Notes under the pieces: model-generated
The model's database searches: none
What the model was told of the DNA's origin: nothing
The model's input: the letters and a program-made list of their open reading frames with translations, nothing else
Program-made: the position numbers and the translations under genes
Source: a virus
Strand: one strand, 5' to 3'
IMG/VR virus record: IMGVR_UViG_3300044641_002725
DNA length: 64,000 nt
Shown here: piece after piece, positions 1 through 64,000 of the stretch
Layout of the letters: the number at the start of each line of letters is the position of its first letter
How positions within the stretch are numbered: position 1 is the stretch's first letter

Positions 1-1
1 G

Positions 2-241
2 AAAGTTGTTGATAAGAAGAATAAAGAGAAACAGATTCCAGTCAATAACACTAACGTGAAGTTGATGAACAAATTTGATATCATTGAAGTATCTAAAACT
101 GGCACAACGAATGCGGCTGGTAAGTGTCTTGTTATGTTAGTGCATAAGAATGGTGACCAATATGCAATTGTTATTCTCGGAGGCACCACAAGAGCCGATG
201 TTGATAACTTGGCGAAGAATATAATGGAAAGAATAATTTAA
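2..241 (+). CDS. C-terminal part of D-alanyl-D-alanine peptidase (peptidase S11, PBP7/PbpG-like), 5'-truncated by window
   Basis: Open frame from base 2 reads ...IPVNNTNVKLM...VSKTGTTNAAGKCLVM; NTN and KTG-x-T-x-x-AG-x-CL motifs of S11 PBPs. Confidence 0.75.
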   Translation, partial: KVVDKKNKEKQIPVNNTNVKLMNKFDIIEVSKTGTTNAAGKCLVMLVHKNGDQYAIVILGGTTRADVDNLAKNIMERII

Positions 242-246
242 GTTTA

Positions 247-321
247 GCCGGATTAGCACAGCGGTAGTGCAATCGCCTTGTAAGCGATAGGTCGTCTGTT
301 CGAACCAGACATCCGGCACCA
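247..321 (+). tRNA. tRNA-Thr(UGU)
   Basis: Cloverleaf GCCGGAT/ATCCGGC, anticodon loop CT-TGT-AA, GTTCGAA T-loop, encoded CCA. Confidence 0.95.
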
Positions 322-483
322 TATTTGTTAAGTGTGTGTGAGAAAGTGTTTAGCCGACAGCCTAACTATCAAGGTGAATAACCATCCTTCTATGCAATCC
401 AATCCGATGGCTACGGGCATACTGCAATAGAATGTGAGAGCCATAACAGGCTCTTAAACATATGATAGTACACTTAACAAATA
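322..483 (+). ncRNA. Putative structured ncRNA between tRNA-Thr and tRNA-Pro
   Basis: 14-bp perfect closing stem 322-335/470-483 plus internal helices (346-352/455-461, 365-371/463-469, 388-396/423-432, 437-442/449-454); no credible ORF. Confidence 0.65.
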
Positions 484-491
484 TATAAATA
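484..491 (+). promoter_or_regulatory. T4-type late promoter TATAAATA
   Basis: Exact match directly upstream of tRNA-Pro (very close spacing, so function uncertain). Confidence 0.4.
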
Positions 492-492
492 T

Positions 493-566
493 CTCGGTAT
501 GGTGAAATGGTATCATTCGTGGTTTGGGACCATGAGGCGCAAGTTCGATTCTTGCTACCGAGACCA
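493..566 (+). tRNA. tRNA-Pro(UGG)
   Basis: CTCGGTA/TACCGAG acceptor stem, TT-TGG-GA loop, CCA. Confidence 0.93.
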
Positions 567-572
567 GTTTTT

Positions 573-647
573 GGGGGATTAGTGATAATGGGAGCACATG
601 TGCTTTGCAAGCATGAAGTAAGAGTTCGATTCTCTTATCCTCCACCA
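573..647 (+). tRNA. tRNA-Ala(UGC)
   Basis: G3:U70 pair, TT-TGC-AA loop, CCA. Confidence 0.95.
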
Positions 648-686
648 TTAATGTAAAGAAGTAATAATAAAAAATGAAAGTATAGA

Positions 687-1133
687 ATGTTATATCTAAT
701 AAAATCGTTTACTGATAGTGTAATGGGAATGCTGAATGAAGATCCAGTGCGCCCTCATATTCCACATGTTGACAGAGTTGGTGACAACAAAGACATTTTT
801 GTCTTGCGTGATCCAGATGAACAAGTGAAAGCAATCACATGCGTCAGTTATCAAACAGAAATTCCAACAAAAGAAACTGAATTGTTTCAAGTTTCAACTG
901 AACCCGTTGTTGCAATCTTTTATACCATCTGGAGTTATGCTCCGGGTGCTGGTCGTACATTAATTTTTGATGCTGTTAGACACATCAAAGAAAACAAACC
1001 AGAAATTCAAAGATATGTTACACTAAGTCCAAGAACTGAAATGGCAAGACGTTTTCATTTGCGTAATGGTGCAGTTGTTTTTAGAGAGAATGAAGACACA
1101 GTTAACTACGAATACCATAGGGTGATTTTATGA
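687..1133 (+). CDS. Minimal malonyl-CoA decarboxylase-like (GNAT-fold) protein
   Basis: Motifs AIFYTI, GAGRTLI, VTLSP, ARRFHLRNGA and VNYEY parallel the MCD motifs AIFYSI, (S/T)LSP, A.FHL.NGA and NY.Y. Confidence 0.6.
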   Translation: MLYLIKSFTDSVMGMLNEDPVRPHIPHVDRVGDNKDIFVLRDPDEQVKAITCVSYQTEIPTKETELFQVSTEPVVAIFYTIWSYAPGAGRTLIFDAVRHIKENKPEIQRYVTLSPRTEMARRFHLRNGAVVFRENEDTVNYEYHRVIL

Positions 1134-1327
1134 GTGATGGTGGAAAAGGAAGCGCACCACGTCCATTTAGCGTGAGTCAGGAAGAATACGCAAATCGATT
1201 TGATGCTATCTTCAAAAAGAATATCAAAGCGGCTGAAGAAATTCATTCTGATAAGGGCTATGAATTAGGCACCAAAGAAGACTATGAAGCATTCAATAAG
1301 AAACGCCAAGATGCGTTAAACAAATAA
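1130..1327 (+). CDS. Hypothetical phage protein
   Basis: ATGA overlap with upstream gene; 65 aa. Confidence 0.75.
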   Translation: MSDGGKGSAPRPFSVSQEEYANRFDAIFKKNIKAAEEIHSDKGYELGTKEDYEAFNKKRQDALNK

Positions 1328-1328
1328 T

Positions 1329-1402
1329 TACTCACTGGTGTAATGGCAGCACCACGGTCTCCAAAACCGTTAGTCAAGGTTCGAGTCCTTGGTGGGTAGC
1401 CA
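1329..1402 (+). tRNA. tRNA-Trp(CCA)
   Basis: ACGGT-CT-CCA-AA-ACCGT anticodon arm, GTTCGAG, CCA end. Confidence 0.93.
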
Positions 1403-1409
1403 AAAAATT

Positions 1410-1483
1410 GCGGGGTTCGTATAGTGGTAATACCTTAGCCTTCCAAGCTAATGCTGACAGTTCGATTCTGTTACCCCGCTCCA
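1410..1483 (+). tRNA. tRNA-Gly(UCC)
   Basis: GCGGGGT/ACCCCGC, CT-TCC-AA, U73 CCA. Confidence 0.95.
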
Positions 1484-1484
1484 C

Positions 1485-1513
1485 TTGACAAAAGGCACAA
1501 TGTAGAATATACT
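1485..1513 (+). promoter_or_regulatory. sigma70-like promoter
   Basis: TTGACA-N17-TATACT upstream of tRNA-Arg. Confidence 0.7.
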
Positions 1514-1532
1514 ACATGTATAGAAATTAATC

Positions 1533-1607
1533 CTGGCGTTAGTATAATGGATAATACAGTAGCCTTCTAAGCTATCAATAGAGGTTCGATTCCTCTACGC
1601 CGGACCA
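1533..1607 (+). tRNA. tRNA-Arg(UCU)
   Basis: CT-TCT-AA loop, AGAGG-TTCGATT-CCTCT T-arm, CCA. Confidence 0.93.
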
Positions 1608-1619
1608 TCTAATGTTAGC

Positions 1620-2090
1620 ATGACCAAAAAACCAAATTCTGCAAAAGGTGTAAACAGTTACGATTCTACATCGACAGGAACATTGATTCCTTTCTTTAAT
1701 AGAAATGTATCAGAGTATCCGACAGAAGCTGGTGGCATTAAGTTCGATTTAGTTCCTGTGACTAAACAAAAAGACTTGATGATAAATCATGCTAGAATGT
1801 ATGCACAACAAGAGTATGATAGAATCATGCAACTTGTTGAAGTGCTAGATAAACAAGCGCAAGAGATTAAACGTAGATTAGAAATAACAGATGCAGTTCA
1901 TGCCGCAGAATATCAGTTTCAACTTGTCATGGGCAATTGCTACTGGTTAGTTTGGAATACACGTAAAGAAAAAACTTTGCTAGTGCTTACTAGTCCAACT
2001 GGGTGGTCAACGGGTAAACCTATTGACTATGAGTACATAGCGCAAGTGAAATACATGGGCGACCATACGTGGATGGAAATTGTAGAATAA
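1620..2090 (+). CDS. DUF2452-like protein
   Basis: Coiled segment followed by A.YQF....G..Y.L and LTSP..W pattern resembling DUF2452. Confidence 0.55.
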   Translation: MTKKPNSAKGVNSYDSTSTGTLIPFFNRNVSEYPTEAGGIKFDLVPVTKQKDLMINHARMYAQQEYDRIMQLVEVLDKQAQEIKRRLEITDAVHAAEYQFQLVMGNCYWLVWNTRKEKTLLVLTSPTGWSTGKPIDYEYIAQVKYMGDHTWMEIVE

Positions 2091-2092
2091 AT

Positions 2093-2176
2093 GCGAGTAT
2101 GGTGGAATAGGTAGACACAAGAGACTTAAAATCTCTCGCCTTGTGCGTCCCGGTTCAAGTCCGGGTACTCGTACCA
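2093..2176 (+). tRNA. tRNA-Leu(UAA)
   Basis: Class II tRNA with variable arm, CT-TAA-AA loop, CCA. Confidence 0.95.
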
Positions 2177-2183
2177 AGTTTTA

Positions 2184-2259
2184 GGGCTGATAGCTTAACG
2201 GTTAAAGCAGAGGACTCATAATCCTTTGAGTGTGGGTTCGATTCCCTCTCAGCCTACCA
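2184..2259 (+). tRNA. tRNA with CAU anticodon (Ile2 lysidine-type more likely than elongator Met)
   Basis: CT-CAT-AA loop; lacks the initiator GGG/CCC anticodon stem. Confidence 0.85.
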
Positions 2260-2272
2260 TATACATAGTAAT

Positions 2273-2671
2273 ATGAGAATCATAGTAAACGGATCATTTG
2301 ACATTATACATTTAGGACATATACGATTACTGCAACATGCAAAATCGTTTCCTAATGCATATGTCTACGTGCTTATCGATACCGATAGACGTATCAAAAA
2401 GTTGAAAGGTGAAGACAGACCAATCAATAATGAATACGAACGTACATCATTATTAGCCGCACTTAAATCGGTAGACAGAGTGGATGTGTTTGATACCGAT
2501 GAAGAATTGGTAAACTTGATTCGTGACTACAAGCCTGATATAATGATTAAAGGTAGTGATTACAAAGGCAAGCCAATCATTGGCGCTGAATTCTGCAAAG
2601 AAATTAAATTTTATGACAGACTTGAAAAATATTCAACAACAAACAAAATTCAAGATATTGCTAATCGGTGA
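2273..2671 (+). CDS. hldC: Heptose-1-phosphate adenylyltransferase (HldE domain II / HldC)
   Basis: NGSFDIIHLGH (HxGH), KG.DRPI, KGSDY and YSTT motifs. Confidence 0.85.
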   Translation: MRIIVNGSFDIIHLGHIRLLQHAKSFPNAYVYVLIDTDRRIKKLKGEDRPINNEYERTSLLAALKSVDRVDVFDTDEELVNLIRDYKPDIMIKGSDYKGKPIIGAEFCKEIKFYDRLEKYSTTNKIQDIANR

Positions 2672-3404
2672 TTCTTGCATAGACGTTTATCAATATGGAA
2701 CAATCGACAGATTGAGTCCAGAAGCCCCAATTCCCGTAATCAAATTAACTAGAAAAGAAACCAGACTTGGTATGGCACGAAATGTCCATAGCAATCTGTA
2801 TAAACTCGGCTGTGACACAACGATAATTTCAAATCAAGCGGCAGGTATCAATGGTGAACCGAGAATCACAAAGACTAGAATCATAGACGAAAAATCTGGA
2901 TATCAAATTGTTAGAATAGATGATGAGCCAAAGATAGATCCATGGGATGGAATTGTAGATACGGAAGGTTATGATGCTGTTGTTGTATCCGATTATAACA
3001 AAGGCTTTCTAACTTACGAACATATTCAAAATCTGATTCACGATTTTAATGGACCAGTTTTTATCGATACGAAGAAAAGAAACTTAGAAGCATTTAATGG
3101 TGCTTACGTTAAGATCAACGAAAAAGAATTTGAAGAAGCCGAGTCTCATGCATGGGATATGATTGTGACACTAGGCGCAAAGGGCGCAATGTTAAAAGGC
3201 GAACACACAAATACTGTACATGCAACAAAAAAAGTTGATGTGGTTGATGTGTGTGGCGCAGGCGATACGTTCTTAGCCGCTTTGACTTATCAATATCTTG
3301 TGACAAATAGCATTGAAGAAGCAATTAAATTTGCAAATAAAGCATCTTCAATTACAGTACAGCATGTGGGAAACTATGCACCAACATTAGAAGAAATTAA
3401 ATGA
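2613..3404 (+). CDS. hldA: Heptose-7-phosphate kinase (HldE domain I / HldA, PfkB family)
   Basis: ILLIGDSCID.Y.YG...RLSPEAPIPV, SDYNKG, DVCGAGDTF motifs. Confidence 0.88.
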   Translation: MTDLKNIQQQTKFKILLIGDSCIDVYQYGTIDRLSPEAPIPVIKLTRKETRLGMARNVHSNLYKLGCDTTIISNQAAGINGEPRITKTRIIDEKSGYQIVRIDDEPKIDPWDGIVDTEGYDAVVVSDYNKGFLTYEHIQNLIHDFNGPVFIDTKKRNLEAFNGAYVKINEKEFEEAESHAWDMIVTLGAKGAMLKGEHTNTVHATKKVDVVDVCGAGDTFLAALTYQYLVTNSIEEAIKFANKASSITVQHVGNYAPTLEEIK

Positions 3405-3871
3405 AACGTTTAGATTTGAAAGAGGTGAGACAATTTATAGAAGAACAAACACCAGAGACTAAAATCTATATTGGTTGTGATTCTGAAAGAATGAGAGTAA
3501 ATGAATTGTGGTACGCAGATTATGTTCTCGCTATCGTAGTTCACATTAACGGAAATAATGGATGCAAATTGTTTGGTGAAGTACAACGTGAACGTGACTA
3601 CGACCAAAAAGTGAATCGTCCAAGGTATCGTCTGATGAATGAAGTGTATAAACTTTCTGAGTTGTATATTAAACTTGCAGATGTATTGGAGGGGCGAGAT
3701 GTTGAAGTTCATTTGGATATTAATCCAAACGAAATGCATGGTAGTTCTTGTGTTATTAACGAAGCAATTGGATACATCAAGGGAACATGTAATGTTGTGC
3801 CTATGGTTAAACCAAATGCGTTTGCGGCATCATATGCGGCAGACAGACTGAAAGGATTGAAAGTTGCGTAA
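3401..3871 (+). CDS. RNase H-like YkuK (DUF458) family protein
   Basis: IYIGCDS ... EV..L ... VHLDIN ... AASYAADR. Confidence 0.75.
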   Translation: MKRLDLKEVRQFIEEQTPETKIYIGCDSERMRVNELWYADYVLAIVVHINGNNGCKLFGEVQRERDYDQKVNRPRYRLMNEVYKLSELYIKLADVLEGRDVEVHLDINPNEMHGSSCVINEAIGYIKGTCNVVPMVKPNAFAASYAADRLKGLKVA

Positions 3872-4586
3872 ACTCTTTATTATGACTTTGCTTTGTGTGA
3901 GTAGTCTTGCACATGCTGAACGTGTATCAGGTACTGGTGAATATTCATTCGGTCCTGATACTGCTGAAAATGTTGCATGTAGACTTGCTGAAGAAAAAGC
4001 AAAACAAAATGCAATTGCAAATTTTGTTGGTGAATTGATTGAAGCCGCACAGAATGAAAGTTGTAAAGATGAGAAGTGTACGACACTATCAACTTTATAT
4101 ACTGAAGTGAGTGGTGAGATTAAAACAATTATCAAGAAAGACAAACAAGTTTATCCTGATAGAAATCGGCAAGTGTGTGAAGTTGACATTGTAGCTGACG
4201 TAGAGAAGATTACCAACACAATGAAGTTTCATGTTGAAGGTAAGAATCAATTTAAAGTTGGAGAACGATTTGTCTTTCAAGCTGTCTCTGGAATTACAGG
4301 TACCGTTGGTGTTTTTAATCTAGTTGACAAAGAGTATCAAATGGTCTATACTGACAAAGTACTTGAGATTAATAAACAGGTTCAGATTCCATCCGCTAGA
4401 TACAAAATGCAAGCTGAATTGCCACTTGGCAAAGGTCATTCTAATGAGTTGCTAGTGTTTTTGTTTACCGATAAGAATTTGACTTTTAAGAGTCGGTATA
4501 GTACAATGGAGTTTGATTCACTGGTAAAGAACATTCCGTTCTCTAGCAGAAAAATTGTTAATCATCATGTGAGCATTGAAAGGTAA
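3864..4586 (+). CDS. Secreted/periplasmic hypothetical protein
   Basis: TTG start with AAAGGA SD; signal peptide ending AHA. Confidence 0.65.
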   Translation: MRKLFIMTLLCVSSLAHAERVSGTGEYSFGPDTAENVACRLAEEKAKQNAIANFVGELIEAAQNESCKDEKCTTLSTLYTEVSGEIKTIIKKDKQVYPDRNRQVCEVDIVADVEKITNTMKFHVEGKNQFKVGERFVFQAVSGITGTVGVFNLVDKEYQMVYTDKVLEINKQVQIPSARYKMQAELPLGKGHSNELLVFLFTDKNLTFKSRYSTMEFDSLVKNIPFSSRKIVNHHVSIER

Positions 4587-4591
4587 GTGAA

Positions 4592-4720
4592 ATGAAGTCT
4601 CTTTTTATTATGGGTGTACTGGTAGCCTTAACTGGCTGTGGTACTGTGGGTGGCGCAATGCAAGGCGCTGGACAAGACTTGCATCAAGCAGGTCAATACG
4701 TTAAGAATGTAGGAAAGTAA
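4592..4720 (+). CDS. Entericidin EcnA/B-like small lipoprotein (42 aa; not in ORF track)
   Basis: MKSLFIMGVLVALTGCGTVGGAMQGAGQDLHQAGQYVKNVGK: lipobox LTGC then T..G.G.D amphipathic helix. Confidence 0.7.
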   Translation: MKSLFIMGVLVALTGCGTVGGAMQGAGQDLHQAGQYVKNVGK

Positions 4721-4722
4721 TT

Positions 4723-5334
4723 ATGGATAAACTTATTTGTTATATTGTAGTTCCGATGATTCTGTCACTAAGTGCATGTAGTTCCATCAAAACTGGTCCG
4801 AGTGTTAGTGAAACAAAATACTTTAGCAATGAAGTAGACTACCCTAAGTGGTATGCTGAAACACCAAAGAAAGATGATTCTGCTATCTATGGTGTTGGTA
4901 CTGAATACTCAAACGATTTTCAGTTCTCTGTAGACAAAGCAATGTTGTCTGCTAAACGTGAACTTGCTTCTAACTATTCGTCATACACTAGTGCTATGAT
5001 GAAAGACTTTGCAGTTGAATCTGGTGTGCTTGGTAGAGGTGTTGCTAATGCTGACATTGAACGTACTACACGATTGATTGTTGCTAAAGTGAATCTAGTT
5101 GGTGTACAACGTGTTAACTTTATGACAGTAAAAGAAGGTTCTGGCTTTCGTACATTCGTTCGTTTGCGTTTCTCTGCTGACGAATCAAACAAGATTATGC
5201 TTGCTGAAGTACAACGTAATGCCGCACTCTATGCTCAGTTACGTGCATCTAAATCTTTTCGTGAGTTAGATAAAGAAACTGGTAAGATTGAAACACAAAA
5301 AATCAATGAATTGAATGCGATGAAGGTGGACTAA
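4723..5334 (+). CDS. LPP20-like lipoprotein
   Basis: Lipobox LSAC; PKWY...IYGVG...A.DKA...AKRELA pattern. Confidence 0.7.
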   Translation: MDKLICYIVVPMILSLSACSSIKTGPSVSETKYFSNEVDYPKWYAETPKKDDSAIYGVGTEYSNDFQFSVDKAMLSAKRELASNYSSYTSAMMKDFAVESGVLGRGVANADIERTTRLIVAKVNLVGVQRVNFMTVKEGSGFRTFVRLRFSADESNKIMLAEVQRNAALYAQLRASKSFRELDKETGKIETQKINELNAMKVD

Positions 5335-5336
5335 AA

Positions 5337-5663
5337 GTGAACAAAGTTATTCGTGATGGAAAAGTTGCAGTAGTTGTGTCTCCTGGATTCGGTGCTGGTT
5401 GGTCAACATGGGCGTTTCGAGGTGAAGAAGACTATCGTGACTTTATGATGTTTGATCCAACACTAGTTGATATGGTTGAACATGGTGCATCGGCTGAAAC
5501 AATTGAGACATACGTTACTTCTATGTATCCAGGCACATATTGTGGTGGTGCAGATGATTTAACAATTCAATGGTTGCCTGTCGGTACTGCTTTTCGTATT
5601 CACGAATATGATGGTTCAGAATCTGTAGAAATTCGTGATGACATTCAATGGACAATAGCATGA
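5337..5663 (+). CDS. Conserved hypothetical phage protein
   Basis: GKVAVVVSPGFGAGWSTW...F.I.EYDGSE motif common in phages. Confidence 0.75.
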   Translation: MNKVIRDGKVAVVVSPGFGAGWSTWAFRGEEDYRDFMMFDPTLVDMVEHGASAETIETYVTSMYPGTYCGGADDLTIQWLPVGTAFRIHEYDGSESVEIRDDIQWTIA

Positions 5664-5836
5664 TGAAATTTTTATGTGGATGTGCTGTCGGTATCTTTCT
5701 CGCAACGGCAGGTACTTCTGGAATTGCAATGCTTATAGATAGTAGTGTTAGTAAATTTCAAAACACTATCAAAGAATCTGTGCGTGAACAACCACCACGA
5801 CATTACAATCAACAAATGAAAACGGAGTCAATATGA
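5660..5836 (+). CDS. Small membrane-anchored hypothetical protein
   Basis: ATGA overlap; N-terminal hydrophobic helix. Confidence 0.65.
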   Translation: MMKFLCGCAVGIFLATAGTSGIAMLIDSSVSKFQNTIKESVREQPPRHYNQQMKTESI

Positions 5837-6222
5837 AACATTGGAACGAATTAACTGAACTAGAATCTGAAATCATTCGAGTTGGAGAGTTTAGAAATCT
5901 ATATAAACTTCTTGTCGCTGGTGTAGAGAATGAGGTTGACATTAAAGTATTGCAATCTGCAATCTATACAATGGAAGGTATGATTGATGATATCGATTCT
6001 ACATTGTATGAAAAATTTCAAACAGTATGGGATTGCGTTAAAGATGACTTGCCAGTAGAATTGGTTGACACCGAAAACAATTATCAATTCGAAAACGGGC
6101 AACCATTCTATGATAATATGAATTTTACACCTGAAAACAAAAGTACTACATCTGTGGAAGAAGATGAAGCATTCAAGGACTTAGAAAAAGCAATCAGAAA
6201 TTGGAAGTCTACAGCACCGTAG
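5833..6222 (+). CDS. Hypothetical acidic protein
   Basis: GGAG SD, overlap with upstream stop. Confidence 0.7.
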   Translation: MKHWNELTELESEIIRVGEFRNLYKLLVAGVENEVDIKVLQSAIYTMEGMIDDIDSTLYEKFQTVWDCVKDDLPVELVDTENNYQFENGQPFYDNMNFTPENKSTTSVEEDEAFKDLEKAIRNWKSTAP

Positions 6223-6278
6223 GCGGGGTTTTGGACTGCTTTTATTGATTGTGGGTACTCTTACCCCTCCCTAGACTA

Positions 6279-6304
6279 GAAACCCGCTCCAAAGCGGGTT
6301 TTTT
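6279..6304 (+). terminator. Rho-independent terminator
   Basis: AAACCCGCT-CCAA-AGCGGGTTT followed by T-run. Confidence 0.8.
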
Positions 6305-6305
6305 G

Positions 6306-6367
6306 TGTCGTTTTTTTGCAACATTTCTGAAAATAGTTGTTGACAAGTGTGCCCATTGTGGTATACT
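6306..6367 (+). promoter_or_regulatory. Early promoter 1: palindrome plus TTGACA-N16-TATACT (TGn extended -10)
   Basis: TGTCG-N8-CAACA at 6306-6323; -35 at 6340; -10 at 6362. Confidence 0.8.
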
Positions 6368-6396
6368 AGAGTCTGATTAATCGAAAAGGAAACAAA

Positions 6397-6654
6397 ATGT
6401 CAGCATTAAAAACATATCTAGATCGCAAGAACGCATACGCTACAATCTTTGGTGCCAAAGCACTTACGTTAGATAGTGCTACTGACCGTCAAAAAATTGC
6501 CGATTCAATCGATTCAGATTTGAGTCCCGAGAATTTGACTTGTGATGGTGAACTGCCCCGTAGTTTGGTCCAGAAACGCTACAAGGAATTGACAATGGCG
6601 GCTAAAGAACTGCAAAAACTTGACCCTTCCGTTAAATTTTACGAATTTGCATAG
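6397..6654 (+). CDS. Early hypothetical protein
   Basis: Strong SD AAAGGA; LSPENLTCDGE motif. Confidence 0.8.
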   Translation: MSALKTYLDRKNAYATIFGAKALTLDSATDRQKIADSIDSDLSPENLTCDGELPRSLVQKRYKELTMAAKELQKLDPSVKFYEFA

Positions 6655-6716
6655 TGTTGCAAAAAGACAACAGTATTGAAAATAGTTGTTGACATGTTTA
6701 CCGATCCTGTTATACT
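6655..6716 (+). promoter_or_regulatory. Early promoter 2
   Basis: TGTTG-N8-CAACA 6655-6672; TTGACA 6689; TATACT 6711. Confidence 0.8.
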
Positions 6717-6751
6717 AGAGTCTAGAGATTGAGAAAAGAACTGGAAAATTT

Positions 6752-7501
6752 ATGAAATTACTGTCTACCGGAAACCCCAAAGTACTTAAAGGAATGTCAC
6801 AAGGTTACAATACCTACATTCTGCACCTTGCTCCGGCAGATTTGAGTGGTTATGAAACTTGCCCTAAGCGTACCGCTGGTTGCACTTCTGCATGTTTGAA
6901 TACTGCTGGTCGTGGTGGTATGTTTAAGCGTGGCGAAACTACAAACGTTATTCAAAAGGCACGTATTCGCAAAACGAAAATGTTTTTCGAAGACCGTATT
7001 CAATTTATGAACCTGCTGGTTGCTGATATCGAATTAGCAATTAAGCAAAGCAAACGGATGAACCTTGTTCCTGTGTTCCGTTTGAATGGCACTTCCGACC
7101 TTGCGTTTGAAAAGTATGAAGTTGTCCGTAACGGAAAATTGTTCCGTAACATGTTCACCGCTTTTCCTGAAGTCCAATTCTATGACTACACCAAGGTTCT
7201 TGGTCGTAAAGTTGTTGATATCGCTAACTACCATTTGACATTCTCTGCCGCAGATGGCAATGATTCCGATGTTGCAAAAGCAATTCAACAAGGTTATAAT
7301 GTTGCTACAGTATTCGGTATTAAGAAAACTTTGCCGATGCCTGAGACTTATCTCGGTATGCCAGTTTTCAATGGTGACGAATCCGATTTGCGTTTCCTTG
7401 ATCCTAAAGGTGTTGTTGTTGGTTTGTATGCAAAAGGCAAAGCAAAAAAAGACACCACTGGTTTTGTGAAATATCCCACTCTTATATTAATGGCCGCTTA
7501 A
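6752..7501 (+). CDS. GP88-family protein (Cys-motif, radical-SAM-like)
   Basis: CPKRTAGCTSACL, RLNGTSDL and FYDYTK motifs. Confidence 0.7.
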   Translation: MKLLSTGNPKVLKGMSQGYNTYILHLAPADLSGYETCPKRTAGCTSACLNTAGRGGMFKRGETTNVIQKARIRKTKMFFEDRIQFMNLLVADIELAIKQSKRMNLVPVFRLNGTSDLAFEKYEVVRNGKLFRNMFTAFPEVQFYDYTKVLGRKVVDIANYHLTFSAADGNDSDVAKAIQQGYNVATVFGIKKTLPMPETYLGMPVFNGDESDLRFLDPKGVVVGLYAKGKAKKDTTGFVKYPTLILMAA

Positions 7502-7502
7502 A

Positions 7503-7745
7503 ATGAAATCTAAAATCTTTATCACTTATCCCGATAATTACAAATATTTTAAAAGCAAATTGCCTACGGGACAAAAAGGGTATTGTGAAATTATGCGGAA
7601 CGTTACTGTAGAACCAGACCCGAATAATGTTTATGATAATTGGGGTACTATCGAAGCATACGGACAAAAACTTTTTGTCCACGCATACGATTATGAAGGT
7701 GAAGAGAAATTGTGGCAAATTTCTGGTGTTGCAAAGAAAAAATGA
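7503..7745 (+). CDS. Hypothetical protein
   Basis: ORF in operon. Confidence 0.65.
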   Translation: MKSKIFITYPDNYKYFKSKLPTGQKGYCEIMRNVTVEPDPNNVYDNWGTIEAYGQKLFVHAYDYEGEEKLWQISGVAKKK

Positions 7746-7753
7746 GGAACAAT

Positions 7754-8035
7754 ATGGGTATTAAATATAAAAAAGAATTTCATAGTGCATATGATGAATT
7801 AGTTCTGATTATGGACGATATTGGAAATATGATAGAGAAACCTGAAAATGAATACGACAAAGGTTTCAATCGGGCATGTAAAGTTATTTTAGATATGCTT
7901 GGCGAATTTAATTATCGCATGGAAGTGCGACTGGAAAATGAGTATGAATGGTTAGACCCCGATTATAATGACAATTCGAAAGAAACAAAACCAAAAACAA
8001 AAAAACTTGCCGTTGTAAAGAAACAACAGGCCTGA
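7754..8035 (+). CDS. Hypothetical protein
   Basis: GAGGA SD before ATG 7754. Confidence 0.65.
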   Translation: MGIKYKKEFHSAYDELVLIMDDIGNMIEKPENEYDKGFNRACKVILDMLGEFNYRMEVRLENEYEWLDPDYNDNSKETKPKTKKLAVVKKQQA

Positions 8036-8072
8036 AAATAGTTGTTGACTTACCTGCCCATTGTGATATACT
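8011..8072 (+). promoter_or_regulatory. Early promoter 3
   Basis: CGTTG-N8-CAACA 8011-8028; TTGACT 8045; TATACT 8067. Confidence 0.8.
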
Positions 8073-8103
8073 AGAATTTGTTCAGTTGAAAAGAGAGTAA
8101 AAA

Positions 8104-8268
8104 ATGCGTGGTTCTATTATAATGCTTGTTAGTTTTCTAATTATCTTTGGTGCCGTTGGTGGTATCGAAGTGAATCCCGATGCTGACTTGTTGACTTTAA
8201 TAATGGTTGCGATTGGCGGTCTAATCGGCATGTTGATTGGTGTTAGTGTAATTCGTGAGGATGCATAA
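8104..8268 (+). CDS. Small 2-TM membrane protein (54 aa; not in ORF track)
   Basis: MRGSIIMLVSFLIIFGAVGGIEVNPDADLLTLIMVAIGGLIGMLIGVSVIREDA; first ORF after promoter 3. Confidence 0.7.
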   Translation: MRGSIIMLVSFLIIFGAVGGIEVNPDADLLTLIMVAIGGLIGMLIGVSVIREDA

Positions 8269-8456
8269 TGAGCGAAATTGAAATTGAAATTAATGAACTG
8301 CTGGATACAACAGTTATGCTTTGTGAAGAAATTGCAGAGCAAGTTGGTTGCCCAGTTGAATTCGTTGAAGTTATAATGCAAAGACGTTGGGATAATTTAC
8401 TTTTTTCTAACGATGATTTTATGAATGGTTACGATATGGCAAAGGAGAATGCATAA
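8268..8456 (+). CDS. Hypothetical acidic protein
   Basis: TAATG coupling, GAGG SD. Confidence 0.7.
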   Translation: MSEIEIEINELLDTTVMLCEEIAEQVGCPVEFVEVIMQRRWDNLLFSNDDFMNGYDMAKENA

Positions 8457-8839
8457 TGGGTACTCGATCTTTAACTTTTGTGTACGATGGCGATGTGCCA
8501 GTAATTAATATTTATCGGCAATATGATGGTTATCCATCTTGCCATGGCCATGAACTTGCTCAGTTTTTGGATTCTAAAACCCTTGTCAATGGCTTTGGTG
8601 AACAGAATTCTTTTGATGCCAATGGCATGGGATGTTTGGCTGCCCAATTGATTGTTCAATTGAAACATGGCGTTGGTGGAATTTATATTTATCCTGTTAG
8701 CAGTACGGATTGCTTTCAAGATTATGAGTACCATGTGTATGAAGACAAAGTGATTGTGAAGAATCCAACTGCGGTGATTTTTGAAGGTACGTGGGAAGAC
8801 TTTGCACAATTTTGTTTAGATCCAATTTCTGCGGAGTGA
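8456..8839 (+). CDS. Conserved hypothetical phage protein (MGTRS...YDGYP family)
   Basis: MGTRS, YRQYDGYP..HG and YEY motifs. Confidence 0.75.
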   Translation: MGTRSLTFVYDGDVPVINIYRQYDGYPSCHGHELAQFLDSKTLVNGFGEQNSFDANGMGCLAAQLIVQLKHGVGGIYIYPVSSTDCFQDYEYHVYEDKVIVKNPTAVIFEGTWEDFAQFCLDPISAE

Positions 8840-8841
8840 AC

Positions 8842-9063
8842 ATGACTGGCTTTCAAAGCAAACGAAAAATGGCAGAAGACAGATTCAAAGTTTATTGTGA
8901 GTGGTGCCACGATTGGCACTACACCGATGAAGTTGACATTTTAAATGTTGAAGAAGACATTGAAGGTCGAGATGTGGCGCATTTTGAGTGCGGACAACCT
9001 CCTTCATGGAACGAAGATATTTCACGATACGATGGTACCTCCTCACTTGTTTATAAGGAATAA
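8842..9063 (+). CDS. Hypothetical protein, CxxC
   Basis: GGAG SD, ATG 8842. Confidence 0.65.
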   Translation: MTGFQSKRKMAEDRFKVYCEWCHDWHYTDEVDILNVEEDIEGRDVAHFECGQPPSWNEDISRYDGTSSLVYKE

Positions 9064-9066
9064 ATT

Positions 9067-9300
9067 ATGTTACTCGCAAAACCAAAACTAACAAACACAC
9101 TCGACTCTAAGCAATTCAAATCTTTTGCCGAATGCCAAGATTACCTTGAATTATATACCGAGATTAAAATGCCTCTTGTTGAATGGATCGCACTAGGTAA
9201 GATTCTTGTTGCAGAAACAATGACAACACCAGAATTCTATCCAAAGAAAGTGAAGGATAAAATTGTTATGACTAAATTTGACATTGAGGAATTTGTATGA
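9067..9300 (+). CDS. Hypothetical protein
   Basis: AAGGA SD. Confidence 0.65.
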   Translation: MLLAKPKLTNTLDSKQFKSFAECQDYLELYTEIKMPLVEWIALGKILVAETMTTPEFYPKKVKDKIVMTKFDIEEFV

Positions 9301-9458
9301 TGAACAAATGTAGTGTTTGTGATTGTGCATTTACAGATGACGAAGGCGGTATACACGGCTACTTTGGTATGCTGAGTGTATCATTCTGCCCAACTTGTTT
9401 TAGTTGTATGTGTGATATGGTGAATCAGGTAACACAAGAGTTTGGAGAAGAACAATGA
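9297..9458 (+). CDS. Small Zn-finger-like protein (53 aa; not in ORF track)
   Basis: MMNKCSVCDC...FCPTCFSCMC; ATGA overlaps at both ends. Confidence 0.65.
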   Translation: MMNKCSVCDCAFTDDEGGIHGYFGMLSVSFCPTCFSCMCDMVNQVTQEFGEEQ

Positions 9459-9972
9459 CAAACGATTTAAAATTTACCACCGCAGAAGACTATATGAATG
9501 AGACTATTATTATTGAAGATACTATCAGCAGAAATAAAAAATTTCAAGAAGAAAGAGAGTTGAGAGTAAATAATTTAAAAAAAGCAAAAGCGCCTGTTGA
9601 ATTGATCGAATATGAAGAAATGATTTCAAAAATGACTTTAGCAGAATATAAAAACTACTGTCATCAATATGAAGAAGAAGATAAAAAAAATAAATTAGAA
9701 TATTCTAAAAATAATCCTATTCAAAAATCTATAGTTGATGAAATTTATGATAGGGAAAGTAAATTAAAATATGATTACTGGGCTTATTCATCTAATGCTC
9801 GTTGGCTAATGGCTATTGATCCTTTGGGTTTTATGAGCGGAGAAGATTTTGAAAATGATTTGTATATAACTTTTTTAGAACATGCTAAAGAAATTTACAA
9901 AGATAGATTTAAAGAAGAGTTTGAAAAAGAAGATAGATTTGAAGAAGAGTTTGGAGAAGAATAATGACCAAC
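9436..9972 (+). repeat. 28-bp direct repeat pair (9436-9463 and 9945-9972, 26/28 identical)
   Basis: AAGAGTTTGGAGAAGAA(C/T)AATGAC(A/C)AAC. Confidence 0.85.
9455..9964 (+). CDS. AT-rich hypothetical protein flanked by direct repeats
   Basis: 169-aa ORF; 28-bp direct repeats at both ends. Confidence 0.7.
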   Translation: MTNDLKFTTAEDYMNETIIIEDTISRNKKFQEERELRVNNLKKAKAPVELIEYEEMISKMTLAEYKNYCHQYEEEDKKNKLEYSKNNPIQKSIVDEIYDRESKLKYDYWAYSSNARWLMAIDPLGFMSGEDFENDLYITFLEHAKEIYKDRFKEEFEKEDRFEEEFGEE

Positions 9973-10188
9973 TCATCAACAGGAATAACTGGATTTATTG
10001 AAATCTTTGAAGGTCGGTTGAATAAGATGAAGTTGCACCTTAAAGAAGAATTAACTAAAACCAAACACGATAGAGACCGTAAAGCAATACGCAGAATTAT
10101 TTCCGATGCTAGAAAACTTAACAAGACATTGAAAGAAATGCGTAATTCCAATACCAAACTGTGTCCACATTGCGGAGAGAAATTATGA
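9964..10188 (+). CDS. Hypothetical coiled-coil protein with C-terminal CPHCG
   Basis: ORF, GGAG SD. Confidence 0.7.
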   Translation: MTNSSTGITGFIEIFEGRLNKMKLHLKEELTKTKHDRDRKAIRRIISDARKLNKTLKEMRNSNTKLCPHCGEKL

Positions 10189-10385
10189 GTAGCGGACTTA
10201 TGCTTGACTATGATATTGCAGATAAAATTACCTTGCTGACTTTGCAAGATCAATTAAAATATTTGCGAAAAGAACTTGAAGATTATAAAGAAGGAAAATG
10301 GTTGCATCCAGAAGATGTTGTCAATAACGCTAAAATCATTGCGGCTTTAGAATTGTTGATTCCATACTACGGAGGAACCGTGTGA
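10185..10385 (+). CDS. Hypothetical protein
   Basis: ATGA overlap. Confidence 0.7.
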   Translation: MSSGLMLDYDIADKITLLTLQDQLKYLRKELEDYKEGKWLHPEDVVNNAKIIAALELLIPYYGGTV

Positions 10386-10507
10386 GTCCAATATTGCGTA
10401 ATCGATATGATGAATCCAAACGAAATGGTATAAACAAAAGATTCCGTTTCAAGGTTTGGTGTATTCGAACGTTTGGTTTTGTTGTAGGATTTATTACAGG
10501 AAAATAA
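10382..10507 (+). CDS. Small basic protein with hydrophobic C-terminus (41 aa)
   Basis: GGAGGA SD, GTGA overlap. Confidence 0.55.
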   Translation: MSPILRNRYDESKRNGINKRFRFKVWCIRTFGFVVGFITGK

Positions 10508-10609
10508 GATGGAGAAGACGCACCAGACCGCCGTTTGGACGTCTCTGGAGGTCCAGACGTACTCTAGCATCAAATTGGGTGAAAAAACAGTCCAAAACCC
10601 CTCCAATCT

Positions 10610-10671
10610 TGTTGTTTTTGTGCAACATTACCGAAAAAAGACTTGACAAGTTGCCATTTTCGTGCGATACT
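10610..10671 (+). promoter_or_regulatory. Early promoter 4
   Basis: TGTTG-N8-CAACA 10610-10627; TTGACA 10643; TGc-GATACT 10666. Confidence 0.7.
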
Positions 10672-10703
10672 GGATGTGTTAAGTGTGAAATTAAGAACTA
10701 ATT

Positions 10704-10877
10704 ATGAATATTGATTCGATAAACGCTGAATTACAGACTGTTGCTTTTATGCAACAAGAAGAACAAATTGACTTGACATACCAGGAGTTTCTTGATACAA
10801 TTAATGCTTACCACGATATGATGATGTATGAATCACAATCGTATGATCTTGATGTTTTTTATTATGGAGAAAATTGA
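10704..10877 (+). CDS. Small acidic hypothetical protein (57 aa)
   Basis: First ORF after promoter 4. Confidence 0.55.
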   Translation: MNIDSINAELQTVAFMQQEEQIDLTYQEFLDTINAYHDMMMYESQSYDLDVFYYGEN

Positions 10878-10879
10878 AT

Positions 10880-11293
10880 ATGGCTTACATGAACCAAGAA
10901 CGCAAAGCGAAAATCAAAGCAAGACTTGATGCCGCACTTAAAGGCACTGGTGTTAAGTATTCCTTGCGTTGCGATAGTCTCTCTATCACATGCACAATTA
11001 AGTCCGCACCTGTTGACTTTATTGCAAACGCAAATGAAACTTGCGGTCGTGACTCTTATCAAGTTGCACGTGGTTTTCAACCCAATAAAACTGGTTACGA
11101 TCAAGTGAACCATTACTATTATCAGGATCATTATTCTGGTAAAGCAAAAGAACTGATGACCAAAATCGTTACTGCGATTTATTCTGGTGATTATTATGAC
11201 CGTAGCGATGCGATGACGGATTATTTCGATACCGCTTACTATGCTCATATCAATGTTGGTAAGTGGGACAAACCTTTTGTCGTTACCGCTTGA
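10880..11293 (+). CDS. Conserved early phage protein (SDAMTDYF motif)
   Basis: GGAG SD; D.SD.MTDYF..AYY motif. Confidence 0.75.
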   Translation: MAYMNQERKAKIKARLDAALKGTGVKYSLRCDSLSITCTIKSAPVDFIANANETCGRDSYQVARGFQPNKTGYDQVNHYYYQDHYSGKAKELMTKIVTAIYSGDYYDRSDAMTDYFDTAYYAHINVGKWDKPFVVTA

Positions 11294-11318
11294 CAAACAC
11301 CCCATGGTGTGTTACCAT
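11290..11318 (+). promoter_or_regulatory. sigma70-like promoter
   Basis: TTGACA-N17-TACCAT. Confidence 0.6.
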
Positions 11319-11354
11319 GTATATCTTGATTAACTCTTTTTAAGGAAATTTATT

Positions 11355-11852
11355 ATGGCAAAATCAAATCGTTGGCAAAAAGCTATTGTCGTTCTTTCAC
11401 AGGGCGGCGTTTTTAGTGCAGAAAAACTTTGCGAAGAAATGGAATACGATTGCGTATACCGTGTTTCGAATGTGTTACTCGACACGAAAATCTTTGCTGG
11501 TGCTATCATCAAAAGCGTCCGTGATGGTCGCAAGGTAGTTGGTTACGAACTCGTCAACATTGACGAAATGAAACAACTGATTGCTAGTGGTGCATTCTCT
11601 GCGACGGCAACCAAAGCTGTTGCAAAGCCTAAGACTGCTACAGTTAAAACGGCTGTTGTTAAAGCTACAAAGCCTGTGAAAGCTAAGAAAGTTACTCCTG
11701 CGCCCGTTCGTGCTGGTGATTCCCTTGATGGAATTATGTCTGCAATGGCAAAGTCTTCTGCAAAGAAGCCCGTCAACCTGTTAGATGAAATCGATACAGA
11801 CGTTGAGGACTTTGAAGACCGCCAATTTGCTGAAGCATATATTCGAACATAA
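11355..11852 (+). CDS. Putative DNA-binding protein with K/A/T-rich histone-H1-like linker
   Basis: TAAGGA SD; wHTH-sized N-domain, AKPKTATVKTAVVKATKPVKAKK, acidic tail. Confidence 0.6.
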   Translation: MAKSNRWQKAIVVLSQGGVFSAEKLCEEMEYDCVYRVSNVLLDTKIFAGAIIKSVRDGRKVVGYELVNIDEMKQLIASGAFSATATKAVAKPKTATVKTAVVKATKPVKAKKVTPAPVRAGDSLDGIMSAMAKSSAKKPVNLLDEIDTDVEDFEDRQFAEAYIRT

Positions 11853-11865
11853 TTATTGGAGTGAT

Positions 11866-12024
11866 ATGGATGACCGTGTAGTAATAGAACGATACATCCT
11901 TGAAGCGTGGGATAAAGGCTTGACAGGTGCTGACGTTGTAAGATACGTCCAGTATATGTCAAGCATTCCTTCTTTTGAGATTGAACCTGTTTTACAAAAT
12001 TTAATTGCGAGAATGTCAGAATGA
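11866..12024 (+). CDS. Hypothetical protein
   Basis: GGAG SD. Confidence 0.65.
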   Translation: MDDRVVIERYILEAWDKGLTGADVVRYVQYMSSIPSFEIEPVLQNLIARMSE

Positions 12025-12143
12025 AATTTAGCATATATGAGAGATTGTTACACTATGATTGGTTTTATAAACTAATCCAGCATTTCACTCTTATGGAATA
12101 TTTTGTGTTTATCGTAGTGATTGGATTGTTTGTATGGTTGTAA
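12021..12143 (+). CDS. Small membrane protein (40 aa)
   Basis: ATGA overlap; C-terminal TM helix. Confidence 0.55.
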   Translation: MKFSIYERLLHYDWFYKLIQHFTLMEYFVFIVVIGLFVWL

Positions 12144-12649
12144 ATAAAATTTATCTAGACATGGATGGTGTGCTTTGTTCGTTCAATAGACGATACGAAG
12201 AACTATTCGGTGAAAGCCCTGGTAAATCTAGAGACAGAAAAAACTTCTCATCTAACTGGAAAAAATTCATTGAAGGTGAAAACTTTGCGACACTAGATTG
12301 GAATCCCGGTGGGCAAGAGTTGCTTGCTTACGTGCGAACTATTCCAAACATTGAAATTGAAATGTTAACTTCAAGTGGTGGGCAAGAACATCATACCGAA
12401 GTAGCAATTCAAAAAACACAATGGCTTTGCGAACATGGCATTTTATATAAACCAAATATTTGTCCTGGTAGTAGATTGAAAGCACAATATGCTCATCCGA
12501 CAATTATACTTGTTGATGACACCGATTATGTAATTGATGGCTTCGTCAAAGCTGGTGGAATTGGTATTCTACATAGTGATGTAAATGAAACAATATCTAA
12601 ACTTAAATTTTATTGTGAAGAATATGTTCTCCCACCTCACTCAGACTGA
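12134..12649 (+). CDS. HAD-family 5'(3')-deoxyribonucleotidase-like protein
   Basis: IYLDMDGVL, LTS, K, LVDD motifs. Confidence 0.8.
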   Translation: MVVNKIYLDMDGVLCSFNRRYEELFGESPGKSRDRKNFSSNWKKFIEGENFATLDWNPGGQELLAYVRTIPNIEIEMLTSSGGQEHHTEVAIQKTQWLCEHGILYKPNICPGSRLKAQYAHPTIILVDDTDYVIDGFVKAGGIGILHSDVNETISKLKFYCEEYVLPPHSD

Positions 12650-12657
12650 GAGTAAAA

Positions 12658-13527
12658 ATGAAGATTGCAATTGCATCCGATGTTCACCTTGAATTTGGTG
12701 ACTTGATTTTAAAGAACGAAGAAAACGCTGACGTACTAATACTGTCTGGCGATATCTGCGTTGCGGCTGATTTTCGTGATCCCGATATTTACAGTATGGT
12801 GCAAGGCGGTAAGACTCAACGTTATATTGAGTTTTTTACTCGCTGTGCGAATGAATTTTCCAAAGTGATTTATGTTGTTGGAAATCACGAACATTATCAT
12901 GGAGACTATGCTGAAACGTTTACGATTCTACGAAAGTACTTGGGACATATTGAGAACTTGCACATTCTTGATAAAGAGCATGTGACAATTGATGACGTAA
13001 CATTTATTGGTGGTACATTGTGGACCGACATGAATGCACAAGACCCGGTTACTCTTGCACACATCCGTGTTAAGATGAATGATTTTCGTCTTATTGAAAA
13101 TAGCAATGAAATGGTTTCATACCGAACATTCGATGTGAATGAAGAAGGTACAGAGATTCCTACGTTTCGTAAACGTCCCGCTAGGTTCACACCAGAAGAT
13201 ACTGTACAGGATCATAAAAAGATGTTAGAATACATTAATGTAACAAGTGAGCCTTTCGGTAAATATGTTGTTGTTGGTCACCATGCACCTAGCAAGGCAT
13301 CTACACATCCACGATATCAGACTGAAGTGATTGTGAATGGCGCATACAGTAGTCGTTTAGATCAATTCATTCTTGACAATCCACAAATCAAATTGTGGAC
13401 TCACGGACATACGCACGAAGAATTTGATTATATGATTGGCACTACTAGGGTTGTTTGCAATCCACGTGGATACATAAATTATGAAGACCGTGCTGAAGAC
13501 TTTAAACTAAAATACGTGGAGATTTAA
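12658..13527 (+). CDS. Calcineurin-like metallophosphoesterase
   Basis: SDVHLE, GD, GNHEHY, HHAP, HGHTH. Confidence 0.9.
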   Translation: MKIAIASDVHLEFGDLILKNEENADVLILSGDICVAADFRDPDIYSMVQGGKTQRYIEFFTRCANEFSKVIYVVGNHEHYHGDYAETFTILRKYLGHIENLHILDKEHVTIDDVTFIGGTLWTDMNAQDPVTLAHIRVKMNDFRLIENSNEMVSYRTFDVNEEGTEIPTFRKRPARFTPEDTVQDHKKMLEYINVTSEPFGKYVVVGHHAPSKASTHPRYQTEVIVNGAYSSRLDQFILDNPQIKLWTHGHTHEEFDYMIGTTRVVCNPRGYINYEDRAEDFKLKYVEI

Positions 13528-13952
13528 TGGAAGACGATCCTATTGACTTTGAAAATTCACACCCAGATATGGAAAAGATTATTGAATCCGATAAACTTTT
13601 GCCAGTAACAAAATCGGTAGCAAAAATGCTGATGCGTAATCCGTACACATCATTGGGTAGATTCTTTAAAAAACTTTCTAATGAAAATTTAGAAATACTA
13701 ATGGAAATAATTGACGAAGGTGATAGTGAATTCAATGAACGCATGGAAGACATTGTGTTAATGACAGAAATGTTATCCCGTGCTGAAGGTGTGCCAAGCC
13801 AATCTGTTGAAGAGATTACCGAAAATGTAAATTACTTTGGTGCATGTATTACCTGTGTTTCACTTGCACGAAAGGGTCTTGTTCGTGTATACTATGATAA
13901 CATGTCGTTTGGTACTGACAATGGCGATAAAATAATTGTGGAGAAAATATGA
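13527..13952 (+). CDS. Hypothetical protein
   Basis: TAATG coupling. Confidence 0.7.
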   Translation: MEDDPIDFENSHPDMEKIIESDKLLPVTKSVAKMLMRNPYTSLGRFFKKLSNENLEILMEIIDEGDSEFNERMEDIVLMTEMLSRAEGVPSQSVEEITENVNYFGACITCVSLARKGLVRVYYDNMSFGTDNGDKIIVEKI

Positions 13953-14170
13953 AAACTTATGATACTTTTGAAAACGTTGATAGCATGGCACCATGCATGA
14001 AACGTCCTATTGTTATCAATGCTAAACGTATTGACGAAGATTTTCGTGTGAATACTTTAGAAGGTAATTACAAGCAAGGCAAAGCTGGTGATTATCTTAT
14101 GAAAGGTATTGACGGAGAACTTTATATTTGTGATGGCCCTATTTTTGAAAAGACTTACGATTTCGTATGA
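13949..14170 (+). CDS. PGDYG-like small protein
   Basis: TLEG....AGDYLMKGIDGELY.C...IFEKTY. Confidence 0.7.
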   Translation: MKTYDTFENVDSMAPCMKRPIVINAKRIDEDFRVNTLEGNYKQGKAGDYLMKGIDGELYICDGPIFEKTYDFV

Positions 14171-14739
14171 ACATCTTCTATCTTAATCACGAACCAAAAG
14201 TCTGTGCTGAAATGCACTTAGACAAACATGTTGTTAAAATGATTATTGAGTATGCACAACTCATGTCTACCGCACACCGTGTTCTTGATGGTGAAAAGTA
14301 TATTGATAAGACTGCGAACAATCGTAACATTCAACGTTGGCGCATGAAAAACGAAATCATTGAACACAGCTTGATGAAAGCATCACACGTTAATCATCCG
14401 TCAAATATATGGGTTCGTGCAAGCAAACAAAACTATGTGTGGCTGTATCAAATGTGGACTCACTTATTGGCTGAGTATACACATCGATATGGCAAACATC
14501 ATGCATGTGAAAAATATGCAAAATACCTTCGTATGCCTCCAGAGAACATTGCTGACATTCCATTTACAGAGCCTACACCTGCGATGCCTGATATCTACAA
14601 AGTGACGAATGATTCTATTCGTTCGTATCAAAATTACTATATACATGATAAGAGTAGATTTGCAAAATGGAAAAACAGAGAAACCCCAAAATGGTTCTCA
14701 TACGGAGTAAACAATGCCGACATACAACTTCATCAATAA
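14167..14739 (+). CDS. Pyrimidine-dimer DNA glycosylase (DenV-like) family protein
   Basis: MNIFYL...DKHVVKMIIE.AQL.STAH, H.NHPS..W. Confidence 0.75.
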   Translation: MNIFYLNHEPKVCAEMHLDKHVVKMIIEYAQLMSTAHRVLDGEKYIDKTANNRNIQRWRMKNEIIEHSLMKASHVNHPSNIWVRASKQNYVWLYQMWTHLLAEYTHRYGKHHACEKYAKYLRMPPENIADIPFTEPTPAMPDIYKVTNDSIRSYQNYYIHDKSRFAKWKNRETPKWFSYGVNNADIQLHQ

Positions 14740-14950
14740 AGATACAGGTGAAATAACAGAAAAATTCTTTAGTATTAGTGTTAGAGAAGAATACTTAAAA
14801 GACAATCCACAACTCGAATCTATTTTATTAGGGGCGCCATCAATTGGCGACCCTATTCGTTTAGGCATTCGAAAGCCAGATAATGGATTTAGAGAAGTCC
14901 TTTCAAAAGCAAAAGAAGCGCATCCTTTAGGAAATGTTAACACATTCTAA
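14714..14950 (+). CDS. FmdB-like small protein of T4-like phages (Cys ligands absent)
   Basis: MPTY.F.N..TGE start; typical position upstream of phoH. Confidence 0.65.
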   Translation: MPTYNFINKDTGEITEKFFSISVREEYLKDNPQLESILLGAPSIGDPIRLGIRKPDNGFREVLSKAKEAHPLGNVNTF

Positions 14951-14952
14951 TA

Positions 14953-15771
14953 ATGGCGACACATAAAAATACTACAACATCAAGAAGGGCACCCATGGCA
15001 AGAAAACCCGCTGTATCTAAGTCGGCAAATACCGAACCAGAATTTCAAACCCCTCCTAAATTAAAATCAGTCAATAACACACTTAGACTTAGACTAGATG
15101 ATTTAAAAACTTTTGATCCGTTAACAGACAATCAAAAACTTTTTTTCGATGCATATAAACGTGGAGACTATTTCGTAGCACTTCATGGTGTAGCGGGTAC
15201 AGGTAAAACATTTTGTGCGCTATACAAAGCAATTGAAGAAGTAATGGACAAATCAAATCCATTTGATAAAATTATTGTGGTGCGATCCGCAGTACAGAGC
15301 CGAGAAATAGGACATTTACCTGGTGATGTAAATGAGAAGATGGAAATTTATCAACAACCATATCGTCAAATCTGCGACACCCTTTTTGGTCGCAAAGATG
15401 CATGGGATAGATTAGAAGAACAAGGACACATTGAGTTTATCTCCACATCATTCATTCGTGGTATGTCATTTGATGATGCTATCATTATCGTTGATGAAAT
15501 GCAAAATATGACATTTGAAGAGATCGATACTGTTATGACAAGGGTTGGCTATCGTTCTAAAATTATTTGGTGTGGTGACTATAGACAAACCGACTTGAAT
15601 AAAAAGAAGAATGATGTATCAGGTATTCTTAAATTCTTTGACATTGCATATCACATGAATGCATTTACAAAGATTGAATTTACTGTAGATGATATCGTTC
15701 GTTCTTCATTGGTAAAAGATTATATTTTGGCGAAGTTGCAACATGAAGACGGAGTAGATACTGCTAAATAA
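14953..15771 (+). CDS. phoH: PhoH family protein (alternative start 14995)
   Basis: GVAGTGKT, IGHLPG, RGMSFDD, DEMQN, GDYRQ.D. Confidence 0.93.
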   Translation: MATHKNTTTSRRAPMARKPAVSKSANTEPEFQTPPKLKSVNNTLRLRLDDLKTFDPLTDNQKLFFDAYKRGDYFVALHGVAGTGKTFCALYKAIEEVMDKSNPFDKIIVVRSAVQSREIGHLPGDVNEKMEIYQQPYRQICDTLFGRKDAWDRLEEQGHIEFISTSFIRGMSFDDAIIIVDEMQNMTFEEIDTVMTRVGYRSKIIWCGDYRQTDLNKKKNDVSGILKFFDIAYHMNAFTKIEFTVDDIVRSSLVKDYILAKLQHEDGVDTAK

Positions 15772-15800
15772 AATATCATTATAACAACAGGATTACTAAA

Positions 15801-16490
15801 GTGAAATTTAAACACATTGGATGCGACATTGACTATGATTTGGAAACCGAAACAATAAACGGCAAACGATTCTACAAGACACCAGAGGGATTACTATATC
15901 CTTCTGTGACTACTATTACATCCCAACATGGCAAAGATAAAATCCTTGAATGGAGAAAACGTGTGGGTGAAGAAGAAGCGAATCGTATTTCAACTAAAGC
16001 ATCCAATCGTGGGACTAAAGTACACAAGATTTGTGAAAACTATTTGAACAATGAAGAAGATTATGCTCGTACAAATCCAGCGCATATCCACAAGACAATG
16101 CCAGATACTATTGCTATGTTCAAATCGTTACAACCTCTATTGGATGAACACGTAAACAACATTCACGCATTAGAAATTCCTTTGTATTCTCATCATCTAA
16201 AAGTTGCTGGTAGAGTTGACTGTATTGCAGAGTATGATGGTAAACTGTCTATCATCGATTTTAAAACTTCAGGCAAGTTAAAAGAAGAGAGTTGGATTAA
16301 AGGATACTTTATGCAATGTTCTGCTTATGCAGTCATGTATGAAGAACGAACTGGAATACCAGTATCACAAATTGTAATTATGATTGCCGTTGACTCTGAA
16401 TACCCACAAGTGTTCATCAAAAAACGCAATGATTACATCAAAGATTTTATATCTTACCGTGAAGCATATGATGCTGTATTGATTGACTAA
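15801..16490 (+). CDS. PD-(D/E)xK exonuclease
   Basis: YPSVTT, RGT.VH, AGRVDCIAE, IIDFKTS, Q..AYA. Confidence 0.88.
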   Translation: MKFKHIGCDIDYDLETETINGKRFYKTPEGLLYPSVTTITSQHGKDKILEWRKRVGEEEANRISTKASNRGTKVHKICENYLNNEEDYARTNPAHIHKTMPDTIAMFKSLQPLLDEHVNNIHALEIPLYSHHLKVAGRVDCIAEYDGKLSIIDFKTSGKLKEESWIKGYFMQCSAYAVMYEERTGIPVSQIVIMIAVDSEYPQVFIKKRNDYIKDFISYREAYDAVLID

Positions 16491-16496
16491 ATAATA

Positions 16497-16562
16497 TTAT
16501 TGCTGTATGAAGCAAAGAGAAACAGGTTTTGGACGGGGGTGCGAATCCCCCCACCTCCACCA
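16497..16562 (+). ncRNA. ssrA: Two-piece (permuted) tmRNA, acceptor piece (5' end approximate)
   Basis: GGAC-GGGGG-TGCGAAT-CCCCC-CACCTCC-A-CCA; follows an ACTAAATA late-type promoter. Confidence 0.88.
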
Positions 16563-16572
16563 AAAGTAAATT

Positions 16573-16725
16573 ATGAAATATAAAATTGTAGTAAAAACTG
16601 GCGACAAAACTTTCGTAAAAGATGTAAGTAAGAGTAAAGAACATTTGCTTGTTAAAGCAGAAAGTCTTTCTAAAAAACATCCGAAATGGAAAGTATATGT
16701 TGTTGCAGAAAATACAATTATATAA
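16573..16725 (+). CDS. 50-aa basic ORF inside the tmRNA intervening segment
   Basis: MKYKIVVKTGDKTFVKDVSKSKEHLLVKAESLSKKHPKWKVYVVAENTII fills nearly the whole IVS. Confidence 0.55.
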   Translation: MKYKIVVKTGDKTFVKDVSKSKEHLLVKAESLSKKHPKWKVYVVAENTII

Positions 16726-16737
16726 TTTATTTTTGAT

Positions 16738-16904
16738 GGGGGTGCATAGTTTCGACAGGGCAAAGAGTAACAGAGTGGACAGCACATCAGCAACGATGTA
16801 AAAAGAAGAAAACAAAGTAAACGCAAACGACTCACGTTTCGCATTGGCAGCCTAAACGCTGACTAGGGTTTCGACAGGTTTCCTCGTAACAGAATAACCT
16901 GTCA
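16738..16904 (+). ncRNA. ssrA: Two-piece tmRNA, coding piece; tag ANDSRFALAA at 16823-16855
   Basis: GGGGGTG pairs with CACCTCC including G3:U70; TTCGAC D-loop analogue; resume GCA-AAC-GAC; 3' hairpin GACAGGTT/AACCTGTC. Confidence 0.9.
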
Positions 16905-16922
16905 CTTACTTATGGAGAAATA

Positions 16923-17477
16923 ATGAAAATAACTGATTCGAAAATAATCCCTGATGTTAAAATCATCAACCTTCCTGTCTATAGAGACAATCGTGGTTTC
17001 TTTACTGAAACATTTAGACCCGAAGTTGAAGAAGCCCTTGGCGTAAAATTTCTTCAAGACAATCAATCTGTATCACTCAGGTATGTTCTAAGAGGCATCC
17101 ATTTTCAATGGGATCAACCAATGGGTAAATTGGTTCGTGTTACTCATGGATATGGAATTGATGTTGCTGTTGATTTGCGAAAAGACTCTTCAACATATGG
17201 GCAGTATCATGCTGAGTTGTTAGGACCAGAATCAAACAATCAGTTATGGGTGCCAGCAGGCTTTGGTCATGCGTTTCTTTCATTAGGAGAATATACGCAT
17301 CTAATGTACAAATGCACCGCAGTACACAACCCTAAAGCAGAAGCCGCAATTAATCCATTTGATAAAGATTTGAATATCGATTGGCAAACAATTGATGAAA
17401 TCAAAGACTTTATTCTATCAGACAAAGACAGAGCCGCAGGTTCTTTCGCAGATTATAAACTAAATCCAAAATTCTAA
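16923..17477 (+). CDS. rmlC: dTDP-4-dehydrorhamnose 3,5-epimerase
   Basis: D.RGFF.ETF, QDNQS.S...VLRGIHFQ, KLVRV, DLR..S.TYG, GFGHAF, LSDKD. Confidence 0.92.
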   Translation: MKITDSKIIPDVKIINLPVYRDNRGFFTETFRPEVEEALGVKFLQDNQSVSLRYVLRGIHFQWDQPMGKLVRVTHGYGIDVAVDLRKDSSTYGQYHAELLGPESNNQLWVPAGFGHAFLSLGEYTHLMYKCTAVHNPKAEAAINPFDKDLNIDWQTIDEIKDFILSDKDRAAGSFADYKLNPKF

Positions 17478-17479
17478 TT

Positions 17480-18442
17480 ATGAAAAATATTCTAATCGTT
17501 GGTGGCGCAGGCTATATTGGCACAAGACTCTCTAATCACCTGTTTGATTTGGGATATAAGATACACGTTATCGACAACTTCTGGTTTGGTGATAAACTGA
17601 ACCCAAGCATTTCAAAAGAAAAGAAAAGTCTTTGGGATATCAAACCCGCAGAGTTAACTTCATATGATGCAGTTATGTTTCTTGCTGGATTGTCTAATGA
17701 TCCAATGGCGATGTTCAGACCAGACTTAAACTTTATTGAGAATTCTTCTGCACCAATGTATCTTGCATTCATTGCTAAAGAAGCAGGAGTAAAACGTTTT
17801 GTGTGTGCAAGTTCATGTAGCGTATATGGGTTCACAAAGAACAAGACATTGAACGAAGGCAGTTTAGTTAAGCCAGCATATGCATATGGTATTTCTAAAC
17901 TGCAATGTGAACGTGGCTTAGAGACATTAGAAGATGATAACTTTAAACCAATTGTATTCCGTAAAGGTACAGTTGGTGGATGGTCACCAAAGATGCGCTA
18001 TGATTTAGTTGTGAACACTATGTTGAAGAGTGCATTCACTACACAGAAGATTGTAGTTAACAATCCAAAGATTTGGCGCCCATTAATAGATATTCGTGAT
18101 GTGATTCAAGGATATCAAAAAGCATTAGAAGCAGACTTGAATGTGTCTGGTGTTTATAATCTGTCTGGTGGCAATCTTACTATCGGACAATTGGGTGAAG
18201 CAATTCATGGAGAGTTGAGAAAAAGAGGATATGTTGTTGACTTAGTTATCAATGAAAACAATGATGTTCGTAATTATAAAGTTACCACAGAGAAGATTGA
18301 AGATGAGTTGGGATTCAAGTCACAGTTTACTCCATTAGATTCACTTGCTGAGATACTTGACAATATCGATCCATTGAGTTATAATTTCAATGATGATGAG
18401 TATTCTAATATAACAACTTTTCAGAAAGTTTTGGGCAAATGA
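17480..18442 (+). CDS. NAD-dependent sugar epimerase/dehydratase
   Basis: GGAGYIG, LAGLSNDP, SSCSVYG, YGISK. Confidence 0.88.
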   Translation: MKNILIVGGAGYIGTRLSNHLFDLGYKIHVIDNFWFGDKLNPSISKEKKSLWDIKPAELTSYDAVMFLAGLSNDPMAMFRPDLNFIENSSAPMYLAFIAKEAGVKRFVCASSCSVYGFTKNKTLNEGSLVKPAYAYGISKLQCERGLETLEDDNFKPIVFRKGTVGGWSPKMRYDLVVNTMLKSAFTTQKIVVNNPKIWRPLIDIRDVIQGYQKALEADLNVSGVYNLSGGNLTIGQLGEAIHGELRKRGYVVDLVINENNDVRNYKVTTEKIEDELGFKSQFTPLDSLAEILDNIDPLSYNFNDDEYSNITTFQKVLGK

Positions 18443-19122
18443 AAATACTATTGACTGGTGGGTCAGGACTTCTTGGTAGAAATTTAATTTCGCATTTAGA
18501 TGGACATGAAGTCATTGCACCGAGTAGTAGTGAGTTAGACATTACCGATCCGTTGTCTTTCATACAATTTAAATGTGATTTGATTATTCATTGTGCGGCT
18601 ATTGCTAAGTTTGCTGATGCAGAAAAAGATCCGATTGGAACCATAGATACAAACATTCAAGGCACATGTAACGCATTGAAACATGCAATGAATCAGAATG
18701 CTAGATTTGTTTTCATATCGTCATCACACGTATTTGATGGACAAAAAGGAAACTACAGCCATGAAGATTTACCTAATCCACTCACACGATATGCAAAATC
18801 TAAAGTAGCCGCTGAAATGGCAACTCAAATTTATGAAAAATCATTAGTCATACGAACAGAATTTTGCGATGTTGATTTTCCATTTGATACTGCATTCACA
18901 GATAAGTATTCATCTAAAGAATACATAGATGTTATTGCACCCAAGATTGCAGAGAAATGCTTAAGTGAACAAACAGGCATTTGTCACGTTGGTGGACCCA
19001 GACGATCATTCTATGAGTTTGGACAATTGAGAAATCCAAACGTGAAACCTGGATCAGTTGAAAATTTATTAAAGACAAGCACAGTACCTATATTGATAGA
19101 TACGAGTTTAATTGAGAATTGA
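18439..19122 (+). CDS. rmlD: dTDP-4-dehydrorhamnose reductase-like (RmlD family)
   Basis: TGGSGLLG, ELDITD, IHCAA, ISSSHVFDG, PNPL..YAKSK. Confidence 0.8.
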   Translation: MKILLTGGSGLLGRNLISHLDGHEVIAPSSSELDITDPLSFIQFKCDLIIHCAAIAKFADAEKDPIGTIDTNIQGTCNALKHAMNQNARFVFISSSHVFDGQKGNYSHEDLPNPLTRYAKSKVAAEMATQIYEKSLVIRTEFCDVDFPFDTAFTDKYSSKEYIDVIAPKIAEKCLSEQTGICHVGGPRRSFYEFGQLRNPNVKPGSVENLLKTSTVPILIDTSLIEN

Positions 19123-19129
19123 GGACATA

Positions 19130-20368
19130 ATGACAGCAACAGTAATTTCACACATCTATAATGAAGAATACATTCTCCCTTGGTGGTTAGAACATCACAA
19201 GAAAATTTTCGATCATGGTATCATTATCGATTATGCATCTACTGATAGGTCTCTTGAAATCATTAAAGAGATTTGTCCTACATGGGAAGTTGTACAATCT
19301 AAAAATGCAGAATTCAATGCTATGGCAGTTGACGCTGAAGTTTTAGAATACGAACGTAAGATTGAAGGCTGGCGCATTTGTTTGAACGTCACAGAATTCT
19401 TAGTTGGTGACTACAGCAAGTTTTTAGTTGACACGATTAGGTCTACGCAACATTTGATTCCCACAATTACATTTTGGGATTGGAATCCTAATGACGAATT
19501 AGATAAGACTAAACCATTATGGGAACAAAAGAAACAAGGTATTCACTATAAGACAGACTTCATGGCTCGCCGTGCTAGAAGTTTGCACAATGTGAAGACT
19601 ATGCAATATGATGTTGGTCGTCATTTTGCTTCATTAAACAATGAAGAGATGATGATTTTTCATTATGCAAATTGTATTGCAAGTAAAGGTATGCTTGACA
19701 GAAGATTGCAGATTCAGACTAAAGTACCAGAACACGATAGAGTTCGAGGATGGGGAAGCCATCACTATCATGGACCAAATGGTGTAATGACTACTGAAAC
19801 TCTAAAAGAATTGTGGAGTAAAGATTTATCTAAAGTGACAGATTGTAGTGAAGACATTATTCGATACACTAAAGAGCCTGATGAAACATACGCATTAGAC
19901 TTGGGATGCGGTGAGTATCCTAAGAATCCATTCAAAGCAAAGCATTTGTATGGTATCGATGTGAGAGATGACACTAAGAATAAAATCACAAAAGCAGATT
20001 TGGTTATTGAACCAATTCCCTTTATTGATAATTTCTTTGACTATGTGACTGCACATGATTTCATCGAACACATTCCTAGATTGATGTACAGCCCAAATCG
20101 TAGATATCCGTTCGTAGAATTGATGAGTGAGATTTGGCGAGTATTAAAAGTTGGAGGAAAATTCTATTCTAAGACTCCTGCATTCCCTCATGCGGCAGCT
20201 TTTTGGGATCCAACGCACGTAAATATAATCACAGAACAAACATTTCCATTTTATTTCGACAATGAAAAGATGTGGGCTAAAGAAGTTTATGGCTTCAAAG
20301 GTCAATTCAAAATCGAAAGTCAGACATGGGATGGACCACATTTATTAAGCACATTAGTTAAGTGCTAA
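19130..20368 (+). CDS. GT2-like glycosyltransferase fused to class I SAM methyltransferase
   Basis: N-term YNEEYILPWWLEHH...IIDY.STD; C-term LDLGCG, DFIEHI, EIWRVLKVGG, DPTHV. Confidence 0.8.
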   Translation: MTATVISHIYNEEYILPWWLEHHKKIFDHGIIIDYASTDRSLEIIKEICPTWEVVQSKNAEFNAMAVDAEVLEYERKIEGWRICLNVTEFLVGDYSKFLVDTIRSTQHLIPTITFWDWNPNDELDKTKPLWEQKKQGIHYKTDFMARRARSLHNVKTMQYDVGRHFASLNNEEMMIFHYANCIASKGMLDRRLQIQTKVPEHDRVRGWGSHHYHGPNGVMTTETLKELWSKDLSKVTDCSEDIIRYTKEPDETYALDLGCGEYPKNPFKAKHLYGIDVRDDTKNKITKADLVIEPIPFIDNFFDYVTAHDFIEHIPRLMYSPNRRYPFVELMSEIWRVLKVGGKFYSKTPAFPHAAAFWDPTHVNIITEQTFPFYFDNEKMWAKEVYGFKGQFKIESQTWDGPHLLSTLVKC

Positions 20369-20413
20369 ATAGATAACCCACTCAAAAAGTGGGTCAAAAA
20401 CGAAAGGAAAAAT

Positions 20414-20923
20414 ATGAAAGCACTATTAGCGGCTGTAGTATTTCTGTCGGCATTATTCTTTACACACAATGCCATTGCGACAGAGTTGCCAACATTTAAA
20501 GAGATTTCGGATGCGGCAACAGCACCGAAAAATTCTAGCAAATCAGACCTGTATTGGATGGCAATGAACATCTATTATGAAGCAGGCGGAGAACCTCTAA
20601 TCGGTAAAATTGCAGTTGGCGCAGTTACCCTTAACAGATTAAGAGACAGTAGATTCCCTAAAAACATTCGTGATGTTGTGACAGAACCACAACAGTTTTC
20701 ATGGTACAATAGTAAAATTGCAAACACGCCACCAGCAGACAACAAAAAATGGAAAGAGTGTTATGAGGTTGCGAAGATGCTGTTGACAAAGACAGTAGGT
20801 AGTGATATAATTAAACTCTTAGAGGGCGCAACGCACTTTCATGCCACTAATATTAAACCAGATTGGGCGGCAAGAAAAACAAAAGTTGCGACTATTGAAG
20901 GGCATGTTTTTTATAGAATGTAA
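20414..20923 (+). CDS. Cell wall hydrolase (SleB/Hydrolase_2) with signal peptide
   Basis: IYYEAGGE...G..AV..V.LNR...FP......QFSW, GATHFH, GHVFY. Confidence 0.88.
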   Translation: MKALLAAVVFLSALFFTHNAIATELPTFKEISDAATAPKNSSKSDLYWMAMNIYYEAGGEPLIGKIAVGAVTLNRLRDSRFPKNIRDVVTEPQQFSWYNSKIANTPPADNKKWKECYEVAKMLLTKTVGSDIIKLLEGATHFHATNIKPDWAARKTKVATIEGHVFYRM

Positions 20924-20935
20924 GGGCGATTTAAA

Positions 20936-21127
20936 ATGAGTATTATGAAAACTGAGATTAAGATGAGATCGTATCAGCGTAAGAATGGTTATCCAGCTTA
21001 CTACTATGCATCAGAAAGCGAAATAAATAATTCGAATTTTCGTACAGCAAAACCAGCAAAGGTGCAAACACAATTTGGCTACTACAAAAACGGTAGAATT
21101 ACATCAGTACGATTCTATGAATCTTAA
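20936..21127 (+). CDS. Hypothetical protein
   Basis: ORF between SleB-like gene and gp33. Confidence 0.55.
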   Translation: MSIMKTEIKMRSYQRKNGYPAYYYASESEINNSNFRTAKPAKVQTQFGYYKNGRITSVRFYES

Positions 21128-21356
21128 GATTTTAACTCAGAAAGAATTTGAATCTGAAATCAAAAAGATTCAATTCGATAGGCACCCAATCACAATGATT
21201 GATGCTATTATTGAATACTGCACTATCAAAAACATTGAAGTCGAAACTGCGGCTTCTTTAATTACACCTCGCATGAAATCTTCAATTGAAGGCGAAGCAA
21301 TGAAGTTGAAGATGATTACGCCCAAAGCTAGATTACCTATTGAGGTCGAAGACTGA
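21117..21356 (+). CDS. gp33: Late transcription coactivator gp33
   Basis: IDAIIEYC...IE.E....LI...K..IE.EA; synteny 33-59-32. Confidence 0.85.
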   Translation: MNLKILTQKEFESEIKKIQFDRHPITMIDAIIEYCTIKNIEVETAASLITPRMKSSIEGEAMKLKMITPKARLPIEVED

Positions 21357-21952
21357 TGAAGATGGATGCTATAGACGCATACAAGGTTTACTTAGGGATT
21401 AAAAATCACTTCACACAAGATAGCTACGATTGGTTCAAGTATAACAAGAAAGTCAATGTCACATACGATTCTTTTTTGAAACGTAAAGACAAAATCTTTT
21501 TTGCTAAACTTGGCAATCGTAAAGATGCTTACTTAGAAGAATTTTTAGTTTCTAATTTTCTACACGACACAAAAATGTGGGTCGGTGAACTTCTGTCTGA
21601 AGAGTGTGAAGAACGCTATAAAGAATGGAAACGCAAACAAGAATCGTTGACGTATGTATTTAAAAATGAGATGGATTTTATCTCTGGTTGGAAGCCAGAT
21701 GAACTAAATGAATTTTTTAATCTTAAAGGTGGAGATCATCCACCAATTATCAAGAAATATTTAAGAGGAGAAATCAGTCTGGAGACTCTAGCAATATTGA
21801 ATTCACTATTGCATTTTGTCAAAAGATATGATACAATGATACATGATCCAATCTACAAAGAGGTAAGCAAGTTATGCAAAAAGTACCAGCCCTTTTTAAA
21901 TTACGATACGGCACGGATGAAAAAGTCACTCAGAGAGTTAGTAGTGGCGTAG
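21356..21952 (+). CDS. gp59: Helicase loader gp59
   Basis: YL.IKNHF...YDWFKY, F.KRKDK.FF.KL, ISLETL. Confidence 0.9.
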   Translation: MKMDAIDAYKVYLGIKNHFTQDSYDWFKYNKKVNVTYDSFLKRKDKIFFAKLGNRKDAYLEEFLVSNFLHDTKMWVGELLSEECEERYKEWKRKQESLTYVFKNEMDFISGWKPDELNEFFNLKGGDHPPIIKKYLRGEISLETLAILNSLLHFVKRYDTMIHDPIYKEVSKLCKKYQPFLNYDTARMKKSLRELVVA

Positions 21953-21990
21953 TGGCAGTAATGAGTAAACCCAAGAAGGTTTGCCGTCTA

Positions 21991-22019
21991 TTGTCACAAA
22001 AAGAGAATTGTGATAGACT
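21991..22019 (+). promoter_or_regulatory. sigma70-like promoter for gp32
   Basis: TTGTCA-N17-TAGACT with TG extension. Confidence 0.55.
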
Positions 22020-22097
22020 ATATACTATAGTAGATTATGATAAAAGTGGACAAGCAAAACATACATTCAATACTTAACATACAAGGAATATACTAAT

Positions 22098-23012
22098 ATG
22101 GCATCAACATCATTTGCAGATTTGAAAAAGTCACGCACCAAAGATTTGGAAAAACTCACAGACGCAGTTTCCAAACTCACAAACAAAGAAGAAGGTAAGA
22201 AGTCTTATGAAGACACCCGATTCTGGAAACCCACAGTAGACAAAGCAGGCAACGGATTCGCAACGATTCGTTTTCTTCCCGCACCCGCAGGTGAAGACGT
22301 GCCTTGGGTTCAAGTATTTCAGCACTCGTTTCAAGGTCCTGGTGGATGGTACATTGAAAACTCGTTGACTACACTCAACAAGAAAGACCCTGTGTCTGAA
22401 CACAATAGCATTCTATGGAACTCTGGTTCTGATGCTAACAAAGATATTGCACGTAAGCAAAAGCGTAAGTTGCAGTATATCGCAAACGTTTATATTGTCA
22501 AAGACCCTGCAAACTCTGACAATGACGGAACAGTTAAGTTGTTTAAATTTGGCAAGAAGATTTTTGACAAGTTAAATGAAAAGATGAATCCCGAGTTTGA
22601 AGATGAGACTGCTGTCAATCCATTTGATCTCTGGGAAGGTGCGAACTTCAAGTTGAAGATTCGTAAAGTTGAAGGCTATCAGAATTATGATAAGTCTGAG
22701 TTTGACACTCCAGGACCATTGTCTGGTGATGAAGATGATTTAGAGCGTATTTGGAAACAAGAGTACAACTTGTCTGAATTCTTAGATGAAAAGAACTTTA
22801 AGTCTTATGATGAGTTGAAAGCACGTTTGAACAAAGTGCTTGGGCTTGAAGATGGTTCTTCTGGTGATAACTATCAGTCTATTAAACCTAACGTACCAGT
22901 TACTGCTTCAGCTAAACCAGCGCCAGCACCTGCTAAGAAAACTACAGTTGCAGACTCAGTTGTTGATGACGATGAAGACTTAAGTTATTTTGAGAAGTTG
23001 GCTGAAGATTAA
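22098..23012 (+). CDS. gp32: Single-stranded DNA-binding protein gp32
   Basis: D.RFWK...DKAGNG.A.IRFLP, WYIENSLTT, PFD.WEGANFKLK, acidic tail. Confidence 0.96.
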   Translation: MASTSFADLKKSRTKDLEKLTDAVSKLTNKEEGKKSYEDTRFWKPTVDKAGNGFATIRFLPAPAGEDVPWVQVFQHSFQGPGGWYIENSLTTLNKKDPVSEHNSILWNSGSDANKDIARKQKRKLQYIANVYIVKDPANSDNDGTVKLFKFGKKIFDKLNEKMNPEFEDETAVNPFDLWEGANFKLKIRKVEGYQNYDKSEFDTPGPLSGDEDDLERIWKQEYNLSEFLDEKNFKSYDELKARLNKVLGLEDGSSGDNYQSIKPNVPVTASAKPAPAPAKKTTVADSVVDDDEDLSYFEKLAED

Positions 23013-23040
23013 TATTTCGTAATCTCCTTTGTGACTTGAC

Positions 23041-23070
23041 GGGGAAGCAGTAAAATGCTTCCCCTTTTTT
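23041..23070 (+). terminator. Rho-independent terminator
   Basis: GGGGAAGCA-GTAAAA-TGCTTCCCC-TTTTTT. Confidence 0.85.
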
Positions 23071-23072
23071 CA

Positions 23073-26000
23073 TTAAGCTATAGCTATTTCAGCATTCACA
23101 CTTGAGTCAGTAATAGCATTTCTAGATGAAGACAACATACTTGTATAAGTTATATTTTGAGATTGATCTGTAGTTGTTGAACTATTGTCTGATACAGTAT
23201 TAACAGTCACACCTTTGCTTGCTGAAGCACCTGCGACTTCAGCAGAACTAGCAATAACAGTTGCAGATACTGTTGATTTTGCGGGTGTCACAAAGTCTGC
23301 CATAGTAAGCCCACCACTCTTGTCTACGTCATATATTGGATTACCATCTTTGTCTAACATCAATACGTCAGTATCGTATTTTTTTACTTTGTAAGTGTTA
23401 ACATTTCCAAATCCATCATCACCTAGCTGATCTACCATAGTAAATGGTGCTTCAACATATTTACCTTCTTTTTGACTATACACTTGAGGGGCGATGTAGT
23501 CCGATGAACTTTCACCTTGAATGTACTGTTCGGCCATCTTTGTATTAAATTTATAATCAGCCAACATCTTGTCTTGTTCTACAGTACCAAATACACCAGA
23601 AGAAACCGAAGTGTCAATTTTAGATTTTAATGATGACGTTAACTCATTGCCAACTTGTGCATATGTGAGTTTGTGTAAATCAGTTACGGCTTTATCAACT
23701 TGTGCTGATTTGTTTGCATAGTCACGTTTAAATATATCTGCAACAAACTTTATAATAGATGTTGCGGCTGTAGAACTATTAAATGTGTTATCCAGTTTAC
23801 CCAACCCAATAAAACTTTGTGAGTTTTTCGGATCACCAGAGTCTGCGTGGAATTTTATGCCATCATTTTCAATAGTGACCATAATAAATTCATATGAAGA
23901 TTTTTCTTTTGTTTCTACTTCAGCACTCTTTGTTGCATTAAACCCAACGTTGAGTAAAGCATCAGCAATCGGTTGCCATTCTTTTGGCGGAGTATCGTAG
24001 CCAACGTCTAAGTTTGAAAATGTCTTAGCGTTGATATCATTATTGTCTAAAACACGCATTATTCTTGACATTACTGGTTTAGGAGTTCGTTTCTTTCTCT
24101 TAAACAGTTTATATATTACCGCGGCCGCAAGAAGATATGGTGCCGCCGCTAGTAGAGTACTACCTAAAGTACCACCCGCCGCTGATGCCGCCGCTGCCGA
24201 TCCACCCAATGTGTCTGCTAGAAGAACTGCTTCGGTAACGGCCGCACTCTGGCCAACAACCGCGGCTGTCGTCCCTGCGGCAGCCGTGCCTGCTAGTGCT
24301 GTTTCTGCCGCTATAGCCGCAGGTGCGGCCGCTGACGATGCGGCCAAAGTGCCCGGTGCAACTCCAAGTGCTAATGCATTTCCAGATGCAATGCTGGCCG
24401 CTGTTGGTGCGGCTGATGCACCAAATATACTTGGAAACGCTGTTTTAGCACCAGCTAAAAGTGTACTGCCGTAATTGATAATGCTACTACCCGCTTCGGT
24501 TCCTTTAATTGCATTGAATGCATATTCACCACCGATTGATAATCCTTTATTAACTGCCGCACTCGCAAGCAGTTGCATGTAAGGATTTTTAATACCTAAT
24601 TTTTGAACAACTTTTTGTGTGAGAGCCGCTTTACCAAAATCAAGCGCCATATTACCAACTTCGGCAAAAGCACCCATCATTCCTTTATCGCCAGGCTTAA
24701 CACCAAGTAGTTGATTAAAGAATCCACCAGCAGACGATCCACTTCCTGACCCACGTTGCGAAAGCAATTCATTAGTTCTTACTTGTTGTTCGTATTGCGA
24801 GTCACTAATTACTCGTTGTAGTGCCGCTCTCTCATCATCTGATTTGCTTGCCTCCAAGAAATCTTTTTTCGCTTGCATTTCCCTATCTTTTGCAAGATTT
24901 ATTTGCTCAACTAATAATTTAGCTTCAGGACTAGTGGTTGTGGTTGAAAGTCTACCTGTGTCACCATATGCAAATGCTGGATTAGCGGCAAGTGCCCTTT
25001 GTGCATCACCAAGATTTAAGTTTCCTATGCTACCGCCACCAGGCATGCCTCCGTACTGACCACCATAACCACCGAACGCACCCATCTGTCTCATTCGTGG
25101 GTCCATGTTACCCATACTAGATGGTGTAGTTCCTAACGCACTATCAATTGGGCCCATGATACCAGCACCCAACACATTCGCCATGTATCCAATGCCGTCT
25201 GCAGGTGATGCAAATCCATATTTTGCAAATATAGTTTCTGCACCAAGCGCAACTTTTCCTCCACTCATGCCGTATATTATTTGTTCAAGTGCAGTTACTT
25301 TGCCTGCTTTAGTTCCTTTAGCGAGATTGCCTAAAATCTGCCCACCAAGAATATTTGCTTGGTCGGTATTCATACCGAGTGAACCAAAGATACCTTTTGC
25401 TACAGACCTAGCACCAACTTCCATGTAACCAGTTGCGGCTTTGCTGAAGATTTGTCCGAATGCAGGACCGTATTGCTTACCGAATATTGATGTTCCGAGT
25501 TTAGTAAGTTGTGGTGTCAGACCCAACATCTTGTTGAGTTGTTCACCTCTGTACATTTGCCCGGATGCTGTTTGTTGACTTACATTTTTATATCCGCCTG
25601 GATACAATGCTTTCATCAACGAACCAGAGATTGTTCTTGTTAGTTGTTTTTGTAAAGAATCTCTAAATTGTTTATTTGCTTCTCTGAGTAATAGTTCAGG
25701 CGATTTAAATTTGCCGCCAGACATTGTAATTCTATTAATCTTAACTTCTTTAGCAGTAATGCGAGTATTTTCTTTGATACCGCTTAGTTCTTTTAGAACT
25801 CTTTGATTATTTGCTTCTTTTTCTCTTTGTGTGAAATATCCTTGGCCACTTGCTCTTCTTATTTCAGCGTCCACTTGGGCTGAAGTGAGAAGTGTTGGAT
25901 TGTTTACTCCTGCACTAGCATAGGCTTCGGCTACACGACCATCACCCATTTCAATCAACGGAGTCGATGATGAACTTGGAGTTATAGAAACTTTTTTTGC

Positions 26001-27311
26001 TTGTAAAGCAGAACCTTTGGCACCAACTTCTCCAGAATCTGCGTTACCAGGTTTTGGTGTTTCAGCTTCACGATCTACTTTAGTTAATTTTGCTTTTTTT
26101 CCTAGTTGAATAAAGTCTCTAGGGTTTTTTGATACACCATTTAAACGAATCTCGAAGTGTAAATGTGGACCAGAAGAATGACCAGATGTTCCAACATATC
26201 CAATTACAGTTCCTGCTGTCACTTTCGTTCCGGGCATAGAATGCGACATGTGCAAATGTGCGTATAATGTTGTGTATCCGTTTCCGTGATCCATCATCAC
26301 GAAATTGCCTGTCCTATCATTATGACTATTTACAGTAATCAGACCATCTGCGGCAGCCACAACTGGCGCACCATAATATAACGCTAGATCAACACCTTTG
26401 TGTGTATAATTCTGTTTATATTTTGGTGGTCCTCTTTGTTCGTCATGTTCACTAGTTACGGTATATGAATCTCTTAACGGAACTCTCCACTTCAAACTTG
26501 AAGTTTCGTTTCCACCAGAAGTAGTTGGTTGACCAACAGGTGATGTGCTTTCTGTTGGCGCACGACTCTTGTAAGCACCCATAGTGCCTGCCTGTGTTGA
26601 TCCTGCTGTGCCTTGAGTTTGAGGAGCACTACTTGGTCCACGATTTGCGGCCGCGGCAGCCGCACCTGCGCCAGTGCCAAGAGCAAGAGAACCAGCAGTA
26701 CGAGGATTTCCCGAAAGAAATTTAAAGAGGGCGGGCCCGCCTAAAAGAACTCCTTTTAACAAACCTTTTAACAAACTAACAAAGAAACCATCACCTTCTT
26801 CTTGGGCAACTGCTTCACCACTTCCACCTCTACCTCCACCACCAAGCCCCGAATTTTTAATTGCATCAATGAGTGCTTTGTTTTGTTGCGCTCGTTCTCT
26901 AGTTTCTTCTTCTGCAAACGTCTGTCTATATTTTTCAGCTTGGACAGATACTCTATCAGCCCGTGCTGAAAAAGTAGTATTGGCATTAATCTGTGCCAAC
27001 TGTTGAATCATTTGTGCAAATGGATTTCCTGTGATTGAAGATTTTGTTGAAGATCCGCCGGGCATATCTGTGACTGGCTGGTTTGCATCTTTACGTAACG
27101 ATGAAAGTGCGCCATAGCCAGCAGTCAATAACGGCACCTCAGAAAGCATTGCACCTTTGAGACCAGATCCAAAACCGCTAACTATACCTTTAGCAGAATC
27201 TTTAAGTGTTTGTCCTAATGCGGCTCTATATCCTACTCGGGCTGTAGTGCCAGCCGCGGCACTTGCGGCAGTTCGTCCAAGACCTGCAAGTATTCCTAGT
27301 GGGGCTACCAT
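23073..27311 (-). CDS. Tape-measure/baseplate hub (gp29-like) protein with M23 peptidase domain
   Basis: Long A/G-rich helical protein downstream of gp26/gp51; HKGVD...YAHL...GPHLHFE M23 motifs. Confidence 0.75.
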   Translation of the reverse strand: MVAPLGILAGLGRTAASAAAGTTARVGYRAALGQTLKDSAKGIVSGFGSGLKGAMLSEVPLLTAGYGALSSLRKDANQPVTDMPGGSSTKSSITGNPFAQMIQQLAQINANTTFSARADRVSVQAEKYRQTFAEEETRERAQQNKALIDAIKNSGLGGGGRGGSGEAVAQEEGDGFFVSLLKGLLKGVLLGGPALFKFLSGNPRTAGSLALGTGAGAAAAAANRGPSSAPQTQGTAGSTQAGTMGAYKSRAPTESTSPVGQPTTSGGNETSSLKWRVPLRDSYTVTSEHDEQRGPPKYKQNYTHKGVDLALYYGAPVVAAADGLITVNSHNDRTGNFVMMDHGNGYTTLYAHLHMSHSMPGTKVTAGTVIGYVGTSGHSSGPHLHFEIRLNGVSKNPRDFIQLGKKAKLTKVDREAETPKPGNADSGEVGAKGSALQAKKVSITPSSSSTPLIEMGDGRVAEAYASAGVNNPTLLTSAQVDAEIRRASGQGYFTQREKEANNQRVLKELSGIKENTRITAKEVKINRITMSGGKFKSPELLLREANKQFRDSLQKQLTRTISGSLMKALYPGGYKNVSQQTASGQMYRGEQLNKMLGLTPQLTKLGTSIFGKQYGPAFGQIFSKAATGYMEVGARSVAKGIFGSLGMNTDQANILGGQILGNLAKGTKAGKVTALEQIIYGMSGGKVALGAETIFAKYGFASPADGIGYMANVLGAGIMGPIDSALGTTPSSMGNMDPRMRQMGAFGGYGGQYGGMPGGGSIGNLNLGDAQRALAANPAFAYGDTGRLSTTTTSPEAKLLVEQINLAKDREMQAKKDFLEASKSDDERAALQRVISDSQYEQQVRTNELLSQRGSGSGSSAGGFFNQLLGVKPGDKGMMGAFAEVGNMALDFGKAALTQKVVQKLGIKNPYMQLLASAAVNKGLSIGGEYAFNAIKGTEAGSSIINYGSTLLAGAKTAFPSIFGASAAPTAASIASGNALALGVAPGTLAASSAAAPAAIAAETALAGTAAAGTTAAVVGQSAAVTEAVLLADTLGGSAAAASAAGGTLGSTLLAAAPYLLAAAVIYKLFKRKKRTPKPVMSRIMRVLDNNDINAKTFSNLDVGYDTPPKEWQPIADALLNVGFNATKSAEVETKEKSSYEFIMVTIENDGIKFHADSGDPKNSQSFIGLGKLDNTFNSSTAATSIIKFVADIFKRDYANKSAQVDKAVTDLHKLTYAQVGNELTSSLKSKIDTSVSSGVFGTVEQDKMLADYKFNTKMAEQYIQGESSSDYIAPQVYSQKEGKYVEAPFTMVDQLGDDGFGNVNTYKVKKYDTDVLMLDKDGNPIYDVDKSGGLTMADFVTPAKSTVSATVIASSAEVAGASASKGVTVNTVSDNSSTTTDQSQNITYTSMLSSSRNAITDSSVNAEIAIA

Positions 27312-27316
27312 TTTAA

Positions 27317-27838
27317 TTATCCTCTGTCAAACACAGAGTCTGGGTCTGCTTCTGCGAATCTCGCTGATTTTCCAGTTGCTGGTTTTGATGTTGCGCCAAA
27401 GCTAGACGTTGACGCTCCAAATCCTGAATTGCTACCAAAGCTATTTGAGGTTGATGAACCAAAACTATTGGATGCTCCGAATCCGCCTGCTGACGGAGAG
27501 CCATATGTTGTTGTGACGCTTTGTCCCAAGGGTTGCATTCCGCCATTGTTTGCTCCTGCTAGTTTTTCTTGTGTACGTCCGAAAGCCGCAACACCAATAA
27601 TAGCACCCATAGAGAGGTGGAATAAACCTGCGCCCTGCAAAGTGATTGGTTGCCATGCGGTCACAGGTTGTTTCAGAGAGGCTTGTAGTATAGACCATAA
27701 CACAGGAAAAATAATGAAGTCAGTCACACAGGTTAGCATATAAATCCAACCCATCATTGGACGCCATTTGGCGTTCATCCAATCTTCTTTTTTCTTTTCA
27801 CTATCACTCAGTTTTTCATATTCTTTTTTTGTAGACAT
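27317..27838 (-). CDS. Holin-like membrane protein (3TM/GTA-holin type) with SFG-repeat tail
   Basis: WRPMMGWIY...TM...GRT.EK motif. Confidence 0.6.
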   Translation of the reverse strand: MSTKKEYEKLSDSEKKKEDWMNAKWRPMMGWIYMLTCVTDFIIFPVLWSILQASLKQPVTAWQPITLQGAGLFHLSMGAIIGVAAFGRTQEKLAGANNGGMQPLGQSVTTTYGSPSAGGFGASNSFGSSTSNSFGSNSGFGASTSSFGATSKPATGKSARFAEADPDSVFDRG

Positions 27839-27843
27839 TAATA

Positions 27844-28038
27844 TTAACCCCTTCTTTGCGCTTGATTTTGCTGTTGTATTCTGTCATTTTCTTCTTCTAT
27901 ATGCTGACTTAATAACATTATGTAAATATCACGCTCAAAAGGAATCATATTTTCCAAATCATCCAAACTGTATTTATGATGTTGCATTAGAGCAAAATTA
28001 GTTTTATAATAGTTTATTAAACTATCGTGCCCCATCAC
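27844..28038 (-). CDS. gp51: Baseplate hub assembly catalyst gp51
   Basis: YYKTNFALMQHHKYSL..LENMIPFERDIY. Confidence 0.9.
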   Translation of the reverse strand: MMGHDSLINYYKTNFALMQHHKYSLDDLENMIPFERDIYIMLLSQHIEEENDRIQQQNQAQRRG

Positions 28039-28772
28039 AATGCGAAAAAATTTCCCATTCCCTCCAATGTAACTTCATCTTCACATCCACAACCAGTACA
28101 CTTCCATTTGATAGTGTGCTTTAGTTTTGGCATTGTTTCAAAGAAATTCATTACATTTTTAAACTGGTCTTGAGAAAGACTGTCAATAAATTCGCTTATC
28201 TCTTTTTTCGTAGAATCTTCTTTCTTGTATACTTCATTTTTATCATAAATGTAATCTATACATTCAATTAGCATTTCAACTGCAACATCTAATTGACTTA
28301 AGTTGTCAGTATCAATGTCAGTAAAATTTGCTGTTGGATATTTTAGTTTAATACCCAAACCTGTAGCCTCATCAATTATAATTTTATCTGTATGACTAAT
28401 AGTCTTTTGAACTTCAACTTCCATAATGTTGAATGCAAACTTAGTTACATGGTCACACGCTTCACCTTTAGTGTTTAGCCCTGTAGGATGACGTAACTGC
28501 AAATCTACTGTTTCACCAATAGACTTACCACGGAGTCTCATAAAGAAATACTCTAAATCAAATGTTGGCAATTTATCTGTTTCAATGTCACCAATAGCGC
28601 AATTATTAATAATTTGCTTTACTGCTGTCATAATTGCTTTAGGTTCTCCACTCTCTAACGCAAGCAAAAGAATCTTCTGCTCTTTCATTAGAAATGGGCG
28701 ATATTGAACTGATTGACCAGTTGATGATAAAGTCAATTCAAAGATTGGTGTGTTAATTTTCGGCAAAGCCAT
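28035..28772 (-). CDS. gp26: Baseplate hub subunit gp26
   Basis: MALPKI..P.FEL.L.S....YRPFL.KE.KILL, R.KSIGE, FFETMPKL. Confidence 0.9.
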   Translation of the reverse strand: MALPKINTPIFELTLSSTGQSVQYRPFLMKEQKILLLALESGEPKAIMTAVKQIINNCAIGDIETDKLPTFDLEYFFMRLRGKSIGETVDLQLRHPTGLNTKGEACDHVTKFAFNIMEVEVQKTISHTDKIIIDEATGLGIKLKYPTANFTDIDTDNLSQLDVAVEMLIECIDYIYDKNEVYKKEDSTKKEISEFIDSLSQDQFKNVMNFFETMPKLKHTIKWKCTGCGCEDEVTLEGMGNFFAL

Positions 28773-28806
28773 AATGTACCTCCAGAGGTGTTAATGATTA
28801 AAAAAT

Positions 28807-29445
28807 TTAAGTTGTTTTTGGTTTAGAAAAACTATAATGACGATAGAAAAAAGTAACTCCAAAACGTTGATACGAATTTACTTCTTCCCATGTTGCGTTC
28901 ATTGGCGAAATGGTTATAGGATACACATCATTCATTCTATATCTTATAAGTGTATTTCCAGCCTCATCTAATTGATTAACTACTAGTGTGACTCCTCTAG
29001 CATAATCGTTAAAATATGAAATTAATCCTCCAGTAGGAGTACCGTTTCTTTCTCCTGAGGCAGGACCAACAATAGAGTCAATCCACGATTCAAAAAACAC
29101 ACGTTCTTTCATATCAGGCGAACATATGACAGAAATTGTAATGTCATTGTATGTAACATCATATGGAAGTTTTAAAGCTGGACCACCCCCGCCTGTGTCA
29201 TCTGATGTAGCAATAGAACGACCCGGAAACTCAGCTTTTTCACATCTGAATGAGAAGTCGTTAATGTCTGAAACACCTCTTTCTCTCAGAAGGGCATTTA
29301 ATACCTCATTACTTTCCCAACCATCTAATATTGCTTTAAATAAATTAGGGCGAACTGGTTTGCCAATAGCATTCTTGAAATCTGAGATTTTAAATGCTGA
29401 GTTTTTTTTGTCAGTAATAAATTGTTCGTCAAATTCAGTAACCAT
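28807..29445 (-). CDS. gp54: Baseplate tail-tube initiator gp54-like
   Basis: RPNLF, C..AEFPGR, FFE.W...I, YP..I. Confidence 0.75.
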   Translation of the reverse strand: MVTEFDEQFITDKKNSAFKISDFKNAIGKPVRPNLFKAILDGWESNEVLNALLRERGVSDINDFSFRCEKAEFPGRSIATSDDTGGGGPALKLPYDVTYNDITISVICSPDMKERVFFESWIDSIVGPASGERNGTPTGGLISYFNDYARGVTLVVNQLDEAGNTLIRYRMNDVYPITISPMNATWEEVNSYQRFGVTFFYRHYSFSKPKTT

Positions 29446-29446
29446 T

Positions 29447-30043
29447 TTATGTTCTTCCTATCTGTTTTCGTGAATCTTCCCAAACACGACCTGTGTCTGC
29501 TTTTCTGAAAGACTCTGTTGGTAGAAAAATAGCAATGTCCCACTCATTTACTTGTACTTCTAAGAATTGAGAACGTACATGACTTCTTAAATATTTCTTT
29601 AGCATTGGTTTAAAGAATCTGTACTTAGATGCAGACTGTAGAATGGAGTATGAAATTTTAACTTTTGTTGTGTCATCATATTTCTTGTTTGTTAATGTAG
29701 AATACAATGCATTCATTAATTTAGCACGTAAGACTGGCGGTAAATAGTGAAAGTTGATCCCTAAGAATCCATCAGCGTCCATTCTCACAGGAAAAATTAA
29801 CGGAAATGTGTCGTAGTATGGCAAATCATTTTTTGTTTTTGGATCATACTTGAATGCGTACATATATCCAAATTCCATTGACGAAACTTTTCTCGCTTCA
29901 TCGGTTCTTTTCTCAAAGGCACCTGGACTTATGTTTGACATTAATTTGCCTGCGGCTGACCTGTACCAATCCCTTGCCGCAACTGTTCTTGCAGGAATGA
30001 TGCCTTGTCTAGCGCCTTGAATGAGTATGTTATCAAATATCAT
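29447..30043 (-). CDS. gp2: DNA end protector gp2
   Basis: YDPKTK..LPYYD.FPL, G.NFHYLPP..R, LPTE.F. Confidence 0.92.
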   Translation of the reverse strand: MIFDNILIQGARQGIIPARTVAARDWYRSAAGKLMSNISPGAFEKRTDEARKVSSMEFGYMYAFKYDPKTKNDLPYYDTFPLIFPVRMDADGFLGINFHYLPPVLRAKLMNALYSTLTNKKYDDTTKVKISYSILQSASKYRFFKPMLKKYLRSHVRSQFLEVQVNEWDIAIFLPTESFRKADTGRVWEDSRKQIGRT

Positions 30044-30050
30044 CTTCTAT

Positions 30051-30494
30051 TTATCTCAAATCTTTATCGGTTATGATTTTAAATTCCCAATTTCTTTCAA
30101 TTGAGTACTTTGTTGCGGCTTCCCACTTTGCTTGATTTACGCCCCATGTCATTACTTCATTGATAAATCGTCTAGTTGGTTTACCATTTGGTGTGTTTTT
30201 TCTAACTGGAGGGCGTGTTTGTATGTCTGGCTTGACTTCAATCAATACAGATTTTATCTCTCCGTTCTTGTCTTTGTACTTCATCCAAAAATCAACAAAG
30301 TATCTGTGATATCTATTATCAATCGGTGACACATACGGCACAACAACTTCTTCAGAAGACCACTCAAGTATGGATGGAGTTTCATCACAGTAGACCATGA
30401 ATCTACGTTCCAACAAACTACGATATGTAATATTAGTTGGGTTACCTTTGTACTTTTGATAGTTTTTAGGTTTAAATTTACCTTTGTATGACAT
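30051..30494 (-). CDS. gp4: Head completion nuclease gp4
   Basis: YKGKFKPKN..KY.G....I.YRS, W.SEE..VPY, RYFVDF, IEVKP. Confidence 0.93.
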   Translation of the reverse strand: MSYKGKFKPKNYQKYKGNPTNITYRSLLERRFMVYCDETPSILEWSSEEVVVPYVSPIDNRYHRYFVDFWMKYKDKNGEIKSVLIEVKPDIQTRPPVRKNTPNGKPTRRFINEVMTWGVNQAKWEAATKYSIERNWEFKIITDKDLR

Positions 30495-30499
30495 AAATA
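30492..30499 (+). promoter_or_regulatory. Late promoter variant CATAAATA
   Basis: Upstream of gp48. Confidence 0.55.
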
Positions 30500-30524
30500 G
30501 AATGATGATTAATAAAAGGAAAGA

Positions 30525-31571
30525 TTGATGGCAACACCAATATTTACAATATCAACTGGAACTGTTTCGTATCCAGCAATTGAAAAAACGGAATTAGTAT
30601 TTGGTAGCGATTTTGCTCACTCAGAGTACGTTATTCCTATGGCTAGATTTAAATTTTTTGACCCAACTGGCACCGAATCTACAACAGCACGTCCTATTTA
30701 TATACGTCTTGGTGGAGCATTCAGCACACAATTATCAAATTCATATCAAGAAGCAACAGGAATATTTGGATCTGTTACACCAGGATCCAACCGTGATGCG
30801 GCCAGCATTGGAAACATAACAAGATTAATTGGTTCAATGTTTGATAGTGGAGGCACAGCTTTACAATCATCTATCATAAAATCATTGGGTGCTGGTGGAG
30901 GATTTATTGCAAGTGCTGGTCAATCTGGAAAATCTCAAATTGAATTTTTAACAAGAAAAGTGTTTAATAGTTTTCAGCAGTTGATTTATCAAGGTCCTAA
31001 ATTTAGGGCTTTTCAATTGCCTTTTAACATGAAGCCTACAAGTTATGAAGAAGCAAAAACAATGCGTGATATTATTCAAACATTTCGTATTGCTTCTTCA
31101 CCAAGAGGCCAGGGATCTAATACGCCTTTAAACGCAGTACATGATAAAAGTGCAGAAGACATTGAGGCACTTGCGAAAGCCAACAAAGACAAATCGCCCG
31201 AAGAACAAATTAATGCTTTTGATCTTGCTGATGCCGCAGAGTTATTGGGCGATAATGGGCTGTCTCCTGCACCCCTAACATTTGGTTATCCTGATATGTG
31301 TAAATTAGAATTGATTCTTTATCACAATGACAAAAAAGAAATTACAGTATTATTTCAATCAGATTTTTGTATGATTGAAAATGTTGGTTTAGACTATGGT
31401 GCATCAAACAAAATGGTATTTCTTGCACCGCCAACACCAACGGGTGGTGGTAAAGCAGATTATTTTCCCTCCGAAGTTAACATGACAATTGCACTAAGAG
31501 AAAGCGTATTGGTCACCGCAGAGTACGCAAGCGGGCAAGGACCAGTTGGTTCAGGAATAACAATTTTCTAA
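30525..31571 (+). CDS. gp48: Baseplate tail-tube cap gp48
   Basis: GP.FR.F...F.M.P....EA..M..II..FR, YP, L.LRE; synteny. Confidence 0.8.
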   Translation: MMATPIFTISTGTVSYPAIEKTELVFGSDFAHSEYVIPMARFKFFDPTGTESTTARPIYIRLGGAFSTQLSNSYQEATGIFGSVTPGSNRDAASIGNITRLIGSMFDSGGTALQSSIIKSLGAGGGFIASAGQSGKSQIEFLTRKVFNSFQQLIYQGPKFRAFQLPFNMKPTSYEEAKTMRDIIQTFRIASSPRGQGSNTPLNAVHDKSAEDIEALAKANKDKSPEEQINAFDLADAAELLGDNGLSPAPLTFGYPDMCKLELILYHNDKKEITVLFQSDFCMIENVGLDYGASNKMVFLAPPTPTGGGKADYFPSEVNMTIALRESVLVTAEYASGQGPVGSGITIF

Positions 31572-31573
31572 TT

Positions 31574-32104
31574 ATGTCAATATACACATTCTATCCAAAA
31601 GTATCATATAAAATTGATGACCACGATTCTCTTAGAGCAATCGATATTACGTCATCTTTAAAGATAAAAGACTATCTCAAAAGTTACAGAGGTATTGGAT
31701 TTACGCCATACATAGTAAAAGATGGTGAACGACCAGATTATGTTTCGTATGCGCTTTATGGCAATCCAGACTATGACTGGATCATTATGCTTGTGAATGA
31801 TATCCACAGTCTGTATGACGATTGGCCAAGAAATTCTGTGGATTTACAAGCATACATTATTGAAAAATATGGCAGTCTCACATCGGCTATGAGTAATGTA
31901 AAATATTACTACGATTCAAAAGGCAACATCATTGATTTGACAACTTACAACAATCTTTCTGCTAATGCAAGAACATCAGAAACAGAGTATGAATATGAGT
32001 TGAGAAAAAATTCTAATAAATCAAAAATAAAAGTTATTAGTAGATCGCTTATTACATCGATCACATCAGATTTAAACAGTATTACCATGAAGCCTGTCGT
32101 ATAA
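31574..32104 (+). CDS. gp53: Baseplate wedge gp53
   Basis: Y.VKDGERPD.VS..LYG...YDWII..ND....Y.DWP. Confidence 0.9.
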   Translation: MSIYTFYPKVSYKIDDHDSLRAIDITSSLKIKDYLKSYRGIGFTPYIVKDGERPDYVSYALYGNPDYDWIIMLVNDIHSLYDDWPRNSVDLQAYIIEKYGSLTSAMSNVKYYYDSKGNIIDLTTYNNLSANARTSETEYEYELRKNSNKSKIKVISRSLITSITSDLNSITMKPVV

Positions 32105-33603
32105 TGGCCACTAATTTTTCTCCATTCACTATAATTTCTCCTGACATAGGAGAAAAGTCTGATATACAAATCACACAAAACTCAACAGTTGCTCCTGGAA
32201 TTGGAAACACAGTTGATGTTAAAAGTGTTTTTATTAAAACTCTATACGGCGAGATTGTAAGTTTAATAGGTGTGTATAGAAGCATTGAAATCATTGAAGA
32301 TATGTTTTCGTCTTGCATCAAGGGTGTAATCACCATTGACGATGCGGGCGGTGGGCTTGAGAAATTTGCAATACGTGGTGGCGAAACGATTGGAATTAAA
32401 ATTGCAAAGCCAAACAATGGTGATATTATCATTTGGCGCCAAGACTTAGTTGTACATAAGATTGGTGAAAGTTCAGTAGATCAAACTACAATGAACACAA
32501 CGTATCAACTACAATTTACATCAAGAACTTTTGTCAATTCAACTAAAAAATGTTTGTTTAAGAGTTATAAGAACATGTCAATTGGAACAGCAGTATCGTC
32601 TATGTTTTCTGAGATGGGCGGAACAAACGATTTGATTGTAGAAGATCCAAAAATTACTTTAGAGAAACCATTTATATCTACAGGCTTAATGCCACACAAA
32701 GCAATTGAAGCTATGGCGCATCGTGCTTGTGCAAAGGGTGGCTTTTATGTATTCTTTGAAAGATTAAATCCAGTATTTGGAACTAATACAAAAACTAATA
32801 AGCCGTTTACTTCATCATATTACTTCGGTAGTTTAGAGAACTTAATTAAATACGCAAAAACTTATGGTGTTCACAATATTACTTTTTCACAAAAAACTGT
32901 TGCAAATCAAGAAACTAGTTCTATAAGAACAATCAAATTTCAAAGAAGAACAACATTCAATCATATAAATGCAATGTTGTTAGGGCTATACAATACCACA
33001 GTAACATCGATAGATCCAATATCAAGAACACACTCAATGAGAAAATTGTCATACGCAAATGCAAAAAATGAATCTGAATTTAAAGATTTTTATTCATTTA
33101 AGACACTTGACAACTCAAATATTTTTTCAAGATATGACGATGTTGCTGGAGAGATTCCAGGTAGAAAAATTATTGCATCGTCACTAAATGATTCTGTTAA
33201 CAGAGATGATTGGCTATTGAATAACATATATGGGCATTTAAGCAAAAATTTATTCAGAATTGCTTTAGAGATTGAGGGTGGTAAAAATACTATTGGCGTT
33301 GGTCACATTGTAAATTTTACTGTGCCAAGTGCATTTGAGAAATTAGCAGATCCAACAAATGCAAATATACCTAACGATAAAATTTACTCGGGCAGTTATT
33401 TCGTTACTTCTGTTCAGCACAAAATAGGGCTAACATCATATACCAAAGAGTTGGAACTTGCTAGATCAACATTACCATATGATCTTAATACTGGAGTGAC
33501 ACTTTCAACTTCAGAAGCACCAGCATCAAATAAACGATATCAAGATAATACAAATTCAACGACACTAGTAAACAAATATTGGAGAAAAGGTTTGATACCA
33601 TGA
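32104..33603 (+). CDS. gp27: Baseplate hub gp27-like
   Basis: I.EDMF...I.G.I.I.D, FFE, YSG.YF.TSV.H; position between gp53 and gp5. Confidence 0.7.
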   Translation: MATNFSPFTIISPDIGEKSDIQITQNSTVAPGIGNTVDVKSVFIKTLYGEIVSLIGVYRSIEIIEDMFSSCIKGVITIDDAGGGLEKFAIRGGETIGIKIAKPNNGDIIIWRQDLVVHKIGESSVDQTTMNTTYQLQFTSRTFVNSTKKCLFKSYKNMSIGTAVSSMFSEMGGTNDLIVEDPKITLEKPFISTGLMPHKAIEAMAHRACAKGGFYVFFERLNPVFGTNTKTNKPFTSSYYFGSLENLIKYAKTYGVHNITFSQKTVANQETSSIRTIKFQRRTTFNHINAMLLGLYNTTVTSIDPISRTHSMRKLSYANAKNESEFKDFYSFKTLDNSNIFSRYDDVAGEIPGRKIIASSLNDSVNRDDWLLNNIYGHLSKNLFRIALEIEGGKNTIGVGHIVNFTVPSAFEKLADPTNANIPNDKIYSGSYFVTSVQHKIGLTSYTKELELARSTLPYDLNTGVTLSTSEAPASNKRYQDNTNSTTLVNKYWRKGLIP

Positions 33604-34550
33604 AACTCAAATTTTCAGAGTATGTAGATTTAAAAGACTACAAAGCATATCAACTTGTAGAGAAACAAATTCTTTACAACAACGGCGCAAAGTACGGGCA
33701 GATTGTGTTCCTTGCTGGTGGTGCGGCGTCTGGTAAAAGTTTTGCTGTTCAACATTTTATGCAAGGATCAGAATTTAAAGTGCGTGACGTTGATAAATTG
33801 AAAATTGCATTTCAAAAATTAGATGAACTTGGTAAATTTACGACTCAAGATTTGCTAGACAAGTATGGCGATAAAATTTCAGAAAAAGACAAAGAACTTA
33901 TCCAAAAAGAATTGACTGACAAGAATCTGAAGATGGGTGACTTGAATCTTAAGACTCCAACGCATGTATACATTCTACACGTACTTGTTCGTGCTACTGG
34001 TTCAAAAGACAAAACACTAGAATTGATGCTTGCTGGTGCTGAAAAAGGTCAATTACCAAACATCATATTCGACAGTACGTTCAAAGAAGTTTCTGACATG
34101 ACAGATGTTTTGCCAAAATTATTTGCCGCTGGATATGAACCAAAGAACATTCACGTATCTTGGGTTCTGCAAAATTATCAAATTGCAATAGAAAATAACA
34201 AAACTCGCCCTAGAGTTGTGCCAGAAGATATTTTGCTTTCGACTCATGTGGGTGCCGCCCGAACCGTATATGATTTGGTAACAAAATCTATGCCACCCTC
34301 AGTACAAGGGGGCATTTACGTCATTCTAAATAATAAAGAGAATACAATTTATGTACTTGATCCAAAAACAAATGAACCATACCGAGACAAGAGAGATAAT
34401 CCTGTTATTAAAGACTTTAAATACTTGACGCTTAAAGAACCAGGAAAGCCCATAAAGACAGAACTTGATGTAAAAAAACAATTACTCACTTGGATTAAAG
34501 ACAATGTTCCTCCAGGTTCAGTAGACACATCAGAATTAGACAGACTATGA
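33600..34550 (+). CDS. Zeta-toxin-like P-loop kinase, possible internal head protein
   Basis: IVFLAGGAASGKS, IIFDST, N..R.RVVP. Confidence 0.7.
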   Translation: MKLKFSEYVDLKDYKAYQLVEKQILYNNGAKYGQIVFLAGGAASGKSFAVQHFMQGSEFKVRDVDKLKIAFQKLDELGKFTTQDLLDKYGDKISEKDKELIQKELTDKNLKMGDLNLKTPTHVYILHVLVRATGSKDKTLELMLAGAEKGQLPNIIFDSTFKEVSDMTDVLPKLFAAGYEPKNIHVSWVLQNYQIAIENNKTRPRVVPEDILLSTHVGAARTVYDLVTKSMPPSVQGGIYVILNNKENTIYVLDPKTNEPYRDKRDNPVIKDFKYLTLKEPGKPIKTELDVKKQLLTWIKDNVPPGSVDTSELDRL

Positions 34551-34780
34551 AAAAATTTAAACATTTTATACAAGGCACTACTGTTTCACAAGAAGAGTGG
34601 GAAGAAGACGTTTACGGTCCAGAATTAATTGAGACACTCAAACAAGTAGATGGCAGATGGGCGTTAGTCTCTAAGAAAACTAATAGACCTTTGCGCTATT
34701 ACAAAGGTGAAGGTAAACCATCAGAAGAATGGATTGCTCAACAAGAAAAAGAAATTCAGTACTTTAAGAACATGAGATAA
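34547..34780 (+). CDS. Small protein, possible internal head protein
   Basis: MKKFKHFI N-terminus; E.EIQYFK C-terminus. Confidence 0.65.
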   Translation: MKKFKHFIQGTTVSQEEWEEDVYGPELIETLKQVDGRWALVSKKTNRPLRYYKGEGKPSEEWIAQQEKEIQYFKNMR

Positions 34781-35410
34781 TTGATGAAAAATTTTATTGG
34801 TCAAGATGGATTCGTTTGGTGGATTGGAGTCGTTGAAGATGTCAACGATCCTCTGAAACTTGGTAGATGCAAAGTAAGATGCTTTGGTTATCATCCTGCA
34901 AAATCAACTAATCAAGTTCCAACTGAAGATTTGCCTTTTGCTTTAACTATTCATCCGTTAAATACTCCAAACTTATACGGAACACCTAGAATTGGTGAAT
35001 GGGTTTTTGGTTTCTTCTTGGATTCTATGTCTGCACAAGAGCCAGCAATTTTAGGATATCTTCCTGCAATTCCACAAGCCGCGGCAGAGTATTTTGGCAC
35101 AAAACCTAGTTTAACTAGAAACTTTGCTAACGTTGCTAATACAAGAGATGTTTTATGGGATGTAAACAATGCATCGATTCGAATTGCAAATAACAGTAAT
35201 ATAACAATTCAGTCTTCTAACAATACTGTTATAACTTCAACTAAAAATTTAACGTTGACTGGAAATAGTAGCTTAACTTTCTCTGACAGTAAAAATACCA
35301 CTACGCTTGATGCACTACTTTTAAGAGTAAAAGCAATTGAGAACAGATTGAATGCACCAACAAAAACATTAGTACCTAATACATCAATCACAGTTATAAC
35401 AAATATCTAA
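34781..35410 (+). CDS. gp5: Baseplate spike gp5 (OB fold plus short beta-helix, no lysozyme domain)
   Basis: F.WWIGVVED..DP..LGR.KVR.FGYH, LP.A, G.WVFGFFLD...Q.P.ILG. Confidence 0.85.
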   Translation: MMKNFIGQDGFVWWIGVVEDVNDPLKLGRCKVRCFGYHPAKSTNQVPTEDLPFALTIHPLNTPNLYGTPRIGEWVFGFFLDSMSAQEPAILGYLPAIPQAAAEYFGTKPSLTRNFANVANTRDVLWDVNNASIRIANNSNITIQSSNNTVITSTKNLTLTGNSSLTFSDSKNTTTLDALLLRVKAIENRLNAPTKTLVPNTSITVITNI

Positions 35411-35416
35411 AATCAC

Positions 35417-35457
35417 AGTCTACACAGTAATATAACATACTGTCAAGCAAATGTCAA
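35417..35457 (-). promoter_or_regulatory. Tandem antisense sigma70-like promoters facing gp5
   Basis: Minus strand TTGACA-N17-TATATT and TTGACA-N18-TAGACT. Confidence 0.5.
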
Positions 35458-35477
35458 TACTTTATAAGGAAATAATA

Positions 35478-35654
35478 ATGACGAATCACGAAAACTTAGT
35501 AAATTTATTTGAATCATATCTTGCAGAAAGCGCAAAGTTTGACGAAAAAGGAAATAAAGCCGCAGGAACGAGAGCAAGAAAAGCATTAGCAGAGTTCACC
35601 AAAGCCGCAAAAGAGCGAAGAAAAGAGATCCAAGACGCTAAAACGGTAGAATAA
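35478..35654 (+). CDS. Histone H1-like (Hc1-type) small basic protein
   Basis: KF.EKGNKAAGTRARKAL......KERRKEIQ. Confidence 0.7.
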   Translation: MTNHENLVNLFESYLAESAKFDEKGNKAAGTRARKALAEFTKAAKERRKEIQDAKTVE

Positions 35655-35676
35655 CATACATAAATAAAAGAAAAAA

Positions 35677-36060
35677 ATGGCCGATATTATTTTTTACAAA
35701 GATTTACCATTAGATTTCACACCTCATCCTGTGACTGGTGACGTTCGTCCCATCACAAATGAAGTCGCAATTAGAAGGTCTTTGACAAATTTAATTAATA
35801 CGACAAAAGGATCACGTCCATTTTTTCCTGAGTATGGTAGTAGTGTTAAAAAGTATTTGTTTTCTGTAAATAGTGAATTTACACTTTACGAACTTAAAGA
35901 CAGTCTTAAGCGAGACATTGAAAAACATGAAAGACGCATAACACTAACAAATATACTAGTAGATTATTCAGATGATGGGTTTGATATCAAATTAGAATAT
36001 GTGATTAGAAATGCTTCTGGCATTTCAAGTTTACAAACAACAGTCAAAAGGACAGCATAA
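35677..36060 (+). CDS. gp25: Baseplate wedge gp25
   Basis: YKDL.L.F..HP.T.D.....NE.AI.RS..NL..T..G.RPF.PE.G. Confidence 0.9.
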   Translation: MADIIFYKDLPLDFTPHPVTGDVRPITNEVAIRRSLTNLINTTKGSRPFFPEYGSSVKKYLFSVNSEFTLYELKDSLKRDIEKHERRITLTNILVDYSDDGFDIKLEYVIRNASGISSLQTTVKRTA

Positions 36061-37877
36061 TGGCATCGGACAATAATTTGAAAATAGATGCATTAGATTT
36101 TCAAGGAATCAAAACCAACTTTAAATCTTATTTGCAATCACAGGATCAATTCAGAGATTATAACTTTGAAGGTTCTGGTCTTAACGTTTTACTTGACCTA
36201 TTAGCTTATAACACATACTACAATTCATTCTACCTCAACATGGTAGCCGCTGAAGCATTCTTGCCAACTGCACAAAAAAGAAATTCTGTTGTTAACTTAG
36301 CAAAGTCTTTAAACTATACACCACGTTCAGTTACCTCTGCATCTATTAGCGGAACTGCAACATTGACACTTACTAGTTCTCCAGTAAGTATAACTATTCC
36401 TGCATACACTTCTTTTACGGGAACTGTTGATGGTGTTACATACAACTTCTTAAATACCAGTTCAGTTATCGTATCACCAACAAGTGGTGTTTATAGTTCT
36501 GCTATGTCTCTCAGAGAGGGACAATATATCAACAGAAGATATACTGTAAATTTAAATGATCCAGATCAAAGATTTTTAATTCCAAACGTAAACGTTGATA
36601 CATCAACATTGACTGTTAGCGTTTTAAATTCTTCAGTTGATAGCACGACACGAACATTTTCAAAAGTCACTAATTTAGTTGAAGTCACATCTACAACTAG
36701 AGTATATTACATTGAAGAAGTTGAAGATGGCGAATTTGAAATTAAATTTGGCGATGGTGTTTTTGGTGTAGCGTTAGATGCGGGCAACATTGTTGTGCTT
36801 GAATATCTTGTGTCTAATGGTGCTTCAGCAAATGACATTGAGTCGTTGACATATGCAGATGCAATTGCAGGCGTGACAACAATTGACTTTGTTGCATCAG
36901 ATCCAGCCGCTGGTGGTGCAGACAGAGAAACAGTCAGTAAAATTAAATTTAACGCACCAAAAGCATATGAAGCACAGAATCGTGTGGTAACAGCCGAGGA
37001 CTATAAAACTCTAATGTTACAACAAGCGACAGTAGATTCTTGCGTTGTGTGGGGTGGTGAAGACAATGATCCGCCAACATTTGGAAAAGTATTCATTGCA
37101 ATCAAGCCAGCAACTGGCGATGTTCTGACTGCAACAGAAAAACTCAATTTAATTAATTCGGTAATTAAACCTAAAAAAGTTTTAACTATATCTACAGAAA
37201 TTGTTGATCCCGAATACATTTATATTATTGTTGATACGACTGTGAAGTATCAGTCCGATGCAACAATATCAACTTCGGGTGAAATCGAACAACTTGTAAT
37301 TGACACAATTAAAGCATACAATACAGATGAGATCAATCAATTCTCAAAATATTTTAGATATTCTAAATTATCTAGACTGATTGACGTTTCTGAAAGATCA
37401 ATCTTAAGTAGTGTCACTACAGCACAAATGAGAAAAGAACTTGACGTTCAATTGGGTGTTGGCACACGATATGAGATTAATTTCTCGAACGCAATTGATG
37501 GAGCAACAATTGGTAGACCAACAACTCATCCATTTGGCGTTGGTAATAAAATCACATCTAATGCATTTACTTTTGGTGGATTTGCAAATTGTTTCTTAGA
37601 AGACAACAATGGTATAATTCGTATATACAGAGTCTTGGGCATTGAAAACATTGCAGTTTCTATCAATGCTGGAACAATTGACTATACTACGGGTAAAATT
37701 ATATTAACAAGTTTTGCGCCAACCGCATTTAATGATGGCGGCACAGCATTAAAAATAACTGCAACACCGAAAGACAAAGACATTCTTCCATTGAGAGGTC
37801 AAATTATTGCAATTAGAGATGCGGATATTACAGTCACAATGGTTGATGACAAATCAATTAGTTTAGTAAGCAGATAA
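36060..37877 (+). CDS. gp6: Baseplate wedge gp6
   Basis: LDF..IK.N...YL..Q..F.DYNFEGS, QNR.VT..DY, WGGED. Confidence 0.93.
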   Translation: MASDNNLKIDALDFQGIKTNFKSYLQSQDQFRDYNFEGSGLNVLLDLLAYNTYYNSFYLNMVAAEAFLPTAQKRNSVVNLAKSLNYTPRSVTSASISGTATLTLTSSPVSITIPAYTSFTGTVDGVTYNFLNTSSVIVSPTSGVYSSAMSLREGQYINRRYTVNLNDPDQRFLIPNVNVDTSTLTVSVLNSSVDSTTRTFSKVTNLVEVTSTTRVYYIEEVEDGEFEIKFGDGVFGVALDAGNIVVLEYLVSNGASANDIESLTYADAIAGVTTIDFVASDPAAGGADRETVSKIKFNAPKAYEAQNRVVTAEDYKTLMLQQATVDSCVVWGGEDNDPPTFGKVFIAIKPATGDVLTATEKLNLINSVIKPKKVLTISTEIVDPEYIYIIVDTTVKYQSDATISTSGEIEQLVIDTIKAYNTDEINQFSKYFRYSKLSRLIDVSERSILSSVTTAQMRKELDVQLGVGTRYEINFSNAIDGATIGRPTTHPFGVGNKITSNAFTFGGFANCFLEDNNGIIRIYRVLGIENIAVSINAGTIDYTTGKIILTSFAPTAFNDGGTALKITATPKDKDILPLRGQIIAIRDADITVTMVDDKSISLVSR

Positions 37878-37878
37878 A

Positions 37879-40473
37879 ATGAATGATGTATTTTTCAAGC
37901 CGTCATTAAATGTAGAATCTTTTATTGGCGAAAATTCTTCCGTTAATACGGAAAGATTCTTGCTGTTCGTAAAAGCATACTACGAATGGATGCAATCTAC
38001 AACTATAACACTAACAAATAAGACTGGAACATTTGTAGTTGGTGAAACTGTTGTTGGTGCGTCTTCTGGTGCATTAGCTACAATCAAAGAAGTCAAAGCA
38101 AATTCTATTGTAGTTGCACCAACTTCAAGAACGGTATTTGTATATACTGAGACTGTCACTGGCCAAACTTCTGGTGCTACTGCAACAATCAGCATAATTA
38201 AAGATAATGTTGGTCGTGCATCAGGAAATATTTTAAATTATAAAAATATTGAAACTTCTGTTGACCAATACGTTGAATATCTTAGGGAAGAATTATATCC
38301 TAGCATACCTGCATCATACTATGGTGATAAGAAATTAGTTGCACAATACTTTAAAGATTTCTATGAATCTAAAAGTAATGAGCAATCTTACAGATTCTTG
38401 TTCAAACTTTTATACGATGAAGACATTGATTTTTATTATCCGGGAACTGACATTCTCCGAATATCGGATGGTAAATTTGAAAAAACACAAATTATCAGAA
38501 CTTCACCTGTAGGAACTGGATCTCTTTCAGACATATTTTTATTCTTAAATAAAACTATTCGTGGTCAGACTTCTGGATTTCTTGCAAACGTAGTTGACAT
38601 TAAAAAATTCTTTATTGGCACAGTAGAAGTTGCTGAAATGACACTTAAACTTGTAAGTGGAACATTTTCGGCAGGCGAAACTATTGTTGACATTGATAAC
38701 AACAATTTAACTTCAACTGTTCTTGGCATTGTATCTGGTATCACAGTTATTGATGGTGGTTCTGGATATCAAGTAGACGATAGCATTACGATATCTGGCA
38801 ATGGACTAGAGGCACAAGCTAAAGTTTCATCAATTAAAGAATCACCAATTAGTGCATTAACAGTAAACGCAATCGGGCATGGTTATCAATTAAATACTGA
38901 AGCGATAGTCAGCAACTCAGGCACTGGTGGTACTGGTTTTCTTTTTGAAGTTTCTGAACTTGCAAACACATACACAGTAACTTCTGGTGCAAACACATAT
39001 ACTGTCGGTGAAATTTCTAAATTATCTATTATCAATAGGGGTGAAGGATATTTTAAGAAGCCTTCTATTACACTACAAGACACAACCATCGCATCTTTGG
39101 GATTGTTGTCTGATAAGTTAATTACAATTTCAAATGCTGGTACCAATTATGGTGTTGGCAATACACTTATAATTACCAGCCTTCATGCAGGCAATAGTGG
39201 TGCAGGTATCATTGCATCGGTTGTAGAAACCACAACATTCGATCTTTTGTTTGAAGATGGATTTCAAATGAAGGCTGATGGTAGTTACTACGACATTATT
39301 AAAAATGAAGACTGGTTAGTAAAAGGTCCAATCAAACGTATTGAATTAACAGATTTTGGCGATGGCTACACACCGGGTTTGCTTCCACTTATCTCGGTTT
39401 CATCTACAACTGGTGCTGGCGCAAACTTAATTGCAACAGGCATTCAAGGCACAAGTGCAAATGTTAGTGTAGACACATCAAACAATATTACTGGTATCGG
39501 ATCTATTCGTTCTGTTGAAATTACCAATTTTGGTATCAACTACAGTACAGCCAATGCATCTGCATCTGCTATTGGTGATGGCAATGCAAATCTTGCGGTA
39601 ACTATTTCAGGATTAGGAATCAAAGAAGGCGTTTTATTGAATGACGATGGTAAAATTGATTACAAGATTATTCAAGACTCTTTCTATTATCAAGATTTTT
39701 CATATGTTATCCGAAGCGGATTAGTTTTTTCTGTGTACAGAGATACACTCAAAAGCATTATTCATCCTGCGGGCTTACAAACGTTTGGTGAGATTTTAAT
39801 CAAGAGTGTACTTGATGTTACACCAATTATCAGTAGCACAATTAGCACTTTGGTTAACGTGAATGAATACATTTTGTATATTCTTTCTGCATTCGATGTT
39901 GCTCCTAGTTTTGCACAAGCTAGATATTCTAGAATTATTAATAGTACAGCAGACGTAAGTTCTCCTTTGTTGTCAAATAGAGAAGTTCAGGTTCGTATTG
40001 CACCAAGCATATTAGATAACACATCAACATTCGATAGAACCTTACAAATTCGTACAGAAAATGAATTCGATCTTTCACAGAGCATAAGTAAACAATATAC
40101 ACTATCGATTCCTTCAGTTGAGTTTGCCGCATATGGAACATTTTATGGAGACTTGATTATTGGTGATTATGCAAATACGCCAATTTCAACATTCTCTGCA
40201 TTTTCATTCGATTCATTCTTCACATCCGATCCTAATGTAACTAGTACATACGCTAAAACTATTAAAATTACAGGAACAGTCACATTCTCAGGCAATACTG
40301 TCATTGGTACTGGAACAAATTTTGCCAATAACTTCTCGGTTGATGATTCTTTCATTGTAAATGATGAAAAATTCATTGTTAAAAGCGTGGCAAATTCAAC
40401 ATATCTGCAGGTAAACGTAAATCCTGTGGGGTCTTACACAAATGTTTTAGCATATAAGCAAGAAGTGGCTTAA
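37879..40473 (+). CDS. gp7: Baseplate wedge initiator gp7-like
   Basis: F.KAYYEW, FY.SK....SY.FLF..LY, IQDS.YYQ.FSYV, HPAG...FG. Confidence 0.8.
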   Translation: MNDVFFKPSLNVESFIGENSSVNTERFLLFVKAYYEWMQSTTITLTNKTGTFVVGETVVGASSGALATIKEVKANSIVVAPTSRTVFVYTETVTGQTSGATATISIIKDNVGRASGNILNYKNIETSVDQYVEYLREELYPSIPASYYGDKKLVAQYFKDFYESKSNEQSYRFLFKLLYDEDIDFYYPGTDILRISDGKFEKTQIIRTSPVGTGSLSDIFLFLNKTIRGQTSGFLANVVDIKKFFIGTVEVAEMTLKLVSGTFSAGETIVDIDNNNLTSTVLGIVSGITVIDGGSGYQVDDSITISGNGLEAQAKVSSIKESPISALTVNAIGHGYQLNTEAIVSNSGTGGTGFLFEVSELANTYTVTSGANTYTVGEISKLSIINRGEGYFKKPSITLQDTTIASLGLLSDKLITISNAGTNYGVGNTLIITSLHAGNSGAGIIASVVETTTFDLLFEDGFQMKADGSYYDIIKNEDWLVKGPIKRIELTDFGDGYTPGLLPLISVSSTTGAGANLIATGIQGTSANVSVDTSNNITGIGSIRSVEITNFGINYSTANASASAIGDGNANLAVTISGLGIKEGVLLNDDGKIDYKIIQDSFYYQDFSYVIRSGLVFSVYRDTLKSIIHPAGLQTFGEILIKSVLDVTPIISSTISTLVNVNEYILYILSAFDVAPSFAQARYSRIINSTADVSSPLLSNREVQVRIAPSILDNTSTFDRTLQIRTENEFDLSQSISKQYTLSIPSVEFAAYGTFYGDLIIGDYANTPISTFSAFSFDSFFTSDPNVTSTYAKTIKITGTVTFSGNTVIGTGTNFANNFSVDDSFIVNDEKFIVKSVANSTYLQVNVNPVGSYTNVLAYKQEVA

Positions 40474-40480
40474 AAAGAAT

Positions 40481-40488
40481 TATAAATA
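40481..40488 (+). promoter_or_regulatory. T4 late promoter TATAAATA
   Basis: Exact match upstream of gp8. Confidence 0.7.
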
Positions 40489-40536
40489 CTACAGTTAAAA
40501 TAGTATCAACGAACAAATTTCAGTAAAGGGAAAAAC

Positions 40537-41817
40537 ATGGCTTCCATAGTAACTAGCAAATTCAGAGTCCACAATGCACAGCAGTTCGTGGAGTCTTTCT
40601 CAGAAGCGGCAAACACAACAATGTATTTGTTTGTCGGTAAAAATACAGCATTTCCAGACGATAACAATCCTCCAACTCCAGTAAATTCCACAGCAAATAT
40701 TGAATTTACTCCATGGCGTGATATGTTTGGTGCAAAGCGTATTCAATCGACTGACGTAACACACGCAATTGAACGCTATAACTGGACTTCAGGTACAGTT
40801 TATGACGCATATGACGACCAAGACACGAATTTATTAGATGACGATTTCTATGTTCTTACTGAAGACTATAATGTATACAAGTGTTTGTTTAATGCTGGAG
40901 GAACAGCATCAACAACAAAACCAACAGGTGTAAGCACATTACAATTTACAACTGCTGATGGTTATATTTGGAAATACATGTATACAGTTACTACTTCAAA
41001 TGCTTTGAAGTTTTTGACGAATGATTATATTCCAGTTCAGACTTTAACATCGGATGACGGATCCGATCAATGGGATGTTCAGCAAGCCGCAGTAAATGGC
41101 GGCATTCACGTTATTAAAGTGACTGCTGGTGGCTCTGGATACGCTACTGCGCCTGCGGTTACAATTACTGGTGACGGAACTGGTGCCACTGCAAATTCTA
41201 CAATTACTGCTAACGTAGTTACAGCAGTTACAGTTACTAACATTGGTTCAGGATATACAAGAGCAACAGTTTCATTTGCATCAGGTGCGGCAACTGCTAC
41301 AGCAGTCATTTCACCAAAAGGTGGGCATGGTGCAGATCCAGTTGAAGAGTTGGGTGGTAAGTATGTTATGATTAACTCTCGTTTAGATGGTAGTGAATCT
41401 AATACAATTTCCACAGCAAACGAATTCAGACAAGTCGGTTTAGTTAGAGATCCACTTTTATTTGGAACTACAACAAGAGCAACGGCATCTTCATTTAGAC
41501 AAACTTTCCGTTATACTGTAGCAAACACTGGTAACTATACAGTAGATGAAGTTGTTACAAGCGGAAGCAATACTGCATTTGTTGTTGAATGGGATGCAAC
41601 AAATAATTATTTGTATACAACTAAGCCTCTCAACCAAAACTTTGCAAATGGTGCATCAATCACTGGCGCTACTTCAGGAACATCTCGTACAATTACCGCA
41701 ATCAGTACTGCAAGTTTAGACCCATACTCTGGTGATCTATTGTATGTTGAAAATAGAGTTCCAATTGCAAGAGCGTCTGACCAAATTGAAGATGTGAAAC
41801 TAATTATTCAATTCTAA
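40537..41817 (+). CDS. gp8: Baseplate wedge gp8
   Basis: R.NWTSGT.Y..Y, VYKCL.N, DGY.WKYMY, ENR.PI.R...Q.ED.K.I..F. Confidence 0.9.
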
Positions 41818-41839
41818 GATAAAATAGGTTTAAAATTAA

Positions 41840-44800
41840 ATGGCAAATACATATCCTGGTGGCATAGATTTAGACACCAGTCCATACTTTGACGATTACG
41901 ATGAAGACAAAAAGTTCGTAAGAATTCTTTATCGTCCTGGACGTGCTGTTCAAGCTAGAGAACTTACACAATCACAATCTCTTCAACAAGTACAGACTAA
42001 ACGTTTTGCTGAATATTTTTTCAAGCAAGGTGCATTAGTTGATGGATGTGAACAAAATCTAGACTTAAATTTAAATTTCGTAAAACTTCAGACAAACTAC
42101 AATGGTAGTGAAGTTGCGGTTGCAAATTTATTGAATACAATTGTCTATGGCGCAAACAGCGGCATCAAAGCATACTGTGGATTAGTTACTGACATTGATG
42201 GTGATGATCCTAAAACATTGTTCATCAGTTATGCAACAAATGGAACTCAAGTTCTTACAGTAAACGTTGCGCCAACTACACTCACATCAGGAAATACAAT
42301 TACCTTCTCAACAGGTAATACTGCTACGATTGAGACATTTTATACAGACCCAATTTCTGGTGTAATTAAAATATTTGTTTCAAACACAAATGGAACATTA
42401 ACTGCGACAACTGCAAACACAGTATTAAGCACTGGTGCAACTCAAGTAATTAACGTAACAGCCGTTTCAGATCAAAGTGCAAATACTGCATTTGCAAACT
42501 CAGAAACTATCTTTACAGCAAATACAACATCTAGAGTGTATGCATTGGCTGCGGCAACAAATGCAGTAAGAAATGTTGTTAACGAAGGTCTTGCAACTCA
42601 ACAAATCTATAACTACGGTTCTAAGATTACTGTTTCTGAAGGTGTTGTTTATGTTGCAGATCATTTTGTTAAGCATTCTACACAAACAATTTTACTCGAC
42701 AAGTATACAAACGAACCTTCTTATAAAATTGGATTAGTTCCAAATAAATCTTTTGTTGATTACATTGAAGATCAAACTCTTGTTGACAATGCACAAGGCA
42801 CACCGAACTTTCAAGCACCGGGTGCAGACAGATTGAAGATTGATACGACTTTAACAAAAGTTGCATTGAACGAAACTACAGATGAAAATGAATTCATCAC
42901 AATCACAGAAATTGAAAATGGTATTGCTAGAAAAAGAAAATCAATTACTGTAGAAAATAAATTAGAAGAAGTTCTTGCAAAACGCACACAAGAAGAATCT
43001 GGCAATTATACTTTGTCTGATCCAATTGTCGTTGTTCGTGAGCATTTAATAAATGGCGACAATGATGGCAGATACACTTCTGCTGAAGGTGGCAATACAG
43101 ATTTACTTTTAGTTGAAGTTGATCCATTCACATCTTATGTGTCTGGTTATAGAAATCAACTTATCACAAAAACTCCAATTGAAATTGAAAAAGGTCTTAG
43201 CACTCAATACGTAGAACAAACTAAGACACAAATCAATTATGGGCAATATATTGAAGTCAAAGAAGTTGTTGGTGCATGGGACATTATGGAATCAACTACT
43301 GTTGATCTATATGATACAGCACAACAAGTTATTACAAACTTAGCACATTCAACTGCAACCGCAGCCGGAAGTGCAATCGGTACTGCAAGAGTTCGTTCTA
43401 TTGAATATGTGAGTGGTGCTAAAGGTACTGCTGATGCAAGATACTATTTGTACTTGTACGATATCGTGATGAGTGCAGGAAAGAATTTTAAAGACGTTCG
43501 TTCTATTTTTGATTCTGCGACACCAAAACGTTTTGCCGATGTTGTAACAACAGCCGCTGGTGCTGTCTTACAAGAAACGTCATTTGGCACAATGATTTTT
43601 CCATTGCCATATGAAGCAATTAAAACCGTACGTGACAATTCAGAAAACGTTGAAACTTCTTTTAGATTTAAAAAGAAATTTACTGTTTCATTTACGTCTG
43701 GTGTTGCAACAGTTGCAACTGACGTTGTTAGCGAAACGTTTGTCGGTACAGGCTTATTGAATGCAACCCAGAAAAATGATTTCTACATGGTTGTTGTTAA
43801 TAATGCTGGTGCAAACGTAGCAACTTCTGCGTTGACTGGTACTGTTACTGTAGGTGCCGCCAATACTGTCGTTATTGGAAGTGGAACTTCTTTTAATACA
43901 CAGTTAAATGTTGGTGATTTAATCACTATCAATTCTTTAACAAGATCGGTCGCAAATATTGCATCGGCCACCGTATTAACTCTATCGACTGCACACACGA
44001 CTGGTTCTACCGCAAACACATTCACTAAAACCCTTGCAACAGGAACAATTCTATCGCTTTCTGGCAATGGTGGTTCAGGAGCCACACGAACAGTTAATGT
44101 TACTTCTCCAGGAACAGTAGCAATTGATGTTAAAGAGAATGCAACATTTACTGCTGATGTTATTGTCTCTATGGACAGAGCAAATTCAAAAGAAAAAGTT
44201 AAAACATTAAATTTTCAAACGCAAGCAAACATCAATCCAAATACGCACATTAGTGGGCTGTCTGGACCATTTGGTTTAGGTGTTGGTGATATCTATCAAT
44301 TACACGCTGTTTATCAATCATCATCATTCGCCATTGCCGCTACTACAGCAAACACAGACGTTACTGCAAATTATATATTAGATAATGGACAACGTGACTA
44401 TGCATACGAACATGGAACAATTACACCAATTACTGGTTATGTTCCAACAGGTAGATTGTTAGCAGTCTTTGACAACTTTGTACACGACACATCTCAGGGT
44501 GTTGGATATACATCAGTTAATTCTTATCCAGTTGATGATAATGCAACATCAAATACTACAATCACAACTGCTGACATTCCTGTATTCACTAGTCCTACGA
44601 CTAAGAAAGTTTTTAAACTTCGTGACTCTATTGATTTCAGACCAATCAAAACTGCAAACACATCATTGAATCCAATTGATGTTGGCACATATGAAGTTCC
44701 AACATTCGGTCTTCGTGTTCCAGAATCTGGTTCAGACTTTGATGCAGATTTAATCTACTACAAAGGTAGAATTTCTAAAGTATACATTAATAACGCTGGT

Positions 44801-47800
44801 GTGTTCGGTATCAATGATGGTGTTCCAGCACAAGCTGGTAATCAGAGAGCAGAATCTCCACCAACTAAACCTGATACATTAGAAATCGCAGAATTAACTA
44901 TTCCACCATATCCTTCTTTACCGTCAGAAGTAAAAATCAAATTGTTGAAAAACAAACGATTCACTATGCGTGACGTTGCAAGAATAAATGAGAGACTTGA
45001 AAGACTAGAGTATTTTACTGCATTGAGTTTCTTAGAAAAACAAGCGACTGATACAACAGAATTAGACAATGATGGATTAGACAGATTCAAAAATGGTATT
45101 CTTGTTGACCCATTTACAGGTTGGGCTGTAGCATCTACATCTAGTGATGGTAAAGATTGTGCAATTGATAAGAAGAACAAATTGTTGACATGTTTACAAG
45201 ACAACGCAAACACAGTTGGTCTTCGTTATTCTACTACAGCACCCGCTCTTTCAACAACAACTATAAATTCTGGCAACAAAATTATGTTGCCGTTTGCTGA
45301 AGTTGAAGCAAAGGGATTAAAACAAGATAAAGCATCTAGACAATTAAGACTTGCTGAAGAATTAAACTTTGTTTGGACTGGTGATTTAATCGCTGTACCA
45401 TTTACAGACAATTTCTTTGACACTACAAACGATCCTACAAAAGCAGTTGTTTACAATGATGACCAAGGTGCAGACAACTGGAAAGCATTAGTGAGTGCAT
45501 GGAACACAGAAGTTGCACCATTAAATCAAAAATGGATTGGTGGCACAACGCAAACTGCAATCGTTGCTGGAACAAATCAAACAGCACAAGTTGGTAATTT
45601 CAACGTTACTACTGCACTACAGCAAACGACACAAGAAGCATTTAATCAATTAGCGGCAGGCAATCAAACAACATCTTCTACACAAGATGTTAAGTTTGAT
45701 AGAGTTGTTCAAGTTGAAGCCGCACTCAGAATGCGTCCTCGTGACTTTGTTATTCAAGCTACAGGATTAAAAAATAATTCTAGAGTTTATGCATTCTTTG
45801 ATGGTGTAAACGTTACCGCAAATTGCTTTCAAATTTCATTGTTCGGTAATACTACAGTACAATCATTAAACGACTTGATGAACAGCGCAGGTCAACTGAC
45901 TGGCAATAGTGCAAGCACTTGGGAAGCTACTGCTAATGGTGCTACACAACCACTCATTGTTAAAAACAATCAAATTATATTATTGTTTGAAGTTCCAGCT
46001 GGTAAATTTTTTACAGGACAACGTGAATTCAAAGTTACAGACAGTCCTACAAATTCTGAGGGAACAACATTAACTAGTGCAAGAAATACAATTTTTTCAC
46101 AGGGAATTTTACAAAAAACTGGTTCATTTACAATCAACTCTCGCCCATTTAACGTAACATTTAATAGCACAAACAATATTAAATCGTTAGGTCGAAAAGT
46201 TATTTCTGAACAGAGAGTTGAAATAGCCAGGTCTGAAATTCCACCACCACCGCCACCAAGAAATTGGGATCCATTGTCTCAAAGTTTCTTTGTTGATCCA
46301 GATACATTCACAAAAGGATTCTATTTAACTTCTATTGATCTTTTCTTCAGAACAAAATCGCAAGAAGACACTAGAAATGTTAGAGTTGAAGTTCGTGAAA
46401 TGGAAAATGGATTTCCATCTGCACAATTTATTAGCGAAACTGATAGCGCAGTTGTCAACAATAGAAACATTTTAATTAGTGAAGATGCATCTAAGGCAAC
46501 TAAATTTACATTTAAGAATCCTATCTATTTGAGTCCTGGTAATGATTACTGTTTCACCGTTAAACCTGAAAACAATGATCCAGATTACGCAATTTGGGTT
46601 GCTGAATTAGGTGCAATTGACATTACTAATCCAGACAGACAGACTAGAATTGAAAGTGCATACAATAGTGGAATTTTGTTCACATCTTCAAATGATAAGA
46701 CATGGACAACAAAACAAAACATTGATATGAAATTTACAATGAGAGTTGCTGAATTTAATACTTCAGAGAAAGTTGCATTCTGGGCTAATATTCCACAAAC
46801 AACTGCATTTACTTATGATGCATTGACTCCAGCTATTAGCGATCAAATTCTTCCTGAAACAAGCATTACTTATGATATCAAGACTGCTGACAGTTCATTT
46901 ACAGTTGATTCTGATTATACTACAGTTAAAAACTATGAAAGATTGGTGTTACGTTCTAGAAAACAAATTTCTAATACCGCTTCAGAAACATCAAGCGCAT
47001 TTAAATCTTTGCAAGTAAAAGCAACATTGTCTACAGCTAATAAGTTTATTACTCCATACATCGACAATGAAAATATTAGATTTCACTTTGATAAAAATAT
47101 CATTAACAATTCAGATAGCACGGCCGTAACAGGAACAGTCGAATATAGTTCTGGCAATAATATTGTTATTGGTACTGGTACAACTTTTACGACACAAGTA
47201 TTCCCTGGTGAATACGCATACTTTGGTGACGAATACCGCAGAGTTTCTTCGGTAACAAGTAACACAGTTTTGACTGTTATAAACAACTTTACCACGTCAA
47301 ATGCAGTCAGTCAAGCAATGACAACTCGCAATGAAGAAAATCCAACTGGACCATATTCTTCACAGTCTAGATACATTACTAAAGTTGTGACGTTGAATGA
47401 CGGATTTGAAGCGGCTGATCTAGTCACTTATTTAAGAATCAATCGTCCACCAGGAACTTCAATTAAAGTTTATGCTAAGTTATTGAATGAGAATGACTCA
47501 GACGCATTTGATGATAAATTCTATACTCCTATGGAATTAGTTGGAACAGAAACGTTCACACTCAATCAAAATGAGTACAAAGAAGAAAAGTATGTTGTTC
47601 CGTCTGTAGCTAAAACTGGTGGTTCTGAATTGCTTACTGGTACAGTTGCAGTTTCTGACGTATCAACAACAGTTACTGGCACATCTACTCGCTTCATTGA
47701 AGACTTGAAGATTGGTGACACAATTGCTGTCGGTACAGCTAGAACAGAACGTGTGGTTTCTACGATTGCAAACAATACATCATTGACAGTTGAATCTGCA

Positions 47801-47983
47801 TTCACTACAGTTGCTTCTACGCAAGACGTTTTCCGTGTTCTAAATAACACAGTTGCATATACGACACCTGATGGAAGAACATTCCAAGGCTACAAACAAT
47901 TCGCAATTAAGATTGTTTTCTTGTCTAGCAATCCAAGTTTTGCACCAAAGATCAAAGATTTACGAGGCATAGCATTAGCATGA
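41840..47983 (+). CDS. VrlC-like / DUF4815 large structural protein
   Basis: PYFDDY......ILYRPGRAVQARELTQ, APGADR, RFKNG..VD.F, DPL.QSF. Confidence 0.85.
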   Translation: MANTYPGGIDLDTSPYFDDYDEDKKFVRILYRPGRAVQARELTQSQSLQQVQTKRFAEYFFKQGALVDGCEQNLDLNLNFVKLQTNYNGSEVAVANLLNTIVYGANSGIKAYCGLVTDIDGDDPKTLFISYATNGTQVLTVNVAPTTLTSGNTITFSTGNTATIETFYTDPISGVIKIFVSNTNGTLTATTANTVLSTGATQVINVTAVSDQSANTAFANSETIFTANTTSRVYALAAATNAVRNVVNEGLATQQIYNYGSKITVSEGVVYVADHFVKHSTQTILLDKYTNEPSYKIGLVPNKSFVDYIEDQTLVDNAQGTPNFQAPGADRLKIDTTLTKVALNETTDENEFITITEIENGIARKRKSITVENKLEEVLAKRTQEESGNYTLSDPIVVVREHLINGDNDGRYTSAEGGNTDLLLVEVDPFTSYVSGYRNQLITKTPIEIEKGLSTQYVEQTKTQINYGQYIEVKEVVGAWDIMESTTVDLYDTAQQVITNLAHSTATAAGSAIGTARVRSIEYVSGAKGTADARYYLYLYDIVMSAGKNFKDVRSIFDSATPKRFADVVTTAAGAVLQETSFGTMIFPLPYEAIKTVRDNSENVETSFRFKKKFTVSFTSGVATVATDVVSETFVGTGLLNATQKNDFYMVVVNNAGANVATSALTGTVTVGAANTVVIGSGTSFNTQLNVGDLITINSLTRSVANIASATVLTLSTAHTTGSTANTFTKTLATGTILSLSGNGGSGATRTVNVTSPGTVAIDVKENATFTADVIVSMDRANSKEKVKTLNFQTQANINPNTHISGLSGPFGLGVGDIYQLHAVYQSSSFAIAATTANTDVTANYILDNGQRDYAYEHGTITPITGYVPTGRLLAVFDNFVHDTSQGVGYTSVNSYPVDDNATSNTTITTADIPVFTSPTTKKVFKLRDSIDFRPIKTANTSLNPIDVGTYEVPTFGLRVPESGSDFDADLIYYKGRISKVYINNAGVFGINDGVPAQAGNQRAESPPTKPDTLEIAELTIPPYPSLPSEVKIKLLKNKRFTMRDVARINERLERLEYFTALSFLEKQATDTTELDNDGLDRFKNGILVDPFTGWAVASTSSDGKDCAIDKKNKLLTCLQDNANTVGLRYSTTAPALSTTTINSGNKIMLPFAEVEAKGLKQDKASRQLRLAEELNFVWTGDLIAVPFTDNFFDTTNDPTKAVVYNDDQGADNWKALVSAWNTEVAPLNQKWIGGTTQTAIVAGTNQTAQVGNFNVTTALQQTTQEAFNQLAAGNQTTSSTQDVKFDRVVQVEAALRMRPRDFVIQATGLKNNSRVYAFFDGVNVTANCFQISLFGNTTVQSLNDLMNSAGQLTGNSASTWEATANGATQPLIVKNNQIILLFEVPAGKFFTGQREFKVTDSPTNSEGTTLTSARNTIFSQGILQKTGSFTINSRPFNVTFNSTNNIKSLGRKVISEQRVEIARSEIPPPPPPRNWDPLSQSFFVDPDTFTKGFYLTSIDLFFRTKSQEDTRNVRVEVREMENGFPSAQFISETDSAVVNNRNILISEDASKATKFTFKNPIYLSPGNDYCFTVKPENNDPDYAIWVAELGAIDITNPDRQTRIESAYNSGILFTSSNDKTWTTKQNIDMKFTMRVAEFNTSEKVAFWANIPQTTAFTYDALTPAISDQILPETSITYDIKTADSSFTVDSDYTTVKNYERLVLRSRKQISNTASETSSAFKSLQVKATLSTANKFITPYIDNENIRFHFDKNIINNSDSTAVTGTVEYSSGNNIVIGTGTTFTTQVFPGEYAYFGDEYRRVSSVTSNTVLTVINNFTTSNAVSQAMTTRNEENPTGPYSSQSRYITKVVTLNDGFEAADLVTYLRINRPPGTSIKVYAKLLNENDSDAFDDKFYTPMELVGTETFTLNQNEYKEEKYVVPSVAKTGGSELLTGTVAVSDVSTTVTGTSTRFIEDLKIGDTIAVGTARTERVVSTIANNTSLTVESAFTTVASTQDVFRVLNNTVAYTTPDGRTFQGYKQFAIKIVFLSSNPSFAPKIKDLRGIALA

Positions 47984-48231
47984 TAGTAGAAAAGATTTTA
48001 ATTGCTGAACCCGTTCGTGGATTCACCGAAAGGGATAAAAACTCTAAAGCCATCTTGAATACGGATGTAGACTCGCTTTTGAAATATAAAATTCAAAAAC
48101 GCAAAGCATCAGAACTAAATAAGAATGCCAACGACATAAATGTTCTAAGGTCTGAAGTAGTTCAAATCAAGTCGGATTTGAGTGAAATTAAAAGCATGTT
48201 ATTGCAAATAACTAATAATAACAGAAGATAA
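47980..48231 (+). CDS. Conserved small coiled-coil protein
   Basis: RD..SKAILNTD motif, usual follower of the VrlC-like gene. Confidence 0.75.
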   Translation: MIVEKILIAEPVRGFTERDKNSKAILNTDVDSLLKYKIQKRKASELNKNANDINVLRSEVVQIKSDLSEIKSMLLQITNNNRR

Positions 48232-48235
48232 AAAA

Positions 48236-49573
48236 ATGACAATTAATAGTGTAATTTTAGCAAATACGTTTAATGAGTTTAGATCGACCGTTAATGAAGT
48301 CATTACGACCGTTAATGCTGGATTCGGCGTATCAGCAGGCACTGGTACGGGACTAACATCTGGAAGAGTTGTTCTTGGTGGCGCATCAGGCTCATTCACA
48401 GACGATTCTGAACTCACGTATGATACAAGCACAAACGTACTAACGCTTGGTGGAACAACAGATGCAACTGCGGCTAATAATGGAACTCTTGTTGTCGCTG
48501 GTGGTGTTGGTATCGCTAAAAAGTTATATGTTGGAACAGACTTAAGAGTAACTGGAATAACAACATTTGAAGGTAACGTATTTTTCTTAGGTTCAAATAC
48601 TTCAATCTCTACTGTTAATATTGAAGTCAATGATCCAATGCTTCATTTAGCCAATAACAATGTATCAGACGCAGTTGATATTGGTTTTCATGGACAATAT
48701 AATCAAGGTGGTGCCAACTTACACTCTGGTTTTTTCAGAGATGCTTCAGATGATACTTGGAAGCTATTCAGAAATTACAACATTGAACCAGCGCCAGCAA
48801 TTGATATTACTGCTAACGGGTTTGCATGGGCAAACTTAGCTATTGGCGGACTTACGGCTGCCAACAGTATCAATATTGGACCAGGACAAACATACAAGAT
48901 TAATACTGTTGACGTTTTAAGCGCAACGGCATTAGGGTCTTCAGTTGTCACATCGTCACTCACATCAACTGGCACAATTACTTCAGGCACATGGTCTGGT
49001 TCTTTCGGTGCAGTTAGCGGTGCAAACTTAACTTCATTAAACGCAAACAACATTGCAACAGGAACAGTAGCGCCAGCAAGACTTGCTTCAGGCACAGCAG
49101 ACGCTACTACATTCTTGCGTGGTGACAGCACTTGGGCATCAGCGGCTGTTTCAATTACAGATAACACAGCAACAAATTCAACATTCTTTCCAGTATTTAC
49201 TAGTGTAACATCTGGATCAATTGTTGGTGCGAATACATCATCTACAAAATTAACTTTCAATCCAAGTTCTGGATTGTTAACGTCAACTGATTACAATTCA
49301 TCTTCTGATGTGACATTAAAAGAAAACTTTACAGAGATTGTAAATCCATTAGACATTATATCTCAACTTGACGGATTTGGATTTAGTTGGAAAGACACAA
49401 AAGAAAAATCTTATGGGCTGTCAGCGCAACAAGTCGAGACAGTACTTCCTGAAATCGTTAGGGTTCGTCCTGATGGCACAAAAGGTATTAATTATTTGAA
49501 TTTGATTGCCTTTTTAGTAGAAGGAATTAAAGATTTAAAAGAAGAAGTTCGCCAACTCAAGTCTTATAAATAA
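48236..49573 (+). CDS. Tail fibre protein with C-terminal S74 intramolecular chaperone
   Basis: NTFNEFR N-terminus; G/T-rich shaft; SSD..LKEN...W...G..AQ.VE..LPE.V...Y..L...L.E.IK.L. Confidence 0.85.
   Translation: MTINSVILANTFNEFRSTVNEVITTVNAGFGVSAGTGTGLTSGRVVLGGASGSFTDDSELTYDTSTNVLTLGGTTDATAANNGTLVVAGGVGIAKKLYVGTDLRVTGITTFEGNVFFLGSNTSISTVNIEVNDPMLHLANNNVSDAVDIGFHGQYNQGGANLHSGFFRDASDDTWKLFRNYNIEPAPAIDITANGFAWANLAIGGLTAANSINIGPGQTYKINTVDVLSATALGSSVVTSSLTSTGTITSGTWSGSFGAVSGANLTSLNANNIATGTVAPARLASGTADATTFLRGDSTWASAAVSITDNTATNSTFFPVFTSVTSGSIVGANTSSTKLTFNPSSGLLTSTDYNSSSDVTLKENFTEIVNPLDIISQLDGFGFSWKDTKEKSYGLSAQQVETVLPEIVRVRPDGTKGINYLNLIAFLVEGIKDLKEEVRQLKSYK
49565..49572 (+). promoter_or_regulatory. 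T4 late promoter TATAAATA
   Basis: Exact match upstream of 49599 ORF. Confidence 0.65.
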
Positions 49574-49598
49574 GATAAGTTGACACAAAGGATAAAAA

Positions 49599-50276
49599 AT
49601 GGCAATTAAAGTCGGCAGTTGTACAGTCATTGATGACACAAGAAATCTAGCAAACGTATGCTCTATTTCATTGGTGTCTGGTGGGCAAGGAACAACAGGG
49701 CAAGTTTTAAAATCCCAAGGCACAGGGCAACCCTCAACTTGGGGTGCAGTTGATGCTATTACCAATTATGCGTATGATAGCAGAAATGACCTTAGAGCCA
49801 CAACACCAACAAACGGATCACAAGCATTCGTAGAAAATTTAGGATACTTTTCATTCAGTTTGGCTTCCGATGAACCAGATGACGATGAAACATCATTCAG
49901 AACATCAAATGGTGCTTGGCTTCTCTCTGCACCTATTTGGGATACAATTGAAGCATTCAATGCCTTTGAACCAAATGGCGGAAACTACAGCCTTGAAGTT
50001 GTGAATCAATTTGCTGGTGTTTCACCTTGTACATTTGCATGTCAATGTGTTTCTCTGCCAGGTGCAGTTCAAAGCGATGTTGTAGAAATATATGCAGTAT
50101 GTGGCGGATCTTTTGGTGGTCAAGTCTTTATGCGATATTGTGATCCGGCGTGGTGTATTGTTGCGTGGGGCGGCCCATCTGTTTGTGCAAGCGGTCCATG
50201 TAGCCCATCTGCAAGCATATGCGGAACTTGCTATGCAAACGTATGCAAGTGGAAAATTCATGTTCAGAAGGTATAA
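49599..50276 (+). CDS. Fibre-associated protein with Cys-rich C-terminus
   Basis: MAIKVG..TVIDD.RN fibre-type N-terminus, GQVL.SQG...P.W repeat; many Cys at C-terminus. Confidence 0.7.
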   Translation: MAIKVGSCTVIDDTRNLANVCSISLVSGGQGTTGQVLKSQGTGQPSTWGAVDAITNYAYDSRNDLRATTPTNGSQAFVENLGYFSFSLASDEPDDDETSFRTSNGAWLLSAPIWDTIEAFNAFEPNGGNYSLEVVNQFAGVSPCTFACQCVSLPGAVQSDVVEIYAVCGGSFGGQVFMRYCDPAWCIVAWGGPSVCASGPCSPSASICGTCYANVCKWKIHVQKV

Positions 50277-50293
50277 ATAGATGACTATAAATA
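50272..50293 (+). promoter_or_regulatory. Tandem T4 late promoters (TATAAATA x2)
   Basis: Exact matches at 50272 and 50286 upstream of the Cys-rich gene. Confidence 0.7.
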
Positions 50294-50324
50294 GAATACT
50301 AGAAATAATCAAGGGGAGAACACC

Positions 50325-53300
50325 ATGCCAGTGGTAAGAGGTATACGAGTTTTAAATGCAATATCGACAGGGAATACAACACCCGGCTGTCTTGATACTT
50401 TGCTATCCGATGGTGGACGATTAGCCGATGTAACACAGGTGCTAAGTTCTCCACAATATTCATGTGCGTTGGCGCAATCAAATACTGCGGCACACACTCT
50501 AGTTCGTTCTAATAATGCGATGACTGCATTGTTTGCAAATCCAATTGGATCATGCATATTCTATCAAACTACTAATAGTAGAGATGATATGTTGGGGTCT
50601 TCTTGTTACTACAACTACATGATGAGTTTTTCAACACCAGAGGCAACTAATGCGTTCAATCACTTTGGTAATACACCATGTATGATTAACTGTGCATTTG
50701 CTAGTAACACAGCATTTTTAGCTACCGCAGTATCATCAAACTCAGATATTACTAAGATGTTAACGTGCAATTCGTGTGTATCTGCATGTTTTAGAGGTAC
50801 TGCATGTTCAATAAAAGAAGCCGTTGGAACTGCAGGTCGTGCGGCATTTTGGTTAAGTGATGCAACTGCACTTGGTTGTTTGACTGCATCTGGTTTAAGT
50901 ACTGCACTTTGCACCAGCGGATTTACAGACACTCTCAATAGAGATGTTGCATGTGTGATGTGTACTGCGGCTTTTCAATGTTGTATTTTCGCTCTGTCCG
51001 AGCCAGCAAATACATACACTAGATTAGTGTGTGCAACAAACGAAATTATCACTAAAGGCGCATGTGGCGAAAACGAAACAAGCTGTAATTTTGCTAGATG
51101 GTCTAATACTTCCTTTGGTATTTGTTGTATGGCTAAATTTCTTGAGTCAGGAAATACGTATTTCATGGATTGCTTCGCTTCTTTTGGTAGCAATAGACAA
51201 AGAGCATGTCTTTTTTGCTTTTGTACCACATTGACTGGTTCAAACCCCATATGTCCTTGCGGCAGCCTCGGATCTGGCCTCGAGCAATATGGGCACCGTA
51301 TAATCAAGTCCGACGTTATCGGTCGTGGATGCTATGTCGAAAACGATCCTAATGCTCCACATTTATATTTTCCATGCGGTGGGTTTAGACAATGTCCAAT
51401 GACAATTGCAAATGGATCTCAACTTTCAAATACTGAAGTAGAATATCTAGGTCGATTCATCAAGTGTAACTATAACGTTATTACACACGCAGACTGTAGA
51501 TTTACGATGATTTCTCCAGGATTCTGGAATCAAAGTAGTGCTATTGCATGTTTTAGAACTTGCTATACATGTTCTTTGGACAGAACAACTGCAAACACAT
51601 CTGGTTTGACATTGAATTGTGGATTGTATTATACAACAGACAATGCGGCTACATTCAATCGCCTTTGTGTGCCTCTTCCAGCATGTATTTTCCAACAACT
51701 TTGTGGAAATGTTTGCTGTCAATTTACAGTTAGATATGCGTTAAGTACTTTTGCATGTTGCAACTACGTATACACTGGTTGGATTATTACTGATTGCGCT
51801 ACTAATAATGGTGCCTCTGGTGTCTGTGGTCCAGCATATTTCAAAACTGGGCACTCAAGAATGTGTCTGTTTGCCAACAGTCAACCAAATACTGCATCTT
51901 GGACTCACTTTCCAGATGTTCCGTTGCCATTCTATACAGTTGCATTCTGTGATGAGTACTTTGCTGGCGTAAGCCCAATGAGAACTGATGGATATCAAAC
52001 CACATTAGGAATTGAAAATCAATTATGTTGCCAAGAAGCTGGGCAATATGCTATGATGTTCTCTTTTGGTAAAGTTGGAGGTTGCGTTAGAATTAGTTGC
52101 GACCATTTTGTTCGAAATACACCTGCTGGTTTAGCATGTTTTACTCCATGTACATGCTGTAATGCATGTCTGTCATTGCCAGCGGCCACACATTGTATTT
52201 ACGGCAGATGTTATGAAGATTATTTTCAAGGGCATGGATCAGGAACGCTTCCATACTGTCTGTGCCAGGCTCCTCACGTTACCTGCACAGACACATGTTC
52301 GATCCTGAGACACATGATTAACCCAACTGCGGCATCTCACACATTAATTTATAAAAACCCAAACAATCAAGCGGATTCTAAAGCATTCCTTGTTGGCTGG
52401 AGATCATTTGCAATGTTATATGGCGGTACCGCTGGTGGCTCCATCGCCACTTGCACGATGCTAGGTGCCCGAGACCAATTCCATTATTACAATTGTTGTA
52501 CATGCCGTGGCCAAGCCGAAGGCACAGTAGGCGGCTGTGGATATTTTAGAAATACACCTGGTGTGAACGTCTGGTGCTATGGCTCTCAAGCAAATAATAC
52601 AATGCAAGGAACAGAACTTGATTGTACTAACGCTTTAGCGATTGGTGGTAGTGCATGTTCTTGGACAAACTTTACTTTTGCAAATGCTAAAATAATTGGA
52701 TGTAGACTTGTGTTATCTGGAGCATATCCTCCAGTAATGACTATGTGTGCATGTTGTGCCAGTTGTGACGGTACCTCTGGTAGCACCGCCGTAGGCACAT
52801 CAGAAGGCGCTCACATTGGAGGGAATTTTGGATGCCAAAACGCATTAGGACAAACCGGACACACAACAGTATTTAATACAGATGGTGTTGTTGGAACAAT
52901 TGTGTGCTGTTTTGAGTCTATGTATCATCAAACTCCAAATAGTAGAGGCTACGATAGTACAATATGTAATCAAGTTTTTCATTGCTCTTATTGTTCTGGC
53001 AGATGTTTTTGTTGTAATTCAGGAGTTTGCCAGTGCATGGGACATGCTGGACAGCGCCATCACTTTGCGGCCGCAATTCTTTCCGATGAAGCTGGCTTGA
53101 AGACAGTTAATTTTTATGGTTCATCAAATTCAGTATATTCAGTCCCAGCATTTCCTAACATGCCTCCAATGATTGCATGTAGGCCTAATTGTGCTCATGC
53201 CGATTATCAGAACACTACTTGCTATGTTTCTCCGGCACCTACTGGCAGTAATATTGTTAGATCAGACAAGAGTATATTTTGTGTTATAGATATAGGTGAT

Positions 53301-54503
53301 GCATTTCAGCTATGTCATTTTGGCAATGCCGGTTGCTGTTGCCATGCGTCCACAGCCGAATGTGATAACCGCTTTTTTCATCAATGTAATCCTGGAAACG
53401 CAAATTCTATCGGAATCGTTGTAGCACACCACCTCTTCGGCGCAACCGGGCCGCACCCAGGTTGCTTTGCGGCAGTTTATACTCCCAAAAACTGTAGTCA
53501 AGACATGACAACGTTTGATGAAACGTTCAACTTCTGTTATCTCATAGCACCACACAAAGATTTTTGTTTGGAAGGGCCATACTGCTTTAATAGAGCATGT
53601 GAGTGTTTTGGTCCTAATTGCTGTTTGAGTGTACCATGTTCTCCTTGTTGCCCTGCCTGTAATATTGTGCTTTGTTGTCAAACCGGCGTTTGTGGCGGCA
53701 CTTACTCGGCTGACCATCCAGTATGTAATTTTACTAGAGCCAACGGTTTCACCGCACAACATGTGTGTGTTAATCAGATTGATACTCACTATCCATGCTG
53801 TCAGACACCACCACGCCGTTGCTGTGCGGCCTTTGTGGGATGTTGTGGAATAGGCAATCATTTTAAAGTTGTGGCGAACAATAATTCAACGTTTCAATGT
53901 GCAATGCTTGTTTGCGTACATCAGGCATGTGGCTCATGCATTGCGGGCGGTGCCTACACTGGATGTTGTTTTTCTGACAGTCGCACATGTTGTAGAATGA
54001 TTCCTTATGATAGACTTATGAGAACGTGCAATCAAGCTGGCCCTAATTGTTTGTGGTTTGATTTTATATCAAGTGGTGTTCCTTCATGGGGCGCATGTAA
54101 CTCTTGCAATTATAGACCATGTAAATCATATTGGAATGCACAATATATGATGGATATAAGAGTTTCTTGTGCTGATACATGTTTCTGTTGCAACTGCCTC
54201 TGTTTTGCCGCCCAAGATCATCGTAAGAGATCAGGATTTCAACTTTATAGTGCATGTAATTCAACATACTTTGCCGTAGATTCCCTTTGTTATGAGGTGA
54301 TGCCTGCAACTCAAACAAGAGGTTCTGGAGCACCATTAAATACTCAAAATAGCGTACACATTGCATATTTTGATTTGACTCCATATAGATGTTCTGCCTC
54401 TGGTGGTGGTGGATTCTTTGCAAATGGTAATCCAAGCGGTACTGTGTCCGGATGTTCTTGCTGTTTGATGTTTACCAAAATAGATATGTTCTATAATCTA
54501 TAA
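50325..54503 (+). CDS. Giant cysteine-rich late (putative fibre/receptor-binding) protein
   Basis: 1392 aa, about 145 Cys by hand count (~10%), GGAG SD, late promoters, fibre locus. Confidence 0.75.
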   Translation: MPVVRGIRVLNAISTGNTTPGCLDTLLSDGGRLADVTQVLSSPQYSCALAQSNTAAHTLVRSNNAMTALFANPIGSCIFYQTTNSRDDMLGSSCYYNYMMSFSTPEATNAFNHFGNTPCMINCAFASNTAFLATAVSSNSDITKMLTCNSCVSACFRGTACSIKEAVGTAGRAAFWLSDATALGCLTASGLSTALCTSGFTDTLNRDVACVMCTAAFQCCIFALSEPANTYTRLVCATNEIITKGACGENETSCNFARWSNTSFGICCMAKFLESGNTYFMDCFASFGSNRQRACLFCFCTTLTGSNPICPCGSLGSGLEQYGHRIIKSDVIGRGCYVENDPNAPHLYFPCGGFRQCPMTIANGSQLSNTEVEYLGRFIKCNYNVITHADCRFTMISPGFWNQSSAIACFRTCYTCSLDRTTANTSGLTLNCGLYYTTDNAATFNRLCVPLPACIFQQLCGNVCCQFTVRYALSTFACCNYVYTGWIITDCATNNGASGVCGPAYFKTGHSRMCLFANSQPNTASWTHFPDVPLPFYTVAFCDEYFAGVSPMRTDGYQTTLGIENQLCCQEAGQYAMMFSFGKVGGCVRISCDHFVRNTPAGLACFTPCTCCNACLSLPAATHCIYGRCYEDYFQGHGSGTLPYCLCQAPHVTCTDTCSILRHMINPTAASHTLIYKNPNNQADSKAFLVGWRSFAMLYGGTAGGSIATCTMLGARDQFHYYNCCTCRGQAEGTVGGCGYFRNTPGVNVWCYGSQANNTMQGTELDCTNALAIGGSACSWTNFTFANAKIIGCRLVLSGAYPPVMTMCACCASCDGTSGSTAVGTSEGAHIGGNFGCQNALGQTGHTTVFNTDGVVGTIVCCFESMYHQTPNSRGYDSTICNQVFHCSYCSGRCFCCNSGVCQCMGHAGQRHHFAAAILSDEAGLKTVNFYGSSNSVYSVPAFPNMPPMIACRPNCAHADYQNTTCYVSPAPTGSNIVRSDKSIFCVIDIGDAFQLCHFGNAGCCCHASTAECDNRFFHQCNPGNANSIGIVVAHHLFGATGPHPGCFAAVYTPKNCSQDMTTFDETFNFCYLIAPHKDFCLEGPYCFNRACECFGPNCCLSVPCSPCCPACNIVLCCQTGVCGGTYSADHPVCNFTRANGFTAQHVCVNQIDTHYPCCQTPPRRCCAAFVGCCGIGNHFKVVANNNSTFQCAMLVCVHQACGSCIAGGAYTGCCFSDSRTCCRMIPYDRLMRTCNQAGPNCLWFDFISSGVPSWGACNSCNYRPCKSYWNAQYMMDIRVSCADTCFCCNCLCFAAQDHRKRSGFQLYSACNSTYFAVDSLCYEVMPATQTRGSGAPLNTQNSVHIAYFDLTPYRCSASGGGGFFANGNPSGTVSGCSCCLMFTKIDMFYNL

Positions 54504-54516
54504 CGTGAATTAACAT

Positions 54517-54933
54517 ATGAAACTTATCGTAGAAAATAATCGTGTTATAGCAACAACATTTGATGGATATGAAGGACCTCAGCAATGGGTTTCTTCTCCA
54601 TCAGACTTTGTTGAGTCTAGAGCATTCGAATATACATATATTAATGGTGTTCTAGACTTACCAATGCTTCCATATCTTGAAATAGAAACACAAAGAAGAT
54701 TGGACACATTCGCACAAACAAGAGGATATGAAAATATCAATTCTGCAACGACATATATAAGTTCGTCAGTAACAAAATATAAGAATGAGGGTACATATGC
54801 CGCTACTGCTAGAGATAGCACTTGGTCTGCATTGTACCAAATCATCGATGATGCAACTGATGGTAGAAGAGAAAAGATTGTAAATTTTTCTGAAATTGAA
54901 TCTGAATTACCATCACTTGCTTGGCCAACATAA
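54517..54933 (+). CDS. Tail fibre assembly-like protein
   Basis: Q.RLD.FAQTRGY..I.SA.TY..S...KY..EG......RD..W ... ELP...W. Confidence 0.7.
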   Translation: MKLIVENNRVIATTFDGYEGPQQWVSSPSDFVESRAFEYTYINGVLDLPMLPYLEIETQRRLDTFAQTRGYENINSATTYISSSVTKYKNEGTYAATARDSTWSALYQIIDDATDGRREKIVNFSEIESELPSLAWPT

Positions 54934-54950
54934 AAAAATATCAAAAAGAC

Positions 54951-54979
54951 TTGACAAATTGAGTTATATATAGTATAGT
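54951..54979 (+). promoter_or_regulatory. sigma70-like promoter for GT9-carbamoyltransferase operon
   Basis: TTGACA-N17-TATAGT. Confidence 0.7.
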
Positions 54980-55027
54980 GTTTGATGTGAAGTAACACTA
55001 TTCATCTTGAAAGGATTATGAGATAAT

Positions 55028-55966
55028 ATGAAAAAAGTAATTTATATTGACGGTGGTGCAGGAAGAGCAATTGCGGCACTACCAGCACTTGAAAAATTAG
55101 TTAGAAACAAAAAACCAGAAGATGACATAAAAATTATTGTCATGGGATGGGACAATTTATATTGGGGCAATCAACTGCTTCAAGATATCACATTTAGTGC
55201 AGATACAAAAGGTATCTTTGATCTAGTCATTAAAGGCGCAGACAAACACATCAGCCCAGAACCATATAAAGTTCCAGAGTACTATAATCAAAAAGTATCT
55301 CTAGCGGAAGCGTTCGACATTGAAATCAATGGCACACATGACCATTCTGATTTACCTCCACTCAAGTTGTACACTAGCAAAGCAGAAGAAAAGAATGCCG
55401 CTAATATGATTGCAGACATAAAGATGCAACAGAAAAAAGACAAGACACTTGTGATTCAACCTTATGGTAGAAGTGCAAGAGTTGATCGTGCTGACATTAT
55501 CGATGATTCATCTAGAGGTCTTGATTCACACGCATACTTACGTTTAGTTAGAAAACTTTCAACAAAGTACAATCTTATTTTGTTTGCAGAGAAACCATTT
55601 CACCAGCCAGATGATAACTTCACCTTTAAACCTGAAATAGATTTAAGGTCATGGTCTGCTGTTATTGAAGCGGCTGATTATTTTGTTGGTTGTGATTCTG
55701 TCGGACAGCATATGGCAAGAGCGTTTAATAAGCCAGGAACTGTTTTCATCGGATCCACATTCGCAAAGAACGTTTCATATCCAGATTGGTTCAATATTTA
55801 CGAACGACCTGGAGTCGAAAAGAAATACTCTCCAATTCGTATTTCTGGTTTAGATTCACACTTAGCAGATAGATACAATGACAAGTGCATGGATTTATCT
55901 GATAAAGATGTAGACGAGTTGTTTATTTCAATTGTTAAAGATATAGAGAAGAAGGTAGGAAAATAA
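55028..55966 (+). CDS. GT9-like (ADP-heptose-type) glycosyltransferase
   Basis: GG.GR...A.PAL N-term; I..ADYFVGCDSVGQHMARAFNKPG matches the GT9 D(S/T)G.MH.A.A...P motif. Confidence 0.72.
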   Translation: MKKVIYIDGGAGRAIAALPALEKLVRNKKPEDDIKIIVMGWDNLYWGNQLLQDITFSADTKGIFDLVIKGADKHISPEPYKVPEYYNQKVSLAEAFDIEINGTHDHSDLPPLKLYTSKAEEKNAANMIADIKMQQKKDKTLVIQPYGRSARVDRADIIDDSSRGLDSHAYLRLVRKLSTKYNLILFAEKPFHQPDDNFTFKPEIDLRSWSAVIEAADYFVGCDSVGQHMARAFNKPGTVFIGSTFAKNVSYPDWFNIYERPGVEKKYSPIRISGLDSHLADRYNDKCMDLSDKDVDELFISIVKDIEKKVGK

Positions 55967-55967
55967 T

Positions 55968-57740
55968 ATGAGTTATAATATTTTAGGTATCAATCCTGGT
56001 CATAATGGTTCTGCGGCATTACTAGTTGATGGTGAAGTTGTATACTATGTTGAAGAAGAAAGATTAAGTCGTGCTAAGTATGATGGTAATCCATTCAGAG
56101 GCATGTTAGACATTATGCAGAAATGGCACGTTGATGAACTTGTCATTGCTGGTACTGGACAAGAAGAACATAAACTTCCGTGGACAGGTGAAGATGCGTA
56201 TACTGCGCTTGTTCGCAAATTCTATCCTAATGTAAAAGTACAAAGACTTGGAAATGAACATCACTTGGGTCATGCCGCATCTGCATTTTACAATTCTGGA
56301 TTTGAAACAGCAATTGCACTTATTGTAGATGGTGCTGGTTCACTCAAAAAAGAAAAAGTGGATGAGAAGAATGAAACTATCACAGCCGAAGGATATGAAA
56401 CAGAATCGATTTGGCATTGTGAATATCCAGGCAAATTTGCTTTAGTGCGAAAAGTTTATGGTAACAATGCCGGACCAAAAGTCGATACTGGAGTATTTGA
56501 TTTTGATGGTGGCGCAACAACTGTTACTAAAGCATACGAAGCAGTATCTCAGTACTTAGGCTTTGGTTTTATCGAAGCAGGTAAGACAATGGGACTTGCA
56601 CCATATGGTAAGTATGATGACAATATTCCTAGATTGTTTAATGGTAATAGGGGTTCAAAAGATGTTTTCATTCCTGCATATCCAGCGGGTGCTTACATCG
56701 ACCAAGGAAGATTTCCATATCTAAGACAATATGCAGATCCAAGAGATTGGCATAAAGACTCTGAAAAATTAACAACTGTTGAAAAGAATCTTGCTTGGCA
56801 TATTCAAAATGATACGCAACAGATAATTGGTGACTACATTGAACTTGCAGTTCAAGCTACAAAAGTAGAAAATATTGTTATCGCTGGTGGTTATGGTTTG
56901 AATTGCGTTGCAAACTATTACTTAAAGAAACGTTTTCCACATTTAAACATTTATGTTGAACCAGTCGCAAATGATGCTGGTACTGCAATTGGTGTTGCAA
57001 AACTTTCTTGGCACACTTCACAAAATGATAGTACAGTTCGCCCACAGAAAAGCATCTATTACGGACCTGAGTATTCAAAAGAATTGCTTGAGTATATCTT
57101 AGACGCAAACAAAGAAGCAATCAAAGTAACTCCTACTACAAAAGAAGAAGTTGCACAATTGATTGCTGATAAAAATATTGTTTCGATCTTTCAAGGTCGT
57201 TCTGAAGCTGGTCCTCGTGCATTGGGTAATCGTTCTATTCTTTATGATTCAAGAGATCCAGAAGGTAAAGACAAAGTTAATCTTGTCAAAGGTCGTGAAT
57301 GGTTTAGACCATTTGCAGGCTCTGTCTTGCTAGAAGACGCAAACGATTGGTTTGACATGGCTGGACTTGAAGAGTCTCCATTTATGATGTATGCAGTTAA
57401 TGTTGCCGCAGACAAAGTGAGTGAGATTCCGTGTGTTACACACGTTGATGAAACTTGTCGTGTGCAAACTGTTTCTGAAGAGAACAACAAGCATTACTAT
57501 GAATTGATTAAGGCATACAAAGACATTACTGGTGTTCCAGTTATCTTCAATACTTCATTCAATCTTGCTGGTCATCCTTTAGTTGAGACACTACAAGATG
57601 CATTGATGACAATCTTTAGTTCTAAACTAAAATATATCTACTTGCCTGAGTTAGGTGTTCTTGTCGAAAAGACAATTGATGATCCAACAGAGAAAGTTGA
57701 AGCTGAAGAAGTTGAAACAGAAACAGCAACTGAAGAATAA
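55968..57740 (+). CDS. Carbamoyltransferase (NodU/CmcH/TobZ family)
   Basis: HNGSAAL, EEERLSR.K, HH..HA..AFY.S, DG.G, GK.MGLA.YG, GG..LNC.AN, E.GPRALGNRS, K.REWFRPFA, NTSFN. Confidence 0.93.
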   Translation: MSYNILGINPGHNGSAALLVDGEVVYYVEEERLSRAKYDGNPFRGMLDIMQKWHVDELVIAGTGQEEHKLPWTGEDAYTALVRKFYPNVKVQRLGNEHHLGHAASAFYNSGFETAIALIVDGAGSLKKEKVDEKNETITAEGYETESIWHCEYPGKFALVRKVYGNNAGPKVDTGVFDFDGGATTVTKAYEAVSQYLGFGFIEAGKTMGLAPYGKYDDNIPRLFNGNRGSKDVFIPAYPAGAYIDQGRFPYLRQYADPRDWHKDSEKLTTVEKNLAWHIQNDTQQIIGDYIELAVQATKVENIVIAGGYGLNCVANYYLKKRFPHLNIYVEPVANDAGTAIGVAKLSWHTSQNDSTVRPQKSIYYGPEYSKELLEYILDANKEAIKVTPTTKEEVAQLIADKNIVSIFQGRSEAGPRALGNRSILYDSRDPEGKDKVNLVKGREWFRPFAGSVLLEDANDWFDMAGLEESPFMMYAVNVAADKVSEIPCVTHVDETCRVQTVSEENNKHYYELIKAYKDITGVPVIFNTSFNLAGHPLVETLQDALMTIFSSKLKYIYLPELGVLVEKTIDDPTEKVEAEEVETETATEE

Positions 57741-57765
57741 AAAAAGCCCCTTTTGGGGCTTTTTT
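57739..57765. terminator. Bidirectional rho-independent terminator
   Basis: AAAAAAAGCCCC-TTTT-GGGGCTTTTTT between convergent genes. Confidence 0.85.
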
Positions 57766-57766
57766 G

Positions 57767-58465
57767 TTATGCAAGAGAATTTGCAAAATCTAGTAGAGAG
57801 TTAAACGTCTTTGTTTTATTCTTTAACTCCTTATTTGCAAATGTATCTAGTTTAGACTCTACATCTTCATAACCAGGAGATTTAATTAGAATAGGTTTTG
57901 CATGTACAGAGTCGCCAGCTTTCAGATTATATAATTTGTTGCCTGCAAAGTATCCACCCTTGAATGCAACTTTCATATCATTCTCAGCACGTTTCATCAT
58001 ACCATTGTTTGGCATTGCAAACAAATCTTCTTTCATGTTGGATGTTGCATATAGAAGTCCGTCAATTGTAAAGATTCCAGCTTGACCAAAATAATTCATC
58101 AACTGTTGAACATTAGAATCTACTGCTTGAGTAGTTAATTTACCTTGACTGATTAGGGGTTCATTAAAGAATATGACAAGTTTATATCCTTTTAGACGAA
58201 TAGTACGAATTGCATCTAATGCACCAGGAAGTATTTCTATATCAGATGGATTAATAATAGGTTTAGTGTCATTTAAAATTACACCTCTATCAATACCAAT
58301 TGTTTCTTTAGGAAAATAAGTTGGCCAGTTTTGCTGTTGCTGAGGCATTTGTTGGCCATATGGTGAACTATAGTTTTGTTGTCCGTACGGTTGCATCTGT
58401 GGCATAGTAGGTGATGGTGGTTGACCACCAACGTTCATGCTTCTATCTATTGAAAATCTTCCCAT
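57767..58465 (-). CDS. GmhB-like HAD protein with degenerate catalytic motifs and Q/P-rich N-terminus
   Basis: ILPGA..AI......GYK.VI..N, P..GM fold signatures; DRG replaces DxD. Confidence 0.7.
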   Translation of the reverse strand: MGRFSIDRSMNVGGQPPSPTMPQMQPYGQQNYSSPYGQQMPQQQQNWPTYFPKETIGIDRGVILNDTKPIINPSDIEILPGALDAIRTIRLKGYKLVIFFNEPLISQGKLTTQAVDSNVQQLMNYFGQAGIFTIDGLLYATSNMKEDLFAMPNNGMMKRAENDMKVAFKGGYFAGNKLYNLKAGDSVHAKPILIKSPGYEDVESKLDTFANKELKNKTKTFNSLLDFANSLA

Positions 58466-58477
58466 TGTTAAATCCTC

Positions 58478-59392
58478 TCAAATCTTAAAAAATTCATTTA
58501 TACTTCTGAAATGCGTTTTAATTCCTGCATCTCTTAATTTAGTCATGTCAGCACACGTCCAATATTGATATTTTGTTTGATACTCTTTTGGAAAAGGAAC
58601 AGTTTCAACTTTAGCATTTTCTCTCTGTGCAATAATTTCAGCAACTCTAGCAAAAGATTCTGGTGCACCTGTGCCCAAATTAAAAATTCCACTATTCATT
58701 TTGTTGAATGCTAATTCTATTTTGGCTTGTACAATATCTTCAACACAAACGAAATCTCTGAATATACTTTCTGAGCCAGAGAATAATTTTATTTTTCCTG
58801 TTTCTCTTGCTTGAATAGTAAACTTGGTGATTGGGCTTGCTTGATCTTTCTTATGCAATTCATTTTCGCCATAAACATTGAAGTATCTTAGCCCTTGAAT
58901 GTTGAATTCAAACTTACTAGAGTATTCTGACTCCATCAATTTAATAATTTTTTTGTCAAACATATATTTAGAAAATGCATATGGTGTTTGTGGATACATT
59001 GAAGCAGATTCTGGCACTCTGAAGTTTGCGGGCATGTCACCGTAAACACTTGCACTAGATGCATATTGAAAAGGTATCTTATGTTCAAACGATTTTCTCA
59101 AAAGTTTTTCTGAGAATTCATAATTTCTTTTCATTAACAAAGTACCATTTGTTTCTCTAGTAGAAGAAATTGCACCTTCATGGAAAATAAACTTGACACT
59201 ATCCCAATCAGAGAATGTATCAAAAAATGAATCAACATCATAATAATCACCAAACGTTGTGCCGTTTAGATTCATCATCTTATTGCCATCAGTCAAATCA
59301 TCAACAACTATGATTTCTGATATGCCTCTTGCATTTAATGCTCTAATTAAATTTGATCCAATGAATCCAAATCCGCCAGTAACCAGTATCAT
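58478..59392 (-). CDS. hldD: ADP-L-glycero-D-manno-heptose 6-epimerase
   Basis: VTGG.GFIGSNL...LN..G...I.VVDDL, IFHEGAISST.E, YASSASVYG, LRYFNVYG..E.HK...AS, KYQ.WT.AD. Confidence 0.92.
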   Translation of the reverse strand: MILVTGGFGFIGSNLIRALNARGISEIIVVDDLTDGNKMMNLNGTTFGDYYDVDSFFDTFSDWDSVKFIFHEGAISSTRETNGTLLMKRNYEFSEKLLRKSFEHKIPFQYASSASVYGDMPANFRVPESASMYPQTPYAFSKYMFDKKIIKLMESEYSSKFEFNIQGLRYFNVYGENELHKKDQASPITKFTIQARETGKIKLFSGSESIFRDFVCVEDIVQAKIELAFNKMNSGIFNLGTGAPESFARVAEIIAQRENAKVETVPFPKEYQTKYQYWTCADMTKLRDAGIKTHFRSINEFFKI

Positions 59393-59772
59393 TATTGTTC
59401 CTTGCTCTGCTGACTATCTCCAGGCAGAACACGATAATTATCTTGAACACTATCTGGTGTGGAGACTTCTATGATTGTGCCTTCTTCTAGGCAAATAACT
59501 TGATGTGGTTGTAGAGGACGATTACGCCAAACTTCTCCAGCTTTCAGCGTTACGTCATGCATACTTGCGTCTTTAGTCTCAATGAATTTAATCATAAATA
59601 AACCATCTAACACATACCAAGATTCATCTTTTTCAGCATGGAAGTGCATACTGAATTTTGCGCCTTTATTGAACTTCATCAATTTGCCGCAATACTTATC
59701 GTTGGTAGCCCAAATCAATTCGTGACCCCAACCCTTTTTCACAAAACCTTCTAGTCTTTCCATATTATTCAC
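59392..59772 (-). CDS. Cupin (sugar isomerase-like) protein
   Basis: V.KGWG.E.IW...D.YCGK......G...S.H.H..K.E.W, H......EVST.DS..D.YR..PGDSQ. Confidence 0.8.
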   Translation of the reverse strand: MNNMERLEGFVKKGWGHELIWATNDKYCGKLMKFNKGAKFSMHFHAEKDESWYVLDGLFMIKFIETKDASMHDVTLKAGEVWRNRPLQPHQVICLEEGTIIEVSTPDSVQDNYRVLPGDSQQSKEQ

Positions 59773-59784
59773 CTCGCTTATAAC

Positions 59785-59813
59785 ATTATACTTTATTTAG
59801 CACATTAAATCAA
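59785..59813 (-). promoter_or_regulatory. sigma70-like promoter (with embedded CTAAATA late motif) for cupin-hldD-gmhB operon
   Basis: Minus strand TTGATT-N17-TATAAT. Confidence 0.65.
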
Positions 59814-59878
59814 GTGCGTTGGAGTGCAATTAATAAGAATGATAAATAGAAGATGAAATTCATAAGGGGCAAAAGTAA

Positions 59879-60628
59879 ATGAGTACAAGCAAACCAGCAA
59901 CAAGAGAAGAATTTAAGCAATTCTGCCTTAGAAGACTAGGTGCGCCTCTCTTAGAGATAAACGTAGCTGACGAACAAGTTGAAGACTGCATTGAGATTGC
60001 ATTTCAATATTACTACGATTACCACTATGACGCAACGGAAAAAGTCTATCTAGCACACGCAGTCACGCAAGATGACATAACAAACAAATACATCACATTA
60101 CCAGATTCTGTCATTGGTGTTATGAATATCTTTGACATTGGCGACAGTTATTCTACAAACAATCTTTTCAATTTGAGATATCAGATTTCTTTGAATGATT
60201 TGTATTCATTCAATACTGGTCCGTTTGCGCCATACTACATGGCATTTCAAAACGTTGCAATGGCAGAAGAACTGTTTGTGGGTAAACAATCCCTCAGATT
60301 CAATCGCCACATCAACAGAGTTTACATTGACATGTCTTGGGACACAAAAGTAACTATTGGTGAATTCATTATCATCGAAGGATATCAGAAGATTGATCCT
60401 GACACATTCACAGATGTATACAATGATAGATTCTTGCAGAAGTATTGTACCGCACAAATCAAAAAACAATGGGGTGAAAACCTTAAAAAGTTTGAGGGAC
60501 TTTCTATGCCAGGTGGTATTACGTTTAACGGACAGAAAATCTGGGATGAAGCTACAGATGAAATTCAAGCATTAGAAGCAGAAGTCATTAGCACGTATTC
60601 TCTACCTGTTACTGACATGCTAGGCTAA
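59879..60628 (+). CDS. gp13: Neck protein gp13
   Basis: P.TR.E....CLRRLG.P..EINV..EQ.ED, K.QWG.NL.KF.G...PGG...NG. Confidence 0.93.
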   Translation: MSTSKPATREEFKQFCLRRLGAPLLEINVADEQVEDCIEIAFQYYYDYHYDATEKVYLAHAVTQDDITNKYITLPDSVIGVMNIFDIGDSYSTNNLFNLRYQISLNDLYSFNTGPFAPYYMAFQNVAMAEELFVGKQSLRFNRHINRVYIDMSWDTKVTIGEFIIIEGYQKIDPDTFTDVYNDRFLQKYCTAQIKKQWGENLKKFEGLSMPGGITFNGQKIWDEATDEIQALEAEVISTYSLPVTDMLG

Positions 60629-60633
60629 TCACA

Positions 60634-61458
60634 ATGGCACGCAATCGTTTTTTTAATCAATACACTCCTGTTAAGCAGGAACAAAATCTTGTTGAAGATT
60701 TAATTATAGAATCTATCAAGATTTATGGTATAGATGGTTATTACTTACCAAGAACGCACGTAAATTTAGATAAGATTTATGGCGAAGATGCGTCTATGCT
60801 TTTTGATGATGCACTTGAAATGGAACTGTATGTAAAAAGTTTTGATGGCTTTATGGGACAAGAAGACTTTATGGCAAAGTTTGGTCTTCAAGTTGACGAA
60901 TCAGTCACATTTGTTATTTCGCAAAAACGATTCACACAATCACTCAAAACATCTATAATCACAGAATACTCATACAACATGTTGACTGAAGATGGAGAAG
61001 AATTATTAAGCAACAGGAATGATGTGTCAGAGTATGATTACGAAGCCATTGTGAGACCAAGAGAGGGTGATTTAATTTGGATTCCTATGTTTGAAAGCAT
61101 GTATGAAATTAAATTCACTCAAAATATTGAGAACTTCTTTCAATTAGGCAAACTCTACACATACGAACTACGTTGTGACAGACTCGAATACTCTAGCGAA
61201 CGTATTAATACTGACATTACCGAAATTGATGCAAACGAAGATCAATACAGTTTGTCAACTGCTAATAATGAAAAATTACTTGACGAAGATAATTTCTTGT
61301 TCTTGCTTGAAGACGGCACATTCATTATCAACGAAGCTGATGTTGTTGTTCTAGCAGAGATTTCAGCAGACAATGAAGAGATTGGTCAGAAAATTATTGA
61401 CGATGATATTCTAGATTTCTCAGAACAAAACCCATTCTCATTGACAAGGACTTTCTAA
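60634..61458 (+). CDS. gp14: Neck protein gp14
   Basis: EQ.L.EDL..ESI..YG...YYLPR, KFG, RP.EGDL, FFQLGK, DFSE.NPF. Confidence 0.93.
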   Translation: MARNRFFNQYTPVKQEQNLVEDLIIESIKIYGIDGYYLPRTHVNLDKIYGEDASMLFDDALEMELYVKSFDGFMGQEDFMAKFGLQVDESVTFVISQKRFTQSLKTSIITEYSYNMLTEDGEELLSNRNDVSEYDYEAIVRPREGDLIWIPMFESMYEIKFTQNIENFFQLGKLYTYELRCDRLEYSSERINTDITEIDANEDQYSLSTANNEKLLDEDNFLFLLEDGTFIINEADVVVLAEISADNEEIGQKIIDDDILDFSEQNPFSLTRTF

Positions 61459-61459
61459 T

Positions 61460-62215
61460 ATGATGTTCGGACACGACTTCTATCACGGAACGCTAAGACG
61501 TTACGTAATCATGTTTGGTAATTTGTTTAACGAAATTCAAGTTGACAGATACGATTCTGCTGGAACTAAAATTCAAACTGTCAACGTTCCAATTGAGTAT
61601 GGACCAAAACAAAAGTTTATTCAAAGGGTGACTAGCGATCCTGATTTGAATCGCCATGTTTCTACTACATTGCCAAGACTTGGATTTGAGTTTACTAGCA
61701 TGTCATATGCGCCTCAGCGTAAATTAAACAGCGCACATAAAATAACTAGAGGCGTAAATACTGGAGGGCTAGACTTCAATTATATGCACACACCTGTGCC
61801 ATATGACTTCAGCTTTTCTTTACATGCACTTTTTAGAAACACCGAAGACGGCACACAAATTGTAGAACAGATTGTGCCATTCTTTACACCAGACTTTACT
61901 GTGACAATGAAGATGATTCCAGAGATGGCACTTAACATGGATATTCCAATTGAGTTAAACTCGGTAACTTCATCAGACACATACGAAGGAGATATGGATT
62001 CTCGCAGAATTCAAACGTACCAATTAGATTTTACAGTCAAAGGATATTTGTTTGGACCAACTAAGAAGTTCAAGTACATTGCTAAAGAAGATATTAATTT
62101 TATTGATGATGGCTCTGCAATCAACAAAGCAATCATATCTACTCAAACATTTACTGGAAACTCTGAGTTTGAAGTAACCGAAACGCAAACTAACAACAAT
62201 GGATATACGACATAA
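61460..62215 (+). CDS. gp15: Tail sheath terminator gp15
   Basis: FYH...R.Y...FG.LFN.I, VPI.YGPK.KF, LPR..FE, PVPY, QI.EQI.PFF.P. Confidence 0.93.
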   Translation: MMFGHDFYHGTLRRYVIMFGNLFNEIQVDRYDSAGTKIQTVNVPIEYGPKQKFIQRVTSDPDLNRHVSTTLPRLGFEFTSMSYAPQRKLNSAHKITRGVNTGGLDFNYMHTPVPYDFSFSLHALFRNTEDGTQIVEQIVPFFTPDFTVTMKMIPEMALNMDIPIELNSVTSSDTYEGDMDSRRIQTYQLDFTVKGYLFGPTKKFKYIAKEDINFIDDGSAINKAIISTQTFTGNSEFEVTETQTNNNGYTT

Positions 62216-62640
62216 TGAAGAAAACAGTTGATGATAAGTTAAATGACATATTTGATGTGCAAGGTAAGATTGTTGAACAAGCATTGGTACCTGTTGAACA
62301 CCCAAAGAAAGAAGTTATTTCTGGTGCACCAAATGATGAATCAATTGATGCTGACTATGAATATGCGAGAGAGAATTTAAAGCTATTCATTGAGCAAGGC
62401 AAAGTTGCTATGGAAAACATTATCTTTTTAGCAAAAGAAGGTGAGTCTCCAAGAGCATACGAAGTTGTAGGGCAATTGATTAAAACATTGTCAGACACAA
62501 ATAAAGATTTGTTAGACTTGGGTAAAAAAGTAAAAGACTTGAAGACAAAAAAAGATGATACACAACAACCACAACATGTGACTAATGCATTGTTTGTTGG
62601 TAGCACGGCAGAATTACAGAAACTAATTGGTAAAAGATGA
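62215..62640 (+). CDS. gp16: Terminase small subunit gp16
   Basis: DYEYAR.N, A.E.ESPRAYEV...LIK, NALFVGSTAELQK. Confidence 0.93.
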   Translation: MKKTVDDKLNDIFDVQGKIVEQALVPVEHPKKEVISGAPNDESIDADYEYARENLKLFIEQGKVAMENIIFLAKEGESPRAYEVVGQLIKTLSDTNKDLLDLGKKVKDLKTKKDDTQQPQHVTNALFVGSTAELQKLIGKR

Positions 62641-64000
62641 CTGCAAAATCCTATCTAGGAAATTCTCTTTTAAAAGCATCTGGTGTACCACTCAATTTCA
62701 CCAAAGAAGAGATTGAAGAATACTTGAAATGTGCTGACGATCCAATATACTTCATTGAAAGTTATTGTAAGATTGTCACGTTAGATCATGGACTTCAGGC
62801 ATTTAAACTGTATGACTGCCAAAAGAACAAAGTAAAAATTATCCATGAGAATCGTAAAGTCATTCTTATGGAAGGGCGACAACAAGGTAAGACAACAACT
62901 TCTGCCGCTTACATCTTGTGGTACACATTGTTTCAAGGAAGCAAGACTGTAGCCATTCTAGCCAACAAAGCAACAGCCGCTAGAGAAGTTTTGTATCGTT
63001 ATCAAATCATGTATGAGAATCTTCCTACATGGCTACAGCAAGGTGTCACTACATGGAACAAGGGTGACATTGCTTTAGAAAATGGTTCAATTGTATTCAC
63101 AGCCGCAACAAGCACATCAGGTATTCGTGGTAAGTCAGTTAACTTATTGTACGTTGACGAAGCCGCTATCATACCGAACAATGTAGCAGAACAATTCTTT
63201 ACCTCAGTTTATCCTACGATTTCTGCTGGTGAAACAACAAAGATTCTGCTAAGTTCTACTCCACTTGGATACAATCACTTCTGGAAATTCTGGAATGATG
63301 CAGACAACAATAGAAATGGATTTGTCAATCTATTCATTCCATACTGGGAGATTCCTGGACGTGATGAGAAGTGGGCATCTGAACAAAGAGCAATGTTGGG
63401 TGAGTTGAAGTTTAATCAAGAGGTTTTATGTAACTTCTTAGGTTCTAGTCTTACACTCATTGCTTCCGATTCTATTGCACAAATGTCGGCTAGCCCTATT
63501 ACCTATCAAAAAGATGGGCTAGACATATACGAAAATGTTGAAAAAGATCATGCATATTGTATTGTAGCAGACACAGCAAAGGGTGTCGGTGGTGACTATT
63601 CGGCATTTCAGATTATTGACATAACTCAGATGCCATATAGAATTGTGGGTAAATATAGAAACAATGAAATCAGCCCTCTTTTGTATCCATCAGTACTTTA
63701 CAGAGTGGGTAAAGAATACAATGAGGCATATATTCTAATTGAGATCAATTCTTCAGAGCAAGTTGCAGAGATTCTTTATGGTGAGTATGAATATGAGAAT
63801 ATTATTTCTGTTAGCAGAACACCACAAGGCCAAGTTGTTAATGGTGGATTTGGTGGAAATAAAACGCAACTTGGTGTCATCACAGACAAAAAAGTTAAAC
63901 GCATTGGATGTTCTAACTTCAAGTCATTGGTCGAAGAGAAAAAACTCATTATCAATGATGCTGATACTATAGCTGAGATTTCAACATTCATTGAAAAAAG
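62637..64000 (+). CDS. gp17: Terminase large subunit gp17 (3'-truncated; absent from ORF track)
   Basis: ATG 62637: YLGN..LK...; RQQGKTT Walker A; AILANK; IRGKS..LLYVDEAA; STP.G.NHF; QE..C.FLGS; AD.A.GVG.DYS. Confidence 0.95.
   Translation, partial: MTAKSYLGNSLLKASGVPLNFTKEEIEEYLKCADDPIYFIESYCKIVTLDHGLQAFKLYDCQKNKVKIIHENRKVILMEGRQQGKTTTSAAYILWYTLFQGSKTVAILANKATAAREVLYRYQIMYENLPTWLQQGVTTWNKGDIALENGSIVFTAATSTSGIRGKSVNLLYVDEAAIIPNNVAEQFFTSVYPTISAGETTKILLSSTPLGYNHFWKFWNDADNNRNGFVNLFIPYWEIPGRDEKWASEQRAMLGELKFNQEVLCNFLGSSLTLIASDSIAQMSASPITYQKDGLDIYENVEKDHAYCIVADTAKGVGGDYSAFQIIDITQMPYRIVGKYRNNEISPLLYPSVLYRVGKEYNEAYILIEINSSEQVAEILYGEYEYENIISVSRTPQGQVVNGGFGGNKTQLGVITDKKVKRIGCSNFKSLVEEKKLIINDADTIAEISTFIEK

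What the first reader, a model, noticed from the sequence alone, without database searches (positions are those of the whole stretch)
16559..16737. Protein-coding ORF looped out inside the tmRNA intervening segment
Seen: the IVS is about 175 nt. Its ends form a ~17-bp stem extending the acceptor helix (16559-16575 with 16721-16737, one mismatch, two G-U), and this stem sequesters both the ATG (16573) and the TAA (16723-16725) of a 50-codon Lys-rich ORF that fills the loop. There is no SD. Inference: tmRNA maturation (RNase P plus 3' trimming) would release a short-leader mRNA, coupling production of a small basic protein to tmRNA processing. The protein could be an RNA-binding helper or anti-defence factor, or the IVS may be a safe harbour for cargo genes. 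I know of no described example, but cannot check the literature here.
Basis: partly seen in the sequence, partly recalled or inferred. Interest (0 to 1): 0.8.

Follow-up and report, generated by a model that had tools for sequence, protein, structure and literature searches.

The report
Small protein gene inside phage tmRNA spacer
The piece of RNA that is cut out when this lake phage's two-piece ribosome-rescue RNA (tmRNA) matures carries a real, strongly selected 50-codon protein gene clamped by a conserved stem, so a "throw-away" spacer of a stable RNA also serves as a messenger and as an exchangeable slot for small genes.

Summary
Window 16501-16855 is a circularly permuted tmRNA. Its 175-nt intervening segment (16563-16737) holds a 50-codon ORF (16573-16725). 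A 17-position stem (16559-16575 with 16721-16737) covers both the start and the stop codon.

- **The ORF is a real gene.** In 19 distinct copies it has no indel or stop, and median dN/dS is 0.15 (0.17 among spacer-resident copies alone). Homologues stand free in other phages. The fold prediction is confident (pLDDT 92).
- **The stem is selected.** 96% of cells are paired and 9 pairs show compensatory changes, including TAA/TAG covarying with the leader.
- **The loop is an exchangeable slot.** A syntenic relative has unrelated 88-nt filling, with homology breaking exactly at 16568/16731. Other phages carry a CxxCxxCC protein or a homing endonuclease there.
- **Free-standing homologues point to SD-independent starts.** Three have near-consensus promoters placed for leaderless mRNA.
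- **The family stays close to tmRNA genes.** It lies in or within 700 nt of a tmRNA gene in most contexts.

It is inferred, not shown, that tmRNA processing releases the mRNA. The protein's function is unknown.

I found no published description. This scan has made the same kind of finding on other phage genomes.

The parts
16501..16562 (+). tmRNA acceptor piece (5' pairing region, T-arm, 3' acceptor strand CACCTCC 16552-16558, discriminator A 16559, encoded CCA 16560-16562)
   Evidence: Rfam RF04321 alignment; ARAGORN; sequence
16563..16737 (+). Intervening segment (IVS), 175 nt, removed during maturation of a two-piece tmRNA
   Evidence: Lies between CCA and the 5' acceptor strand and is treated as an insertion by the covariance model. 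It has the same 175-nt length in 12 or more relatives
16559..16575 (+). 5' strand of the closing stem (discriminator, CCA, leader AAAGTAAATT, ATG)
   Evidence: Pairs with 16721-16737. Covariation in 7 pairs of helix 1; duplex energy -12.2 kcal/mol
16573..16725 (+). 50-codon gene (MKYKIVVK...ENTII, pI 9.9), beta-beta-alpha-beta mini-protein
   Evidence: dN/dS 0.15-0.17. Only this frame is open in all 19 copies. AF2 pLDDT 91.8. Free-standing homologues
16584..16590 (+). 5' strand of the inner helix, inside codons 4-6 (AATTGTA)
   Evidence: Alignment columns 33-39 pair with 162-168. Two pairs show double changes made of synonymous or conservative codon changes
16713..16719 (+). 3' strand of the inner helix, inside codons 47-49 (TACAATT)
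16721..16737 (+). 3' strand of the closing stem (last sense codon, TAA stop, trailer TTTATTTTTGAT ending at the RNase P site)
   Evidence: pair 20-174 shows stop TAA/TAG covarying with leader T/C.
16569..16730 (+). Exchangeable cassette: the part replaced by unrelated 88-nt filling in syntenic relatives
   Evidence: BLASTN homology of L117, L104 and L078 to the window breaks at 16568 and resumes at 16731. IVS sequences
16738..16855 (+). tmRNA coding piece up to the tag stop: 5' acceptor strand GGGGGTG (16738-16744, G3.U pair), tag ORF 16823-16855 (ANDSRFALAA*)
   Evidence: Invariant U.G at alignment pair 5-189
16856..16946 (+). 3' part of the coding piece as delimited by ARAGORN, including hairpin 16871-16898; overlaps the start of the next gene (RmlC, ATG 16923)

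Best explanation
The window holds a phage-encoded two-piece (circularly permuted) tmRNA gene. Its intervening segment is a long hairpin that extends the acceptor helix. The apical loop of that hairpin houses a bona fide 50-codon gene for a basic beta-beta-alpha-beta mini-protein.

Shown:
- The gene is under purifying selection while resident in the spacer.
- It has co-diverged with the tmRNA.
- The closing stem, which covers the start and stop codons, and an inner helix inside the ORF are maintained by compensatory changes.
- The loop content is a swappable cassette among related phages: empty filling, this gene, a CxxCxxCC protein or a homing endonuclease.

Inferred:
- The protein is translated from the pre-tmRNA transcript by SD-independent initiation.
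- The most likely route is cleavage just 3' of CCA plus RNase P cleavage at 16737/16738. This would free a roughly 175-nt RNA with a leader of 10 nt or less whose paired ends protect it. That form resembles the leaderless mRNAs that free-standing homologues appear to make.
- Each maturing tmRNA would then yield one message.
- Because the family stays in or beside tmRNA genes in several architectures, the protein may act in the tmRNA/translation sphere, but its function is not known.
For: - **tmRNA identity:**, with an invariant G3.U pair.
- **Coding:** 19 distinct copies have no stop or indel. Variable sites by codon position are 25/22/47 and median dN/dS is 0.15. Among 14 IVS-resident copies the median is 0.17 and the highest pN/pS is 0.52, with Fisher p = 5e-7 and 2e-8 for two deep pairs. 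All other frames carry stops. AF2 gives pLDDT 91.8.
- **Free-standing homologues:** L005 has ATGA overlaps with both neighbours. L149, L153 and L159 have sigma70-like promoters matching 10/12, 11/12 and 12/12, ending 6-7 nt before the ATG.
- **Structure:** 96.2% of cells paired, 9 compensatory pairs, 0 of 500 shuffles reach this.
- **Long residence:** ORF and mature-tmRNA distances correlate, Mantel r = 0.64, p = 2e-4.
- **Cassette swap:** L117 is syntenic at 85-96% identity, with homology breaking at 16568/16731.
- **Other cargo:** L075 CxxCxxCC (PF03692, 29.4 bits against a cut-off of 23) with the same ATG and stop placement. L153 homing endonuclease (phrog_655, E = 3.5e-13).
- **No promoter could give a 5' end at the ATG** inside the tmRNA gene (sequence; scan).
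- **RNA-library contigs:** in three studies they join the acceptor piece, IVS/ORF and coding piece.
- **Linkage to tmRNA:** in the IVS (14 window-like copies, plus L146 and L156); 4-15 nt upstream (L149, L153); 310 nt upstream (L160); 650 nt upstream (L004); 670 nt downstream (L157).
Against: - No RNA 5'/3' ends, ribosome footprints or peptides are available. The RNA runs are contigs only and cannot show ends, strand or level, and DNA carry-over is possible.
- The AUG and stop lie in a -12 kcal/mol stem that should hinder initiation.
- If 3' maturation of the acceptor piece is exonucleolytic, processing would destroy the message rather than release it.
- About half of the window's genes also lack a clear SD, so a missing SD is not special here. 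Some relatives have AAGGA in the leader (L140, L144, L010, L156), which could act as an SD on the unprocessed precursor.
- Linkage to tmRNA could be inherited synteny rather than function. L005/L006 and L016 show no tmRNA in their 52.7-kb and 18.9-kb records.
Confidence: 0.7

Rival explanations
1. Real gene, but message and stable RNA compete. The protein is translated only from unprocessed precursor or read-through transcripts, by internal initiation when the AU-rich stem breathes or via a weak AAGGA-type SD. tmRNA processing destroys the mRNA. The spacer is simply a neutral parking place with no functional tie to tmRNA.
For: Precursor-like RNA contigs span acceptor, IVS and coding piece at depths like the upstream mRNA. 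Several relatives have AAGGA 4-6 nt before the ATG. Unrelated cargo uses the same slot, which argues that residence needs no link to tmRNA function. In E. coli-type 3' tRNA maturation exonucleases trim the trailers (established knowledge).
Against: The window's own leader has no SD, and start and stop are both in a selected helix. Three free-standing homologues look leaderless, so the gene is suited to 5'-end-dependent initiation. The family stays near tmRNA in five different architectures.
Confidence: 0.3
2. The protein is a dedicated partner of the phage tmRNA or of trans-translation, for example binding tmRNA, SmpB or the tag-directed proteolysis machinery. Its placement inside or beside ssrA would ensure co-expression.
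For: The family lies in or within 700 nt of a permuted tmRNA in the large majority of contexts, across at least five arrangements and both alpha-like and beta-like phage tmRNAs. In L149 and L153 one promoter precedes ORF then tmRNA. The protein is basic (pI 9.9).
Against: Syntenic relatives with nearly identical tmRNA lack the gene in the segments held (L117, L104, L078). Copies exist with no tmRNA nearby (L005, L016, L159). The tRNA/tmRNA region of T4-like phages is a general hot spot for small ORFs. No fold match points to RNA binding.
Confidence: 0.25
3. The ORF is not coding: an open frame arising by chance in an AT-rich structured spacer, conserved only because of RNA structure.
For: The IVS is a highly structured hairpin (MFE -54.8 kcal/mol). 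There is no Pfam or PHROG family. Long antisense ORFs also occur in the window.
Against: dN/dS is 0.15-0.17, with third-position variation twice that of positions 1 and 2. Homologues occur as operon genes and promoter-led genes outside any tmRNA. The fold prediction is confident. Antisense and other frames carry stops in relatives.
Confidence: 0.02

Closest known systems
Phage-encoded two-piece (circularly permuted) tmRNA, e.g. OM43 phage Melnitz and pelagimyophages (PMC9004378); Rfam RF04321/RF01850/RF01849
   Same: Same gene form: acceptor piece with encoded CCA, then IVS, then coding piece with an ...ALAA tag, in an aquatic T4-like phage near tRNA genes.
   Different: The described genes are treated as RNA-only. 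Here the IVS carries a selected protein gene, and the IVS loop varies as a cassette among relatives.
tmRNA genes interrupted by group I introns, some carrying LAGLIDADG homing endonuclease genes (PMC11915505)
   Same: A protein gene nested inside sequence that is removed from the tmRNA precursor.
   Different: That interruption is a self-splicing intron in the T-loop of a one-piece tmRNA, and the ORF is the intron's own mobility gene. Here there is no intron fold. Removal would be by tRNA-processing enzymes at the permutation junction, and the cargo is a non-nuclease mini-protein.
Permuted tmRNA with a tRNA-Ala gene, or with a repetitive element, in its intervening sequence (noted as unique cases in PMC11915505)
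   Same: Shows that the IVS of permuted tmRNA genes tolerates foreign inserts.
   Different: Those inserts are an RNA gene and a repeat. No protein-coding insert is reported there.
mRNA-tRNA co-transcripts, such as the E. coli thrU-tyrU-glyT-thrT-tufB operon and the small ORFs of the T4 tRNA region (my own knowledge, not checked here)
   Same: One primary transcript is cut by RNase P and RNase E into stable RNAs and translatable mRNA.
   Different: There the ORFs lie beside the tRNAs. Here the ORF lies inside the stable-RNA gene, between its two halves, enclosed by a helix continuous with the acceptor stem.
Leaderless mRNAs, such as lambda cI from PRM (my own knowledge)
   Same: Three free-standing homologues have consensus promoters ending 6-7 nt before the ATG and no SD. 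The IVS copy also lacks an SD and lies 10 nt from a processing site.
   Different: In the IVS copy a 5' end near the AUG could only come from RNA cleavage, not from transcription initiation. This is untested.

Membership tests
Circularly permuted two-piece tmRNA (Rfam RF04321) | Covariance-model score above the curated gathering score | tested here: met
   102.6 bits against 47, model positions 1-213. ARAGORN reports a permuted tmRNA
Circularly permuted two-piece tmRNA (Rfam RF04321) | Permuted order: T-arm, 3' acceptor strand and CCA come first, then the IVS, then the 5' acceptor strand and tag ORF | tested here: met
   CCA at 16560-16562, GGGGGTG at 16738-16744, tag at 16823-16855
Circularly permuted two-piece tmRNA (Rfam RF04321) | G3.U70 alanine identity pair in the acceptor helix | tested here: met
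   Alignment pair 5-189 is U.G in 13 of 13 sequences
Circularly permuted two-piece tmRNA (Rfam RF04321) | Tag reading frame ending in a hydrophobic ...ALAA degron followed by a stop | tested here: met
   ANDSRFALAA*
Circularly permuted two-piece tmRNA (Rfam RF04321) | Processing into two base-paired RNAs and activity in trans-translation | not testable with these tools
   Needs Northern blots or end mapping in infected cells. RNA contigs show higher word depth on the two mature parts than on the IVS, but contigs cannot rank levels
Group I intron with nested homing endonuclease gene | Group I intron fold around the ORF; nuclease motif in the ORF | tested here: not met
   No intron family at gathering score in the window. 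The ORF has no Pfam or PHROG nuclease match. The insert lies at the permutation junction, not in the T-loop
Leaderless or short-leader mRNA | The RNA 5' end lies at, or within a few nt of, the AUG, and translation is SD-independent | not testable with these tools
   Indirect evidence only. There is no SD in the leader. Promoters are placed for leaderless transcripts in the free-standing homologues L149, L153 and L159. 5' ends are unmapped
Small phage inhibitor or antitoxin folds (T4 Dmd, ATfaRel2, ClpS-like alpha/beta) | Significant structural similarity over the domain | tested here: inconclusive
   Foldseek against PDB gives no match with E <= 0.001; the best TM-scores are 0.69 (8pu2) and 0.63 (5hy3_B). 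VIA-align best Z is 5.7, ClpS Z is 5.0 and Dmd Z is 4.4, all below the Z of about 8 where a match is informative
Pfam T4_Y13H (PF25744) / DUF2188 small phage proteins | Profile match above the curated cut-off | tested here: not met
   The window protein has no hit. Only the distant homologue L016 gives 17.9 bits against a cut-off of 27. BFVD structural neighbours at TM about 0.8 include one DUF2188 protein at E = 0.09

The most novel reading that the evidence does not exclude
The 50-aa protein is a phage-made accessory factor of the phage tmRNA. Its synthesis would be set one-to-one by tmRNA maturation: RNase P plus 3'-end cleavage of each precursor releases one stem-protected, near-leaderless mRNA. 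The loop of the permuted tmRNA's spacer would then be a general processing-driven expression slot that phages exchange by recombination within the conserved stem.
Probability: 0.2. Interest if true: 0.85.

Novelty: new variant of a known kind. Interest (0 to 1): 0.72.

Why it matters
Stable-RNA precursors are normally thought to discard their spacers. Here a spacer of a ribosome-rescue RNA is also a messenger. RNA-structure selection and protein selection are superimposed on the same bases: compensatory changes run through the stop codon and through synonymous sites.

- It gives a concrete, testable case of gene expression that may be driven by tRNA-type processing rather than by a promoter and SD.
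- It defines a recombination-friendly slot in phage genomes where small genes, including homing endonucleases, can sit without harming an RNA gene.
- Annotation pipelines that mask tmRNA genes may systematically miss these proteins.
- It nominates a small protein family that tracks tmRNA genes, a lead into why phages carry tmRNA at all.

Tried and rejected
- **GenBank phages:** BLASTN of the tmRNA region (INPHARED) gave only a 67-nt T-arm match to a Xanthomonas phage, so there is no annotated close relative.
- **Family searches on the ORF:** Pfam, PHROGs and ESM Atlas features gave nothing above noise.
- **Fold searches:** PDB Foldseek, VIA-align wide and BFVD returned only generic beta-beta-alpha-beta neighbours and no functional assignment.
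- **Longer N-terminal forms:** some gene callers report 72-84 aa forms, which are read-through of the T-arm (GRGFDSLHLHQK). In the window an in-frame TAA at 16567-16569 closes that frame, and the extension is not conserved.
- **Antisense ORFs:** the 122-aa and 115-aa ORFs across the tmRNA carry stops in relatives.
- **Internal promoter:** none is positioned to start at the ATG.
- **Metatranscriptomes:** only Logan contigs were available, so no RNA ends, strand or levels could be read. The joints 16566/16568 to 16731 are best read as relatives with other cassettes, not as processing.
- **Papers not held:** the classical two-piece tmRNA papers (PMC16621, PMC516066) could not be read, so processing details rest on PMC11915505 and general knowledge.
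- **Not run:** a complex prediction, because no binding claim is made.

Full report
**1. What is at the coordinates**

ARAGORN finds one permuted tmRNA in the window (16470-16946, tag ANDSRFALAA*), downstream of eight tRNA genes. Rfam's permuted-tmRNA model RF04321 matches 16501-16855 at 102.6 bits against a gathering score of 47. It treats everything between CCACCA and GGGGGTG as an insertion.

Reading the sequence gives these landmarks:
- the 3' acceptor strand CACCTCC is 16552-16558;
- the discriminator A is 16559 and the encoded CCA is 16560-16562;
- the 5' acceptor strand starts at 16738;
- the intervening segment (IVS) is therefore 16563-16737, 175 nt.

The ORF runs from ATG 16573 to TAA 16723-16725. 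It has 50 codons with 12 Lys and a pI of 9.9.

Positions 16559-16575 pair with 16721-16737, with one C.A mismatch and two G.U pairs (-12.2 kcal/mol).

The flanking genes are PhoH (14953-15771), a PD-(D/E)XK exonuclease (15801-16490) and RmlC (16923-17477). This is a T4-like freshwater phage with no close relative in GenBank phages.

**2. The ORF is a real gene**

A search of 5.8 billion proteins found 19 homologues at 70-98% identity, all about 50 aa. Some gene calls extend upstream through the T-arm (GRGFDSLHLHQK). This shows that those copies sit in the same context. In the window an in-frame TAA at 16567-16569 closes that extension.

From viral and metagenome contigs and from exact look-ups I collected 19 distinct nucleotide versions.
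- None has an indel or a stop.
- Variable sites by codon position are 25/22/47, and median pairwise dN/dS is 0.15.
- Among the 14 IVS-resident versions alone the median is 0.17, and no pair exceeds pN/pS 0.52. Two deep pairs give Fisher p = 5e-7 and 2e-8.
- All five other frames carry stops in relatives.
- AlphaFold2 on a 17-sequence alignment gives pLDDT 91.8 with strands 3-8 and 13-19, helix 22-35 and strand 40-45.

The gene also exists outside any tmRNA.
- In L005/L006 it is an operon gene with ATGA overlaps to an upstream 86-aa ORF and a downstream dCMP deaminase. That 52.7-kb record has no tmRNA.
- L160 and L162 are likewise translationally coupled.
- L157 has a canonical AGGAG Shine-Dalgarno sequence.

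A profile search of 1.84 billion cluster representatives found only 25 clusters, all 46-98 aa. The family is small and restricted to phage-like contigs.

**3. The stem is real and selected**

On 13 distinct IVS-resident relatives (alignment A2, no gaps) I scored three helices: the acceptor helix (8 bp), the 15-bp closing stem and a 7-bp inner helix inside the ORF (window 16584-16590 with 16713-16719).
- 96.2% of cells are paired.
- 9 pairs change on both sides.
- 0 of 500 shuffles reach this value, and slid controls give 40-58% paired.

Two details stand out. First, the stop codon covaries with the leader: TAA pairs with TTA and TAG pairs with CTA (pair 20-174). Second, in the inner helix Ile ATT changing to ATC or ATG is matched by Thr ACA changing to ACG or ACC (pair 36-165). 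RNA structure and protein coding are therefore selected on the same bases.

The base of the stem (CCAAAAG ... CTTTTGAT) is shared by ORF-less phage tmRNAs. It is a feature of the tmRNA precursor, not of the ORF.

**4. The loop is an exchangeable slot**

A pattern scan for the acceptor-CCA-AAAG junction recovered 51 tmRNA junctions (44 distinct IVS sequences). Their IVSs range from 26 to 284 nt.

The MKYK gene occupies exactly 175 nt in all twelve sequenced IVS versions of that length, with the ATG 10 nt after CCA and the stop 12 nt before the RNase P site. L150/L151 (182 nt, ATG at 17) and L146 have longer leaders.

L117, L104 and L078 have tmRNA pieces 92-96% identical to the window's. L117 is syntenic across PhoH, exonuclease, tmRNA and RmlC at 85-96% identity. 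Yet their IVS is an unrelated 88-nt hairpin. Homology stops at 16568 and resumes at 16731.

Among IVS-resident copies, ORF distance and mature-tmRNA distance are correlated (Mantel r = 0.64, p = 2e-4). This indicates long co-residence punctuated by cassette replacement.

Other cargo sits in the same slot:
- **L075:** an 86-aa CxxCxxCC protein (PF03692, 29.4 bits against a cut-off of 23), with the ATG at offset 11 and the stop at -12.
- **L153:** a 146-aa homing endonuclease (phrog_655, E = 3.5e-13; Pfam HNH 18.3 bits, below its cut-off).
- **L088:** a 71-codon ORF that runs 34 nt into the mature tmRNA.
- **L130:** AAGGAG, then 6 nt, then ATG, followed by a 21-codon hydrophobic ORF.

**5. How it is probably expressed**

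Shown: selection has acted on the protein while the gene sat in the IVS, so it must be translated from that context.

Shown: nothing in the tmRNA acceptor piece resembles a promoter that could start at the ATG. The window's leader has no SD: its anti-SD duplex energy is -0.4 against a median of -4.2. However, only 24 of 45 long ORFs in the window have an SD core.

New lead: three free-standing homologues carry near-consensus sigma70-type promoters that end 6-7 nt before the ATG. This is the geometry of leaderless mRNAs.
- L149: TTGACG-17-TATACT (10/12).
- L153: TTGACA-17-TACAAT (11/12).
- L159: TTGACA-17-TATAAT (12/12).

Inference: in the IVS copies a 5' end near the AUG can only arise by RNA cleavage 3' of CCA, and RNase P cleavage at 16737/16738 would define the 3' end 12 nt after the stop. 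The paired ends would protect the released hairpin. Permuted tmRNA transcripts are cleaved by tRNA-processing enzymes (PMC11915505).

Against this inference:
- the stem should hinder initiation;
- exonucleolytic 3' trimming would destroy the message;
- some relatives have AAGGA in the leader.

Contigs from three independent lake metatranscriptome studies contain the ORF joined to the acceptor piece or to the coding piece, and one X1 contig spans all three parts. Word depth is 4-10 there, against tens to more than a thousand on the mature parts. Contigs cannot show ends or levels, and DNA carry-over is possible.

**6. Link to tmRNA**

Besides the IVS copies (14 window-like versions, plus L146 and L156), the gene lies in these positions:
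- 4 nt upstream of a tmRNA with an ORF-less IVS (L149);
- 15 nt upstream of the tmRNA whose IVS holds the homing endonuclease (L153);
- 310 nt upstream of a tmRNA (L160/L161);
- 650 nt upstream of a tmRNA (L004);
- 670 nt downstream of a tmRNA (L157/L158).

No tmRNA was found in the DNA held for L005, L016, L159 and L162. The association is suggestive, but inherited synteny could explain it.

Fold searches give no functional handle.
- Foldseek against PDB finds no match at E <= 0.001.
- VIA-align gives Z of 5.7 or less, which covers ClpS, the CapRel C-terminal domain, Dmd and ATfaRel2 at non-informative scores.
- BFVD neighbours at TM about 0.8 are uncharacterised small phage proteins.

**7. 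Comparison with what is known**

Phage two-piece tmRNAs are described (Melnitz, PMC9004378). The 2025 tmRNA database paper reports group I introns with homing endonuclease genes in the T-loop. It also singles out, as unique, a tRNA-Ala and a repetitive element inside permuted IVSs (PMC11915505).

Full-text searches for two-piece, permuted or split tmRNA found no report of a protein gene in the IVS.

Earlier agents of this scan reported the same kind of arrangement on other phage genomes, with cysteine mini-proteins, membrane peptides, a 49-codon gene and an HNH gene. The MKYK family itself had not been noted except for the tmRNA call on this same stretch.

**8. Verdict**

This is a new variant of a known kind: a permuted tmRNA whose spacer doubles as an mRNA and as a cargo slot. 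The specific additions are a covarying start/stop-clamping stem, evidence that the cargo family uses leaderless initiation elsewhere, and a recurrent physical link to tmRNA genes.

Noticed in passing
L153:1805-2443 (tmRNA), ORF 1884-2324: A related phage's permuted tmRNA has an IVS of about 450 nt holding a 146-aa homing endonuclease (phrog_655, E = 3.5e-13; HHIVPKHMGGSN motif). The MKYK gene sits just upstream behind a TTGACA-17-TACAAT promoter.
   Followed up: partly
L075:2777-3297 (- strand), ORF 2967-3224: A 284-nt IVS carries an 86-aa CxxCxxCC (PF03692) protein with the same geometry as here: ATG 11 nt after CCA, and stop 12 nt before the RNase P site and inside the closing stem. The locus also holds more than 25 tRNA genes.
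   Followed up: partly
L088:12540-12941 (- strand), ORF 12655-12867: A 194-nt IVS has a 71-codon ORF that starts 12 nt after CCA and ends 34 nt inside the mature coding piece. Processing at the RNase P site would leave it without a stop codon.
   Followed up: no
L130:6353-6609, ORF 6429-6491: An 80-nt IVS has a textbook AAGGAG, 6-nt spacer and ATG, followed by a 21-codon hydrophobic ORF (MDHEAVLLGAFVLIGLVLVFF). L124 and L080 have a different 25-codon hydrophobic ORF.
   Followed up: no
L004:2924-3164 and 3805-4082: The MKYK gene, preceded by what looks like a decayed tmRNA acceptor piece (CCTCACCAAAAGCAAATT), is bracketed by an exact 13-nt direct repeat ACTAAGCTATGAA (2924-2936 and 3152-3164). 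It lies 650 nt upstream of an intact tmRNA of a different lineage with a 90-nt ORF-less IVS. This looks like a rearrangement or takeover remnant.
   Followed up: partly
L149:2466-2851, L153:1601-1640, L159:732-770: Three free-standing homologues have 10/12, 11/12 and 12/12 sigma70-type promoters ending 6-7 nt before the ATG and no SD. They are predicted leaderless mRNAs in T4-like aquatic phages.
   Followed up: partly
window 247-2259: A cluster of eight tRNA genes (Thr, Pro, Ala, Trp, Gly, Arg, Leu, Met) lies 14 kb upstream of the tmRNA, with gaps between them that may hold small ORFs.
   Followed up: no
window 16871-16898: An 8-bp hairpin (GACAGGTT...AACCTGTC) with no U-run closes the tmRNA 3' region about 25 nt before the RmlC start (SD GGAGA, ATG 16923). 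It is conserved in L004. It may be a processing or 3'-end signal rather than a terminator.
   Followed up: no
L117 versus window 15753-15798: The syntenic relative L117 carries about 750 nt of extra DNA between PhoH and the exonuclease gene that the window lacks. This is another indel hot spot in the region.
   Followed up: no

Follow-up and report, generated by a model that had tools for sequence, protein, structure and literature searches.

Gene content and organization of the locus

The window, which is the whole stretch of viral DNA analyzed here (64,000 nucleotides; IMG/VR record IMGVR_UViG_3300044641_002725), carries at 50325-54503 on the plus strand a stop-free open reading frame (ORF) that is translated into a cysteine-rich protein of 1392 aa. 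The genes and features around this ORF are listed below in order of position.

41840..47983, plus strand: VrlC/DUF4815 structural protein, 2047 aa (profile searches)
48236..49573, plus strand: Cys-free fibre protein, 445 aa, with a C-terminal Peptidase_S74 intramolecular chaperone domain (profile searches)
49565..49572, plus strand: TATAAATA motif 5' of the 225-aa gene (motif search, homologous loci)
49599..50276, plus strand: partner protein, 225 aa, always directly 5' of the Cys-rich gene, distant relatives included
50272-50279 and 50286-50293, plus strand: tandem copies of the T4-type late-promoter motif TATAAATA, at -53 and -39 relative to the start of the 1392-aa gene
50311..50319, plus strand: ribosome-binding site AAGGGGAGA (GGGGAG) upstream of the ATG at 50325, kept in homologous loci
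50325..54503, plus strand: hyper-Cys gene; its 1392-aa product has 145 Cys (10.4%) and is a probable tail fibre or receptor-binding protein
50325..50549, plus strand: N-terminal module of ~75 aa, MPxxRGxRxLN...GN.T..CL.TLL (profile search, alignment, genomic contexts)
50325..50924, plus strand: residues 1-200, short-helix array, predicted alpha-solenoid (AlphaFold2, pLDDT 75-87)
51312..54500, plus strand: residues 330-1392, Cys-rich body (no family or solved-structure match)
54517..54933, plus strand: Cys-free acidic protein, 138 aa, probable tail (fibre) assembly chaperone (hhalign)
55028..55966, plus strand: GT9-like (heptosyltransferase-like) protein, 312 aa (homologue of cyanophage cluster T4-GC 302; phrog_8954)
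55968..57740, plus strand: NodU/Nol-type carbamoyltransferase, 590 aa (Carbam_trans_N, E 5e-29; Carbam_trans_C, E 6e-59; phrog_1601)
57767..59772, minus strand: three genes, for a 232-aa protein, a 304-aa NAD-dependent sugar epimerase/dehydratase and a 126-aa cupin (Pfam of syntenic homologues)

The tail-module context is fixed by the baseplate genes 5' of the VrlC gene (gp48, gp53, gp5, gp25, gp6, gp7-like and gp8), and the order gp48-gp53-gp5-gp25-gp6-gp7-like-gp8-VrlC-fibre-225aa-1392aa-138aa-GT9-like-carbamoyltransferase-...-gp13-gp17 is kept in all homologous loci and in a distant relative. The tandem TATAAATA promoters that had been proposed in front of the 1392-aa gene were recovered, and 7 homologous loci have both motifs, unchanged in sequence and placement, with proteins that are only 52-66% identical. 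The motif is not enriched across the window (6 observed vs 5.25 expected), so that the support for these promoters comes from position and conservation and not from number. A direct Pfam search with the 138-aa protein gave no match; its first 50 residues align with a 106-aa PF16778 (Phage_tail_APC) protein (hhalign 98%, E 5e-14), which comes after the Cys-poor relative P0047.

The N-terminal module is common to many Cys-poor fibre-type proteins with other C-terminal domains, and these sit after Baseplate_J/Tail_P2_I, beside Mtd_N, or before the PF16778 chaperone. The 1392-aa protein thus combines a conserved N-terminal module with a variable distal part, as is found in tail fibres. Position in the tail/baseplate module, conserved late promoters, the shared module and the chaperone-like gene directly 3' argue indirectly that this product of an uncultured freshwater T4-like myovirus is very probably a tail fibre or receptor-binding protein expressed late, in agreement with the original prediction, which had presumed a fibre protein of the virion.

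Composition and predicted structure of the 1392-aa protein

The exact count of 145 Cys (codons TGT, 103; TGC, 42) agrees with the earlier hand count of about 145, or about 10%, and makes Cys the most frequent residue, followed by Ala, Gly, Thr, Ser and Asn. Charge is very low (Lys 1.4%, Glu 1.8%), aromatic residues are frequent (Phe 6.1%, Tyr 4.1%), and His stands at 2.6%. The commonest Cys spacings are CC, CxC and CxxC; CC pairs, which had been described as numerous, amount to 22 when overlaps are counted, with one CCC. Cys is densest at residues 1001-1300 (14-17 per 100), and conserved dense clusters lie, for example, at residues 887-902 and 1081-1118, including the metallothionein-type-looking runs CxxCxxxCxCCxxxxCxC (887-902) and CxCxxxxCC...CxxCCxxC (1092-1118). 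Because Fourier analysis of Cys positions gave no peak exceeding shuffles and self-BLAST found no internal repeats, the spacing is irregular, as first noted. The N-terminus (MPVVRGIRVLNAISTGNTTPGC...), read directly, has no signal-like hydrophobic stretch, which bears out the reported lack of a signal peptide.

The remaining 57 ORFs of the window contain 128 Cys in 17,318 residues (0.74%), giving the 1392-aa protein a Cys excess of about 14-fold. It had been stated that the neighboring structural proteins are nearly Cys-free. This holds for the baseplate and fibre proteins (0-0.6%) but not for the 225-aa partner, which has 13 Cys: its N-terminal two-thirds are almost Cys-free, and 11 Cys are found within the last ~85 residues. 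The partner is also more conserved (70-92% identity) than the 1392-aa protein.

Searches with the 1392-aa protein in Pfam, PHROG and PDB sequences returned no match. No zinc-finger or metal-binding family (Pfam, PDB sequences), no autotransporter or pertactin-type family (Pfam) and no Gly_rich_2 profile (PF21722) was matched. Structure prediction, which the original prediction had recommended for seeing whether the Cys are exposed or paired, modelled residues 1-200 as the sole confident part, with generic ARM/HEAT-like structural matches only (best Z 8.5 at rmsd 12.9); the body (residues 330-1392) was returned at pLDDT 21-40.

Conservation and turnover of cysteine

About 22 full-length metagenomic homologues (50-66% identity) are all Cys-rich (9.4-10.6%), and by this comparison the ORF is a real gene. 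Identity is 66-77% over the N-terminal half and falls to 37-57% over the C-terminal half. In the family alignment, 53 Cys are invariant and 68 reach a conservation of 90% or more, Cys being the second most conserved residue type behind Trp. Of the 46 columns that show no variation even when the relatives P0028 and P0029 (27-29% identical) are included, 15 are Cys. Cys occurs in at least one sequence in 319 columns, and within this family of 50-66% identity the majority of Cys positions are variable. The variable Cys turn over one by one, with no sign of coordinated gain or loss between columns (best-partner phi 0.714 vs 0.68-0.72 in controls), and Cys totals are odd in 7 of 18 family sequences. 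They exchange with Ser, Gln, Asn, Ala and Thr (1.3-1.5x) and avoid Val, Ile, Leu, Phe, Met and Trp. Total Cys does not vary significantly less than the totals of certain other residue types (variance ratio 0.56, P = 0.08). No sequon-like context was found around Cys in any of the Cys-rich families.

The alignment with Cys-poor homologues, which had also been proposed, covers the N-terminal part. In P0031, P0034, P0047 and P0048 the first ~75-190 residues are homologous to the 1392-aa protein, and these proteins share with it the chaperone-like 3' gene and the tail-fibre position. They differ in having ~1% Cys, Gln at the position of Cys22, Ala-rich 'SxTAMxAxxxS' repeats and other C-terminal domains (BNR repeats and others).

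Probable coupling of Cys-rich proteins to the enzyme genes

The GT9-like gene starts 525 bases 3' of the 1392-aa gene. The similarity of its product to GT9 is weak: Pfam GT9 (PF01075) is matched by 12 of 14 members of the 312-aa family (best E 1.1e-5), the copy in the window falls below the Pfam cut-off (16.1 vs 22 bits), and the PDB sequence matches are WaaC/WaaF only (E 0.16-0.18). The three genes on the minus strand are probably the sugar-nucleotide part of the same enzyme module, since ADP-heptose genes are present in the corresponding clusters of cyanophages.

One to three Cys-rich proteins (8-12% Cys) come before the GT9-like/carbamoyltransferase pair in all T4-like lineages that were checked. 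Such ORFs (7.6-11.6% Cys) lie directly 5' of the enzyme pair in AG-345-O18, -P14 and -F15, S-SSM7, P-SSM2, S-CAM1, S-CAM3 and Sf-FS3, where they form at least six sequence-unrelated groups; several have fibre-type features (Gly_rich_2, Tail Collar, or an adjoining tail-fibre-assembly gene). Of 50,697 phage records, 21 contain a member of the cyanophage Cys-rich family, and each of these also has the GT9-like gene; among the annotated genes of at least 150 aa in the whole S-CAM1 genome, only the three enzyme-linked ones reach 7% Cys. Fibres elsewhere in the same enzyme-carrying genomes are Cys-poor. Syn9, which lacks the enzymes, has no Cys-rich protein in its first 100 kb, tail genes included; this one genome and the tblastn distribution constitute the absence control. 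Since at least six unrelated families precede the same enzymes and none was seen in Syn9, hyper-Cys content is, as judged from these genomes, likely a convergent trait of unrelated fibre proteins that is coupled to the GT9-like/carbamoyltransferase module.

Possible roles of the cysteines

The best explanation of the whole, which is plausible but stops short of being probable, is that the Cys-rich body is the distal part of the fibre and that its thiols are a selected trait, modified by the adjacent enzymes. The conserved N-terminal helical module would anchor the fibre in the tail, probably via the 225-aa partner, and the 138-aa protein would help it fold. The long, faster-evolving Cys-rich body would face the host, and the 10% Cys would recur convergently wherever a phage carries the GT9-like and carbamoyltransferase (plus sugar-nucleotide) module. 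The Cys divide into two classes: the ~68 conserved ones, partly clustered, may stabilize the fold as disulfide knots or thiolate clusters, and the ~75 variable ones would occupy polar, probably exposed positions. These exposed thiols, and perhaps nearby Ser/Thr, would receive heptose and/or carbamoyl groups from the adjacent enzymes in the reducing cytoplasm, so that the fibre surface is chemically decorated ahead of release.

Modification by the adjacent enzymes is the mechanism that we tentatively prefer. The original prediction had offered surface acceptor sites, post-lysis cross-linking sites and metal-binding sites as readings of the Cys, and circumstantial evidence favors the first of these, namely the alternation of variable Cys with polar or small residues, their single turnover and the adjacency of the enzyme pair. 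HypF, a member of the carbamoyltransferase superfamily, S-carbamoylates a Cys of HypE. To our knowledge, S-heptosylation is not a known modification, and we know of no case in viruses of S-linked (or mixed S/O-linked) heptosyl or carbamoyl modification of a protein. GT9 autotransporter heptosyltransferases hyperglycosylate adhesins within the cytoplasm (PMC4358343). A more speculative and rather unlikely extension is that aquatic T4-like phages possess a dedicated virion-decoration system, in which hyper-Cys fibres of many unrelated folds serve as substrates of a GT9-like heptosyltransferase and a NodU/HypF-type carbamoyltransferase and carry heptosyl groups, carbamoyl groups or both in S-linkage (or mixed S/O-linkage). 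If this is true, decoration would tune host recognition or shield the fibre.

A doubtful though serious alternative is that the Cys, reduced during assembly, oxidize after lysis in oxygenated lake water into a network of intra- and inter-chain disulfides, which would make the fibre, together with the junction between it and the Cys-rich C-terminus of the partner, highly stable and protease-resistant, the enzyme genes being merely linked. It had been argued that structural disulfides would be unusual in phage virions, and this needs softening: in the cyanophage Pam3, disulfides tie the tail fibres to Cys-rich regions of the wedge, and DTT frees the fibres (PMC9942802); the tail sheath of phage Milano carries a disulfide network (PMC10811340). 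The high conservation of Cys, the dense conserved clusters and the Cys-dense end of the partner fit such a network, as does the avoidance of Cys in the other virion proteins of the phage, which would make sense if stray thiols do damage once outside the cell. The turnover of single Cys without partner columns and the often odd counts are unlike classical disulfide-rich domains, whereas random, keratin-like cross-linking would tolerate them. A disulfide network also leaves unexplained why the trait tracks the enzyme module across unrelated families, and no candidate thiol oxidase or thioredoxin-fold protein was seen in the 64 kb checked.

It is improbable that Cys serves merely as a small, mildly hydrophobic packing residue in a tight, low-charge fibre fold, its abundance reflecting fold and drift without thiol chemistry. 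The dominance of small residues, the scarcity of charges, the free exchange of Cys with Ser, Ala and Thr and the lack of a cofactor or enzyme signature in the 1392-aa protein itself would all be compatible with packing; the 14-fold excess, the ~10% Cys in every homologue, the independent rise of Cys in at least six families that are unrelated but share their genomic setting and the ~1% Cys with which homologues sharing the N-terminal module manage argue instead for selection on Cys as such.

Quite improbable, too, is a cassette for receptor specificity, in which the enzyme and heptose genes alter host LPS against superinfection or re-adsorption and travel with LPS-reading fibre genes, Cys-richness being a separate matter. 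In P22-like phages receptor-modifying genes adjoin tailspike genes, and the closest solved relatives of the enzymes act on LPS. The equivalent cyanophage clusters have been described as LPS gene clusters (PMC3037559). Such a cassette accounts for the linkage but not for the hyper-Cys character of each linked fibre protein across unrelated families, nor for the Cys-poor fibres elsewhere in the same genomes.

Binding of Zn, Fe, Cu or similar metals by the Cys clusters, for structure or for metal-mediated engagement of the host receptor, is suggested by the metallothionein-like runs, the prevalent short spacings and the iron-binding tip of T4 gp37, but is hardly probable given that no metal motif occurs periodically or in repeats and no metal-binding family was matched, that the protein is aromatic-rich, unlike metallothioneins, and low in His, that single-site turnover misfits four-ligand sites, and that a phage of oligotrophic waters would hardly be expected to need scarce metals in large amounts.

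Comparison with known systems

Pam3 and Milano resemble the present phage in their reliance on Cys in tail parts, in the Cys-rich regions at the fibre-baseplate junction, and in assembly in the cytoplasm followed by function in oxic water or soil. Their proteins contain a handful of specific Cys, whereas the 1392-aa protein has 145, mostly without a fixed position, and is not similar to them in sequence.

The enzyme-modification reading has a partial parallel in AIDA-I and TibA with their GT9-family transferases AAH and TibC (BAHT family), where the gene for a long, low-charge surface adhesin also lies beside that for a GT9-type transferase and modification with ADP-heptose takes place in the cytoplasm at many loosely defined sites (PMC4358343). 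The acceptors in AIDA-I and TibA are Ser in a repetitive beta-helix, whereas the 1392-aa protein has no repeats and Cys is its striking residue; the 312-aa phage enzyme is weakly GT9-like and does not match TibC-type protein heptosyltransferases. Virion decoration by phage-encoded enzymes is reportedly found in mycobacteriophages: Freeman et al. (2023, cited in PMC12801897) are said to have described phage-encoded glycosyltransferases that decorate virion proteins. The glycans there are reportedly O-linked and sit on the capsid and tail-tube proteins of actinobacteriophages, and as far as we know neither a Cys-rich acceptor nor a GT9 enzyme or carbamoyltransferase takes part.

Close counterparts are the Cys-rich Gly_rich_2 proteins of the cyanophages S-SSM7 (gp114-116), P-SSM2 (gp304, gp306), S-CAM1 and S-CAM3, which are annotated as hypothetical. 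They have the composition of the 1392-aa protein (10-11.6% Cys, Lys and Glu about 2% each), and their genes likewise lie directly 5' of chaperone-like, GT9-like and carbamoyltransferase genes, before gp13. They differ in length (260-360 aa), and the 1392-aa protein has an alpha-solenoid N-terminus and no detectable similarity to them. The recurring pairing of hyper-Cys fibre proteins with sugar-transferase and carbamoyltransferase genes, so far undescribed, thus spans a freshwater (lake) T4-like phage and marine cyanophages.

Composition and Promoter of the Cysteine-Rich Protein

The gene considered here is located as follows.
50325-54503, + strand: hyper-Cys ORF of 1392 open codons.

The encoded 1392-aa protein contains exactly 145 Cys residues (10.4%; 103 TGT and 42 TGC codons), in agreement with the hand count of about 145 in the original prediction, and the CC/CCC runs described there comprise 22 overlapping CC pairs and one CCC. 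Its composition is led by C, A, G, T, S, and N; Lys makes up only 1.4% of the residues and Glu 1.8%. The spacing of the Cys residues was confirmed to be irregular, as their positions gave no Fourier peak above shuffles, and self-BLAST revealed no internal repeat. The Cys content of the other 57 ORFs of the window is 0.74%, which corresponds to a 14-fold excess in this protein. The neighboring structural proteins had been described as nearly Cys-free; this holds for the baseplate and fiber proteins (0-0.6%) but not for the 225-aa protein encoded directly upstream, which has 13 Cys, 11 of them within the last ~85 residues. The strong Cys depletion of the virion baseplate and fiber proteins extends over 30525-49573 of the window, where five virion proteins of 83-864 residues have no Cys; early or small genes of the window have about 1-3%.

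The proposed tandem promoters were also found, as two TATAAATA motifs 53 and 39 bases upstream of the start codon, with a GGGGAG ribosome-binding site after them. The motif is not in excess over the whole window (6 vs. 5.25 expected by chance). The pair is nevertheless under selection, because it is identical in seven homologous loci whose encoded proteins are only 52-66% identical. The 70-base leader carrying the two late-promoter motifs (window 50255-50324) was compared with the same stretch in homologous loci L001, L003, and L006-L010. Seven loci show almost the same sequence here, against a divergence of 34-48% in the flanking proteins, so that conservation is higher in the intergenic region than in the coding sequence.

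Homologs and Probable Tail-Fiber Identity

A search of 5.8 billion proteins identified 22 homologs of near-equal length and 50-66% identity, each containing 9.4-10.6% Cys and all of metagenomic origin, freshwater lake samples included. Two distant Cys-rich relatives, P0028 and P0029, 27-29% identical to the 1392-aa protein over residues 1-620, emerged from a profile search of 1.8 billion representatives, which also returned many short or differently built proteins matching the first ~75-190 residues only. Scans of IMG/VR and JGI metagenomes returned only 5 and 3 loci, respectively, of the same narrow family. Pfam and PHROG scans assigned no family, and a profile search covering every PDB sequence produced nothing at E up to 1. 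Neither tblastn nor megablast matched any of 50,697 phage records, and there is no cultured-phage match; the ESM Atlas search gave no usable match. A wrong-frame or antisense artifact was excluded, since the protein is conserved over its full length; a recoded genetic code was not needed and was dropped, as was a RiPP/lanthipeptide precursor, given the protein size and the lack of a lanthionine synthetase nearby.

The gene order around the hyper-Cys gene is as follows.
Tail part: gp48, gp53, tail protein, gp5, gp25, gp6, gp7-like, gp8, VrlC/DUF4815 (2047 aa).
Fiber part: 83-aa protein, 445-aa Peptidase_S74 fiber, 225-aa protein, hyper-Cys gene, 138-aa protein.
Enzyme part: 312-aa GT9-like protein, carbamoyltransferase, three minus-strand genes (hypothetical protein, epimerase, cupin).
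End, after the three minus-strand genes: gp13, gp14, gp15, gp16, gp17.

This order is the same in all related contigs and also, with extra fiber genes, in a distant relative, and the 445-aa fiber upstream of the 225-aa gene bears a Peptidase_S74 chaperone domain. Cys-poor proteins with the same N-terminal module occur in three tail-fiber settings: in a P2/Mu-type tail module behind Baseplate_J/Tail_P2_I, close to an Mtd_N tropism gene, and upstream of a tail-assembly chaperone with PF16778. The 138-aa protein aligns over its first 50 residues with this PF16778 chaperone (hhalign probability 98%, E 5e-14), and a second case of this alignment was found; it lacks any direct Pfam or PDB match and is not homologous to the Cys-free proteins encoded in the cyanophage clusters. 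Identity among the homologs is 66-77% in the N-terminal half and 37-57% in the C-terminal half, and a conserved attachment end with a diversifying host-facing end is the usual fiber pattern. Because of the tail gene order, the settings of the N-terminal module, the chaperone match, and the half-by-half divergence, the 1392-aa protein is read as a probable tail fiber or receptor-binding protein, presumably present in the virion, with the 225-aa protein as its putative partner and the 138-aa protein as its putative chaperone.

Two other tail-related proteins of the window were observed. The gp5-like baseplate hub (34781-35410, + strand) has only 209 aa and matches only the N-terminal ~100-160 residues of 850-930-residue hub/lysozyme profiles, so its lysozyme and needle parts are either absent or located elsewhere. 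A Cys-free, Ala/Gly/Ser-rich protein of 1412 aa (23073-27311, - strand), located where local GC is raised (0.42-0.44), carries Peptidase_M23 at residues 303-397 (E 2.7e-28), and its PHROG matches, to tape-measure, endolysin, and minor-head families, are weak; a role as an ejected or tail-length protein bearing a cell-wall hydrolase is possible.

Conservation, Turnover, and Structural Context of the Cysteines

The homolog alignment shows 53 of the 145 Cys to be invariant and 68 to reach at least 90% conservation, and 319 columns hold Cys in at least one homolog. Cys accounts for 15 of the 46 columns that stay invariant out to the 27-29%-identical relatives, and because of this conservation the core Cys set, partly arranged in dense clusters (residues 887-902, 1081-1118, and 1166-1173), is judged to be structurally essential. 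The main rival to enzymatic modification of the Cys residues, post-lysis disulfide cross-linking of the fiber, fits these conserved Cys as well as the Cys-dense 225-aa partner, and it has real precedents in phages Pam3 (PMC9942802) and Milano (PMC10811340). The turnover of Cys at single sites does not fit it. Across 121 polymorphic Cys columns, paired gain or loss gave no signal above controls (best-partner phi 0.714 vs. 0.68-0.72 in Ser/Thr/Ala/Gly/Asn columns), and an odd number of Cys was counted in 7 of 18 sequences. Cys alternates with Ser, Gln, Asn, Ala, and Thr (1.3-1.5x expectation); Val, Ile, Leu, Phe, Met, and Trp occur at 0.05-0.72x expectation. The variable Cys sites behave like exposed Ser-like positions, unlike obligate disulfide partners or the four-ligand partners of a metal site. 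Support is weaker for metal binding, for a role of Cys as a pure packing residue, and for a receptor-specificity cassette.

The Cys total per homolog is 142 ± 4.6, with a variance 0.56 of that expected for independent columns, and a stabilized total number was not significant at this ratio (P = 0.08). No sequon was found around Cys, only mild CC clustering in all families. In Cys-poor relatives, Gln occupies the Cys22 position and the helical repeats are Ala-rich.

AlphaFold2, applied to both halves with alignments of 24-25 sequences, gave confident models only for residues 1-200, predicted as ~20 short helices (pLDDT 75-87); residues 200-300 were weak, no usable model resulted for residues 330-700, the rest had pLDDT 21-40, and the mean for the second half was 27. 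The Cys-rich body appears to have a fold that current prediction fails to model from the available homologs. Kinship by fold search with the N-terminal model was rejected, as only generic ARM/HEAT alpha-solenoids matched; the top match, a C. difficile phage receptor-binding protein (Z 8.5, rmsd 12.9), fell below the helical-repeat bar.

The Enzyme Module and Cys-Rich Proteins in Other Phages

The 312-aa downstream protein is a member of cyanophage gene cluster T4-GC 302 and has homologs in 55 phage records. Pfam GT9 is matched by 12 of 14 members of its family (best E 1.1e-5), and its only PDB sequence matches, to the LPS heptosyltransferases WaaC and WaaF, are weak (E 0.16-0.18) and fall at the nucleotide-sugar motif. 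The family is always followed by a NodU/Nol-type carbamoyltransferase, which is not adjacent to the weaker homologs in loci L026 and L027. The carbamoyltransferase of cyanophages is followed in turn by ADP-heptose-type genes (kinase/adenylyltransferase, isomerase, cupin, epimerase). A search of the window for thioredoxin-fold or thiol-oxidase candidates by CxxC motifs gave none that was convincing. In a published analysis of cyanophage genomes these enzymes were treated as "LPS gene clusters," with no mention of cysteine (PMC3037559).

Cys-rich, low-charge proteins are encoded immediately upstream of the enzyme module in each of the T4-like lineages inspected; in two non-T4 phages with weaker GT9-like homologs, the neighboring tail proteins contain 4.1-4.4% Cys.

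Cys-rich proteins upstream of the enzyme module, or beside weaker GT9-like homologs (HJ05, SBP1)
Phage; locus; proteins and Cys content
AG-345-O18; 758 aa, 9.6%, and 290 aa, 10.7%
S-SSM7; L019 4917-7310; gp114-116, 10.6-11.5%
P-SSM2; L020 5979-8845; gp304 and gp306, 10.1%
AG-345-P14; 9.2%
AG-345-F15; 9.3% and 7.6%
S-CAM3; 10.9%, 11.6%, and 8.0%
Sf-FS3; 10.8%, 10.6%, and 9.4%
S-CAM1; L025 5320-8120; 11.6%, 10.0%, and 8.4%
Aeromonas phage HJ05; L026 7309-8988; tail protein, 4.1%, low Lys
Vibrio phage SBP1 (N4-like); L027 9745-12522; tail protein, 4.4%, low Lys

By sequence, the Cys-rich proteins divide into at least six groups, and no similarity was detected among these groups or with the 1392-aa family; several of the proteins bear fiber-type marks, such as Gly_rich_2 (PF21722) and a Tail Collar domain. 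In S-SSM7, the Cys-free protein after the Cys-rich ones matches tail-fiber-assembly PHROGs. The cyanophage Cys-rich family occurs in 21 of 50,697 phage records, and the GT9-like gene is present in 21 of these 21. Across the complete S-CAM1 genome, annotated genes of at least 150 aa reach 7% Cys or more in just three cases, the ones adjacent to the enzymes, and in Syn9, which is without the enzyme pair, fiber genes have 0.1-2.5% Cys and the annotated maximum is 5.2% (first 100 kb, all tail genes).

The cultured phages S-SSM7, P-SSM2, and S-CAM1 carry two to three tandem Gly_rich_2 paralogs of 260-360 aa with 8-11.6% Cys, annotated as hypothetical, directly before the chaperone-like gene, the GT9-like gene, and the carbamoyltransferase. 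A second hyper-Cys gene was observed in the distant relative's locus (L016 6105-7694, contig logan:SRR30597325_241876), a few genes upstream of the 1053-aa P0029; it encodes a 529-aa protein with 58 Cys (11.0%) and an N-terminal Phage Tail Collar domain, and is followed by a 93-aa Cys-free gene.

Because unrelated proteins at this position reach ~10% Cys and other fibers of the same genomes have close to 0-1%, it is concluded from these comparisons that the hyper-Cys character is probably convergent, under selection, and functionally linked to the GT9-like/carbamoyltransferase module. Block inheritance accounts for the genes staying together but cannot explain ~10% Cys in unrelated proteins, and disulfide cross-linking does not account for the enzyme coupling. 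The cross-lineage comparison is evidence for coupling, not for chemistry. As to the latter, the preferred mechanism, though a rather doubtful one by our own estimate, is decoration by the adjacent enzymes: within the reducing cytoplasm, the GT9-like protein and the carbamoyltransferase would modify exposed thiols of the fiber, and perhaps Ser/Thr. HypF, in the carbamoyltransferase superfamily, carbamoylates a protein Cys. A further precedent is the hyperglycosylation of adhesins by GT9 heptosyltransferases, which act on numerous loosely defined sites (PMC4358343).

Comparison with Known Phage Fibers

Tail fibers set which hosts a phage infects, and cysteine is normally avoided in virion proteins. 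Literature searches found no description of Cys-rich cyanophage or T4-like fiber proteins. A fiber class that is one-tenth Cys seems to have arisen repeatedly in unrelated proteins, always beside the same transferase genes, which points to an undescribed thiol-based chemistry on the phage surface. As a tail fiber, the 1392-aa protein is of an already known kind; what is undescribed is its extreme composition, its body without a recognized fold, and its recurrent link to a transferase module. This link is directly testable, since it reaches the well-known cultured cyanophages P-SSM2, S-SSM7, and S-CAM1, and it offers a testable role for their large "LPS gene clusters," the function of which has been open since 2010 (PMC3037559).
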